Below, piece by piece: positions 1-64,000 of a DNA stretch of 64,000 bases (the first letter of the stretch is position 1; each line of letters opens with the position of its first letter). The DNA comes from Dudresnaya verticillata (lineage: Eukaryota). A program made the position numbers and the translations under genes. The notes beneath the pieces were generated by a model. It worked only from the letters and a program-made list of their open reading frames with translations. It was not told where the DNA came from and ran no database searches. The stretch is from contig OZ374561.1 of assembly GCA_977862235.1 (NCBI GenBank), forward strand, positions 1,612,001-1,676,000, written 5' to 3'.

Positions 1-1206
1 ACAGAACCTGAAGTGCTCGCAGACACATCTAGTGACGCTGCCACCGCGCTAGCCAATTCCGAGAAGGATTTTGTAGGCAGAACATAACTCGAGCTAGTTT
101 CTAGTAGCGACGTCCATGGGGTCGGCCGGCGCTTGCTGCGACGCTCGTTAACACCGATTTTGTCAATACTCACTAGCTTGCTCCGGGCTTTATGACATAC
201 TTGCCAAAGCAGATTCCGAAGCGTTCGGAGTTGTGCACCAAGATGCGGAAGGGGTCTAGAATAGTCTGAAGGCGAGAGTGATGCAAGTGTGCTGACTGAC
301 GCTACTGCGCTCGGCAAGCTTCATAATTGTGACCCCCTTGGTGCTAGCACCAGCTGGTGAGACGCTTTGCCGGGCTTGCTACCGAAACTGTTGGGGAAGC
401 CGAAAGCAGCTGATAGAGGTTCTTTGGACTGCACTTGAGCTTGGTGATCCACTTGGAGTCACGCTTTGCGAACCAACTATCGAGATTGTGGGGAATGCAG
501 AGATCGACTGGGGGGTGCTTGGCTTTACAATAAAAGCTGACGCTAACACTCTCGGGAAAGTGGTGGATTGTACCGGGCTTTGAGATACACTCATTGAAAC
601 GGCTGAAGTGGACGGTGTACCCAAGTAGGTCTCATTCGGGGACGGTATTTTGCTAGAAGACTCTGGTGGTGAAGCTAACACTAACACACTGCCCAGTGGC
701 GATATGGTCGGCGATGCGCTCGGTGGCTCACTCGCCGATGTAGATTTCGAGGCGTCGGGAAACTCCGACTCGAGTTGAGTTGAGCTTTTGCTGCGGCATT
801 ACCGAGGCTCTCACTCCCGGACTTGGAGAGCTTGCCACCTGCGCAGAGCTTTTATGCGCGCTAGCCATCGCAGACACAGATTGAGAAGGGTCAGTCGACC
901 AGGTGCTACTCGCAGACGGAGTTGCGATAAAGGATTCAGTTATTGTTAGTGCTTACGGCCCCCTGGTAGATGAAATCTCAACTCCGTCATGGTAATGGGC
1001 TTAGTGAGGCGCGTGGGAATTAGACGAAGAGGGGGTGGCAGTGATCATTTCGGGGATTGCCACATTGGCAGTCCGTCCCGTCGCGGATAGAATCGCGACT
1101 GAAGACAAGCGGGAAGGTCGTTCATTAAAGAGTTCATCAGTCTCAGTAAATTTACTCAACCCCGTTTTCTACTCTATCTATTCACTGCTATCATTTGACA
1201 TTCTCA

Positions 1207-1521
1207 CTACACTATTAACTCCTCTTCATCTTCGCTGCTTAAGGGGTTCGTGCAGCTCCACAGCTCCGCGCACACCGAGCGCACAGCTCTGGCGACAGCC
1301 GTCCTAACCTCCGTCGCTTCCCGCCTCAAGTGGCGGTAGCAGTGCATGAGGAATTCGAATTCCTCCATGTACTCGCGAGCCTCCCTTAAACAGTCCTTCA
1401 CGATGTCGCGCTGGGCGCGCACATCGATGCGAAGTAGTACCACTTGTTCATATGCTTGTCGGATTGAGTTGCTGGTCATGGTAGGTGTTGGCTGTGCAGG
1501 GGGACGCAGGTCGACTTCCAT
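1207..1521 (-). CDS. Small hypothetical helical/coiled-coil protein (104 aa, acidic C-terminus)
   Basis: ATG-initiated ORF with an amphipathic L/V/R/E pattern; similar in style to the ORFs at 11257, 11600 and 16424; no family recognised. Confidence 0.35.
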   Translation of the reverse strand: MEVDLRPPAQPTPTMTSNSIRQAYEQVVLLRIDVRAQRDIVKDCLREAREYMEEFEFLMHCYRHLRREATEVRTAVARAVRSVCAELWSCTNPLSSEDEEELIV

Positions 1522-2028
1522 CTTTAATTATGTGGACTGTGGACTGTCGCAAACACAGCCGGTCACCTGGTGGAGTTGGAACAAGTATCTCAGCAGGGGT
1601 TGGGCGCGTCAAGTCAAGAGATAAATGTCGACAGTAATGGAAATCCTTTACTGCTCATCTGCATGGAAACGTCCAAGTCCTGTTATTCGCTGTGAACTTC
1701 ACAAAAGGCAATGTATCATTGAACCAATGCCTCGCTCTGTGCACCTGGTACCATACGTTGCATTTGTTGGACCTCGTCTCGAAGTATTTTGGAATACTCG
1801 TATGTCACGCGGATGTCGTTACAGTTTATTTCTGGGGATGAAGATACCTGTTGCTGGGTAAAAGTTGGACAATGCGGTGCCAGCGGTTTTCTTGCAGCCT
1901 TTAATATCTGGGAAGAGGAAAAGAACCCCTGAGCTCTCAAAGCAAGGAAACGACAGACTACCCAATCGTTACTACCTTTTTTCTTTGTGGTAGTAGTAGT
2001 ACTGTTGCTAATACCTTCACGGAGCGCC

Positions 2029-2748
2029 TCATTCGTACATTCGAGTTAGATTGTTGACCTGAACTGTGCGATGCCTGACTTGCAGCAACCGCATCTCCCT
2101 TGCGGTGTTTTCATTCATCTCTACATATCTGCTCTTGAGTAATAGACTGCAGAACCGGTCCAAATGAAAAATCTCTTCTCCAGCCCCGTGGACTGTCTCA
2201 GATATATAAGATTCCAGTAACAGAGCATTTTCCCCTGCATAGCTTCCCTCCTTCACCATTCGGACTTTTCGGCGTAGTAGGCGATACAATTCGCTAAGAC
2301 TCCTTGTCTCGTGTCTGTGGTTTCGCGCTTCAGCGTGCGACAGATTCTGGAAGAAACGTTGAAAAGCTTCACTGTCCCTGCCCTCGACAAGTTCGATGCC
2401 TGATTCACTCAAAGCTTCGTGAGCCCACTGCCTCGACTTTCGGGCCATCTTCATGGACAAACTCCCGTGAAGTGTTTTGAACACGGAATCAAGGCGATCC
2501 TCAATTGACTCGTCCTGGCATTTTCCATCGAATGGTACCCCGTCGCGATCCACGCTAACAATAGACATGGTTGGTGAAATGTTTGGTTGCATAGACGAGG
2601 AGTGCTTTGTGCAACATGCAACAGTATCCTTGCTGCAGCAACTATGTTTCATATGACCCGTAAATCCAGCTATAGCAGAGTTTAGCATAATGATCGTTCG
2701 CTTCTCTACTTTCCTACGCCATAGCGTAATATCGTAAGCCATAATCAC
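2029..2748 (-). CDS. Hypothetical protein, possibly decayed or transposon-associated
   Basis: 239-aa ORF with globular-protein-like composition; no motif recognised. Confidence 0.3.
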   Translation of the reverse strand: MIMAYDITLWRRKVEKRTIIMLNSAIAGFTGHMKHSCCSKDTVACCTKHSSSMQPNISPTMSIVSVDRDGVPFDGKCQDESIEDRLDSVFKTLHGSLSMKMARKSRQWAHEALSESGIELVEGRDSEAFQRFFQNLSHAEARNHRHETRSLSELYRLLRRKVRMVKEGSYAGENALLLESYISETVHGAGEEIFHLDRFCSLLLKSRYVEMNENTAREMRLLQVRHRTVQVNNLTRMYE

Positions 2749-3124
2749 ATGCTACTCTTCGCTGGAGACCATGTACTTCCACCGACAGCGCTATCCCAGT
2801 AGAAGTCCACAGCGTAAAAGTTGCATCATCGCTCGGTCCCATTTCCGCAGCAACTTCTCTTTCACAATGTCGGATCTGCAGAGTTCCATCGAAGTGTAGC
2901 TCTTGCAGAGCATGGGATGAATGTCGAGCGGCATGGAAGATCTGCCAACAAGCATCTACAAGAATGATGCATTCACGGCCCCGGTAAAGTAGTAGCGAGG
3001 AGGGTCGGGTGACAGTACTGTGAGAATATCGAGAGCTTCGATTTGCAGGTAGGTGCACTCGCGCAATACACTTGCGTCTCATCGCGGGACGAGTGCCCGC
3101 AGTTCCGAAATTACTGCAATCGCG

Positions 3125-3410
3125 AGAAAACCTATCCAATATTATGGAGAATGACCAACAGCTTTTCGGAAAGCCGCACGTAAATTTCTATTAAACAGCA
3201 CATACACTGTACGAGATCTGAAAACCTATCATAGGTTTTCCGAAACGCGAGTGCTCATGTGCTGTTTAATAGCTTTTTGAATCTCACTGGTCGAAAAGCT
3301 GTTAGAGGTTTTGCGATTGCCTCGGGCCAAACACCGTTTTGATAGAAACTATACGTTTGCTCGACCCCAGGACCTATTCCATATTATGGAGAATGCAAGA
3401 TAGCTTTTCA
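3125..3410. repeat. ACCTAT/ATAGGT motif array 1 (imperfect palindrome plus direct repeats)
   Basis: Central AAAACCTATCATAGGTTTT (3221-3239); arms CTATTAAACAGCACAT/ATGTGCTGTTTAATAG and AACAGCTTTTCG/CGAAAAGCTGTT; direct repeat ACCTATnCnATATTATGGAGAATG at 3130 and 3372. Confidence 0.8.
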
Positions 3411-4118
3411 GGTCGCGCGGCATAACTCTCCAGGATTTTTCCACGAGATTTATCGCTGAGTCCCTTCTCGGACTTTTCTTTCGGAAAACCTGGGTCCCTC
3501 CACCCGTCCGGTTGTTGGCCAGCGCCCTCCCAAACGCAATCGCAACCAAACCGCCGCGTTTCGCTTCAACCGCCTTCCGCCCGCCCCCCGCGACTGGCGT
3601 CAGGTCGCGCCCCACCGCACCCCACCGACCCGCACAACTACTGTGCTTCCCGTCGCACTGCCGCACCACGCCCCCGAAGCTATTTTGGGGTCTTTTTATG
3701 CGTTGCATGCAGCCCAGATGGAAAGCATATCGCCACGGGCGGTGAGGATGATCTGGTTTCGATCTGGTGCAGAAAGTTGTGCGAACACGTCTGGTCGAGG
3801 GCGAGGTGCTCTACATAGGAGTATAAAACTTCCATCGATTGCCGCCTCTGTGGTTGATGCGCCAGCGACCGCACTTTGGTCAGGGCGGCTTGTCGTCGCC
3901 ACACTTCTCGGTTAGGGTTCGAATGGAGGTATTCCCATGCGTTGATCGCCGTATGGAGCGCTTTCAAGACCGCGCCACGGAAAGCTTGCTCGCGAAGAAG
4001 AAGCTGCGATACTGTCCGCCTCGCAGTGGCCAGGAGCAATGGGAGATAGGTGTTACTTTTCTATTGCTACCGTTCCTGCTGATCACGCTGATCTTGCTCA
4101 CCGTCGTCGTGTGCGTCA

Positions 4119-4930
4119 GTGTGTGGGCAAGCGTGTTCCGACGGCAACTCTTTAAAGTTACTCACGGCCACACGCCAAAGGAGGCCGGAAGCGGCTCTGC
4201 TCGCCGGGACAAGCTGCGAGCTCTGCGAGCTGCGAGCTCTGCGAGCAACGCACATACCGCGGCACATAGAAAAGCGACCTCACTCTACGAGGAAGCCCTC
4301 AAGCTCTTCCTGCAAGCTGTTCCGCCGGTAGCTTTGCATGCGTCGCCAAACCCGGATGGAAGTCGATTCGTGACTGCTTCAAGAAAATTGTCGCCGAAAC
4401 GCGCAACGCCAATAAGCAGAACGAGGCTGCTTCTGGAATAATAGAGGATGTTGGGGAACGCGAGATGCTGTTAGACGATCTCATCCTGGCGATGGATGAA
4501 ATGGAAGAGCAACGAAAGCAAGAGCGCGATAACCAAGCGGACGCAGAACAACGCATCTCTGCGGCTGGAGAAACGATTAGGCATGCTGCACTTCACAGAG
4601 AACCCCTGCAGCGCATAGCTGAGACTGATGGTGACGGTGAATTGCCTTCTGCCCCCGCGTCTGTGCGGAGGTCGCGCGCAAGGTACGAATCTGATAATGA
4701 TGACCGCCAGGTCATGATGGACGAAATGGTTCGGCGTTGAGAGGTGGAGTCAATACGGCTCAAGTTGGAGGAAGAGCGTTTCGAACTAGAGCGGAAGCGC
4801 TAGGAGCGGCAGCAGATCGAAGCTCAAGAGTCTTTGCACCTGCAGAAGCGCCGCCTCGAGTTGGATGAGATGAGAGGCGCTGTGGGGGTAGAGGAACGAA
4901 GCAATCGATTCAGGAGCGGAAAGGCTTAGT
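4119..4930 (+). pseudogene. PIF/Harbinger accessory (Myb/SANT-like) protein, decayed
   Basis: One frame reads WKSIRDCFKKIVAETRNANKQNEAASGIIEDVGEREMLLDDLILAMDE followed by an E/R/K coiled coil with in-frame stops; convergent with the HARBI1-like nuclease, as expected for two-gene Harbinger elements. Confidence 0.6.
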
Positions 4931-5192
4931 GGATGTGCTTGCAGAACTTGCGGCGAAGATTCCGTAAAGTGTCTGCTTCTATTCTGGTCGCAAATGCGCT
5001 TTCCAACGCCTTTGACGTCCCGCAAGTGGTGTCAAATCGCTCCGTCACCCCCAAAACGCGCGATTTCCCATGTCCGCGCGCCGAGCGAGGCGAGTGCCGA
5101 GCGGAGCGAGAGCGGACTTGGTCCTCACTCCTCGTCCGTTTGTGCTTCGCGCGGGCGGTCGAGGAGTGTAGTACGGCTTACTTTTTTTTTTC

Positions 5193-6429
5193 CTATGGTG
5201 ATGCTACGTAAGAGTACAGTGATGGGGCTTTGCAACCAAAGTAAGATGCAACTTTTCCACCCTGTCCAGGACAAACCTCCAAGTTACAGAGCAGGGCTGC
5301 AGGCTGGTAGAGTAGTCCGATGGGTGCGGCGCGGACCTTCAGCATGCGCCTGAAATCTTGCGACGACCACATTTGCTTGATATCCTTGTACTCCACTCCA
5401 CCCCTTCACGCAAAGCACTCATGCTCGTGTTGTATGCGGCCTGCTCGGGCGTCGCCGTTATGAGCGGAAAGGCTGTTTGTAGCTAGGGACGTAGAATGTA
5501 CGCCGCATCGCCATAAATATAGTACTGCACGCCATTTATGACCATGTTACTCCCCATAATTGTTCCAATACCGCTCTTCCGGAGTAGTGTGAGATCGTGA
5601 CGGCGTCCTTCTTCAGGACCATGCAGGTGAAAGATCAACCCATCAGGGGTTTCTATGGTCTGATAAGACAAGCAATGCTTGCGCATGTGACCGGAATAGC
5701 AGCAACGCTGCAAGCTTCCATCTCCTCCTGGTCTGCACATGTCTATGTTTGTGCAATCTATGAAACCCACGCAGCTCGGCAGAGGGGCACCTGTTGCTGT
5801 AATTGCAGCCCCGTAAACGGGTGCCTTTGTCGCTAACAGCCCCATCCTGAACGCTGTTAGCAAATGCCCTTCGGTTTCTATGAAGCACTCAAGCTGTTCC
5901 CAGAAGATCTCACTCATCTTACTAGCCCTCATTCCAAACCTGTGCTCGAGATAATACCGTCGACAGGGGGTGGCGAACTTACGCAGAACAATACAACATG
6001 CCGTTATGCTGTCACACCTGTACCTGCATCGCGTTGGGGTCTCTCCATGCCAATGTATCAGTTGCGCAACTCGAGGGACTTCTGCTGTCTTAAATCGGAA
6101 CGCCGAAAGCGCCTCAAGCTCGCTGTATGCGTTGAGGTTGAAGCTCGCCGACGAGATCGGCATGCTCCGGATGTTGATCTTCCAGCCATCTCGTTTTCCC
6201 TTGCTCATCTTCTGCAGAATACGGTACTGCAGGAGTGGGTTGCTCTCCCCGATAATGCCCGGCCGTAGCAGCCATTTCCTCCGCTTGAGCTTGCGCCGGA
6301 CAGCCCCGATGGTGTAGTCCATCTGGCGCATTTCAGATTCTGCGCAGCTCTGGTACAAGCGCCTCCAGAATTGGAACCAGTAGCCCCTCGCTCCACTCTA
6401 CGGGAAAAATTGAAAAGCGTCTCAAACAT
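5193..6429 (-). pseudogene. PIF/Harbinger DDE transposase (HARBI1/DDE_Tnp_4-like), disrupted
   Basis: Motifs CVGFIDCT, YSGHMRKH, PDGLIFHLHGPEEGRRHD, YIYGDAAY; stop at 5483; C-terminal part (YKDIKQMW) continues after a further disruption. Confidence 0.9.
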
Positions 6430-7479
6430 GGACAGCGTCTAGGCTCTCTTCCTCCGGGTCTCAATTGGTCAGAGGACATACTATATGCCCCCACACAGGC
6501 TCAGAAAGCTGCAAGCACTCTTGAGAATCCCAACTCCCCCCATCGCCGCCGACAGCTACAACATTCCCTAGTACGCCGGCTTCAACAACTCTGCTATTCC
6601 ACTACCCCAAAAGAGTCCTGGGCTGCAGCATCAGCGCTCCACGCCGCCAAGATATCGGGAAATGATGGCTTGCGGAATACGATCCTCTCCCCACAAACGG
6701 CCCCCCAAATTCACCGAGCCAAATTGCAACCTGGACGCGCATACTGGCCGGGACCCGGCCGGCCCCTGTCTACACTTCAACACACTTTGCGCCGCCCCTG
6801 AAATTGCAATACACCGCTCATCGAGGCGTGTTGGGGTTGATGGGCGACGCGATATGCCATGCGCAGTAGAGTTCGTGCGCGGCGGGATGGGGTGGGGATG
6901 TTGGCAGCGGCGGGGCGTGTTTGGGTTGATACGCGATGCGATATGCCATGCGGGGAGGAGGTGCTGTGCGAGGAGCGCGCCGCAGTGGACCTTGGAGTGG
7001 AATGATGGGCATGGGCAGGGGTGGTACTGGTACCAGCACGTGAGTGCGTGAGCGCCGCGCACGACTGGTTTGCCCCCAGATTTACCCTGGCAGTCAGGCA
7101 GTACCAGTCGTGCGGGGCGGCACTGTGCCCTTGAACACAGCTCAGGGCGGGCCGGGGATGCGGCGAGCGGGGCCAAGCGTGCTGAAGCACGAGCGTTGGT
7201 GCGCTGCCAGGCGCGCCCGGAAGGGCAGCAGGCGGCAGTGCAATTTCTGGGTAAATTTTAACTCGGAAACTCCGAAACTTTCGAAACTTTCACGAAAGTT
7301 TCGGGGACATTTACCCGTATGTGCGGCATGCTGTAACTCCGCAACGCGCGTGATATCGCAAAACAGATTACACCATTCTTCTCCGCTCCCTCTCCCCAGT
7401 CCAACAACTTATAAAAATCGCCATTCTACGAACCTTTTTTTCAGTCTGATTCGGAACACAGATTCTGAAAATCCGGAAA

Positions 7480-8279
7480 TCTGTGTTCCTTTCTCCCACT
7501 TTCGCTACTTCAAATTGTCCAGATCGGAACTGGACTCCGGCTCTACTGCATCTTATTATAAGAAGAAGTTTGAGGTACGAGTGGGTTGCAAGGATTCGTG
7601 GAAGGCGTTGAAAACAAAGGGACCTCAACAAGGTTTCTTGCTATTCCCACCCGAGCTGGAAAAGACACTTGCCACTGTGATAATCTCCCCTCCAGATAAA
7701 GACGAGGTAAGCAAGCGCTTACGCTCAGAGGAGCTACGAATCAATGACTCCGCCAAGCTAAAGGAGTTACGAAAATTGCGTGATGAGGTCTTCCGCGATC
7801 GCGAGGAGCCTCTGCATTGGGACCTGACAAAGGTATTCGAGAAGAAGGGTGTATATAGAAATTTGGAGCAAGTTGTTGAAAGCGATGGTGAACTGGGGGA
7901 GGATGCAGATAGAGACTCCGAGGAGCAGGATGACGCTGAGCACGAGACTCAACGTGTTGACTTGACGTATGGTGTCAACCGTTTCGTCGTCCTGAACATT
8001 AAGGATAATAATGTGCCTTTCTGGATCGCGCAGGTGCAGGGCTGGAAGAAGGATAGCGCGGCTGTCGTCTGCACCCTGTCAATCAGGTGGTATGAGGTTG
8101 GTTCAGGACAGGACGCGTGGGACGGTAAATATCGCCTTTCTGTCTACGACAGAACCAAGAAGGCATGGACTGACGATGTTGATGCCGCGTCTGTCCTCGT
8201 TGAGTTTGAGAAGCTGTCTAATAGATGCCTGCCCCAAGCTGTTAAGAACAAAATACTAGACTCCCTACAGAAATCTTAA
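7480..8279 (+). pseudogene. C-terminal fragment of a probably transposon-associated protein with a BAH-like beta domain
   Basis: The distal part of the 411-aa ORF looks coding (FWIAQVQGW...LSIRWYEV); the N-terminal part runs through GC-rich, non-coding-like sequence, so a 5' truncation is likely. Confidence 0.4.
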
Positions 8280-8808
8280 CACGACAGGCCATAAAGCAGT
8301 TTACGATTCTGGTGGATCATTCGGAGTCTTACTCATATCCAAGAGAGCCATCAAGATGGCTAAGGTCTGGCAGCTTGCGCATTGAGCTGCTGTTGCATTT
8401 GCGGTTGGCGGCTGCGGCCGAGCGCGTGTTGGGAGAGTAGCGTGGCTCTTCTCGCAGTTGCGAGTTACACGGTTGGCGTAATGGGACACCCAAAACATGA
8501 ACGATCCGGAGATAGTGCCGGGTAATGCCCGCGACGGAAACTATTCGTGCTTTTAGTACACACATATTGTTTTGAGCACGACACAACACTTTCTCAACCA
8601 CCACCTTGGCACATCCATACCTCTTTATCGCAATCAACAGGAACAACTCGTTTCTTACAACTTGCTCGTTGCGGTTACAAGACCTGTATTGCAAAACGTT
8701 TAGTCTCTCTAGATGGTCGCGTCACATGCGCATAGCAAGCGACATTACCGTCCTTCCACTAGACGATACCCTCGTCTCAATAAGATGACATTTCATGCGG
8801 TCATTGTC

Positions 8809-10017
8809 TCATCTCATGGACTGCGGATCTACCACGGTGGGTTGCACGACCTCGCGGTCAGGGAGCACTCTCCACGTCACAGCACTAGTCGCTTGTGACT
8901 TTGCAGTAGTCCTTAATTCTTCACTGTCCTCTGAAGCGGCGTAGATGGTGAGGGAAGGATGGTCCTTCGCAGCTTCGAAGAGAGCATCAAATACGCTTGG
9001 CTTGGCGAAAAACGCAATGTAAGCCTTCTGGTACGTATCCACCCGCACTCCCCCATCCAACAGTGACATCGCTCGAAGGAGCAGCGTTAACGCGAGGCTG
9101 CGAGTTGATCGTTAGGATACCATTCTTGTGCAGCGACACCAACGGCGCTGATATGACGCTAGTTCCCTTGGCAGCTCCTCGGTTTCAGACCTTGGGAGGC
9201 GCTTGAGCTCTTCCTTTTGATACCGCGTAAACACATCTACAACGTCCTCAAACCTTTTCAACTCACCATGCCACCTGTCAGCATCCTTTCTATGAGATGC
9301 AGAAGACCATCCACAGCCGCCCAGCAGATGATATTCACCAAGATGGCCATATGCTGGAGGCCTGTTGTCTCCCCAACGTCCATTCGGACAGTCGTCCCAC
9401 GTCGACGTGCCATCAAGATACGATCTGGGACGGTTTACCCAAAACTTTGGTCGCACATTCTCCTGACGGTGCTTGTCCATTGTAGCCGGGCGCTATGGGA
9501 GTGAACGAATGGACTCGGTTTGCGGGTTTAGGTCTAGCTTGTCGATGGTGCCCATTACAGACTCTTCCAGGTTAAGCGAATACAAATGAATACCTGGGGA
9601 CAGGCCAGACTTGAGAATGCGGTGCCGCGCGGCACATATTTACACCAAGGTGGAAACCAAACGGCTTGACTGCGACGTCATCATCCTTGATCGGCTCCAT
9701 AGCCTCAAGGATTGCTTGCGGGACTTTTGTTCTGCCGAAGCCTGTCATTCGCTTGAACCTGGTGTAGTTCTGAATGGGCAGAATTCCGGGCAGAATCGGC
9801 ATGGTAATACCCTCATCGCGGCAACACCTGACGAGCCTGAGGTAGCAAGCAATCTATGTCGTAGAACATCTGAGTAATGATGAAGTCTGCACCAACGTCA
9901 ACCTTTTCCTTGAGTTAGGCCATCTCCTGATCAAAACACATCTTCCCGTCCAAGAACCCGGCTGGATGACCCTCTGGGTAGCCCGCGACGCAGATGCCAA
10001 AGTAGTCATCGTAACGA
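8809..10017 (-). pseudogene. MTHFR: Methylenetetrahydrofolate reductase (eukaryotic type) internal fragment, degraded
   Basis: Collinear motifs DYFGICVAGYPEGHP, KVDVGADFIITQMFYD, PILPGILPIQNY, RPKFWVNRPRSY..TWDDCPNGRWGD, YQKAYIAFF and REVVQPTVVDP; frameshifts, stops and deletions present; both termini missing. Confidence 0.9.
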
Positions 10018-10530
10018 TAAGATCATTCTGACGACCCGCGCTTCAACCGACGGCGCCGAATGCTTCGACAGGATCACCCTTTACCCCACCAGGACGACAT
10101 AGTAGCCGAGAAACGGCCAGAACGCGTGCTGCGCGGCATGAATGCCGGCGGGGCGGCGGTGAGGGCATTCGACGCTAATTATACGGGGCAGCAGTCGGCC
10201 ACGACACTGGCGCACGGCCATCTATTGCGCGCGCGCCCAGGCGCGTTCAGTGACGAAGACGACTGCATGAAGCAAAGCCGCGTGGGCGCGGCGACGGGGG
10301 AATGTATGGTGCGGGAGACCACGCGCGCTCAGCGGGGCGGCAGACTTCGACCACATCAAGTGGTCGTCGGGGCGTCGCTGCGAGTGCAGCATGCTCAGCT
10401 CGGCACAGGCAGCGTAGGTGTGTATTTGATGCGGAGGGCGACGGTTTGAGCAGGGATGCAGCTGGAGCTGTTATGATGAGTGTCATATCGACCGCGTGCT
10501 TTCAGCAAGGGGGGTGTGACTCCAAGATGT

Positions 10531-10872
10531 CCGGATAGGTTTCTGCGAATGCGAGCCGCCAGGACCTATCCGGCAATATCGATATTAGTTTTTAGGTTTT
10601 CTCGACCCGGCGACGCAAAAACATTTCTAATAGGTATTCTGGTTGCGTGCTTACAAATACCTATAAAGGTATTTCTGACGCGCCGACAGCAAAACCTATT
10701 CCAATAGGTTTTGTGAAAGTGATTTGGAAAATACCTATATACGTATTTCTGGATTCAGTGTAGAAATACCTATTAAACAGATATTCGATCTCGCGCGCCG
10801 TGGCAACCTATTCGTCAATATTGATATTAGTTTTTAGGTTTCTGCAAGGTCGTGCTGTGAAAACCTATCCGG
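10531..10872. repeat. ACCTAT/ATAGGT motif array 2, bounded by a perfect 12-bp inverted repeat
   Basis: CCGGATAGGTTT at 10531 and AAACCTATCCGG ending at 10872; internal palindrome AAAACCTATTCCAATAGGTTTT; direct repeats ACCTAT..CAATAT.GATATTAGTTTTTAGGTTT at 10564 and 10806. Confidence 0.8.
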
Positions 10873-11256
10873 GGCTCCCGGGGCTCGGTCGTACACAGTC
10901 CGCCGCCTGCCGGCGCTCGTCGCCCGATTTGTGCGTGCACCTCGCGCACCATGCCGCGCACCATCCACACTGCCGCTAGTTCTTCTTGTTCACGCCGAGG
11001 CTATCGTTGCTGACCCCGCGCCGGGTTTAGAGCCGGCGCCCATGTGACGCAGAAACGCTCTCGCATGGCCAAATTACCTGCGCACAGCGCACAGCGCACA
11101 GCGCAGGGAGTCGTCCTCCGCGGCATTACCGTCAAGCACGGATACGGGCGCGTGTCGTGATGTTCGAGCGTGAGACGACATGGAAAGATGCAATACAGCG
11201 CAGTTTACATTTCAGTTTCTGGCGAGGCACAGGACTACTCTAAAGATTGCCGATGG

Positions 11257-11541
11257 CTACACATTTCCGATATCCCCCCCTCCATCCGAACCGGGGTTCT
11301 GTTCGTTCTGTGCTGGACCATACATTCTGTTAATCGCCCTGTATAGGGCACTGACTCTCCCCCTAATGCTCCTCAGCGCGTTCACAGCTCGTCTGCCTTC
11401 TCCATACACAATCTCCCTCACGGCTTGTGCCACGGCCCGAAGTTGCTCATCGAGATAGTTTGCCCTCGTTTGCAGTTGTCGAACCTGCACACGGAGGTCG
11501 TCAATCTCAACTCTCAGCTCCTGGAGTGTTTGACGCGTCAT
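11257..11541 (-). CDS. Small coiled-coil hypothetical protein (94 aa)
   Basis: ATG start and clear heptads (LQELRVEIDDLRVQVRQLQTRANYLDEQL). Confidence 0.45.
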   Translation of the reverse strand: MTRQTLQELRVEIDDLRVQVRQLQTRANYLDEQLRAVAQAVREIVYGEGRRAVNALRSIRGRVSALYRAINRMYGPAQNEQNPGSDGGGDIGNV

Positions 11542-11599
11542 TCTGATTTCTCTTCTAGCCCCTTCTCACTGGGCACGTCGGTGTGCAGTGCAATGGCGA

Positions 11600-11863
11600 T
11601 CAAACTGGATTGGCAGGCAAATGTGATTCCGGATCTGAATCCAACTCGATGTCCACCTTTTCTCTGTGATCAATTCCCAAACTTTCTTCAATGGAACGTA
11701 GTCTGTCCCGAGCCTGCCTGGCAAACCTCATCACCTGTACAACCACCTTTCCCACGCGGTTGAAAACATCGCTGTATATGGCATCCAGGCGCAGTCGTGC
11801 GTCATCAATGAACGACCTCATCTCAAAAACCTCAGCCCGAAGAGTCTGAACTTCACGCAACAT
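11600..11863 (-). CDS. Small coiled-coil hypothetical protein (87 aa), possible paralog of the neighbouring ORF
   Basis: ATG start; VQTLRAEVFEMRSFIDDARLRL resembles LQELRVEIDDLRVQVRQL. Confidence 0.4.
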   Translation of the reverse strand: MLREVQTLRAEVFEMRSFIDDARLRLDAIYSDVFNRVGKVVVQVMRFARQARDRLRSIEESLGIDHREKVDIELDSDPESHLPANPV

Positions 11864-12071
11864 TGTATTCGGTCGCGGTAATTCGGTCGCGATTTACATG
11901 TGAGGAGCTCATGGGGTATGTCGTTGTCCACGTTCCAGACATTGCAAGGCCATTGCAGCAAAGCCGCACTCGATCTGGAATAAATGCTGTAGACGGAGGA
12001 TTCTGAAAACCTCGTGCCAGGCGATTATACCCAATATGCATCTCGGAGGTTACTCTGACCGTAATATCGTA

Positions 12072-15023
12072 CTACGACGATTCCAACTTGTGCAAATCCC
12101 ATGCAAAGAACCCCACCAGCCCACTCAGCGTCTCTGGCGCTTGCTCTTGGCCTGTGAAACTATACGGATACTTCCGGGACTCACATCCAGGTAACGCGCT
12201 GAATCAGTGAAGAGAGACGAGATGTTCTCCTTCCCTCGCAACCTTCGACAACCACACTCCGTGAAGAGTCTCAGTTATTTTGGAACTCTCAGCATTTCGT
12301 TTCACAGATGCTCTTCCGACTTTATCTCCGTCTTGAAGCAGGACTACCTTCGAAGCACCCCGCAGAGGATCAGATTCTGAGCCTTCCGGACTAGTTCGTT
12401 TCTGTTTGGCGGGTTGTTGGTCTGTTACAGTTGACGTTATCACATTCTCCTCATTCCGTACTACTTTCCGTCTCTTCTCAGTGGAATCAGTATCGGTAGT
12501 CGTTTCGCGGTGTTGCCGTTTGACGACAGTGAGTGTGGAAGAGCGCTGCTTTTCATTACACACATCGACTGCGATTTTCTTCAAACGATCATATGCCAGT
12601 CTGAATGTTGCGGGGTTCTGCTCGATGCCCACAGTCGGACGCCCCGTTCTCAAACCCGCAATACAAGTGGTCAGGGTACCTCCGTAGGCATCCAAAACGC
12701 GTCCACCATCAGGACAGAAAGTTGGCATGACCTCCATTAGAGCCAAAACGTTCTTCTCCTCTACCAGAACAGGCGATTTGGTCCCTGGCTTCAGCAGCTT
12801 TTGTCTCGATACTGGAACACTTGAGAAGGTTGCAAACTTTCGCCGATCTTTGCTTCCCAAGAAGTGAAGTGGACTGGAGAGGTCAGGCTTGAATTTTTCC
12901 CCACACGTTCCCCGTCGGCGACCAAACGCGGCTATTTCCGTAGCATTCTGTGGGTAGTCATTACGATGTCCCTGCAATGTCCTGGTATCTTTGCAAACGG
13001 TGAAGGGATATTCCGGGCAGTCGAACCCAGCATCAACCAGAGCACGTTGATACTTTGCGAAGTTAATGAAACTGCAGAAGATGAAAACCCAGTGACCAGG
13101 TTTAACGACCCTTCGATAGAATTCGATGAATTACTTAATCTCTCCATCGCTGATATAATTGTCGTAAGCTGTACCAGAATTCGAACGACTAGGCGGTATT
13201 CCATACGGAGGGTCCGTCAGTACGAGGTCGAACAGTGGGCTCGAATCGTTTCGAACGGACTGGTCATACGTCTGCCACCTCATGTGGTGGCAACTGATCC
13301 TCATTGAATTCAGTGCATCGACTTCTTCAGTACCTGATGTTTCGAGCTTTTCAGACTGTATGGTAGACGCGGACGATCGTGTATGTTTTGCATTCCCTTC
13401 CAGATGGCCATTCGTTTCCTCCCCGGTGTCTCCAGCATGGCTATTGGCGGTCCCATTCTCCTTTTCATGTGTTGTGCCACAGTTGCCATCCTCATGTGGT
13501 GATTCTTGCTCGTTTTCCTGCGGTTCTGAAGGAGTTGTTCCGGAACCAGTAGTACTATCAACACATCCCGCGGCGACAGACTTGCAATTCTGTTTATCAA
13601 CAGGTGCCCCAGGTTTTGGTGAAGGAGTGGAATCTCCACAATCATTGCGCTCGGCACTATCACAGTGCAAGTGCGACCCTTCCAGAGAGGCATTATCTTG
13701 ACACTGTCCTGAACTATGTGTTGTCTTCTTTTCGCCAATGCTCTTCAGCAAGTCGGCGTGCTTCTTCTCCTTAACAGCAGCTTACTGGGGACAGACATCC
13801 CTGTACAATTCCAGTATAGATGCCATAATGTCCTTGCCATTTCCTATATTCTCCGCAACCTCATCATCCATCTTCTGTGTGTTGAGAAGGTTCGAGCGAA
13901 GCACCTGCATGGACTCTGGCCACTCGTGACTTTCCCGGAGAGCTTCAAACTTACGAACCTCGCGAAGAGCGGCGGTGGCCTTCTGAAACTGTTCCACAGT
14001 GTACTGGTAAGACAGCGGTTTGAAGTTGTGTAAACGGTGCAATTCTCTCAGACGGTATAAAGTCGCAATCTGTGCTTGTACACCATCCGGTGCTTTCGAA
14101 GCGTTCATGAACACTGTTGCGGACTTGAGAGATGTTATATTGATGAACGTGCGGTACACTCGACAGTCCACACTCTTATTGATGTCCTTGTGATCCACAG
14201 TTGTAGTTCTAATCGACACCAAATCATCCCTCTCCTCGTTTATAATGTCTCCGATTGTGTTAATCACTGCGCGGTCAAGTCTAAGGACAGTCTGGGCAGT
14301 CTGTTTAACAGTATTGTCCCTGAAATGGTTGCATCCGTCATAGGCTTCAGCAATCCTAGTGGTATTCGGACGTTTTCCGCCATTCCCCGCTGTGAGACGA
14401 TCTGCCTCCTCTCTCAGGCCTCGAAGAGTATCGAAGAAGGTAGTCTCGATGTAGAATGAAGAATAGTGCTTGTCGTTCTGGTGACGAGCCAATTGTCGAA
14501 GTGACTGCAATTCATGGCTCCCTCTCAGAACAGTAACAGGCCATGAGAAAGATTTCCACGTCTCGTAATCCTCCTCCCGGAGTTCTGTGATAGCTATAAG
14601 TCTGTGTATCCCGTCCACTACTCCATACGATTTCGCTCGATTGTTTGACATTTCCACGGATTCTTTTTGCGAGTATGACGTTCCGTCTTTCTTCAACTTT
14701 TGTTGGAAGTGCTCAATTACCAAAGATCGAAAGGACCCAGACATTTCAATTACAATGGGAGCGTCAGAACCTGCAACATATCCAATTGCACTGGCTCGAG
14801 GATCGTGGAGGTCCTTGAGCGACACATCAAAGCGCGCCTTCAAACGCTCCACTCCAGACCTCACAATAGGACGAATGGCCGTCAATGGAATACAGGAAGC
14901 GGGGTCCACTCTTGTGTTGACGGAACCATCTATTAAGTCGGCGAATAGAGCTTTTTCGGTCTGTGTCGATCGAGGAATGTGTTTAGGTCAAGCACCTCTC
15001 GACTTTCGCTTCCCACCACCCAT
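12072..15023 (-). pseudogene. ParB-like domain fused to a beta-class N6-adenine/N4-cytosine DNA methyltransferase (~980 codons, in-frame stops)
   Basis: Track ORFs 13782-14909, 13131-13751 and 12204-12977 share one frame and are separated only by stop codons. ParB signature YGVVDGIHRL; MTase catalytic motif DLVLTDPPYG precedes the SAM-binding-like motif RVLDAYGGTLTT..GRPTVGIE. In-frame ATG at 15023 (MGGGKRKSRG). Confidence 0.85.
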
Positions 15024-15614
15024 TCCGAATATGAAGGTGAATAGCTAGATGGCACTGAAGGATAGTAGAGCGAAGTCAAGAACTTAGTCAAACCCCGGAA
15101 GGGGCGTGCAAGGTGGCAAGTGAGCTTTCCCGCGTTGACCGCACAGACTACCGCTATAGTCTAAGCCTTGGAGACAGGCATCACACTATATATCGTATCG
15201 AGATCCTGTTTGCTTTCTTTCAACGACGGAATAAAGATACGTGTCTTTACGTCATGTAACTGCCCTGGGGACGACCGTACAGTTTGAGTGCAACCGAAAC
15301 AGTGGCGGACGGGAGATTCTGATTCTCGTCAATCAAATTTGGGTGGACAACAACGTGTGCTAATACGCGTGCCAAGTAATACGTGGGAAATCCGAATCCC
15401 AGGTTCATGTGATGAGTTAGGTCTCTCTTCCATATACATTGTAAAGAGAAGCGGGAACATTATATCCTGTAAGACATCTCTCACGACAGTTTTACCGCAC
15501 GAAGCAATAATGAATACCGAAGCCCGCCGACCGTGATATTGAGATGACTACTGCAACAGGAAGCGCCCCTCATCGAGTCTTGAAAGTAGCTCACGCTCAG
15601 TTACTCAGGACTGC

Positions 15615-16241
15615 ATGCCATTGAACTTGAATCGTGCATGGCACATGAATGGTACTATCGAAAAGAACAGAATGGAGCACAGAAACCCGGCTGCACACCG
15701 TCAATGTCTGACAGAGCTGCAGGACGTAACATTTGATATGGTGGAAGTGGGCCAGAAAATGGAGTCCCTGAATGTAGCCGACTTGTGCAAGGACGGGGAG
15801 TGTGCGACGGACATCGTGAAACGGATCGGAGTGGCAAGATTGGAGAGTATATTGATATACTTCAGCAGCGCAGGGAAGGAAATAATCGGTCTAGAAACTC
15901 TGGGCATCAAGCTCTTTGACAGGTCAGTCTTCAAGCGTTTCATGGCGAATGTAATAGGGAAAGAAAGGCAATACATTGTGGCAGGGCGCGGGCAAGATTT
16001 CGAATTGTGTAACTTCCTCAAGGATGCAAGGGAGAGAGGAATGCAGAAGCTGCGTGAGATGGCTCCCAACCCTCTGCTTATAGACATGGATAACTTGTCA
16101 GCACGAGAACGTCGGCAGGATGAGACAGCATCTCACAAATTCCATGAAGAGAAGCGCAGAATCTCAAGGATGAACATTTTCAACATTCCTCCACCAGGTA
16201 CTCTCATTGATTGGGATTCGCCGCGTCCGCTAAAAGAATAA
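15615..16241 (+). CDS. Hypothetical protein (208 aa), divergent from the methyltransferase
   Basis: Uninterrupted ORF with protein-like composition; no family recognised. Confidence 0.45.
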   Translation: MPLNLNRAWHMNGTIEKNRMEHRNPAAHRQCLTELQDVTFDMVEVGQKMESLNVADLCKDGECATDIVKRIGVARLESILIYFSSAGKEIIGLETLGIKLFDRSVFKRFMANVIGKERQYIVAGRGQDFELCNFLKDARERGMQKLREMAPNPLLIDMDNLSARERRQDETASHKFHEEKRRISRMNIFNIPPPGTLIDWDSPRPLKE

Positions 16242-16423
16242 CAACTACGCACCAAAAATGGTTTGCATGCTAACGATTCCCGACGTTGCAGCGGTGTCGC
16301 AATAGGGAAAAGATGTGCAGAGTTGGTGTAAACGAGGTCAACTAAACTTCAGAATGGTGCCCGGTGCCGTCTATAAAAGGGAGTGGTACAGTGTCGGTTT
16401 GAGGGTTGGTGGAGACGACTTAG

Positions 16424-16693
16424 ATGGAGAGTTGCGATGAAGCACCGGAAGCGTTGGTGCTGGAGGTGCGGAGACTGCGCGCCGAGCTAGAAGAAGCTCA
16501 GGCGCGAGCCAGGCGTCATACCAGTGACGCCATATGGCTTCGTCTGGACTTGGTGGGGCGGGCACGGGTCATGATTGCGGATTCTGTCGCAGTTGGGGAG
16601 GCGGTGAAGGTGGTGCTGGAGGGAATACTAGTTTTCTTAGGGTGGTGAGCGGTGGAGATCGATGAAGAAGACCCGGAGTCTGAAGCGGACTGA
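16424..16693 (+). CDS. Small coiled-coil protein with acidic tail (one internal TGA)
   Basis: TATAAAAG about 50 bp upstream (16372); LVLEVRRLRAELEEAQARA; the frame continues past TGA as AVEIDEEDPESEAD. Confidence 0.4.
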
Positions 16694-17729
16694 GGCTTAG
16701 GGTAAATGTAGTTGAGGAGTGTTAGTTACAGATAAAGTGAGTACGGGAGCGGTTGTGTATGTTTATCATGCTGAGGCGCTTGAAGAGGGGAACGGGCGCA
16801 AGTAAGGAATTATGGTGTGGACTACTACGGGAGACGGCTTTGAGTGCACTTTCGAAGTTGGTTCAAGTGCATGACTAGAAATGGGCGTTTGTGGTTTTGA
16901 CCGGGGTGTCTGGCGAGCTGCAGCTCGTTACATGTGTAGGGAACTGCACGGGTGAATTACGAGGTATCCGGAGCGGGGAACGAGGTCTAACGTATTACCA
17001 CGGCGAATTCACGGCAATGTGGGACAAAATTCAGTACCGGAGCCCAGTCCAAACCACATGGAGTAGGTCGACGGAGAGGACGGTATACACTGGGAAGAGC
17101 GCTACATGAATACAGTTGCACTGTGCAGCACATGCTGTAACGTTGGTGAAACAGGGATTACAATACCTGGGTGGGATTTTTGGTTGTCTCGAAGGACAAC
17201 GAGCCGATGTGTCGGTGAGAGGGAGAGTGTAACGGGCGAGTGCGAATGCGCAGAGCAAGTCCTGACGCGTAGGGAAGAGCAGAGAGTGCATAGCAGTAGA
17301 GAGTGTAGCGTGCAGTTGCCGGGTGACGAATGCCAGAAGTTGCACCAGAGTGAGTCCTGGAAGGGAATTCATGGCAGTGCTGCAGTACTCTGCATCTCAT
17401 GGGGAGAGCGGCATTGAACTGAAGAGTAGTTCTGCACTGCTGGGGCAGCGAATACTGCGCGGTGAGGGTCCCATGGAAGTAGCCTAGGTTACCTCGAAAT
17501 CCTACTTGAAAAAGCTCAGAAATTACACCAAAATTAATTATTTCAGACTCGCTGCCGGGTTAGCATGCCAACCAACATAACTCGCGAACTACTACTTAGT
17601 TCTCGTTTGCACCAGCGTCCTCAGGGGACGCTCCCCTTTCCAACGCATGTACTTTTGAAGGGTTTTATTTCAGTCTGTTTTTGAAAGTACATTCTGAAAC
17701 GCGGGAAACCACTATTCTCTGTTGACAAT

Positions 17730-20700
17730 ATGACTCAAGTACTTTCAGTTCTGGACACGGGCGCAGGCCCCAATCTCATCAGAGCTGACGTGCTCTCTTT
17801 GGACGACCGGAAGAAGGTTTCCTCGACCCAGTCGATCGTCAACCTCACCTCGGCATCAAGCCACCGCTTACCAACATTAGGAATAATCTCCCTCGCCGTC
17901 GGGATTGGAATCTACACGGTCCGTCAACCCTTCGTCGTGGTTTCGGCGCTAGCCGTCGATATGATTCTAGGATGCACCTATATCGATAGCCACGTCGAAC
18001 AGCTTCGAGTTCGTAAGCAACACGTAGTCTTACGTGACGGTTCGGTACATCCCATTCTACGACGACGATGCGGAATCCCGAGAGCCACACGCTCTGGCGA
18101 AAACCATGGAGGCCCCTCCACTAACTACTTCGCGCCTCGTACGAGTTGCTCAAACAACTAACTTACAGCCCGGTTCTGAAACCTGGGTCGTGGTATCCTG
18201 CAACGCAAACGGCACACACTTCTTGGATTCCTTCCAACGTCTTTACGGCCTTCAGCAAGTGGTCGTTACGAATGGAATCGTCAAGATACAAGAGAACGTT
18301 CTCTTCCGTGTTAAGATCGCTAACTTCTCTCCCCGCGTGCAACGGTTAACCAAGAACCAAGTCATTGGTCGCGCCGTTCCCGCTCCTACGACCACGCCGG
18401 TTTATACTCTTTCCATCGCCGATGTCCCTGCCAATACGGACCCGAAGCCACAGGATTTGAGTCCTCCTGCCGATACATCGTTCGATGTAGGGGGAAGGGC
18501 TAGCTGCTGCTCTTGGCGCGGCCAACTCCAAAGTAGGTGTCAAAACCGCCACTGAGAAGCTCACAGTCCACGACTTGGAATTAGAACACCTATCCCCGTC
18601 TGACAGACACCGCGTTCGCAAAATGTTGCGTCCTTTTGCCGACATGTGGAATGGGAAATTAGAGACCATCAAGGTCACGGAGAATCGCATTGAGCTCACA
18701 GAAGGTTCCAAGCCTGTATTCGCATAACCCTATCATTTAGGGCCGAAAGCGCGACAAGCGGAGCAGGACGAGGTCGATAAGATGCTAAAGGAAGGAGTCA
18801 TAGAGACAGCACGCTCTGAATTCGCAAGTCCAGTGGTACTGGTTAAGAAGCCTGACGGATCGCTCCAGTTCTGTGTCGACTACAGCAAACTGAACGCGAT
18901 TACAATCAAGAATTCTTATCCTCTACCGCGCATGGATGAGTGATTGGACTCGTTGGGTGACGCTCAGTATTTCACCACCCTCGATTGCAATTCGGGCTAC
19001 TGGCAAATACCAGTGGCGGCTGAAGATAAGCCCAAGACAGCGTTCACCTGTCATGCTGGTTGCTTTCAGTTCTGCCGAATGCCATTCGGATTGTGCAACG
19101 CACCTGCGACGTTTCAATGAACGGCTAATATCCTATTGTCGGATACCATATAGAAAGCCAGTCTCGTCTATTTGGATGACATCATAGTCTTTTCCAAGAG
19201 TGTCGACGAACACATAGGCCACGTTCAAGAGATACTCTCTGTATTGAAGCAAGCAGGCGTATCGCTTAAGCTCAAGAAATGTAATTTCTTTACAAAGAGT
19301 GTGGTAGTCCACCTCGGAATGTGATCCGACCAGGGCTACTAGAGGTGGCTACCAAAAATACCCAAGCTATCAAAGGTCTCAAGGAGCCTACGACTCAGAC
19401 ACAACTAAGGTCGTTTATTGGATTGCGTAACGTCTATAGACGCTTCGTACCGAATTTCGCTAGGGCCGCGTCTCCTCTTAATAGGCTTCTACAGAAGGAT
19501 GTTGGGTTCAACTTACCCCCGTTTGATGAACGGCAACGCGAAGCCTTCGCCCTGTTGAAGAAGGCCCTCATAGCACCACCGATCCTCGGACTCCCTAAGG
19601 AAGATAGACCTCTCTCGGTAGATACCGACACGTGTGATTATCAGATAGGGTGTGCTCTTATGCAGATGGAGCCAGATGGTACACGCCACCCGATCGGTTT
19701 CTGGAGCCGAGGCCTTACCCAGGCTGAACGGAATTATTCCGTTGTAGAAAAGGAGTGTCTCACTGTAGTCTGGGCCACACAAATTCTCAGACCTATTTGG
19801 AAAGGTCGCATTTTGACCTCTATGCCGACCACCAAGCGCTCAAGTGGATGATGAGTATGACTGACGCATCAGGTCGTCTAGCGCGCTGGCGCTTGCGACT
19901 CTTGGAGTATGACTTCACGGTTCAATACCGTAAGGGAAATAAGAACCAGATAGCGGATGCCGTCTCGCGACTGCCCACTCATGGATTCACCAGTTGGGAA
20001 CCGGATCTAGAGATCCCTTGCTTCATTATCGCCGACAGCGAGCGCGAGGGCTTTCCCGATCGTCCTTCCGAAGGAAATGCGAGAGCCGACACCGAGCCGC
20101 GACCTTTGGAGGTTTGGGAAGTCGAACCCGAGGACCAATTAGTCGAGTTTGAATTCGAGGATGAGCAGTTGATAGCCACTGTGGCTGAATAGGAAGTGGA
20201 CGAGAAGAGTCCATCTCTGATTACGGTGGAAGAAATACTTCGCACGCAATTGACAGATCCATTCTGCAAGGGTATTACGCTTGCCATCGAAACTGGAAAG
20301 CCAGGCTGTTACCTCGAAGACGAAAGGGGACTTTTAGTCCGACTGTCTTACATCGACAAAACCTTGCAGGTAGTGATACCTCGGGTCCTTCAAGAACGGG
20401 TTCTACATCTGGCGCACTATCCCGAGATGGCAGGCCATCCCGGTGGCACCAGAATGTATCATAACTTGCGCCGACAGATGTATTGGCCTGGTATGGCTCT
20501 CGCAGTATACGCGACCGTTCGAAATTGTGTCAAATGCGCTCGGGAACGAGTCCAATTACGACAAAATGCTTCGAAGATGAAGCTGTTCCCGGTTACGATG
20601 CCGTTAGAGTTCGTGGGGATTGACATCCTAGGACCGCTACTCCGATCGAGCAAAGGTAACGAGTACGTTCTCGTAATAGCCGATCGCTTCTCAAAGCTCA

Positions 20701-22034
20701 CCAGGGCTATCCCATTGAAAACGGTAACGGCTTATACCGTGGAAAGAGCGTTCTATGAACATTGGGTATACACTTACGGGCCTCCCCGCTATGCTTTGTC
20801 GGACAGCGGTCCGCAGTTCGCATCGAAGTTTTTCACAGCCGTCTGTGATATACTTCGGATCATGAATCTGTTCATGTCTACTTACCATCCACAGACGAAT
20901 GGATAGACCTAGAGGTTTAATAGACCCTCGTTGGCTGGGCTGAGACACTTCATCTCCGATGACCAGAAGGATTGGGATGAATTCACGTCGGCTTTGACGT
21001 AGGCGTATAACACGACTGTTCACCGCGCGACGGGTCTGGCGCCCGTTGATTTGGTTTTATCTAACCCTCCAACGTCCATTCTAATGGAAAAAGCCGAGAC
21101 CGTAGACGTTGAAAACGTTCCAGCAACTAACGTGAAGAAACTGCTGACTACCCGGCTCGAAAAGCTGATGAATACAGCGTTACCACGCCTGCGAATGGCC
21201 CAACGACGATATGAAGTTAACTTCAACAATCGTATGCATCTGACTAACCAGAACGTACGCCCAGGCCAATGGGTATTTCTAGAGAGAGCAACAAAGATGA
21301 AAGACGCCAAAGGCGTGGCTGGAGAAGGGAAATTGTTTCCAAAAGACCTAGGGCCCTTCAAGGTGCTCGAACGAGGAACACACACCGTCGTGCTACAAAA
21401 AGCTGGTGAAAAAGAGTTGGCCTCTCTGAATAGTGTAACACTGGCCCCATCACCAAACGATGAGCTCGGCGCTCTTGGGCAAGAGCCCCCTATCGTGGAA
21501 TCTGGGCCGGACCACGGGGAACCAGTAGACCCACCCTTGACGGCAACGCCCCCGAATACCAGCGATGTTGAAAGAGCGCCGGCTCATCCCGACGGTGAGT
21601 TGTTAGACACGATTGTTGAGGCCGCAGATGCGCCGACTGTCTCGCCTCCAAGGTGAGAGATCGATAATATCGATAACGACGCTAGCCCGGTTTCCATAAC
21701 CGCACCCGCTCGTGAGGTTCTCATACCGCCTGGATCAGGCGATCGCGCGGCAATGGTATCCAAGGGCAATACTCCTCCTCGGCCTGTTGACGAGCGAGCT
21801 GCTACAGAAGCCGACGAGACGGCTCCCCGCCGTAAGTTCTCAAGCTTCAAGAAAGCCCCCCCTCAGGAGTATGTTTATGAAAAGTTAGTCGGCTACGACG
21901 CAGAGTCGGAAATGTACAAGGTACGCTGGTACCAGTGTTCTGCCTCGCAGGATACGTGGGAACCACGACGGCATCTCCCGGATAACTTAGTCAAGCGGTA
22001 TCACCGTAAGACGGGAATTCCCCTTCCCGCCTAA
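17730..22034 (+). pseudogene. pol: Element C: Ty3/Gypsy pol (protease-RT-RNase H-integrase-chromodomain), degenerate, gag missing
   Basis: VLDTGAGPN protease; YLDD RT; DTCDYQIG and EKECL RNase H; GHPGG..CVKC, IDILGP and DSGPQF integrase; EYVYEKLVG..YKVRWY..DTWEP chromodomain; many stops and frameshifts. Confidence 0.95.
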
Positions 22035-22230
22035 CTACTGGTATACCAGTCTGTCTATTAGCCTGTGGTTATACGGAAACCCTGTTTCATGTGAGAAGCT
22101 CACCTAGTTATCAGTGGCCAATGTCAAGAGCGTATGTTTCTCCCCCTCACTCTGGATAAAAGGGGAGAGTGGGAGTGTAAGAAAAGACTGATGTCTTAGA
22201 GGAAGAAGCCCAAATGCGATGTATAATATG

Positions 22231-22372
22231 GAAGGTTCAAGACCTGTGGATAGATGAAATGGATAGATGAAAAAGAAGGTTCAAGACCTGTGGATAGATG
22301 AAATGGATAGATGAAATAGAAGGTTCAAGACACGTGGTTAGATGATATGGAAGGTTCAAGACCTTGGATAAG
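22231..22372 (+). repeat. Tandem repeat, 44-bp unit GAAGGTTCAAGACCTGTGGATAGATGAAATGGATAGATGAAAWA (2 full plus 2 partial copies)
   Basis: GAAGGTTCAAGAC at 22231, 22275, 22319 and 22350. Confidence 0.9.
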
Positions 22373-23176
22373 TTGTAGGAAATGTTGAAAACCATAGGGC
22401 ATGAGCTCTGGGAAATTGTCACAACGCGGAATAAGCAACCTCAGGCTTAGAGCCTCCACTGCGGTGGCGAAAGTGCATGCCCTAATAAAGTCGATCACGG
22501 GATAGCTGGCTCACTATGGGCGCTGTATCATCCACGATAATAATCGTCTCTAACAGGTGTCCTCGCACCAGAGCACGAATCGCCCATACAACCTCATGGC
22601 TCAGAAGCCATGACTCTTTTTGGAGGTCCCATGACCTATGAGTCCCCCGGCGCCGCTCGCCCCCGCGCTAAAAATTGAAGGAAGGAGGATAGGGTCGGGA
22701 AGAAGGGAGCGTGACTACTCCTCTCCATAGAAAGAGGGGTCTCACCCCGAATAAGCCCCGCTTGACCAGCAAGGTAGGTGCTGGCGCCAAATAGAGTTCA
22801 ACTCTACAGTATGAAACATCCTTACTGTAGAGTGACTCCTCCTGAGATGTCCGCCCCTCATTGGCTATTCCCAAGGAAGGAGGCGGATTGCACGACGAAT
22901 CAAAATTCGTGGAAGAAATATCCGCGGCACGGAGCCCCCACAGTGGCACCAGACTACAGTGGCTCCTCCAAGAACACGACGCGCACTTGCGTCATGATGC
23001 CGAGAGTACAAAGCGCTCAGTGAGCTAAGCTAATAACAGGTCGGCTCCAAGCCGGAGGTGATTCAACCAGAAGAATTACTTTACGTCAGCGGATCAACCG
23101 CTCTTGCCCAAGTAAGGCGGATTAAGGGGACGGGCGCCTAAGGCGCATGAGGGAGCAAGGGGATGAAGCAAACAAC

Positions 23177-25446
23177 TTAATCAGACAATAGGTCGATGAC
23201 CTCGTCCTCCTCAAGCGGAGGGCTAGGCTGCGGAGCCGAGTGGGATACCACTACGCGACGGACCTCACGCACAATGTGGCGCCCTCGACCAAGTCGACGA
23301 CTACCACGTTCGAGACGCGATGACATATTGTTATCACCACGGCTTCCAGTCGTCGGACGCTCGATTTCCATCGCGTCGACGCCCTGCGCAGTCGCGGAGA
23401 CGTCGGGCTCCACTTCGTCCTCTTCTTTGACGACTTCTTTGACGACTAATTCTGTTTTGACAACCACGTCGTCGTGGCCAGTGGGAGTCATCTCCTTGGA
23501 GGACGGAGCCGGTTCCGGAAGCCGAGTCAATGTGGGCCGTGGGCTCTCTGCCCCTGTCCCGTCGTTCTTCGACCCAGGATTCGGCGCGTGAGTGCTAACG
23601 GATAATTTGGCTTGAGAGCCAGTACGTGGGCAATCCTCACCGAGAAGCTCCCCCGAAGGGGCAAAGCCGGCTAAAGCAGTTGTAGGCCTTGGGGCCGCCA
23701 TAGTTGGGGCTGCAGGTACATCACCTGTAATCGTCCCGCCGGGCTTCGAAGCCGCCTCACCGCCCTTAGCCATCGTTGTGGCCGACTCCTCCCGTGGCAC
23801 CATAGCCATATCTTCGTTCGTATAAGCACGAGGGTCCAACGAGTTGACGCTCTGCGCTTCCTTCTTGACAGAAAGGGTCCCAACATGACCCACGCCACTT
23901 GGAGTAGCCTCGGCCTTTGCAGAACGACCACGAAATGGGGGGTTGGACTCGAAAAACGCCCGGAGACGTTCCATCTGATCCACAGGATTCGGGGTCCTTA
24001 TCCACTCGCACTCGTAGTCTACCATGACTTCCTCCACCCAGTCAGCAAGACTGTGGATGTTCAGGTGGCGAAACGCCCACTGGACAAAAAGGCGTATAGC
24101 CAACCCACGGCGGTTAAACACGTCCCGGATGACCTGATCCGCCTTAGCACAAGCTGACGCCGTTGGGGCATGGGGACCTTGAGCCTGACCGTCGACTGTG
24201 TTGTCGAACAGAGGAACGTCCTCCGGATTCTCGGTTCCTGGATCTCGCCACTTGGCGTTGACCCATCTGGCGGTGAAACCGGTCATACGAATACCTTCGT
24301 CTAAAACGAGAGGATTCTCCTCAGACGGCTCGGGTTGGACCATATACTCGGGCAACACAGGATGCCACTTGACTGGATCAAAGTCGACCCAGTCCCCGCG
24401 GTTGAAAACCGGTGTGAGAGAGGTCCTGTGTTTTCGGGAAGGTGCCGATTGCGCTCGGAGATCTGACTCCACTGAATACGCTCCACGAAGCACAAAAGGC
24501 CTTCCAAGTCCTTGGCATCGTCCGCACACAATCCAGCCGGACACAGAGCCCTAATTGCAAAACGAAGAGGTTGGGAAATGAAGAATAGCAGGCCACAGCG
24601 AGCTTCATAGACTAATGTCTGAGCCACGAGAACGATCCATTCGTGACGAAAGATGCTCCATAGCACGCTGTCGTCCATGGCCTTTGCCATCATCTCCAAG
24701 CCGAGATAAGCAATAATGGTTGGCACCCCTACCGGCATGGAATAAGAGACCTCAGAATTCGTATGGTCATCCGGGACCTGTGGGTACTTCCCATTATAGA
24801 ACTCCGGCTTGAGAGCCGATACCTCCTGACAATGGCAGGGCACTAGACAACCCGTCTTATGACGCTGACGCCGCTCGAAGCGAGTGTGTTCTAACGGCTT
24901 CGTCGTCTGGGGATTGTCCAGAGCATACTTCAAATTGGAAGACTCGTCCCACCGTACGACGCGGGCGAGGGTATATGGGACCTTATCCCTCCCGACCCGA
25001 ATAAGTGGTCGTTGGTGCATTACCATGCAGAGGTCCCAGTCGCCCCTTTGATGGATCTCTTCCAATATGGTGGCTTCCGACGCGAGCTTCCGAGCTATCG
25101 TGTTGCTCCAGGGCACTTCGTGCCGAAACCGGACATATGCGAGGTCCCACTGTAGGGAGCTGGCGTCGCCTTCGAGTCGAGGAAGGAACCAGTTCGTCCC
25201 CGTAAGAGTGCTCACCCTAGCCCGCATGAGGGTATTCCATACTCGGCTTTGAGCCACTCGGCTGCCGCGCCGGCGAATCTCTTCGCGACTGGCCCCCGCG
25301 CGCACCTTGAGGTGCGCAAGGTCGGTACGCAGGAGCCAGTCGCGGCTCTGGGAGACAGCCAACGGCACCCCAGCCGCATCCACTTCGTGGCCCAAAACAT
25401 TGGCACTCGAGCCAGCGGCCCCATAGGCCAAACGAGGCGGTGCCAT
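23177..25446 (-). pseudogene. Element C antisense ORF (homolog of the A and B antisense ORFs), one frameshift near 24420
   Basis: VPTIIAYL..WSIFRHEWIVLV aligns with PTPSLVAYF..WRIFRSEWAMLV (B) and PTPTVVAYF..GRILRAEWAMLV (A); low-complexity tail ending EEDEVIDLLSD. Confidence 0.75.
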
Positions 25447-25763
25447 CCGAACAGGGATGTGGATGCCCCTAATACGACCAAGCCGTCACTTCTTCTTCCT
25501 GACGAAGTCTTCTAAGGCACGGAAGCCTTCTGATCGTCGGCTCCAAAATCACTCCAACGAGTGATGAGCGCGACCTGAAATGCCCTACGGCTTGAAAGCC
25601 GTTCTCCTGCTGCTGACCGTCGGCTCCAAAGCCGCTCCGCAGAGACAGTGAGCGCGACCTGAGAAGCCTCCTACGACTCGGCAAATTCTTCGCGCAAGAG
25701 CGCCCCGCGCAAGCGGCACACGACGCAAACCGAACCGGAACAGCCAAAGACGCTTGCAGTCGC

Positions 25764-26438
25764 TGTGGTGAAGTGAAAGGCACACCTGTAAGGAGAGCTG
25801 ATCAGGCAATCCCAATAAGGAGTGGTCTCACACGGCACCGGGGTGGTAGAGCTTAGTTCGTAGACCGAAGGGAGTACCTCGAGCGGCAACACCTGTAAGG
25901 AGTAAAGGGACGCAATAGACAAGGGGGACGGTACAGTGCCAGGACAGCTACACCGAGACGGAGGTAAGAGGAATCCGTGCACGGGGCTGGCGAGGGGAAA
26001 CCGTAAAGGAGTATGAGGGTAAGGCTTAGGGTAAGTCACTTTGCCCAGGGTTGCGTACCCGTTTACTGTAGGACTCGCGGTGGCCACCCATTAATATACT
26101 GGGAGATACGCCCCGCGGTCCGGCCCGTGTGGGCCAGACCCCAATGGGTCTGGTCCACTAGGTGGGTCCGGCCCTACTGGTCCCGGTCACCGTTGCGGAC
26201 ATGCTCGGCATTCTTATTGGCCGGCTGACACTACGTACTGTACAGCATGATTACAATTACCTAATTACAAATAAATCAACTACTTGACTCCTATTGGTGG
26301 TGCGCGCAGACTCCAGCAAGGCGTACAGTGCCACTGTGTCGCTGCACTCCGTTTCGGCTTTTGGCGCCAGCTCACCACTGTGCCGGGCGGGGGTCGGCTC
26401 AACCGTCGTCCGCACTCCGAAACGGCCGCTTCACCACA
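25764..26438 (-). repeat. 3' LTR of element A
   Basis: Appears identical to 36822-37496; adjacent to the PPT. Confidence 0.97.
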
Positions 26439-26457
26439 GGCCCCCCTCCTTAAATGG
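26439..26457 (-). promoter_or_regulatory. Polypurine tract of element A (CCATTTAAGGAGGGGGGCC)
   Basis: Purine-rich tract immediately 5' of the 3' LTR on the sense (minus) strand. Confidence 0.9.
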
Positions 26458-26594
26458 CGACACGTCCTCGTGCGCCCCAGCACATTTTCTACGACTCCAC
26501 TCAGGTGTACCCAACAACGGAGAGGGTCCCATCGGCACACTCCACTTCGGGCAGGTCGACCAACAGACAGGTCCAAACCGGTGTGCCGCTAGCA

Positions 26595-29327
26595 ATGGCG
26601 GGCGGGAACACCGACCGCGCACGGAGCCCATTCCAACCGACACGGCGTGCATCGTCGGTGGGAGCGGCTCCGGCGCCGGAGGCAGAAGAGAGAGAAGGCG
26701 GCGGGCCCACGGACACCATAACGGGAGTTGCGGCGGCAGCGGGCACAACGCCGACGTTGCCAGCACGCGCGGGCAGCCCGAGGGTGCCGCGACGGCGGGA
26801 TGGCGGCGAGGCTCAACAGGCGCCGACTCCGCTTCCGGATCGACAGGTGGGGCCGGGCGCACAACGGCCCGGTCCTTCCAAAGGTTACGCCGAGATGGAG
26901 CTGGGGAGATATCGTCGTGCAACTCCGCATGGGCGATATGACGCGTATGCGCAGGGTCTCCAGGTTGGTCAGGTTGGAGGTGGAGTAACCTCACCCCCAC
27001 TCCACTTGGGTGTCGGCGGCGGACCGTCGGGTTCACTACCATACACACCGGGGACTCCGGGGAGTTACCACGGGCGTGTAGACTCAACGGGGTACACCGA
27101 TGAGGGGACTTGGCCAGGCCGGGAGTATGATCACCGCACCGGATGGCGTCAGCGGACCGAGGAGGAGCGCGATATGGTGCGTCTCCCCATGCCCGTATCG
27201 GTGTTCGTTTCCAACTATGGTGGCATTCTCGAGGGATGTCGATACAGTGCTGTTACTGACGCCGGTGGGTTAATCAACAACAAGCCATTTCCGAATCGGC
27301 GTGAGGAGATGTGGAGAGCCAGGTGGATTCACTCAAACTGCAGAGTGCGAACTCCAACCGGATGTGACATCGTATGGCTGAGATGTCAGGAAGAAGAAGG
27401 CTACCCCGATAAGGTGTGCCGATTGTTGGCTATGGCCCATCGACTGCGAGAGCATCCTGTTGGTGTCGAGTTCCTGTGCTACGAGAAACCGTATGACCAA
27501 GGGGTTCACTGGTTTGCGAATCCGCGACGGTGGTCCGACGACGCAGCGAAAGAGCATCGACTCCGGTTGCGGAGTAGGGATGGACGCCGTCTCGGAAGGG
27601 CGATACTCCACACTTGGAATACCAACGAATTCTTCCAGGTGCCGCCGGGGGCACACCGTCGGTTGTACTGCACTGCTCCGGATTGGTGGGCTGAGTATGA
27701 AGTCACCCGTTGGTTTTCAGTGCCGACGCCGACGGTGGTGGCGTACTTTTCCATCCGGTTCATCCAGCATCGCGACTGGCAAACTGCACACCCAGGCGGA
27801 GAAAAGCCTGTCGACCATCCGCTGATGACGGTGTTGGGTCGCATACTCCGAGCGGAATGGGCCATGTTAGTCCTCTTCTCCTGGTTACAGGTCACCTACC
27901 GGGGTGTAAGAGCCAATACTAAGATGACCGACTGGAGGGCGTACCCGCGGAGCAGAACGGATCCGGAAGGTGGCGAGTGCGGGCGCATATTCAAGCTACC
28001 CGGACCGGTGGTCACCCTTATACACCAAGTTGGAGTAGACCGGTTGGTTTAGGGGACCGAATACCCCTTGGCGCGTGTGGAACGCCTCTTCACGGTTCAC
28101 GCAGACACCAATTGGGAGCGAACGCCAGGATTTATCGGTTATCATTGGAATGACGACCGCGTTTTGTCGGTGCCGCCGCTAAACTCCGGTTGTGGTATGG
28201 CTTATTTCCTATCGGAAGAAGACCCCGAGCCGGCGTGGTTAATCGACGAGAAGATGTCAAGCTGGCACGCGATGCGCTCCCGCTCGAGGTTCTACCCCAT
28301 GACGGAGGGGCCATCAAGGGCTCCGCCATCACGTGAGTGGGGTACTCCATCCGGTGTGCTATATCAACAGGGACGCCTCGACAGTCCGCCTGCAGACGAG
28401 ATTACACCGGTGGGGGTTGACGAGATTGAGAAGGGGCGCGGGGACCCAAGGGTCCTCGTGCCAAGAGAATCCCCTGGTGGAGAGGCCATAAAGGTGTGGG
28501 GCGACCGCACGACTTCATCGCCCAAGAAGACCGTAACGGAGTCCTCTCCTGTAGGAGCGGAGATCGATGCGCAGGGGGGCTTGTCGGGGGTGGCTGCAGC
28601 ATCCACACCAATCAGGACTTCGGAACCGGCTGTCTCGCCGGCGGTTGACAAGAACACCAAGTTGGACAAGGCGGCGAATACCGTAGCGGTAGTTCGTCAG
28701 AAGCCCACCGCGGTAGCTGCGGCCGCGGCTAAGTTGGGTCCCGTCGGGGAGCACGACGACTCCGAGATGGAAGAGGACGCGACACCAGTGGGGACCGACC
28801 AAGTGGAGGCGCTCGCGACAACACGGCCTGGAGTAGCAGTGAAGACCCCCACACCGGAGCGGGGTGAGGTTGCCAAAGCGGTGTCGCCCGCGTCGAGTGA
28901 CTCCGTGACGTTTGTGGCCGCTGCGGGTCCAGGTGGAGGGCCACCCCGTCATGTTGACGACGTAACGGTGAAGCAAGAAGAGGGTGCCCCTAAGGAGACG
29001 GCGAATTGGACCGAAGCGGAATTGCGCGTAGATGGGGCTGCCCTACAGCGACTCCGCGAAGGGTGTAGAGATGCGGGTATGCCCCTTCTGGCGTCGGCGA
29101 ACGAGGCCAGTAACACCGCCGTGATGTGGGTAGGGCGTCTGGGGCGCCTACGGCGTACCATTCGCGCTTTGCGTCGACGCATGGCAGACACCGGCAGGAG
29201 ACTCACCATGATTACCGCGAGGGTATATGGTGAACATATTCCCGACTTGGAGGAGAGTGCGGCAAAAGAGGAAGATACGGAGGCTGACCTGGCACCACCA
29301 GCGAAGCGTCCCCGAAATGCGGTGTAA
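26595..29327 (+). pseudogene. Element A antisense ORF (~910 codons, one TAG at 28050-28052)
   Basis: Track ORFs 26454-28052 and 28068-29327 are in frame; start MAGGNTDRARSPFQPTRR matches B's MTGEKTKPSPSPFQPTRR; C-terminal PPAKRPR. Confidence 0.85.
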
Positions 29328-29523
29328 GCGTAGAAATGCCACTTGTCAATAAAATCTTGTGACTTTTGTGAGCCTCCATTCCACTGGCGGAGGGGAAGTG
29401 GAATAACACCACTGTGGAGTGAGCTCCGAAGTGGCGGGGGTCCCCTACACCCTACAAGGCTTTGCGTCAAGTGGGCGACCACCTCATACCAGAAGTGGTT
29501 GCTTGCTTGCCGCCGATTCACCA

Positions 29524-29670
29524 ATATGGAGTAGAGCCCCTTGGGCAAGGGTTCTGTGGTCCCAGAGTCCAGAGGTCATGCCCATTTTGTACCAACGCCA
29601 AGCCACCGATATGGAGTAGAGCCCCTTGGGCAAGGGTTCTGGCAACACGGAGTCCACGGGTCATGCCCGA
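29524..29670. repeat. 85-bp-period duplication containing hairpin AGAGCCCCTTGGGCAAGGGTTCT, between the convergent pol and antisense ORF
   Basis: ATATGGAGTAGAGCCCCTTGGGCAAGGGTTCTG at 29524 and 29609. Confidence 0.8.
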
Positions 29671-29710
29671 TTTTTCCAAATCTCCTACCGCGCGGATGAG
29701 TAGCGACTGG

Positions 29711-32700
29711 CTATCGACGTGCGGGAGTTCTGCGACGTCGAGCTGCAGCGGCTGCCGTGCGCTTTCTATTCCAATAGCGGTGTATGAAGTTTTGCGGCAA
29801 CTCCTCAGCGGGTTCATACGTATCCTGGTCTGGTGGGTAGCCGTACCAACGCACCTTGTAGGTCATGCCCGTGGGTTCTTCGCGGTGTCCCACGATCTGC
29901 TCGATGACATACTCCGTGTCGGCATCAATGGTATCCGGCATGGGGGCAGAAATACCGCCTGGAGTTTGGGGCGTTCCAGTAATACCACCTGGTGTTTGGG
30001 GTACTACTGTGGTGCCTCCCGCCTGCTGGGGCACTGTACCGTCCATGTCGGTGTGTGGCGTAACCGGCGGAGCCAATAGCGGCGCCGGTTGCACGGGAAC
30101 TCCAATTGGTACCTTAGTGATGCAATCGATGCTGATGGGAATCAGGACGCCACCCTTCTTGATAGTGACTACAGTATCCGTTGCGGTGTGCACCTCGTAG
30201 GGGCCCGTCGATCTTGGGAGGAGCTTCTTCATTTGCTCCGCAAATTCAACGACGTGGTCAGGGCCTTGACCCAATCGGTCGCGTTCCTTCCGTTCGGTGG
30301 GTCGTAAATTGCGCGGCGGGCGATCTATGTAGACTTGATCGCCACCGCGAACCACCGGTCGGAAACGCACCTTTCGGTCGAATAGGGCCTTGGACTTCAA
30401 CTGGGCTGTAGTCTGTTTGATCTGCGCCTTCTGTAGGGTATAACGCAAACGCCGCATGGTTCCCCGCTTTTGGAGTACGGGCGTCATACGCCCCTCCGTA
30501 ACGGTTTCTTCCAACTCCACAGGGGTGCCACGCACGATAATATCCGATGGGTGTCGAGTTAACACCAAGTCAAAGGGAGTAGTATCCGTAATCCGGTGTA
30601 CCTGCATATTGTAGGAGTAGGTTAACGGCTGTAGGTATAAATCCCAATCGGTGTGGTGATCCTCGACGTAGTGTCGGAGACGCTGCGCTATGGTTTTGTT
30701 AAACCGTTCGGCTTGCCCGTTGGTTTGCGGGTGGTAGGCGGCGGTCAGCAAATGCCGCACTCCGAGTAGGGCACAGACAGCGTCGAAGAACTTCGCCGTG
30801 AACTGTCTTCCATTGTCGGTGAGTACAAATTTAGGTGCGCCATACGCATACACCCAATGGTCTAAAAATGCGTTCGCCACCACGACGGCTGTAATCGTCC
30901 GTAACGGAATGCACCGTGTTAGCTTAGAAAACCGATCGGTGATGACCAGTACAAAGACATATCCCCGTTTGGTTTTCGGTAGCGGGCCCAATATGTCCGT
31001 AGCGACAAACTCCAGTGGGCCACTCGCGGGAAATAGCTTCATGAACTTCTGATGCTTGAACCGCGTGCCCTTGGTTTTGACACATGAGCGGCAACTCCGA
31101 ACGGTCTCGAATACATCGTTAGCCATATGTGGCCAATAGTAGTCTCTCCGTAAGGTGTAGTACATCTTAATTCCACCAGGGTGTCCCGACATCAAGGTGT
31201 AGTGGGCAAGATACAGGACCCTGCCGCGCATCTGTTGCGGTACCGCCTTTTGGAGTGCGCCGTCGAGGGCAGACTTGCGCACAAGAAACCCATGTCGGTC
31301 GTAGTCAAATTGTGATCAAGGGGATCCCACCGATTCGGCCTTAAGCTTGCAGAAAGTATTTGTTGCTTGTGCGGCTATGAACTCCTCACGGGTAAGGGTC
31401 TCATTGCGCATATCCTCTTGTTGGATGACCGTTTGCCGGAGTGGAGTGGGTGGTACTGTATCCTTTTCAGGCGTAGTATCCGTTTCGGTGTCTCCACTTT
31501 CAACGCCTAGGACAAGGCTGCTTGCGGCACCAGGCTGCTGGGTCTTTTTCCAATTGGTTAGTCGCACACCATGTTGCACTACACCATTAGGAGTTGATTC
31601 CATAACGAAGCAAGGAACTTCCTCATCCAATTCAGCTTTGTCAGCACCACCTGTTCGGAGTCTTGACACACCGTCTGCTAGCTGTTGCTTGATACCAGGG
31701 CGGTATTGTACTTCGAACTCAAATTCCGATAGGCGTAGGCGCCATCCTGCTAAGCGTCCAGACGCATCGGCTAAACTCAATATCCATCGTAATGCGTCGT
31801 GATCCGTACGGAGTATAAACTTTTCACCATAAAGGTAGGGGCGTAGCGTTAGCATACTCCAAACTACAGCAAGGCACTCCTTTTCAGTGGTTGTGTAGTT
31901 CTTCTCCGCATCGGTTAGGCTTCGACTCCAGTAACCCACTGGTAGATTATCTCCACTAGGTTGCTCCTGGAGAAGGACACACCCAACTTGGTAATCACAA
32001 CGCTTAGCGTCGGTATCCAATGTATACTTGAAACCATGACGGGGTAAAGCCAATATTGGAGGAGAGATTAGGTGTCTCTTTAGCTCCTCAAAGGCGTTAA
32101 ACTCCGTTTCGGTGAGAGTTCCAAACTCGAATACCAAACCCTTGCCGGTTTTCTTGTTGAGTGGCGAAGCAATGCGTGCGAAATTGGGAACGAAGCGTCG
32201 ATAGACGTTACATAATCCTAGAAAAGAGCGCAACTCCGTTTGGTTTGTAGGTGGCTTAGCCTCCTTAACGGCGAGAATATTCTTCCGTTCCACTTCCAGT
32301 TGGCCCGGGCACACTATGTGGCCCAGATACTGTACGGAAGTGTCGAAGAAGGCACACTTTGATAGTTTCAGAGTTACACCTGCGGAACGGAGTAGCGTGA
32401 GGACCTCCTTAAGGTGTTCGAATGCTCCGTGACGGTGTTAGAATATACTATCACATCATCCAGGTAGACTAGGGCAAATTGCCATTTCACCGTAGATAGG
32501 ATGATGTCAACCGCCCGTTGGAAGGTAGTCGGTGCGTTTTTGAGCCCAAAAGGCATTCTCCGGAAGCGGTATAATCCATAATGACTGGTGAAGGTAGTTT
32601 TGTCACGCTCCTCCTCGGGGATCTCTACTTTCCAGCAGCCACTATTACAATCCAGAGTGGTGAATACTGTAGCTTCTCCAAGGGAGTCGATACATTCGTC

Positions 32701-34113
32701 CATCCGGGGTAAAGGATATGAATCCCGAACGGTGACAGCGTTAAGTCGCCTGTAATCGACACAAAACTGCATGGAGCCGTCCTTTTTAGGAACGAAGACC
32801 ACAGGGCTGGCCCACTCCGAAGCGGATGGATCGATCACCTTAGCGGACAACATACGATCCACTTCTGCCTTCTCCAGCTCGCGCTGTTTATGTCCTGCCC
32901 GATATGGTGCTTGATACACCGGTTTGGCACCAGGCATTAATTCAATACGGTGTTTCGCGGCAGTTATATTTCCTAACTCGCCGTTCCACATAGTGCTGAA
33001 CTCCTCGAGGAGTGTAACCACCTTAGCGCGGAGTTTTTCATCCTTGGCACCAATATGGATGTTATGTTTCCAATCGGTGTCAGGGGCTGTAGTTGATTCC
33101 GATACGGTGTTTCCTTTGAATCCATCTTGGGGTGTAGCCTTGCTGCTTTCATTAGGAGGAGTAAAGGAATTAATATGTCCTCCCCCCTCCTTAAATGGAG
33201 GTACACCGTTAACGGTGAGTATGGCAGAGGGAGCAGCAGTAGCGAGGCCCAGGACGGTAGACTTGGGTAACCGCACCGGTTTGGGGGAAAAATTAGTCAG
33301 CCACACCTTAAAGGGTTTGTTAGGGATTATATCCATAACTCCGTTAGCCATAAGGGTGAGATGCTTATGGATGGGTTTGGGATGGTTTTGAAGAAAACAC
33401 AAACCACCGGTAGGAGTGGTGACCAATGCAAGGGATTGGGTCATAGGGGGGATAATAAGGGATTTTGCTAGTCGGAGCTTTTGCGATACCGAAGCGGATG
33501 AAACAGGGGGGCCCTGAAGAGTAGAAGCAGCCACCGTTTTGGAGTGTCTGGTTTGTCCCATTGGAGAAACCGGAGAGTGGTGATGAAAAACAACTTTCCG
33601 TGCCGGTGGGAGGATCGCCTTGACATGGCGATCAATGAAACTGGTTCCCAGGATACACGGAGCAGCGAGGTTCGCGACCACCAGGAAGTGGACTCGAGTA
33701 CGCAATTCTCCGATACGGACAAAAAGTTGAATGACACCAAGCGGGCGTATCGACCTATTGGACGCATCCCGTAAAGGTGGACTGGTAGCGGGGCGAATCA
33801 AAGACAACCAGTGGCGTGGAAGCCGTCTGGTGTTAATCAGATTTGGCCCAGCACCAGAATCCAATACGGTGATGAGAGGTAACATGAGGTCATTACTCCT
33901 TCCAACGGTAATCTGGATTTTATAATTCTGCCGTTGTAGAACACAGACAGAATCACCGGGTGGTGGAAATTCAAGGGGGATTTCTGGAACAAAATCAAGG
34001 GGGTACTCCGCAATGGTGGCGGACTGACAGTCCGGCAAAGCCCGTGTTGGTGGGCGTACCACGTCGCATTGAGGAGACGGGGACGCCCTTGCACGTCTCC
34101 TGCGACGTTTTCC
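29711..34113 (-). pseudogene. pol: Element A pol (PR-RT-RH-IN-chromodomain), frameshift near 32420 and TGA at 31316
   Basis: LDSGAGPN, YLDDV, EKECLAV, GHPGG..CRSC, DILGP, DNGRQF, QTNGQAER and EYVIEQIVGHR..YKVRWYGY. Confidence 0.95.
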
Positions 34114-36509
34114 GAGTCGGTGTGCGCCATGAGTGCCTCCTCTGCCATATCAGCTGGGGGCTCGCCATCCACACCACCATCGACAGTCAGCACCCGCGCT
34201 GGGCGTTGCTGGTAGTTGCCCGGCGGACGATTTCCCGTATTGGAGTTGGCGAAGGCCTGTCGCTTGAGGAGTAGCGCCTGATAGTTGCGTTCGTGCTCTT
34301 CCATCAGGGGACCCCTTTCGGTGTCGCTCAGATACGGACAAATAACATGGTCCGGGGAGAGGCATAAGCGACAGTAGCCGCTGCCATAGAGGCGTCGGAC
34401 ATCCGGCGAGGTGTGATCCGTCTGCTCTGCGGCGGAGGATTATTTTCCAATACGGTGTTCACCCTGTCCTGGCCGGGGAGGCGTACTGCCGTGGGGGTGT
34501 CCAATATGGGGGTGTCCAATATGGCTGGGATGCTGCCCGGTGGTTCCTTGACGGTGTGTGGCGGGACCGTAGCGGCTATCCGCCGGTCCGTAGCGGGGTT
34601 GCCGAGCTGGTGGCATCCGTGGCGCTGGTGGGCGAAGGTTGGGAGTCTGAGACGGAGTAGGGTAGACACTACTCGGTGGGGAAGAGTACGCTGTAGTAAA
34701 CGTAACCCCCGACGAGGTGCCGGCACTTCGACCCGCGTCACCTTCCAGAGCGAGCACGTGCTCCTCCGATTCAGCGGGATACTCCGAGTAGGTGTAATCC
34801 GATGGAGAACCAATTGACAGAACGCCAGAACGGCGTGACTGACTCTTAGGTTTTCCGTCGAAGACGTGCACCGCTGAGGTTTGGCGCCTGGTTGCCCGAT
34901 GGGATTCTCCAAGCCCTTTAGCGTAGCGGGTGATGGCTTGGTAATCCATATAGGGGTGTGTCGCCAGATAATTGCGCATCTGCTGACACGTTCCCGGTAG
35001 GAGTCCTTCCACAAACAGCGACTTGAGGGACCTGTCGGAGAATACTGTACCGCATCGGAGTGCCTTAGTCCAAAGTTGGTTGGAGAATTGCTCTTCCGTT
35101 AAGGCCGAAGTTTGTCGAAACGACGTTACGTCCGAATACCCTTCGGCAATCACCTCATCGGTAGCATAAGTCCTTAGCAAAAAGTTCACCACTTCGGAGT
35201 AGGTGCGAAGCATCTCTGCTTGCTCCTCGTTGACCGCCATGGTGCCGCCAGCGAGACGGGCCTGAAGCAAAGCTTCAGCCTGTCCACTTAGGAAAAACTG
35301 GAAACACCAAAGTGCGGTTCCTTCCGAAATGGAGTTGATGTTACATGCATCCTTGAACTTCGCGAGAAATCCAAGGACCGTGATGGGGTCTGTACCGTTA
35401 AAGGAGTGGGACTTCATTTGCACCTCCAGCTTTTTGCGGATGCGTCCCATATTCTGGGACAAGCTGGAGCTGTAGTATGAACTCTTTTTCTCCAGTCGGT
35501 ATGTTCGGAAATCCAGCGCCTTCACGAACCTGTCGTTCAGGGGCCGGATCACCTTTGGGAGTGGCCTGTCGACCTCTCGGTGTTTGGCGTCGTGTTTTCT
35601 GGCCCGACGCCGCTCGTCCCTATCCGTATCGGAGTAGCTCGTATCAGAGCCAGAGGAATGGGAGGAGTCATGCCCTTTTCGGCGCCTGTGGCGCGACTTG
35701 CGCTTGTTCTTCTTCCTATTTCGGTGTTGGCTATCATCAGATTCCGTACCGGAGTGTTCTTTGTCCCGTCGCGAAGCGCGTTTGCTCCGTTGCGAACGGT
35801 CACGTTCCTTATCGGAGTGGGAGTTCTTGGCCTTTCTGTCAGCACTGTCTCTACCACTCCGGTCTTGGTTTTTCTTGGAGTCACCATCGGAGTGCTCACT
35901 GCCTCTACGCGAAGCCACCGGCACGGTGATACGTTCCCCCGCAGGCACTTCTGCGGGTACAGGGACCGTACTCCGATTCGGTTGGGGTTGCTGTGTTGGA
36001 TCCAATTCGGTGTATTGAGCTTGGGTAGGTAACCCAGGGGCTTCCGCTGTCCTTACCGGATTGGGCGGAAACACCTGAGCGGGGATTTCTGGCAAATACG
36101 TCGTTTCTCCCTTGACCGGGAAGTTGTTCCGTATCGGTGTAGGTCCAGAAAAGGGCTGTTCCTTGGGTCCCGGTAGGGGTTGTCCGGGGATGAGCATCTG
36201 CTCGATCTCCGACGCCTGACGCTCCTGACGGATGAGCGTCTGCACCAACTCCGGAAGGTGTTTCTCCAGGTAGGAGCTGACAATTACCGGAACGGTGTCG
36301 GCGAGCGTGGTCTCAACCTCCTTGACCATGTTGGGTTGCACCTCTATACGGAGATGCTCCAACACCCGTGGAACGACCTCCGAAAGTATCCAATGGAGAC
36401 GATTGGAGTCACCTGGCTTGGAAACACCCTTGCGGGAAGTGTCTGAACCAGGTCGGGATCTAGAGAGCTTACTGGCTACACCTTTAAGGAGTTCTTCGGG
36501 GTTCTCCAT
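34107..36509 (-). pseudogene. gag: Element A gag (premature TAA at 34440), with CX2CX4HX2C knuckle
   Basis: Capsid-like region (FNGTDPITVLGFLAKFKDAC) homologous to B gag; the frame continues past the stop to CRLCLSPDHVIC. Confidence 0.9.
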
Positions 36510-36797
36510 ACCGGGGTTCAGGTCGGCAGCATCGCCACGGCGTGTTCTCGTGGCTGAGGCTACCTCCGGTTCGGTGGGCTCACTGCGGCGTGTTCTCGCA
36601 GTAGAGGGAACCTCCGGGACGGTGTTGTCGTCACCGCGGCGTGATCTTCTATTCCATGTGTTCTTCTATTCTTAGGTTACCAAAATGGAGTCAACGAGTG
36701 TTTTGCCTTGTCCTGCCTTTACACCAATACGGAGTTGTCACAAAGCTGAACTCCTACCGAAGCGGAGTCCAACGGAGATTCTTCTACCTTGACGGTC

Positions 36798-36815
36798 TTC
36801 TAGGTCGGGAGACCA
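36798..36815 (-). promoter_or_regulatory. Primer binding site of element A (TGGTCTCCCGACCTAGAA; tRNA-Tyr-like)
   Basis: 18-mer starting TGG just inside the 5' LTR; identical in element B. Confidence 0.85.
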
Positions 36816-36821
36816 AAAAGA

Positions 36822-37496
36822 TGTGGTGAAGTGAAAGGCACACCTGTAAGGAGAGCTGATCAGGCAATCCCAATAAGGAGTGGTCTCACACGGCACCGGG
36901 GTGGTAGAGCTTAGTTCGTAGACCGAAGGGAGTACCTCGAGCGGCAACACCTGTAAGGAGTAAAGGGACGCAATAGACAAGGGGGACGGTACAGTGCCAG
37001 GACAGCTACACCGAGACGGAGGTAAGAGGAATCCGTGCACGGGGCTGGCGAGGGGAAACCGTAAAGGAGTATGAGGGTAAGGCTTAGGGTAAGTCACTTT
37101 GCCCAGGGTTGCGTACCCGTTTACTGTAGGACTCGCGGTGGCCACCCATTAATATACTGGGAGATACGCCCCGCGGTCCGGCCCGTGTGGGCCAGACCCC
37201 AATGGGTCTGGTCCACTAGGTGGGTCCGGCCCTACTGGTCCCGGTCACCGTTGCGGACATGCTCGGCATTCTTATTGGCCGGCTGACACTACGTACTGTA
37301 CAGCATGATTACAATTACCTAATTACAAATAAATCAACTACTTGACTCCTATTGGTGGTGCGCGCAGACTCCAGCAAGGCGTACAGTGCCACTGTGTCGC
37401 TGCACTCCGTTTCGGCTTTTGGCGCCAGCTCACCACTGTGCCGGGCGGGGGTCGGCTCAACCGTCGTCCGCACTCCGAAACGGCCGCTTCACCACA
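36822..37496 (-). repeat. 5' LTR of element A
   Basis: 675 bp, matches 25764-26438. Confidence 0.97.
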
Positions 37497-37948
37497 GTCG
37501 CAATAAGCGGCCTCAGCCATACGTTGCACAGAAGCGACGTGGGTCGCAAAAACGAGTCAACGCGACGGAGCGGCGTCCACCGGCGCGGTTTGAACGGGGT
37601 CGACTGGGCACGGAAGGCGCGTGAAATACAAGGGAGGTTGTTCGCGTCCGGTCTTGCCCCCGGAGAGTGGGAAAGGGACAAGCGTCCCAGTCGGTTTAAT
37701 AGGCGCTCGCCGGACGGGCACCCCGCGGAATCGATACCAGTCGTGAGTTGCACGGTCGCCGTCGACGGCTCTGGTCGTCCTGATTTGGCCTTCGACGCTT
37801 TTCGAGACGGGTAGGGAACCCCGAAAAGTTAGGAGGCGGTTTCCAACTGCGTTGGCTCGGCCAATGAACGGACTACGATTGAAATCTCAACGGTCAATGT
37901 AATTGGAAACGCCGTTGCTGTCAACTCTGGACTGAGCGTGGTCGCTCA

Positions 37949-39765
37949 GTTTTAAGAAGGGGACCGTGTGGTGCAACGAGCGTTGATGCTGTGTAAGGAG
38001 CCACGTGGGCACGAGTCCTCTGTAAGGAATGGCAGGCGCACAACCGCCCGGGTAATATGGCTGGCTTACAGATTGATTTAATTGCTGAAGCGCTCCTGTG
38101 CTGTAAGGCAACACGTGTACAGCTTTAATCTGTAGGGCTCACTGCTCCAGGTGATATGGCACTATGCCATTTGGGGATTAACTATGACTGCATCATCGCG
38201 CCAGGCGCATTGCTGGTGGATGTTTGCACCGCGGCGCCTGACAGTGACGCCGCGCTCGCCTCGTGGCTTGACCACTCATTCCTATCTAAGGACGTATCAT
38301 AACTGTATTGTATAGTATTAGCTAAGTATTAGCATTAGAACTCTAACTGAGCGAGCAGCACCTTTTCGGCTCTCGCCGTATTTATGGGGCCCCTGAGTAG
38401 CAGGGGCCCGGCACTAAACTGTAGTGCCAGGGGGGGTCCCCCCTTTTCGCTTTCAAGCGGGTTGATATGCCGCGTCTACCGACGGACGGCCGCCAACGGC
38501 GCGCTCAACCCGCCCGCGGCGCAAACACGTCACCGACGCATGCCGCTGGCCGCACGGGCCAGAACGGCTCACTTCGGGTGCAGAACGCACACCCGAACCC
38601 GGGGCACTGTACGGCGCCATGCGTGCGCGCGTGGCGCAGTGGCGGGAACGTTCGCTGTAAGCGTGGCCCGGATCCGGATCCCACATCGGGATCAGGCATC
38701 GGGATTAAGAGGTGTAAGGCACGCACCTGTAAATCTGGCGCGTCCGCATTGCTGGCCCGGATCCGGATTGGATCGGGATTAGCGCGGATCGAGATCGCAC
38801 GCATCACAAGGCGCGTGCGGCTGGAAGGAAGTACATCCACGTGTAGGTGTAAGGAGTTGAATGGGGAAGCTACGCGTGATCTGTCAGGAGCGTGGCTGCA
38901 TGACGGACGGATCTGTCAGACGCGCCTCGGGACAACACGTGTCCCGAGTTCCCGCGCGGCGCGCACGCACACATCGCCGCCGGAAGGTAGTTCTATACTT
39001 AGTTGATCCGTCCCAGACGTTGAGGTAAACTCCCGGCAAGCCGGCCTTGGTCCAGACTTCCCCGTTCCGCACGCGCATACCCCCTCGCTACCGCTGCCTA
39101 CGGCCTAAGCGTCTACCTCCCGTGCTTCCACGTCCGTTACCGTCGCAGACGTGTCTTCCTTTGGGGTTTTCTTTGTTCCCTTTTTTTCCGCCTTGGGCGT
39201 TTACAGTCCGCCCCTGGCGAGTCCCCAGCTCTAATACCTACCGTCTCTAGACGCGCTACCCGCCGGACTCACGAACGGTCCGGAGGTGTCCGTCATCGAC
39301 GTTTGCACACATAAACCGCCAGCGGTCTGTGCCTTGGGTTTTTCCCTTTGTGGATACTTACGGTGCTACCGTAAACCCCTTTGGGCGTCTACAAGCCCCG
39401 TCGTCTACGACGAACTGCCCTACACGGCTGGGTTCGTCTTCCCTTTTCCCTTCTTCTTAGGGATTTAAGCCCTATCAAGTCTCTACCAAACTCCTTTACC
39501 GAGCTAGCATCTACACAGTGGAGTATCTTCTAAGACAGCTGTCTTGTTGTGTCATTGTCCTCTTTGACTTAGAAGTCATTATACTACAACAACCTCAAAG
39601 GGTTTCCGGTAAACGACTAGCGCCCGGACCTCGGACTCTTCGATAAACGCCTGTTTCTTCGAGTTCGGTGTCTTCGTCTTCGTGATCGCGGATACGGTCG
39701 AGCCTCGCTTTCGATAGCCCCGCGCACCCGGAGTCATCCCCGGTGATCGATCGCTCGAGTTCTCC
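37949..39765 (+). repeat. Putative PPT and 3' LTR of element C (LTR start 37967), probably interrupted by element B
   Basis: TTTAAGAAGGGGACCG|TGTGGTG mirrors the PPT-LTR junctions of A and B (TTTAAGGAGGG..|TGYGGTG); no second copy is available to confirm the end. Confidence 0.55.
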
Positions 39766-40440
39766 TGTGGTGAAGTGAGCCGTGGCGCACACGCGGCACG
39801 CCGACGGCGAGCCAACCGTAACGGATGATGTGGCAATACGCCACGCTGATGATCTGGCAACGTGTAACCGTGTCGGATGTCGTGCGCATTGCTGTACGCC
39901 GGTACGCATTGCTGTACAGCAGTGAAGCGCACCAACCATATCGGAGTATTTGTAGTATTTATTCTTTATTTTTAGTGAGTATCTGTACAGTATGTAGAGT
40001 AGTGCGCCAGCTAATGAGAATGCTGCGCATGTCCGTGTCGGAGATTGGGACCAGCAGGGCCGATTCCACCATGGGCCCAGACCACTAGGGTCTGGCCCCC
40101 ACGGACCGGATCGCTGCGTGCCACCCTGACTTGTATATCAGGGCGGCACCGCAGCGGCTCCTACGGTAAACGGGTAAGCAACCTTAGCCCAATCCTTTAC
40201 GGTTTTCCCCGCGCCGAGCCCGTTGCGGTCTACCACCACCACCGTTACGGAGTCCGTCCCGGCACTTGTACCACCCCCTTGTCTGTTGCTTCCCAATATC
40301 CGTCTCGGTTAGCCGCTCGCTGTTCTCCCGTCTCGGTGCGAACTGCTCTACCACCCCGTGGAGGTAGTGTTGCTCTCGTCCGTTAAGGAAAGTCAGGCCA
40401 GCTGTCCGTCTCGGAGTTCGTGGGTTTTCACTACACCACA
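39766..40440 (+). repeat. 5' LTR of element B
   Basis: TGTGGTG...CACCACA; matches 50471-51145. Confidence 0.97.
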
Positions 40441-40445
40441 TCTTT

Positions 40446-40463
40446 TGGTCTCCCGACCTAGAA
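40446..40463 (+). promoter_or_regulatory. Primer binding site of element B (TGGTCTCCCGACCTAGAA)
   Basis: Starts 5 nt after the 5' LTR; identical to A's PBS. Confidence 0.85.
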
Positions 40464-40588
40464 CACCGTCACGGTTGGAAGAAACAGCCATCGAAATCCC
40501 CTACGGTAGGAATTCGGCTGTACCGACAACCCGTTACGGAATATTGGATAGACAAGCAAGAACAACCGTTGTGTTCCGTTAAGGTATC

Positions 40589-43068
40589 ATGAAGAACGAA
40601 GAACACGCAGACCCTCCCGTTACGGAACCTAAAGCGGGTGACACTACCCCCGCTGCGCGCAGTCTGCGCAGTGAAGGAGGTGAAATCCGTTCCGGAGGGG
40701 AGAACCCAGAAGACATCCTAAAGGGTGCTGCTGGTAAAGCTCCCCGTTCCCGTGTCGGATCAGACGCCTCGAAGAAGGCAGCTCCGCAACCCAAGCCGGA
40801 ATCCCATCGGGTCCACTGGGTCCTGTCGGAGGTCCTTCCTAGGGTGTTAGAGCATCTCCGATTGGAAGTACAACCTGGAATGGTAAAAGAGGTGGAGATA
40901 TCCCTCTCGGAAACTGTTCCGTCTTTGGTTAATTCCTATCTGGAGCAGCACCTTCCTCGGATAGTGCAAGCTTTGATCCTACAGGAAAAGGTGGCCGCCG
41001 AGCTCGAGAGCCAGATTGCTCCCGGAATGGCAAGGCCTCCCGCTACGGAAGCTTTTACTGAGCAACCACCGTTACGGAATGAATTCCCGGTCGAGGGAAG
41101 AACGCAGCAGCCGCAATAACCCCCCGTTATGGGATTGCCACCGGGCACAGTACCCTCTGGGCCAGTGCCACCGGCTCCCGTGACGGATTCTCAACATCAA
41201 CAAGCCCCTACGGGACCAACACACACTCAGCCACCGTTACGGTATTCTCCTGGACACGTAGACATGCCTACGCCAGGGCGCTATCAGCAAGAGCGCTATA
41301 CCGTTCCGCTTCGATCAGGTGGAGGCAGCGACCATCTCAGCGATGCGTCCAGCTCACCCTATCCGAGTCGGAGGAACGGTCGAGGTCGGCATAAACGAGA
41401 TGCCCGACACTCCCGCTCTGACCCTCCCCGTCGGTCGCACATGGGCGACCACACCCAGCGACGACGCCACCAATCCGGTATGGAATCCAATGAGAGCAGC
41501 TCAGAGGATAGCCAACACCGCCGCCGCAAGAGGAGAAACCGAAGATCGCGGAAACGCGAAAAAAGGCATGACTCCTCTACCTTTACGGATTCAGACTCAG
41601 AGAGTTCTTCCGTAACGGATAGAGAGAATAGGCACCGGGCCAGAAAACACGGTGCCAAATCCGGAAAGGTTAAGGTAGTCCGGCCGCTACATGACAAGTT
41701 TCTCAAGGCGCTGGACTACCGCACCTACCGATTGGATAAGAGGAGTAAGACCTACGGCTCTAAGTTCTCACAGAACATGAGCCGTATACGGAAGAAACTC
41801 GACGTGCAGATGTCGTCCCATACATTCGATGGGACGGACCCTATTACCGTCTTGGGATTTCTCGCTAAGTTCCGTGACGGTTGTAACATCAACGGCATCA
41901 CCGAAGGGGTTGCCGTCTGGTGCTTCCAGTTTTTCCTTAAAGGACAGGCCGAAGCCCTTCTACAGGCTAGGCTTGCTGGAGGTACCATGGTGGTTGACGT
42001 GGAGCAGGCCGAGATGCTCCGCACATATTCCGAGGTGGTGAACTTTTTATTGAGAACCTACGCTACGGATGAAGTGATTACTGAAGCCTATACGGATGTC
42101 AGCAACTTCAGGCAAACATCCGCCATGACGGAAGAGCAGTACTCGAACCAGCTCTGGGCCAAGGCTCTCCGTTGCGGTACAGTATTTTCCGATCGGGCAT
42201 TGAAGTCACTGTTCGTTGAAGGACTCCTACCGGGTACTCGTCAACAGATGAGAAATTATCTAGCGACGCATTCCCAGTTGGATTACCAGGCCATCACTCG
42301 CTATGCGACTGGCCTGGGTCAGTCCCATCGGGCAGCTCGACGCCAAACCGTTCCGGCTCACGTCTTTGATGGGCGCACTAAAGCGCGCCCGTCTAAGGTG
42401 TTGTCGCTGGATTCCGTATCGGATGTACACTATGAGTCGCAAGGGAATATTTCCGCTACGGATAATCAAGTGATAGCCGTCGAGGGAGGCCACGGTGCCG
42501 CTACGGGTACGAGCACGGGGGTTACCTTTTCTACCCGTACTCCTCGCCCCCGCAAAGCGTCCACCCTACTCCGCCCAGGATGCCACGCGCACAAGGTCCC
42601 CCCTATGGTGGACCTCGCCCGGCTCCTGGCCCCCAACAGCAGCCGAGTCACCGTTACGGAAATAATGCCCACGATGGGCGAGGACAGCAGCAACAAGCAC
42701 CTCCGGTACGGGATGAGTCGGATCCTCGGGTCCGACGCCTTTACGGAAGTGGTAACTGTCGCATCTGCCTTTCGCCAGAGCACGTTGTTTGCCCATGGAT
42801 ACATGACTCCAATCGGGTTAGGCTTATGGAAGAGCGCGAGCGCAACTTCCAGAAGCACTACCCTGTAGGTCGCAGGTTCGTAGTAGGAACCAGTTCGAAT
42901 CCGCAAGGGAATCGGGGCAAACCGCAAACGCCCCCTCCGCAACGGAATGCCCCGATACTATCGGTGGAGGACCATGACGGAGTGGAACTCGCAGAATTGC
43001 GCGAGCCCATGGAGGCGGATCCGACTGGTGCAACCTTGAATTCGGAAAACTCAAGGGGGGATGCGTAA
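40589..43068 (+). pseudogene. gag: Element B gag (TAA at 41117-41119, frameshift near 42537)
   Basis: Homologous to A gag throughout; knuckle CRICLSPEHVVC. Confidence 0.9.
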
Positions 43069-46000
43069 GGGCGCCGCCATCCCCGCCTCACGGCGTTCCA
43101 CCTCTCGCGAGTGTGGACCGGCCAGGGGATCGGCGAGGTACCGTTACGGAACTCCCATTGGCTTATCAGACCAATGATACTATCTGCTTTATGCAACATC
43201 AAAATTACAAGATGCAAATTACCGTGGGACGGACAGATAGCGTGATGCTTCCTTTAATCTCCGTCTTGGACTCTGGCGCTGGGCCCAATCTCATTAGTGC
43301 CAGGCGCCTTCCGCGCCAATGGCTCCCACTCATACACCCAGCAACCAGTCCTCCATTACGGGATGCGTCTAATCGCGCTATACGCCCTCTTGGTCAGATC
43401 CAACTTTTCGTCCGTATCGGAGAGCTCCGTGCTCGCGTCCATTTTCTAGTGGTCGCGAACTTGGCGGCTCCCTGTATTTTGGGAACTACCTTCACCGACC
43501 GCTACGTGAAGGCAATCCTCCCACCGTTACGGAAAGTTGTTTTTCATCATTACCCACCGGTATCCCTTGTTGGTCAAGCCAAAAATCCGAAGACGGGTAA
43601 CGCCGCAACCCTACAGCCCTCATCTCTATCCGCCGCTACGGTTTCTCAGAAAATTCGTTTAGCAAAATCTACTCTTATTCCCCCTATGACTCAAACCACC
43701 GTAACGGTTAATACCCCCACGGGTGGGTTATGCTTTCTACAAAATCATCCTAAGCCGGCTTTTAAGCACCTTACGTTAATGGCTAATGGTATTATGGATG
43801 TTGTACCTAACAAACCGTTTCGGATCTGGGTCTCTAATTTTTCTAACAAGCCGGTACGGTTGCCCAAATCTACTGTCGTGGGCCTCGCTACTGCTGCCCC
43901 TTCTGCTATTTTTACCGTTGACGGTATACCTCCATTTAAGGAGGGGGGAGGAATTATTCAATCATTTAATTCTAACCCTACCTCCGAAAAGGCCAGCAGC
44001 ATCTCCCCTCAGGACAAGGAAGTAAGCAAACCCGTAACGGAAAATACAAATACTACCGACTGGAAGGATCAAGTCCAGATCGGCACAGAAGAAGCATCGC
44101 TCCGTAAACGGATTTTAACCCTACTCGAGGAATATAAGTCGATGTGGAGTGGCGATCTTGGCAACATTACAGCTGCCAAGCACCGCATCGAGTTAACTCC
44201 CGGAGCGAAGCCAGTATATCAAGCCCCATACCGTGCCGGACATAAGCAGCGAGATCTCGAAAAGACAGAGAATGATCGCATGCTTTCCGCTAAGGTAATT
44301 GAACCAGCCTCATCGGAGTGGGCCAGCCCCGTGGTGTTCGTTCCAAAAAAGGACGGCACCATGCGGTTCTGTGTTGACTATAGAAGGCTCAATTCCGTAA
44401 CGGTTAGGGACTCATATCCCTTACCCAGGATGGATGAGTGCATAGATTCCCTTGGGGAAGCTACTGTATTTACCACCCTGGATTGCAATAGCGGATATTG
44501 GCAAGTCGAGATTCCGGAAGAGGAAAGGGACAAAACTACCTTTACTAGTCATTTTGGCTTATACCGTTTTCGGAGAATGCCATTCGGATTGAAAAATGCA
44601 CCGGCAACCTTCCAACGGGCAGTGGATATAATCCTTTCTACGGTTAAATGGCAATTTGCCCTCGTCTACCTAGACGACGTAATTGTCTACTCAAAAACCG
44701 TTACGGAACATTTCCACCACCTGAAGGAAGTTCTTACGCTTTTACGATCCGCTGGGGTAACGTTGAAATTGTCAAAGTGTGACTTCTTCAACGCGTCTGT
44801 ACAATACCTAGGGCATGTTATCCGTCCCGGAAAATTAGAAGTGGATAATCGGAATATCCAATCCGTTAAGGTCGCGAAGCCGCCGACTAACCAAACGGAA
44901 TTGCGATCCTTCCTGGGAATGTGCAACGTGTATCGTCACTTTGTACCCAACTTCGCTCGGATTTCAGCACCGCTAAATAAGAAAACCGGCAAGGGTTCAC
45001 CCTTTGAGTTTGGAATATTATCCGATACGGAATATGAAGCCTTCGAGGAATTGAAGAGACGCCTTATCTCTCCACCTATATTGGCTCTACCCCGTCACGG
45101 ATATAAATATACGTTGGACACTGACGCATGTGACCACCAAGTCGGCTGTGTCCTTCTGCAGGAACAACCGAATGGCGATCACCTCCCTATTGGATATTGG
45201 AGCCGAAGCCTCACCGATGCGGAGAAAAATTATACGACAACCGAAAAGGAATGCTTAGCCGTGGTCTGGAGCATGTTAACACTCCGACCCTACCTTTACG
45301 GTGACAAGTTTATTCTCCGAACGGATCACGATGCCCTGCGGTGGATCCTGAACCTCGCAGACTCATCTGGTCGCCTAGCCAGGTGGAGGCTCCGCCCATC
45401 GGAATTTGAATTCGAGGTGCAATACCGTCCTGGAATTAAGCATCAGCTCGCCGATGGGATGTCGCGACTCCGAACGGGTGGCGGTGACGATAGACCTTTG
45501 GATGAAGAAATACCTTGCTTTGTCGCCGAAAACACCGTCGACGGATTATATGAGCATGGAGTATATTTAACCGATTGGGCCACCTCACAAGAAACCGCTA
45601 CGGAAAATAACGTAATATTCGCCGTGGAGCCCGCCAGTGGGAGTGCATCCGCCTCCCCCGACAAGCCCGACGCAATACCGTCACGGTTTACTGTAATCCA
45701 AGAATCCGACGTCAAGGATGAGACAATTACCAGGGAGGAGTTCCTCGAAGCGCAAGCCAGAGACTCTTTCTGTCGTCTCAAAGCCGATACGGTAGGCTCC
45801 CCTGGATCCCAGTTTGACAATGACCGTAACGGATTCTTGGTGCGCAAGTCCCAATTGGATGGTGCTCTGCAGAAGGTGGTGCCAAGCGAACTCCGTGGAC
45901 GGGTATTGTATTTATCCCACTACACCCTGATGTCGGGTCACCCAGGTGGAATTAAGATGTATTACACACTCCGACAGGATTATTATTGGCCTCATATGGC

Positions 46001-47387
46001 CAACGATGTATTTGAATCCGTTCGGACGTGTCGCTCCTGCGTGAAGACAAAGAGAACCCGCTTTCGGAACCAAAGATTTATGAAGCTTTTCCCCGCTAGC
46101 GGACCTTTGGAGTTTGTCGCTATCGACATTCTTGGACCACTTCCGAAGACAAAACGGGGTTATGTCTACGTTTTGGTAATAACCGATCGGTTCTCGAAGC
46201 TGACGCGCTGTATTCCGTTACGGACAACGACAGCCGTTGTGGTGGCTAACACCTTTCTGGACTTTTGGGTGTACGCCTACGGCGCACCCCAATTTGTCCT
46301 AACCGATAACGGACCGCAGTTTACTGCTAAGTTCTTCGACGCGGTATGTTCCTTACTCGGAGTCAGGCACCTGCTCACCGCTGCCTACCATCCGCAGACA
46401 AATGGGCAAGCTGAGCGATTTAATAAGACGATCGCTCAGCGTTTGCGCCATTACGTTGAGGATCATCACTCCGATTGGGATCTGTACCTGCAACCGTTGA
46501 CGTATGCGTACAACATGCAGGTACACCGTATGACGGAAACAATGCCATTTGATTTGGTACTGACACGCCACCCATTGGACATTGTTGTACGAGGGGCTCC
46601 TGTCGAGCATCAAGAAACCGTTACGGAAGGGCGTATGACCCCGGTGCTACATTAGCGGAGTACCATGCGCCGTTTACGGTATGCGCTCCAAACAGCGCGC
46701 ACGAAGCAAACAGTGGCTCAGCAAAAATCCAAGGCACTGTTTGACCGTAAGGTGCGCTTTAGGCCCATAATCCGTAACGGAGATCAAGTCTACGTCGACA
46801 GGCCGCGCCATAACTTGCGGCCTGCCGAACGCCGTGAACGGGACCGATTGGAAGGCAAGCCGGATGATGTAGGCGAGGTGGCTCAGGAAATGAAGAAACT
46901 CCTTCCGAGAGCCACGGGGCCTTACGAAGTGGAATCCGCAACGGAACATGTTGTTACAATCCGAAAGGAAGGGGTATTGATCCCCGTAAGTATTGATCGC
47001 ATCACGAAGGTCCCGATCGGAGTTGCGGTTCAGCCGGCACCCTTAACAGTGCCGCCTGTCACGCCATCAACCGTCTACGGAGAAGTAGTGCCACCTCCAG
47101 AAGGTACTACAGTAATACCTCCTTCTGAAGGTACTACTCCCTCCGCGACGGAACCACTACAAGCCGATACGGAATATGTGATCGACAAGATTGTCGGTCA
47201 CCGCGACGAACCTACTGGGATGACATACAAAGTCCGCTGGTATGGTTACCCTCCGGATCAGGACACTTTTGAGCCCGCGGAGGAGTTGCCGCAGAATTTC
47301 ATCTACCGATATTGGAAGCAAAAGAAAAAGACATCCGCTAAGGGTAAGCCACGGCGACGTGCTAATCCAACACGTCACTCACCGTAA
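43044..47387 (+). pseudogene. pol: Element B pol (PR-RT-RH-IN-chromodomain), single TAG at 46653-46655
   Basis: 1180-aa ORF plus an in-frame 240-aa ORF with all canonical motifs; the TAG aligns with a Lys in A. Confidence 0.95.
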
Positions 47388-47487
47388 CGGACAGTTGGGA
47401 TGCTGGGGTGTCAGAATACACAATGTTTATCGCAAGCTAAGATCGAGGCATAATGGAAACCGTTAAGGAGAGCGTCGCAACGGACCT

Positions 47488-50337
47488 CTAAGAGTTACGT
47501 CGACGCCGCTTCGGAGCAGGGGCAACTGTATCTTCCTCGTTGCTCCCCTGACCCGTTCGTAAGTCGGGTTCCCCAGTCGGATCCGATTGGAATACGTGCT
47601 GCGTATTGTCTCCCAAGACGCGAATCGCACTATCCATGCGCCGACGCTGACGACGGACCACCGAGCGGAGCTGAATTACCTGTTCCATTAGCCCCTCCGC
47701 TAAGGTTAGCGCTTCCTGAACGGATCCTGGCAATGGGAAGCGCTGCGTACGGCAAATGCCTCGCAGCACCTGTAACCCACTTTCCGTAGCGGCTAGATGA
47801 GCCGGAACCGTAACGGGGGGCTCCTCTTCTTCTTGAAACTCCACCTTCAGGGAGATCGACGGCTTGTCCCTAACCCCGGCTTCGAGTGAATGCTCCGTTG
47901 AGGAAACCACCAATACGGATGGTCCCGACTCGGGTGAAGGTACGTCCTTCCGCAGCGGTGGATCCGTGTCCTTATCTGGCGAGGCGATATCGCTTTTCCG
48001 TAACGGTTCACGACTTGGCGCGAGAACCGCGGGCTTGTCTCCAGTTGCCCCAACACTTGGGCGCTTTGCAGCCACTGCCGATACGGTGATCGGTGCCTCA
48101 CTCACCGCTGGTGTGGGAGTGGGCGCCGACAGCGGAGCACTTGGCAGGGGCGGTTCCGCGGCGGCAGGCATTTGCGTCGCAGGAGACAGTGCCGCCGGTA
48201 CAGTATCCGGCGCCACTTCCGAAACGGTCTGCTCCTTTGAGACTCCCTCCTCGGACGGTGCCGCAAGCTTGGGCACCGTCATAGTCGGCGCAACCACGCC
48301 TATGGGCGTTGGGGCCTTATCCAATACGGGAGTAGTAGTCTCACGAGCCATATCACGCGAAGTGGGTGTCGCAGCCACCGGAGGGATTGGAGCGGGTGTC
48401 TTCTCGCTACCCGCTGCCATTGAGGCCACGGGCATGACCTCCTCCTGTTCTTCCAAGAAGGGGTCAGCCTCCTGCTGCCTCACCGAAACGGAATCGCGCG
48501 GGTCGATTGTACGCGAACGCCCCGCTGCCTCCTGACAGCTCCCCCACTCTTCAGCCCCGTCCAAACCGTCACGGTACGCATCCCTTGGTGCTTGGCGAGG
48601 CGCATTGCCCCGATGGGCCTGCACCTCTAAGGGCAACCATTCCGAACGCGGGTCTTCTCGATGAAGGAAATATGGTTCTCCCACTCCGGGCCTAAGCGGG
48701 GGCACCGATAGGACACGGTCCTCATCCCAACTATACCCCAAGAAGCCCGGAGTGCGTTGCCAATCCTGCTCTCCGTGTACGGATAAAAGACTCTCAACCC
48801 GATGGAGCGGGTACGCCGACCCCGTCACCAAATCGGCTACACCGACCTGGCGAATTAGAGCAATCACCATCACGGGAAGTTGAAAGATACGACCACAGTC
48901 CCCTCCGGGTAGGTCAGCATCATCACGCGGGAAGCAGCGCCAGTCGGATAACTTGGTATTGCACCGCACTCCGTAGTAGGCAACTTGGAGCCACGAAAAT
49001 AGCACCAGCATTGCCCACTCCGATCGGAAGATGCGCCAAAGCACATCGAGTTGATCTTGTATAGGGGGACGCTCTCCGTTCGGATGCTCGCGATTCCACT
49101 CCCGCTCCGTGAGCAGGTCCGCAGAGAAGTACGCCACCAAAGAAGGCGTCGGCACGGATAACCAACGAGTTACCTCGTATTTATCCCACCACGACGGGGC
49201 TGTGAGGTAGAGCTCACGTCGCATCCGATACGGAAGGTGGAAGAACTCCTTGGTATTCCACGTGTGCAAGATGGGGGCCCCCACGTGCATTCCGTCTCGG
49301 TAACGCGTCCGCAATCGGTGTTCCGTCGCCGCGTCGTCTTTCCACCCGTCGGCATAGCGGAACCAATACACCGACTGGTCATACGGAGGGTCAAAGCAGA
49401 TAAACTGCACTCCGATCGGTGCACCCCGTAGACGGAATGCCTTGGTCAACAAACGGCTCACCTTCGCGGTGTACCCGACTTCCCCGTGACAACGGTACCA
49501 CAACAAATCCGAAACGGTAGTGGTGCGCTCTTGGCAGTAGCTGTGCACCCATCGGCTTTGCGACACAAACGCCCGCCGGTTCGGTACGAAACCAATTCGC
49601 TGGTTTGCCTTGAAGGGCTGCTCCGAAACGGCTTGGTAGCGTCGCGCTTCCAGAACGGTTGGGTAACCCTCGATGAAGTGTGACACTGTCATCGGTGGTG
49701 TCACCTTCGCCCGTTCCGCATCGGATCTCGCCGGGCGCCCCGCGCGATGGTCAAAGTGGTGCCCCGGCCAATATCCGCTCGGGGCAGGACCCTCACCGCT
49801 ACGGGTACGCTCCATCGGCATCCAAGAGCCGGTCGTTGGCGTCCTGCTCCGCACTGGCACTCGCGACCGTTTCGGAATATTGCCTGACGTATATGGGCTT
49901 GCACCCAGGTTCCGCATCGGGGTTGAGACTGGGGTCGATGGCGTCCGTAACGGGATCGCGGGTAAGTCCGCCAAGTTGAGCTCCTGCCCACCACGTCGGA
50001 TCTCCTCGTCGTCATCCTTGGCCACATCTTCTCCGCGACGGTGTGTCGATACATTCCATGACGGAGTGCTCCTTGTGGCTGAGCCAGCCGCAAAACGATT
50101 CGGATCGTAGACAGACCAGCCGCAGCCCGCCGATAGTGCCTGTGACGGTTCCGCTGCGGTAACATCCACGCGACCACTCGTCGTGCGTGGTGCCACATCC
50201 GCCGAGGCCGAAGCCGGCGCTTGCGTCGAAGCATCCGTAACGGTTCGCGCGCCCTGCGCCCCGGTCGTGGAAGCAGCGCGGGAACGCCGAGTCGGTTGAA
50301 AGGGCGACGGTGAGGGCTTAGTCTTCTCCCCTGTCAT
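47488..50337 (-). CDS. Element B antisense ORF, intact (~949 aa from the conserved Met); unknown, probably nuclear, protein
   Basis: Uninterrupted; ~350-aa Trp-rich core conserved with A and C; P/T/S/A-rich linker, C-terminal helical region and PKRRRR. Confidence 0.85.
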   Translation of the reverse strand: MTGEKTKPSPSPFQPTRRSRAASTTGAQGARTVTDASTQAPASASADVAPRTTSGRVDVTAAEPSQALSAGCGWSVYDPNRFAAGSATRSTPSWNVSTHRRGEDVAKDDDEEIRRGGQELNLADLPAIPLRTPSTPVSTPMRNLGASPYTSGNIPKRSRVPVRSRTPTTGSWMPMERTRSGEGPAPSGYWPGHHFDHRAGRPARSDAERAKVTPPMTVSHFIEGYPTVLEARRYQAVSEQPFKANQRIGFVPNRRAFVSQSRWVHSYCQERTTTVSDLLWYRCHGEVGYTAKVSRLLTKAFRLRGAPIGVQFICFDPPYDQSVYWFRYADGWKDDAATEHRLRTRYRDGMHVGAPILHTWNTKEFFHLPYRMRRELYLTAPSWWDKYEVTRWLSVPTPSLVAYFSADLLTEREWNREHPNGERPPIQDQLDVLWRIFRSEWAMLVLFSWLQVAYYGVRCNTKLSDWRCFPRDDADLPGGDCGRIFQLPVMVIALIRQVGVADLVTGSAYPLHRVESLLSVHGEQDWQRTPGFLGYSWDEDRVLSVPPLRPGVGEPYFLHREDPRSEWLPLEVQAHRGNAPRQAPRDAYRDGLDGAEEWGSCQEAAGRSRTIDPRDSVSVRQQEADPFLEEQEEVMPVASMAAGSEKTPAPIPPVAATPTSRDMARETTTPVLDKAPTPIGVVAPTMTVPKLAAPSEEGVSKEQTVSEVAPDTVPAALSPATQMPAAAEPPLPSAPLSAPTPTPAVSEAPITVSAVAAKRPSVGATGDKPAVLAPSREPLRKSDIASPDKDTDPPLRKDVPSPESGPSVLVVSSTEHSLEAGVRDKPSISLKVEFQEEEEPPVTVPAHLAATESGLQVLRGICRTQRFPLPGSVQEALTLAEGLMEQVIQLRSVVRRQRRRMDSAIRVLGDNTQHVFQSDPTGEPDLRTGQGSNEEDTVAPAPKRRRRNS

Positions 50338-50451
50338 GGTGGGAGAAGCGCGCACGAAGGAGGAGGAAAAGTTGAGCACGATACCGTATCGGTTGTGTGC
50401 GGGTGTGGAAGCAAAGGTCATCCGTGACGGTGGGCGCCCGAAGACGTGGCG

Positions 50452-50470
50452 CCATTTAAGGAGGGAGGTC
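50452..50470 (+). promoter_or_regulatory. Polypurine tract of element B (CCATTTAAGGAGGGAGGTC)
   Basis: Immediately 5' of the 3' LTR. Confidence 0.9.
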
Positions 50471-51145
50471 TGCGGTGAAGTGAGCCGTGGCGCACACGCG
50501 GCACGCCGACGGCGAGCCAACCGTAACGGATGATGTGGCAATACGCCACGCTGATGATCTGGCAACGTGTAACCGTGTCGGATGTCGTGCGCATTGCTGT
50601 ACGCCGGTACGCATTGCTGTACAGCAGTGAAGCGCACCAACCATATCGGAGTATTTGTAGTATTTATTCTTTATTTTTAGTGAGTATCTGTACAGTATGT
50701 AGAGTAGTGCGCCAGCCAATGAGAATGCTGCGCATGTCCGTGTCAGAGATTGGGACCAGCAGGGCCGATTCCACCATGGGCCCAGACCACTAGGGTCTGG
50801 CCCCCACGGACCGGATCGCTGCGTGCCACCCTGACTTGTATATCAGGGCGGCACCGCAGCGGCTCCTACGGTAAACGGGTAAGCAACCTTAGCCCAATCC
50901 TTTACGGTTTTCCCCGCGCCGAGCCCGTTGCGGTCTACCACCACCACCGTTACGGAGTCCGTCCCGGCACTTGTACCACCCCCTTGTCTGTTGCTTCCCA
51001 ATATCCGTCTCGGTTAGCCGCTCGCTGTTCTCCCGTCTCGGTGCGAACTGCTCTACCACCCCGTGGAGGTAGTGTTGCTCTCGTCCGTTAAGGAAAGTCA
51101 GGCCAGCTGTCCGTCTCGGAGTTCGTGGGTTTTCACTACACCACA
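50471..51145 (+). repeat. 3' LTR of element B
   Basis: Matches 39766-40440, except for example TGCGG versus TGTGG at the start. Confidence 0.97.
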
Positions 51146-52481
51146 TCTCCCTTCCGCACAAGAATACGTTGACACCGTGGTCCTTCGTGTTGTTCGCTCC
51201 GCTCTACGATGCTATCACCCGTTTTTCTTTCTCCGTTAGGCTACGAGGTCATTCTTTAGGCTCGGAGGCTTTTACTTACAGTGCGAGACTTCCCCATGTC
51301 ACCGTGGAATTCGCTATACCACATTTTCACGTAGACTACAGAGTCGATTTGTGCCCAGCGTCCATACCACAGCAACCTCTATATTGTTCCGAGTCGATCG
51401 CGCCGAGTGTTTACCGCGCATCCGCATCCCCCTTTCGGGCCATCAGGGCCTGTCCCGTTTTCACTACTCTACCAACCTCTCTCGAGCTACGCCACCCTAG
51501 CGTGTGTCGCCGGACAGCTGTCGCTTTTCTTTTGGTTGTTATTCTAGCTGGCGATATACTGCTATACCTAAAGCCGTTGCTTGAGCGGCCGCTCAACCCG
51601 GGGTCTGTGCTGGTCATATTGGGCTGCTTGAAAGCAGCGTCTATAATAAATGAGAGTTGACATTGACAACTCTGACAACAGCACCTGAGGAATTCTGAAA
51701 ACTTCTATCGCTTCGCAGTGCAAAAACTGCGACAAAAGGAAGAATGCCTCGACCCGCGAGGGCTCCGTTGGCAGAAAGGGTAGCCTCTCTTATAGCGGCG
51801 CTCCTTCCCCCTCATCCCGCCGTTGCGCTCCGTGTATCGCACGGCAGGGTGGCGTGAGATCGACTGCTGCCTCCTCTGCGATCCATCCATCCGAGCTGGA
51901 TGGGCGCCAGCCATGCCGGAGAGCCCCGTCCACACCGCACTTATCGCCAGTGCGCTCACCGGCAGTGTGGCAAAGTCAACTGCCAAGCTCAAGCCGGCAG
52001 CGCATTACGCAAGCCCAATTATCCCAACGCTAGAAAAAAGGTGGGTAATACGTAAACACGCACATTATACGAGAATCTATAAGACCATCTACCCATTACA
52101 GCACGAACAGATCCCTACAGTTTAACGGGTCAACTTTGTTGACGCTGGCTCGAACTGCTGAAAAGTTCAGTTGTTTGCAGAAAAGATCTAGAAAATATTA
52201 AAATCCAGTTGAATCGAACAATCCCACTCTCTCGCCCTTCGCAGCGGCGACTCACCGGCGATATCATTCCAACTCCGCTGCAATCTTCAACAGGTGGGTA
52301 CCCTGTCTCGCAGTGCGCAACGAAAGTCGCTTGCGCTCTTCGACAGCACCCGAGTCGAAAATCCGATATCACAAGAGCACGTCGCTTCCTCCTCTCCGCC
52401 CTTTGTCTCATAGCGCTCAGTTCTCCTTTGCTGACTCCTTCAGGTCAACGCCGACGACGTAGTCGACGGCACAGAGGGGAT

Positions 52482-54869
52482 ATGTGCTTCTCACGTGGTC
52501 CACCGACTAAGGAAGAGGTGATTCGAAACCAAGAAGAAGCACTTGGATGGGCAGTGACTGGCGAACGCCTCGAGATAGATGAGGAGGTGCTCAGCCAAGA
52601 TCTCTTGCAAGAGCTCAGCGAGGACCAACGCGAAGACCTGCAACGGGCGTACAATGTCGAAATAGAGAATGCTGTAAGGTCCCAAGAGAACAATATTATG
52701 GATGTTCCGGGTGCGAGCGGAGATCCTGAAGCTATCAGGATCCTTGGTTGCGTGGTGAGAGATGGGCATGGGCGTTTCGGACCGAACCCTTTTCGCGCAC
52801 TAAGGATGTTTAAACGGGCGGTTGCTGGAGGGAACATTCAAGCCATGGTTGAGCTTGGCGACCTTTGGCAGGAGATTGCGTTGAAAGCTGAAGAAGACAG
52901 AGTTCGTGTGTACCTAAGTTCGAGCGAGGAGCTCTACCAACGCGCTATTGATGAAGGAGGCTCAGTAGATGCAATGGTATGTTTGGGGCGTCTCAGACAG
53001 ACTACTGACGAAGTTGCAGCCGGGGAACTGTACCAGCGTGCCATTGACGAGGGCAGTAACGGAACTGCGATGAAACTTCTCGGACGCCTTGTCGAGAACG
53101 GGTACGGAGGCGAGCGTCCAGATGGTAAGAGGGCTGCTGAGATGTATCGCATGGCGTCTGAAGCCGGATGCGCAGATGCCATTTTCTGTCTGGCAGCACT
53201 CACTGAACGCGGATACGGTGACGTTAAGCCAGACGTAGCAGGAGCCGTCGCTCTTTACGAACGTATAGAGGGTGGAAGAATGACTAGAGCAACGGTGCGT
53301 CTGGGGATGCTAAAGTGCTCGGGGTACGACGGATTTGAAGGAGACAAAGAAGTTGCAGTGAAGATCTTCGATCGTGCTCTGCAAGCAATCCTTCCTGGCG
53401 AAGAAAATCCAGGTTCTGCTGATGCCATGTACGAGCGAGGGTACCTAGCTGAGTTGGGGTTTGCGTACCGGCATGGTAACCAGGAGTGCACTGCCAAGCT
53501 GTACAGAGAGGCTATTGAGCATTGCACGAGCGACTGCTACTCCGGGGTATCGTCTGGCCTGAGAGCTCTACTGAGAAGAGCTTTTGGGAATCACAAATTT
53601 GTTGACGGCTATTGCTCCGATGCCAAGTATTTACCAGTGCTACAAAACGGCCCTACCCCACTGGCTATGTTTGAACTTGCGAAGTGCATTAGTGAGGGGA
53701 GCGCACTGGGTCCGTCTGACCCAGGGAAGGCCGTTGCTATTTTGGAAGAACTTGTCGAGAAATACAACGTCAAAGGTACTTTCAACCAGCTAGGATCCAT
53801 TGTTGAAACAGGATACGATTTTGTGGCTCCGAATGAAGCCAGGGCATTTAGCCTCTACGAGAAGGGAATGATTGAACAGAAGGATTGCCATGCATTGGAA
53901 AACTTTTGCTTGAAGCTTTGGGAGGGATCAAGCTATGCGCCACCGCAACGCACAAGAGCGGTTGAGACCTTCAAACAGTTTATGGAGGAAAATGACATTA
54001 GCCCAGTCGCGAGTACATTGGCGTCTTTCCTGAAGGAGGGTTACGACGATACTGAACCCGATCTGGCCATGGCGAAGGATTTGTTGCAAAAGGCGGTTGA
54101 ATATGGAGACACGTCTTCGCTTCTGGATTTGGCACAGATAATAGAAAAAGGATATGGAAGCGTACGTCCTCGGCCCGGTGAAGCTTCCTTGTTGTACGAA
54201 AAGTGCTGTGAAGAATTGCACGAACCGGTTGCTATGTATAGGCTGGCGATGATACTCCTTGAAGGTTCTGCTGAAGTGCCGGTAGATTCTAAAAGAGCCG
54301 TGAAGCTTCTCCGGGAAGCAATTGGGTTCGGGAACGCGGAAGCCAAATGCAAGCTTGGGTGGATCCTGTTAGAAGGCTATGATGAGGAGGCCCCAGACCC
54401 GGCTGCGGCCAAAGATATTTTCTTGCAAGCCTGGTGGGAACTGAAGGGCAGTCCTGAGGGCTGGGATGCTGCGGTTGGATACGCCATTGTCATGAAGAGA
54501 GGATATCAGGGCCAAAGTCCTCAGCCCAGAACCTCCGCGGACATTCTGGAGAAGATCATAAGAAACCGTAGAGAGCCGAGAGCTTTGTCCGTGCTCGCCG
54601 AACTTATAAATGAGGGGTATGGAGACGTCGCGCCTAACCCCGACGGTGCTGTGGAATTATACCATGAATCGTTTGTCAAGTTGGGGTTTGTTCCGGCATT
54701 TGAGCCACTGTTTCTTCTGGTTGCAAATGGGCATGGCAATGTTGGACCGAACAAATCTGAGGCTATCAAATTGTGTCGCCGAGCTATTGATCTCGGTTGT
54801 GAACAGGCAAGGACGTACATGGCAAACATTGTGAGTGAGGAGAACCAATCTCCGGTTGGACACCAGTAG
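52482..54869 (+). CDS. Sel1-like repeat (SLR) protein, ~795 aa, intronless
   Basis: Many ~36-38-aa repeats of the form A...LG.l.e.GYg....d...A..lY.rA.e.G; first ATG at 52482. Confidence 0.9.
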   Translation: MCFSRGPPTKEEVIRNQEEALGWAVTGERLEIDEEVLSQDLLQELSEDQREDLQRAYNVEIENAVRSQENNIMDVPGASGDPEAIRILGCVVRDGHGRFGPNPFRALRMFKRAVAGGNIQAMVELGDLWQEIALKAEEDRVRVYLSSSEELYQRAIDEGGSVDAMVCLGRLRQTTDEVAAGELYQRAIDEGSNGTAMKLLGRLVENGYGGERPDGKRAAEMYRMASEAGCADAIFCLAALTERGYGDVKPDVAGAVALYERIEGGRMTRATVRLGMLKCSGYDGFEGDKEVAVKIFDRALQAILPGEENPGSADAMYERGYLAELGFAYRHGNQECTAKLYREAIEHCTSDCYSGVSSGLRALLRRAFGNHKFVDGYCSDAKYLPVLQNGPTPLAMFELAKCISEGSALGPSDPGKAVAILEELVEKYNVKGTFNQLGSIVETGYDFVAPNEARAFSLYEKGMIEQKDCHALENFCLKLWEGSSYAPPQRTRAVETFKQFMEENDISPVASTLASFLKEGYDDTEPDLAMAKDLLQKAVEYGDTSSLLDLAQIIEKGYGSVRPRPGEASLLYEKCCEELHEPVAMYRLAMILLEGSAEVPVDSKRAVKLLREAIGFGNAEAKCKLGWILLEGYDEEAPDPAAAKDIFLQAWWELKGSPEGWDAAVGYAIVMKRGYQGQSPQPRTSADILEKIIRNRREPRALSVLAELINEGYGDVAPNPDGAVELYHESFVKLGFVPAFEPLFLLVANGHGNVGPNKSEAIKLCRRAIDLGCEQARTYMANIVSEENQSPVGHQ

Positions 54870-56829
54870 TGAAGAACAAAAGGCGAGGAAAACGGCATGA
54901 TAGTCAGGGAGGAAAAGCGTGGTAGTGAGCGGAGTGTGGAACGGAAATGGTACATGTCTTGTCGTGCGTCAACCTCGATAGTGTCTGAAAAAGAATGGGG
55001 GGATGAAATGGGTCCGAAGGTCTACCAGCACCTTGGCTGGAACATCAGGTCAAAGCTTGGAAGTGGGTCGTGCTATGAAGACATATTCTCTGAAGGTTTC
55101 CGGTTAGCGGTGCTATCATCGGAAAGGCCCAAGGAAATTGGTAGGAAATGCTTTGACAAACGAGGATATTCCTTCTGCGAGGGCAGTTGTGTTTATCATT
55201 TGAGACCGAGCCTGCTTGCGATCGGTGCCCACTTCGTATAGTGCAATGGCTAGTGGGGGATGTCGTATGTGAAGTACATGTAGCAATTAAGCAATTCCAA
55301 CTAGTGACTTTGCCAACTTAAAGCAACCAACTTCTGTAATCACACTGCGAACAACACAAACATAATTCGGCCATTGCCCTGCACAGCACTCAATATTGAA
55401 CCACGCTCTCTTTGAGTACGACCTAGTCCTACGTAGGTTCCCTTGGACTTACCGATTATGATTTTAGAGAACTGAAGATTTCCCGCGCTTCCCGCCCGCC
55501 CTCATTGTTTAACACAGCCTTCATTTTTCTTTGTACACTATTTCGAGATTGGTTCTCACGATGAGAATGTTTTTAAACTAGCCCGTTGTGCAGGATTGGA
55601 ATCGACGGCACTCCTTATACTATATTAGTCAAAGCTCCCTGTATTGCAGTGATGGTATCGAGAGGCTCGTGCTACTGCCAGATACCGCTTTCCTATTGCA
55701 TACTCATTTGTCTGTCGGCATCGTAGTCAGTTCGATTGAATCCGCCTTCAAACTACTCATGTTCTGGTACAACGCAACAACGCCAATAGAACAAGGTACG
55801 GCCGTTACAGTACATATGCATCTTTAGGTATTCCCTATCTGGGTCGGAGATCTGCGTTGGTTGTTCTCATCCAGCGCGCGATTCCTAGGAGCCATTGCAC
55901 TTATCATTGGCGCGTCTTTAGCTCCAGAAGAGGGGCGTTCGCGGTGACCGTAGTTCTACAGGCGGGGGACGATTCCCGAGCCCTACTCGCCAAGTGGGCA
56001 TGGATTTCTTGCATATTTTAGGCATCCCACAGCCTTCGTGAAGGGAATCACAATTTCCCCTCGTCTCCAAGCCGCTGTTACGACCATAGAAGTGTGAACA
56101 TAAACACTGTTGCTATCAGAATGACTGTAACGACACAAGTTGTGCTAAGGTGATTCATGGTTGACACAACTATGCTACGGAGCTTAAGCCTCGCTGTGCC
56201 CCCCACAACTAAGCGCCACAGCTTAGGGCTCGCTATCTTTCTTTTTTTTAAATTACCTTAGCAGCTGACAGCAGTGACCTGGCAAGTCTTCGCAGCGACC
56301 AGGCGCTGCCAGAAAAAATGAAGATGAACCACGAGTAGAGTGCATTCTTCACACAAAGAACTGGAAACGTCACTTGTACGAATGGCAAGAGTTGATTCCG
56401 AAAGAAAATTGTAAAAGCTGGGAAGTGCAAAGCTCTGGAACAGTGCTAGAAATGGAAACAAAACGATTCGCAATCGACAGGTCACTGAGACGTACATAGT
56501 TTGGTACGAGATCAGGTCATTGGGATGATGGTATTAAGGTGAGAAAGTGAACAGGTAATTTGAGTTTGAAAGAATCTAGAGTAGAGCTTTCAGAAGAGCA
56601 ACTCAATTTTACAAAGATGGTGTGAACTAGAAATAACAGAATCTAAATGAATGAAACTAGAACAGTAACAGCTCCTCAGCAGCAGTACCAATCACCTCAT
56701 GTTCACTCTTGCCTGAAGTGTTAATGAACGTCATGGCCCGTAAGAGAAAGATCGATACCCCAAAAGCCTAGGATGAGGCTTTTCTGCTGATGCTTGTCAC
56801 TAGCGTACCTACGTGCCTATCAGTGCTGA

Positions 56830-57156
56830 TCAAGGACCCAAAAGAACGCACTCCAGGACCAGATGAGACCTACCCGCATGTCGACAAGAGTTGACACAAT
56901 AGTCACATTGAGCCGCAATCTGCCGATTGACACACAACCAGTGTTGGAAAACGCAGGGGTGACGGCAAATGCCACATCCTTGTTTTGCAGCTGCCGTAAT
57001 CAAGTCTAAGGCATCTGGATGTGACACTGGCTGCTTTCGGCTGCTTGAATCTGAAGTCACTAAGCCCTTCGAAATGGTCTTCGTGGCAGGAGAAGCAGTT
57101 CCAAACACTGCCAGCTGTAGAACAATGAGAAGAGCCAAGGTCTTGAAGGCGAACAT
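56830..57156 (-). CDS. Small secreted cysteine-rich protein (108 aa, 8 Cys)
   Basis: Signal-peptide-like MFAFKTLALLIVLQLAVFGTA-SP; C-terminal CxxCxxxC..C..CxxCxxxC..C; TATATAAA about 130 bp upstream on the minus strand. Confidence 0.7.
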   Translation of the reverse strand: MFAFKTLALLIVLQLAVFGTASPATKTISKGLVTSDSSSRKQPVSHPDALDLITAAAKQGCGICRHPCVFQHWLCVNRQIAAQCDYCVNSCRHAGRSHLVLECVLLGP

Positions 57157-60054
57157 GATGCGGATTTTTGTTGTGAGTAGTAAGATACTGACTTGACTTG
57201 TGTTGTTAGGAGGTTGGAAGAAAGACAGCTTTGGATACGCTAACGAAACATGCCGAAGTGAATGCGAGGCTCCCCGTCAGTGTTTATATACCAAGCAAGA
57301 GAAATATGGACTCATTCGCATATAGCCTAGTGTTCACACTAGAAAGAGTTCGTATCCCAGGCCCAAGATCCTCACTCGCTGTGTACCGGTCTGACCACAG
57401 CATGGTCAAGCTCGCTGTCCATGCGCTGTCCTACATGAGTTTGTCCCTTTCGCAGCAACGCTCGAGTCTTCACCAACTCGAGAGAAATGGGTCATTAGCT
57501 TTCTGCAAGGCAAAGGAGTTGGCCCGATTTGCTTCCTGAACGACCACAGAAGGATGTCTTACGACTTGCTAACGGGCTCTCAAAGACTCTGCAAAGCACA
57601 TATGGCTGCTGGGAGAGTGCGGAGATCAGAGGACAGTGGTTCCTCGTTTAGGCACTGTAGTGCGAGCATCCGCTGTGGTGCCGCACCCGCCATCAAACGT
57701 CGCCAATCACAGTACTCCAGCCTTACTAGGCGGTAGCGGCACCGTGAAGACTCGCCAGCTTTGTCTGTTGCACTGCTCGCAAATGCACGGATGTCTGGCA
57801 AAGGAGCGCAGTCGACTGGTGGGCCAGGGAGTCGTGCCAGTAGTGTCACAGGCCAGCTAAATTTCAAACTTTGAAATACAAAACCGCATGAGACACAGCT
57901 GGAGAGCGGTGTGATAACCCCTAGCCTCTCGAAAATCCTTGTTTGGGAGTGCCGGACAGCAAGCACAGTGCACCCGGACGTGGACGGCAGCCATGCATCT
58001 CGCGATTGCGTCACATTTTCTCTTTGCGACAATGGAGTTATCGACACTGCCAGGCCGAATTGCGAAATCTTGTGACTGGCGGCAAGACTGTCCGCAAAAC
58101 AACAGTCTATCATAACGTGTAGCCTGTAATGGTGAGATATTTCACTCTGGAAAAATTTAGAACATGTATACAGAGAACGCAGATCATCCCCGGAGATTTG
58201 TTGAGTAAACGTTGTTGACTTGCTTCAATTCAACACTGTGTTTATTTTTCATGTACTCCTCAACTTGGACTTCTGGACTTAAAAGACTGACTTTCTTGCT
58301 TTTGTAGTCTTTGTTCTTTATTATTAAAATGGCTTCTACTTCAAAAATTCCCACCTCTATGGCCATCTTCTGCAGTCTGTATTGAAAATATCCATCCCAT
58401 CGACTGGAATGTGTCACATTTTATCTGTTATATTTTATGTGCTTCCTTCGTAAAGTCTGCAGAGGAGAGACGGGTACATTGTGGTATTGCCATTTTATTT
58501 ATTTTGTTTAGGGTGGTCCTACTCGGGCCATTAGGGCCTGTATGCAGGTATACCATAGGGGCATTCGGGCACGCTGTGGTTGGTGTGAACTGTGTTGTGT
58601 GCTTCTGCGCAACAAGAGCTAGAAAGTGATACTGAAATGCAGCTAAAATGACAGCCGAGAAAGTACTCCGTGCAACCGCGCATTGCGCGATAACCGGAAA
58701 AAGAGCTGACTCGACGCAGAAGAGCCACGACAGTGAATTTATGTAAAGACGTGGCACAGTGTCCTAGCAGTAATGTGCCAACCCGACATCCCACTCTAAA
58801 ATGACAAGGGCCTTCGTCTGACCAACCTGCTAACGAATAGAAGGCGACGAGCGCGAAATCATACGCCAACCAAAAGCCACCATTGGCCAACAACGTGAGA
58901 CAGAAAACGCGAGCACCAGGAGAAAATGCTGTCGGGAAAAGGCCTTGATGATGCGATTCCAGGAGCGCCTGCGGTCGGGCTTTCTTAACGTCATCCTCAG
59001 GGCAGTCGGATGTCCCGGCCACGGTTCGAACCCGCGACCGCGTAACTTCCGTAGCCGCAGCACAGGCCACTCCAGAGGCCAGGGCGAGTTTTTGTCTAAA
59101 GTCGAATCAGGGCTTGATTCGGCGAAGGCGCATTGGCGTTCTGATTGGTGGGGGATTGTGTGCTGACACAAGTGCTGACAGCCGTTTGGAGAAAGTTACG
59201 CATTGAAGAGGTGCGCTTCCGTTGTTCACTGCCGCTACGGAGGGACTCCAGCGAGAGAAACAGGGCATATGCCGTCGAAATATGACTGTATGTGGCCCGT
59301 GTCGATCTCAAGTGCAGAGCACCAACGGGAGAAGGGCCTTTTTTTCTTAAACAGGTTTGCTACAATGTAGCAGTCGACAGCCAGTGCTGCGCGGCATTGC
59401 CGCTGCCCGGTACGGAACTCGCATCCACATGGCCAACGTCTGCCCACGCTGTTCACAACTTGTTGGCACTCGGCAAGTCCAACCGCTTTCGATGGCCCAC
59501 TTCGTGCGCCGCACGTGCTTCCGCAACAAAAACCCCCACCTCTTGCGCGTGCGCACGAGCAGCACGTTGCAAAGTGCTCCCGCTTTAGCCGCAAATCACG
59601 TGGGCATGCATGTCTTGACCGCCCTAAAGGCCGCGCTGCTCGACAGCCTCGGATGGGCCGCGTTGCCCCTGCGGTTTACATTCGATCACACAACAATTCC
59701 GGAATGGCATTCCACACCCGCATTCGCCCCAGAGCTGCGCGCGTATGGGCGGGGGAGGGCTTCAGAGTAGATACAACGCCTGGAACAAGCGCTTTCAGTT
59801 GGGAAGAAATTTTTTGTATTGGCCCGTTTCTAACATTAACGTCAACGGGAACGGCTACGGCACGGACTGGAACTTCCAGCCTGGAAGGTGCCATGTTAAC
59901 AAGGGATGACATCGCAAGAGATATCCGCTTGCTGTGGTTTTAGGACAAACATCTCTGCGAATGTTTCGAATATCAAGACTTCAATCATGAAAGTCTACGA
60001 GTGGTAGCGGCATCTCCTCCCCGCTACATCTCGACCTTCAAAGCCTGCGTTCAG

Positions 60055-60667
60055 ATGGAACCTCGATATGGTTCGATCGGAATAGACCATGAGAGATACG
60101 CTTCCCAGTACTACGCAGGACATGAAAGCGACCGGGGAGAATACATGAGATGGTCGTTGTTCACTTTGACCTTCTTTTTCGGTCTCGTTGCTTTGCTCAG
60201 CCTTCGGAGTGCCGACTATAACGCAACTGTCACTGCAGTTGTGAAACAGGGGCCTAGGAAGCCTCCACCACGAACAAGAGCCGTGGTTTTATGCGACACT
60301 GCACCAGCTTTTGGACCATGTTTTCAACTATCGAAAGGCTTCTACTTTGACAAGAACAAGCAGGTACGTCGCTCCACTCGCAAAAATGCGCACTGAAAGA
60401 AGCCGAAAGGAACTAGCGGGTTGTCACGTGCCGAGTGCGGCTCTGGGTGAGTTGCTAATGAACGTTGTGGTCGAATGTTTTTGAGGAGAACAGGCCTGTC
60501 TGGGGTTTTATTGGGCTTCTTGTGGAGAACCTGCGCCGTTCAAGAGCAGTGAGGAATGCGTTCACTCTTGCGTCATGAGGGACACAGCGCAGAAACAGAA
60601 AGTTCAAAAACGATTTCCAGGCGTATCTGTAGAGAATGTTGCCCACGCCATCCGCACGATGCAATAG
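60055..60667 (+). CDS. Kunitz/BPTI-type protease-inhibitor domain protein, 2 exons (intron 60364-60493)
   Basis: CAG|GTACGT donor, GCTAAT branch-like site and CAG acceptor; the spliced product CDTAPAFGPCFQLSKGFYFDKNKQ|ACLGFYWASCGEPAPFKSSEECVHSC has C-x8-C-x15-C-x7-C-x11-C-x3-C spacing; a hydrophobic signal or anchor lies upstream. Confidence 0.85.
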
Positions 60668-61689
60668 CTCTAGAAGCACACAGTAGTCAATACTGTCTAC
60701 AGGGGTAACCGCTAGACCCTTCCTTCTCTTATAATTCTCAAGATGGGCATTGTCACGAGAGCAGCTTTTCGTTTCTGTGAAAACTCGACTGTGCCGCTGG
60801 CGCGTTGTGGATATTGGAGCAAGTCCTAAGTGCAACTGAGCATGGCTCCTTGAAGAATTATTATTCGAATGAGTCTGGTTCATAAGAAATGACGAATCGT
60901 ACGTATGGGACGAGGTGCAGAAGCGACGGGAGGCTTTCAATGACAAGCAAGGCCTTCCTCGCACGGAAGTACTCCTCGTTCAGCAACCCTCAAAGTTTAG
61001 CAATGTCTATTCTGTCACAGTCTGTGACTCGCAGATAGTGTAGAAGGTTCCAGAATGTGAGCTTTGCACCTAGAGGCCATGGTTTTGCATCTACCACACT
61101 GGTTCCCGCTTCTAATATGATGCTAATGGCTTTACAAGACCAAACAGTGAATCTGGAGAAGAAAGGTCGGCGCAACATGTGCTTGCGCCGCTAGGTGAGC
61201 TTCTTCGTAGCGCTTTTAACCGAACCTTGTTCAGTTTGCCGGGGCAGAGAGCGATGTTCGTACTGACTGCTGTCCGCAACTGTAAAAGTTTACGAGAGAG
61301 ACTGACCTTTCCTCGGAACAACTAACTGTACGGAAGAGGCAGCGATGTTGATGTGGTGGAATGGTCTTCGAAACTCATACATGGAGCTCTCCAATGAAGT
61401 GCTCCTTGCCGTGGCCCAGAAAAATAAACCCTAAAACAAGCCGGGAAGCATTGGACTCCTCGCCGTGGCCCAGCAAAGCTAACCACGGTACACAATCTCC
61501 TGCCAGCACTGCTGTGCTGGGCAACGCAGTGTAATTGTGGGCAGTCCGGTATCCATCTCCTTGAAACCCACTTCTTCTCGATTCAAACTTCATCGTGGTT
61601 GTCCACCCCGCCGCCCGCTTCCATCCCCCAATGCCGCTCACCACTGGTGCGATGACGGCGATCGTCCCACTCAACCTCCTTCACCAGCA

Positions 61690-62760
61690 ATGTCAAGCCT
61701 GCACCAAAGCCACTATTTGCCGTGGGACAACCTGACGCGCCATCTATCCTACCTTCGTGGTCCACCGGCGTCATCGGAGCATCGGCAGCCGTTTCTGCAC
61801 CTGGTGACGGGCCCGACGAAGCATGTGCATGATGCTGCGGAGCGCGAAAAGCTGCGAGAATTTGTGCGACGCGATTTTGCGCATTTCGCTCGCGCCCTGC
61901 GTAACCGGATCGAGGAGTTCTCCGCCACCGAGAGGATCAAGATCGAGCGCATGGCGGCAGAGGTCGGGACGCAGGACGACCACTCATTCTCACTGCTGTT
62001 TGAGGCCCGTCCAGACCTCATGGAGCACAGTAACCTTTATACGGAGCTAAAGAGGGACATGGCAAGGGCGTATCCGCGTGCGAGCGACGTCAATTTGAAC
62101 ACCGGTACCGAGCTTTCCAGGTTTGAGTGGTGGGTGAAGAATTTTCGCTCAGAACGTCTTGTCTCACGGGATATGGCAATGGCGGATGTTATCAAGCACC
62201 TTCTGAACGTGGATACTCCGCAATCGTTGGTCACCCTTCGGCGGTTGGCACATTACAAGGGAATTGAGATGCAGAGGCTGATCCATCTTAGCTATGGGCA
62301 TCACTACGGATGGAGCAGAATTGGAGAGCACGCACTTCGGATGTACATTGTTTTAAATATACTGATAGACAAGGACTTGCACTGCAGCGGGATTGAATGG
62401 CTGAGGACTCTTCCAGGATGGCGCTACTTTGAGAACGACCTGACGGACTTTTATGATGGGTGTGAGCAGAATGTCCCAGACAGGGCATTCTTCGCGAACT
62501 GGAAGGCGGGTTTTCCCGGCCTTGGAGTGCTGAAGACTCATCTCAAGAAGCAGTTTCGGAGATTGTATCTTTACGATTGGTTGGTCAAGGACTGTCACGG
62601 GGAGGTGGACTGGTTCCGGGACATCACGGCACAACTCAGTCGTTGGTGTGATCGGCAAGGACGCGGCTACATTATGCCCTGGGAATACTGCTGGAAGGAG
62701 GCAAGTCCTAAGAGGAGAATTGGACCCTGTCCCGCCTCTTGTGCTATTCATGGATTGTAG
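61690..62760 (+). CDS. Hypothetical protein (~356 aa)
   Basis: Long uninterrupted ORF with globular composition; no family recognised. Confidence 0.65.
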   Translation: MSSLHQSHYLPWDNLTRHLSYLRGPPASSEHRQPFLHLVTGPTKHVHDAAEREKLREFVRRDFAHFARALRNRIEEFSATERIKIERMAAEVGTQDDHSFSLLFEARPDLMEHSNLYTELKRDMARAYPRASDVNLNTGTELSRFEWWVKNFRSERLVSRDMAMADVIKHLLNVDTPQSLVTLRRLAHYKGIEMQRLIHLSYGHHYGWSRIGEHALRMYIVLNILIDKDLHCSGIEWLRTLPGWRYFENDLTDFYDGCEQNVPDRAFFANWKAGFPGLGVLKTHLKKQFRRLYLYDWLVKDCHGEVDWFRDITAQLSRWCDRQGRGYIMPWEYCWKEASPKRRIGPCPASCAIHGL

Positions 62761-64000
62761 AGCATCGAGCGAGTTAATAAACAAAGGACAACCCGTGAAT
62801 GTATTCGCTGGTTGTCTTTCTATTCTCGAATACTGTACGTTGCGAAGTGGATGATCCCGCCTGGCTCAAAGCATCACCCACATTATGTGGGCCCCATTGT
62901 GTCCTGTCTTTGCTTGATGTTTTTGCAGATTTAGTAATCGAACAATGCAAGCACAAGAACTCTATGACAAGAGCGGTAGCAGCTGTACCTCTACGCGCAT
63001 CAATGGACAAAGTAGACCACACCAAGTCTCCCAAAGTGGCTCGCAGCAGCTCCCATATGATGTATGACTAGCTTCGATCTCTGGATCCGGAAATGCCGAC
63101 CCAGTTTTCTCACAGCACCGGGCGGGCTGCGGGCCGAGAGCAGACACCGAGCAGCGGAGCTATCGGTGTTGAGAATCCGGGTTTGAAAAGCAAGGATTAA
63201 GTTGAGCGTTTCCTGCAAATCCGCGATGGCGACGAAGACAATCGCTCTCAACCCACTTGCCACAGAACCTGTTCAACGCGGCATCCCGGCGCCCATCATC
63301 GCGATTCCCCGCGCAGACGACCCGACGCCGCCAGGCTTTCTCGCGACCCGCTCCGATTGCCCATGTCGGGGCGATGGGTTGCGATGGTAAAGCTCGCACC
63401 GCAGTTTGCGACCGAGCGGAGAACTGTGTACCTGAGCGTCGTGTCCTGAAGGTAAGCGCTTCGCGCTACGTAGCAGCACCCGGCCCGGCGCGCGCGCAAG
63501 GCGCGCTCTGTGCAGCTAGACAAGCCGCTCGCGCGGCCGCGCGCGGGCTGGTTTTCCGTTTGTAGCACCGCGTGACTGCCGCAGACGCAGAAATTTCGGG
63601 AAAGTAACGAGCGCGCGCGGTTGTGGCAACGCGGTGACGCGCTGATTAACACGCGCGGGACAACAGGCAGACGCCTCACGTTGCGTGACCACGCCTCGCC
63701 TGATTCTGGACGCGATGCTCGCTGCGCTTAGAGTGCGCGGCTTGTGCTGGTGAGTTTGGGGTTTTGGCGGTGCGCTTGCTCGGTGAACATCCGAAGACAT
63801 GTTTGTGTTTTGCTGCGAGCGGATGGCGGGTGAGTGCGAGGCCTACCAAGCGGCGGGGGACGTGATTCCCGTGCCTGGTCCGCAGCTTTCAACGGAGGTT
63901 GAACAAAACTTTATAACATTGGAATTACAGACGACTTAAAGTACAGCTGAACCTCAATCCTTCGTACGGTACAGTTGGCAGCAGGAAACAAGTCGATACT

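What the first reader, a model, noticed from the sequence alone, without database searches (positions are those of the whole stretch)
39766..51145. Palindromic 9-mer CCGTWACGG is massively over-represented across element B, even inside pol
Seen: about 25 exact copies by eye, at 39816, 40242, 40531, 40617, 41069, 41234, 41610, 42651, 43141, 43524, 43699, 44032, 44395, 44698, 45824, 46215, 46618, 46772, 47382, 47808, 47998, 49945, 50235, 50521 and 50947. Chance expectation in 11.4 kb is roughly 0.1 at uniform base composition. The motif occurs in all three reading frames (PLR, xVT, RNG/RYG), so it is not a codon effect. At several sites B differs from A in amino acid exactly where the motif appears: PPLRK vs PPARK, NSVTV vs NAVTV, DRNG vs DRHG, IRNGD vs VRGGD. 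Inference: selection for dispersed binding sites of a dimeric DNA-binding protein, plausibly the antisense-ORF product. This would be analogous to the VANC/motif anti-silencing system of Arabidopsis VANDAL DNA transposons, but in an LTR retrotransposon.
Basis: partly seen in the sequence, partly recalled or inferred. Interest (0 to 1): 0.92.

Follow-up and report, generated by a model that had tools for sequence, protein, structure and literature searches.

The report
Retrotransposon studded with selected DNA palindromes
A jumping gene, likely from a red seaweed, carries about ninety copies of one short palindromic DNA motif that selection keeps even inside its protein-coding genes; these are likely landing sites for an uncharacterised protein that the element itself encodes on the opposite strand, and would help it escape silencing by the host.

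Summary
There are 25 exact CCGTWACGG in element B, 3 in its sister element A and none elsewhere in the window. The real motif is wider, CCG-N3-CGG: 92 copies in B and 50 in A, background outside. It survives codon-preserving shuffles (65 vs 10.9 in B's ORFs). It is strand-symmetric and shows no hairpin covariation, so it reads as a double-stranded DNA site for a dimer. It is under purifying selection: synonymous positions inside sites are identical between A and B in 20 of 22 cases, against 205 of 534 elsewhere. A and B prefer different flanks and centres. Both are chromodomain-bearing Ty3/Gypsy elements with an antisense ORF. That ORF belongs to an unnamed family (237 hits, some from Gracilariopsis), has a confidently predicted core with no structural match, and ends in an NLS-like tail. 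Across the antisense-bearing clade, 37 of 58 loci are enriched in short perfect palindromes, against 2 of 88 outside, but these covary like hairpins, and 7 antisense-bearing loci lack them. Binding by the antisense protein and anti-silencing are inferred, not shown (about 45%). It would work like VANC; no sign of VANC homology was found.

The parts
39766..51145 (+). Element B, full-length Ty3/Gypsy LTR retrotransposon with chromodomain integrase; 5-bp target duplication TCTCC
39766..40440 (+). B 5' LTR (675 bp, TG...CA); 10 CCG-N3-CGG sites (14.8/kb)
50471..51145 (+). B 3' LTR, 3 differences from the 5' LTR; 9 sites
39816..51119 (.). Array of 92 CCG-N3-CGG sites in B, 25 of them CCGTWACGG; preferred form WWCCGTWACGGWW
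40589..43068 (+). B gag, interrupted by a stop at 41117-41119 and by a frame change further 3'; 18 sites
43191..47387 (+). B pol (RT, RNase H, integrase, chromodomain), one stop at 46653-46655; 24 sites, 9 of them the exact 9-mer
47488..50421 (-). B antisense ORF, 977 aa, uninterrupted, no Pfam family; 26 sites
48652..49779 (-). Conserved core of the antisense protein (aa 215-590), predicted fold pLDDT 91, pTM 0.91, no structural match found
47587..47805 (-). C-terminal helix-loop-long-helix segment (about aa 873-945), shared by 9 family members
47491..47520 (-). NLS-like C-terminal tail PAPKRRRRNS (NLS pattern recalled)
25764..37496 (-). Element A, sister family, identical 675-bp LTRs, target duplication GTCGC; 50 CCG-N3-CGG sites, preferred form ACWCC[G/A/T]-N3
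26454..29327 (+). A antisense ORF, one stop at 28050-28052, core 54% identical to B's
17730..25446 (+). Element C, degenerate relative used as in-genome control: distant antisense homolog (23177-25446, minus strand), no CCG-N3-CGG excess, generic short-palindrome excess

Best explanation
Element B and its sister A carry dispersed CCG-N3-CGG palindromes that selection keeps across LTRs and coding DNA, and these are likely binding sites in the integrated double-stranded copy for a dimer of the element's own antisense-encoded protein, which would coat the element and keep it out of host silencing. Shown: the motif, its confinement to A and B within the window, its double-strand symmetry, its conservation at synonymous positions, its different flanks and centre in A and B, and a conserved antisense protein family confined to one retrotransposon clade. 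Predicted: a folded core with no structural match found, and a nuclear localisation tail. Inferred: that this protein is the binder, that it acts as a dimer, that protein and motif drift together family by family, and that the outcome is relief from DNA methylation or H3K27me3.
For: Enrichment beyond codon content: B 65 vs 10.9 (max 21), A 36 vs 8.5 (max 17), C 1 vs 2.1 in 1000 shuffles. DNA-type readout: only C..G at the two outer pairs (83 vs about 9, compensatory pairs at background); at the third pair mismatches are tolerated symmetrically, 23/23 and 14/14 in A; centre TAA 12, TTA 11 on the sense strand; no flank covariation. Selection: 16 of 26 A sites are identical in B vs an 11.9% frame-matched control; four-fold synonymous positions 20 of 22 vs 205 of 534. 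Family-specific preference in one genome: ACWCCG half-sites 22 of 92 in A vs 4 of 166 in B; CCGT 33 of 92 vs 101 of 166. The antisense core is the most diverged aligned segment (55% vs 62% gag, 71-80% pol). NLS-like K[KR]x[KR] in the last 25 aa in 15 of 60 long members vs 5 of 360 control windows. All antisense-bearing loci fall in one RT clade (support 1.0), where 37 of 58 loci have at least 1.5-fold short perfect palindromes vs 2 of 88 outside. Sites are densest in the LTRs (13-15/kb vs 5.7/kb in pol). Red algae silence TEs by DNA methylation and H3K27me3 (PMC8566409, passages).
Against: No binding, expression or chromatin data. The core has no recognisable DNA-binding fold and is near neutral in charge (47 K+R, 43 D+E). 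None of 16 distant antisense-bearing loci has a gapped motif better than a corrected p of about 0.05, and C has none in the same ORF test. Seven antisense-bearing loci (L009, L014, L024, L031, L037, L074, L077) show no palindrome excess either. In closer relatives (L084-L086) and in C and L002 the palindromes covary like hairpins, which a simple homodimer does not explain, and A and B lack that generic excess (1.06, 1.27). The clade-level association rests on a few independent lineages. The rest of the host genome could not be examined, so the background is only about 41 kb of flanks, including element C.
Confidence: 0.45

Rival explanations
1. The sites are bound by a host dimeric transcription or chromatin factor that the A/B lineage has recruited along its whole length; the antisense protein is unrelated to them.
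For: The fixed motif is confined to A and B while the antisense family is far wider. A and B share the CC-N5-GG core. Everted CGG repeats are a known class of site for Zn2Cys6 factors (recalled, not from a call).
Against: A and B differ significantly in flanks and centre within one genome. C and the host flanks show no excess. Palindrome excess of other kinds tracks the antisense-bearing clade.
Confidence: 0.2
2. The antisense protein binds the sites, but on the unintegrated cDNA, to protect it, escort it to the nucleus or aid integration, and not to undo chromatin silencing.
For: Same sequence evidence as the best explanation. Sites cover the element end to end with no strong periodicity. Nuclear-import and regulatory roles are proposed for plant antisense ORFs (PMC7264820, passages). 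Hairpin-like covariation in relatives would suit DNA that is transiently single-stranded.
Against: Many relatives have the ORF without detectable sites, which fits an optional counter-defence better than a core replication step. Sites are densest in the LTR promoter region.
Confidence: 0.15
3. Another element-encoded protein (Gag or integrase) reads the palindromes, for example as dispersed packaging or assembly signals in RNA.
For: Four-bp stems with four-base loops, with compensatory changes, are selected in L084-L086.
Against: No G-T wobble excess (1.0-1.4-fold vs 3-4-fold for perfect pairs), and loops occur equally in both orientations (TTCA 10, TGAA 10 in L086). In B the site is predicted to pair with itself in only 9 of 83 sense-strand windows, and compensatory pairs are absent.
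Confidence: 0.12
4. A neutral mutational process (template switching, methylation-linked bias or repeat expansion) made the palindromes.
For: Generic perfect palindromes are clade-wide.
Against: Sites are conserved far above the synonymous background. Arms do not extend outward in L084/L086 (0.21 and 0.19 vs 0.25). Flanks are unrelated between sites, no internal repeat family was found in B, and there is no CpG depletion.
Confidence: 0.04

Closest known systems
VANC anti-silencing proteins and their motifs in Arabidopsis VANDAL Mutator-like DNA transposons (PMC5735166, passages)
   Same: Would be a TE-encoded accessory protein recognising an 8-9 bp motif accumulated in its own family, with motif and protein differing between related families.
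   Different: LTR retrotransposon, not a DNA transposon. The motif is palindromic and dispersed singly through coding DNA under synonymous constraint, whereas VANC motifs are non-palindromic and sit in non-coding tandem repeats. No sequence or structural match to VANC or plant-mobile-domain proteins was found. Binding and demethylation are untested here.
Antisense ORFs between pol and the 3' LTR in plant Ty3/Gypsy elements: Retand TRP28 (PF04195), Grande gene23, RIRE2 (PMC11963269 and PMC7264820, passages)
   Same: Same position and orientation; nuclear and DNA-binding roles proposed, function unknown.
   Different: Retand is a non-chromovirus lineage of flowering plants, while these elements carry a chromodomain. 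No TRP28 hit. The passages read report tandem repeats, not a dispersed selected motif.
Plavaka accessory gene PAG3 with adjacent inverted-repeat arrays in red algae (10.1101/2025.02.11.637652, section 8 read)
   Same: Red-algal TE accessory protein proposed to bind inverted repeats in its own element.
   Different: DNA transposon; ParB plus 2OG-oxygenase protein; tandem arrays beside the gene. [quoted passage not shown]

Membership tests
Ty3/Gypsy LTR retrotransposon with chromodomain integrase | LTRs bounded by TG...CA with a 5-bp target duplication | tested here: met
Ty3/Gypsy LTR retrotransposon with chromodomain integrase | Domain order RT, RNase H, integrase, then chromodomain | tested here: met
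   (RVT_1, RT_RNaseH, Integrase_H2C2, rve; Chromo in the in-frame continuation)
VANC/VANDAL anti-silencing system | Host element is a Mutator-like DNA transposon | tested here: not met
   LTR retrotransposon
VANC/VANDAL anti-silencing system | Accessory protein homologous to VANC / MAIN plant-mobile-domain proteins (PMC13547354, passages) | tested here: inconclusive
   No such Pfam family in the window ORFs, 71 homologs or 7 locus ORFs; no fold match. Whether a VANC structure is in the libraries could not be checked.
VANC/VANDAL anti-silencing system | [quoted passage not shown] | tested here: not met
   65 of the 83 sites (one LTR counted) lie in ORFs, singly, with unrelated flanks
VANC/VANDAL anti-silencing system | Family-specific motif differing between related families | tested here: met
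   A vs B preference; absent from C
VANC/VANDAL anti-silencing system | Protein binds the motif and removes DNA methylation in trans | not testable with these tools
   needs EMSA, DAP-seq or ChIP and a methylome
Retand/Grande antisense ORF (TRP28) | Antisense ORF between pol and the 3' LTR | tested here: met
   13 of 16 JGI loci with a hit have it antisense and downstream of pol
Retand/Grande antisense ORF (TRP28) | Transposase_28 domain, non-chromovirus lineage | tested here: not met
   no such Pfam hit; chromodomain present
Zn2Cys6 (GAL4-type) DNA-binding protein as identity of the antisense product (family features recalled) | Conserved six-cysteine cluster | tested here: not met
   no cysteine column above 37% conservation in 118 sequences

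The most novel reading that the evidence does not exclude
A clade of red-algal retrotransposons runs its own self-recognition system. An antisense protein of unknown fold marks the element's DNA through short palindromes written into the coding sequence. In most lineages it reads symmetry itself (a 4-bp inverted repeat around a 4-base core, any arm sequence), and in the A/B lineage it has hardened into a fixed sequence. This would be a sequence-specific anti-silencing system in a retrotransposon, independent in origin from VANC, and a new mode of DNA recognition.
Probability: 0.3. Interest if true: 0.92.

Novelty: new variant of a known kind. Interest (0 to 1): 0.75.

Why it matters
[quoted passage not shown] Here an antisense protein comes with a precise candidate target, two sister families with different preferences, and a negative-control element in the same window, so one in-vitro binding experiment can decide the link. 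Whatever the binder, a selected cis-code of about 90 sites laid over gag and pol, and a clade-wide excess of short palindromes, are shown from sequence. I found no account of either in 10 literature searches. Repbase, subscription journals and bioRxiv supplements were not seen and may already note the ORF.

Tried and rejected
No whole genome is held, so there is no genome-wide background. No sequencing run was listed for pol plus the antisense ORF; this is no evidence on expression. Word-seeded protein searches for the antisense core found nothing or only 2 known hits; the full HMMER scan found the family. The ESM Atlas gave no usable hit. PDB sequence search gave only weak matches, best E 0.007. 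Foldseek on PDB and BFVD gave no match at E<=0.001 for the core or, on PDB, for the C-terminal segment. VIA-align best Z was 2.7 over 48,161 chains; this does not prove the fold is new. Homodimer prediction for the core returned no verdict (the alignment was not used and the fold was uncertain). No tRNA in the window and no Rfam match in 25000-52000. No convincing helical or nucleosome periodicity; spacing is slightly more even than random in A (p=0.01) but not clearly in B (p=0.07). C's apparent motif GGC-N6-GCC (9 vs 2.5, a pattern picked after looking) was dropped as a sequence motif: its flanks covary (10 of 13 vs 4.5) and it fails the corrected ORF test. L002's CCG-N3-CGG (20 vs 6.7) also covaries (15 of 26 vs 6.9) and is not significant after correction. 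Outgroup motif hits L052, L064, L107, L116, L125 and L152 are mostly clustered repeats, while L147's is dispersed. IMG/VR gave 0 and 5 loci, none with the antisense gene. Two papers were not held. Four look-ups of earlier findings returned one unrelated note.
Full report
Setting. The window holds two young full-length Ty3/Gypsy elements. A is 25764-37496 on the minus strand (identical LTRs, target duplication GTCGC). B is 39766-51145 on the plus strand (LTRs with 3 differences, target duplication TCTCC). A degenerate relative, C, lies at about 17.7-25.4 kb. B's pol has RT, RNase H, integrase and a chromodomain. A and B each have breaks in gag or pol; B's antisense ORF (47488-50421, 977 aa) is uninterrupted and A's has one stop. 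The host is probably a red alga. This is an inference: the only named cluster among the 29 antisense-family clusters looked up is Gracilariopsis chorda. No whole genome is held.

Observation. All 25 exact CCGTWACGG are present in B, with 3 more in A and none elsewhere; chance is 0.32 per window. The true motif is CCG-N3-CGG: 92 copies in B and 50 in A, against 3-19 at the other spacings from 0 to 15, and 11 in the remaining 41 kb. Shuffling synonymous codons 1000 times gives 10.9 in B's ORFs (observed 65, maximum 21), 8.5 in A's (observed 36, maximum 17) and 2.1 in C's (observed 1). Density is 13-15/kb in the LTRs and leader, 7 in gag, 6 in pol and 5-14 in the antisense ORF.

What kind of signal. 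At the two outer pairs only C..G is enriched; compensatory pairs are at background. At the third pair mismatches are tolerated and mirror each other exactly in A (23/23, 14/14), with no preference for G-T. Flanks and inner positions do not covary. The centre is TAA 12 times and TTA 11 times on the sense strand, and RNA folding pairs the site with itself in only 9 of 83 windows. This is the signature of two independent half-sites in double-stranded DNA, that is, a dimeric binder (inference).

Selection. A and B are 58-73% identical in DNA over the aligned ORFs. Yet 16 of 26 A sites and 16 of 38 B sites have identical cores in the other element, against 11.9% for frame-matched controls. Four-fold synonymous positions inside A's site cores are identical in B in 20 of 22 cases, against 205 of 534 elsewhere. 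Sites are therefore maintained, and the rest have turned over. The amino-acid cost is modest (p=0.027 between A and B; none against 52 relatives). The two families have diverged in preference: ACWCCG half-sites 22 of 92 in A vs 4 of 166 in B, CCGT 33 of 92 vs 101 of 166.

The candidate binder. The antisense core belongs to a family of 237 representatives at E<=0.001. It has no Pfam match in the window ORFs. Among 71 homologs scanned, hits were weak and mostly coiled-coil; the one hit at a curated cut-off is in P0263, a doubtful member. Conserved residues are mostly Arg, Glu, Asp, Trp, Tyr and Pro, with no cysteine cluster. AlphaFold2 with 118 sequences gives pLDDT 91 and pTM 0.91; no structural match was found. 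A helix-loop-long-helix segment near the C-terminus is shared by 9 members. An NLS-like K[KR]x[KR] ends 15 of 60 long members, against 5 of 360 control windows (pattern recalled). The core is the most diverged aligned part of A vs B (55%). It is near neutral in charge, so nothing in it independently shows DNA binding.

Relatives. Pol-based scans gave 78 JGI loci, 78 loci among contigs filed in prokaryote assemblies, and 5 IMG/VR loci. The antisense family was found in 16 of the first set (13 antisense and downstream of pol, 3 on the plus strand) and in 2 of the others. Many contigs end too soon to tell. In an RT tree of 157 tips (loci with more than 280 aligned residues) all antisense-bearing loci, with A, B and C, fall in one clade of 62 with support 1.0. 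Of the 146 tips long enough to score, 37 of 58 inside the clade have at least 1.5-fold excess of perfect 4-bp inverted repeats with 3-6 base spacers, against 2 of 88 outside. Kin share traits, so this is a handful of lineages, not 58 tests. L084 and L086 have CTC-N6-GAG at 23 vs 3.2 and 20 vs 2.5; L085 has 16 vs 4.7, not significant after correction. These units are 12 bp, do not extend outward, occur in both orientations, show little G-T excess, are conserved between L084 and L086 (22 of 71 vs 9%, 3 compensatory), but covary in their arms. Against my reading: no distant antisense-bearing locus of 16 has a fixed motif near A/B strength; 7 lack any palindrome excess; and A and B lack the generic type.

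Mechanism. Most likely (0.45), an antisense transcript from the 3' end makes a nuclear protein whose core binds CCG-N3-CGG as a dimer at about 90 places along the integrated element and keeps it active against DNA methylation or H3K27me3, both reported on red-algal TEs (PMC8566409, passages). The sequence-level steps are shown; expression, binding, dimer formation and chromatin effect are inferred. Rivals: a host factor (0.2), the same protein acting on unintegrated cDNA (0.15), Gag or integrase reading the palindromes (0.12), neutral mutation (0.04).

Comparison. It would work like VANC, which binds a 9-base motif and demethylates its own family, with motifs in non-coding tandem repeats (PMC5735166, passages). 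It is not filed as a VANC system: a different element class, a different motif layout, and no homology found. It shares position and orientation with the plant antisense ORFs of Retand and Grande, whose function is unknown (PMC11963269, PMC7264820, passages), but lacks TRP28. A red-algal parallel has been proposed for Plavaka PAG3 (10.1101/2025.02.11.637652, passages and section 8). PMC13547354 and PMC12859917 were seen as passages; neither passage set describes such a system in a retrotransposon. Ten searches found no description of this motif or family. Repbase, subscription papers and preprint supplements were not seen.

Verdict. The feature is real, larger than reported, selected, and part of a clade-wide palindrome trait. 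The link to the antisense protein is the best guess and is directly testable. New variant of a known kind; interest 0.75.

Noticed in passing
window 12204-12737 (-): ORF with a weak N6_N4_Mtase hit (E 2.8e-4); it may be a fragment of a Plavaka-type accessory gene like PAG2 described.
   Followed up: no
window 5483-6331 (-): DDE_Tnp_4 (Harbinger-type) transposase fragment; short repeats AAAACCTA cluster at 3127-3232 and 10593-10860, possibly subterminal repeats of a DNA transposon.
   Followed up: no
window 52482-54869 (+): 795-aa Sel1-repeat protein, probably a host gene 1.3 kb from element B.
   Followed up: no
window 17730-25763: Element C: broken pol, distant antisense homolog, 2.4-fold excess of short perfect palindromes; element A is inserted just upstream of C's antisense ORF; no LTR pair was found for C.
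   Followed up: partly
window 22218-22380 and 29511-29680: Short tandem arrays (44-bp unit in C, 85-bp unit in A) between the end of pol and the antisense ORF; B has none there.
   Followed up: no
L084, L085, L086 (in G001) and the clades of L016/L026/L030 and L022/L023/L033: Selected 12-bp perfect palindromes with variable arms and, in L084/L086, a TTCA/TGAA core, 3-4-fold enriched through coding DNA on both strands. Unexplained; a finding in its own right.
   Followed up: partly
L003:5505-7580, L020:9179-10360, L022:4346-5476: Antisense-family homolog on the same strand as pol, or upstream of it; may belong to neighbouring elements or show a rearrangement.
   Followed up: no
L147: Outgroup Ty3 locus with a dispersed CCG-N1-TTC motif (27 vs 8.1), outside the antisense-bearing clade.
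   Followed up: no
L084-L161: 78 eukaryotic retrotransposon loci lie in contigs filed under prokaryote genome assemblies, evidently host contamination.
   Followed up: no
window 2029-2742 (-): 237-aa ORF with a weak AbiJ_NTD3 hit below the curated cut-off.
   Followed up: no
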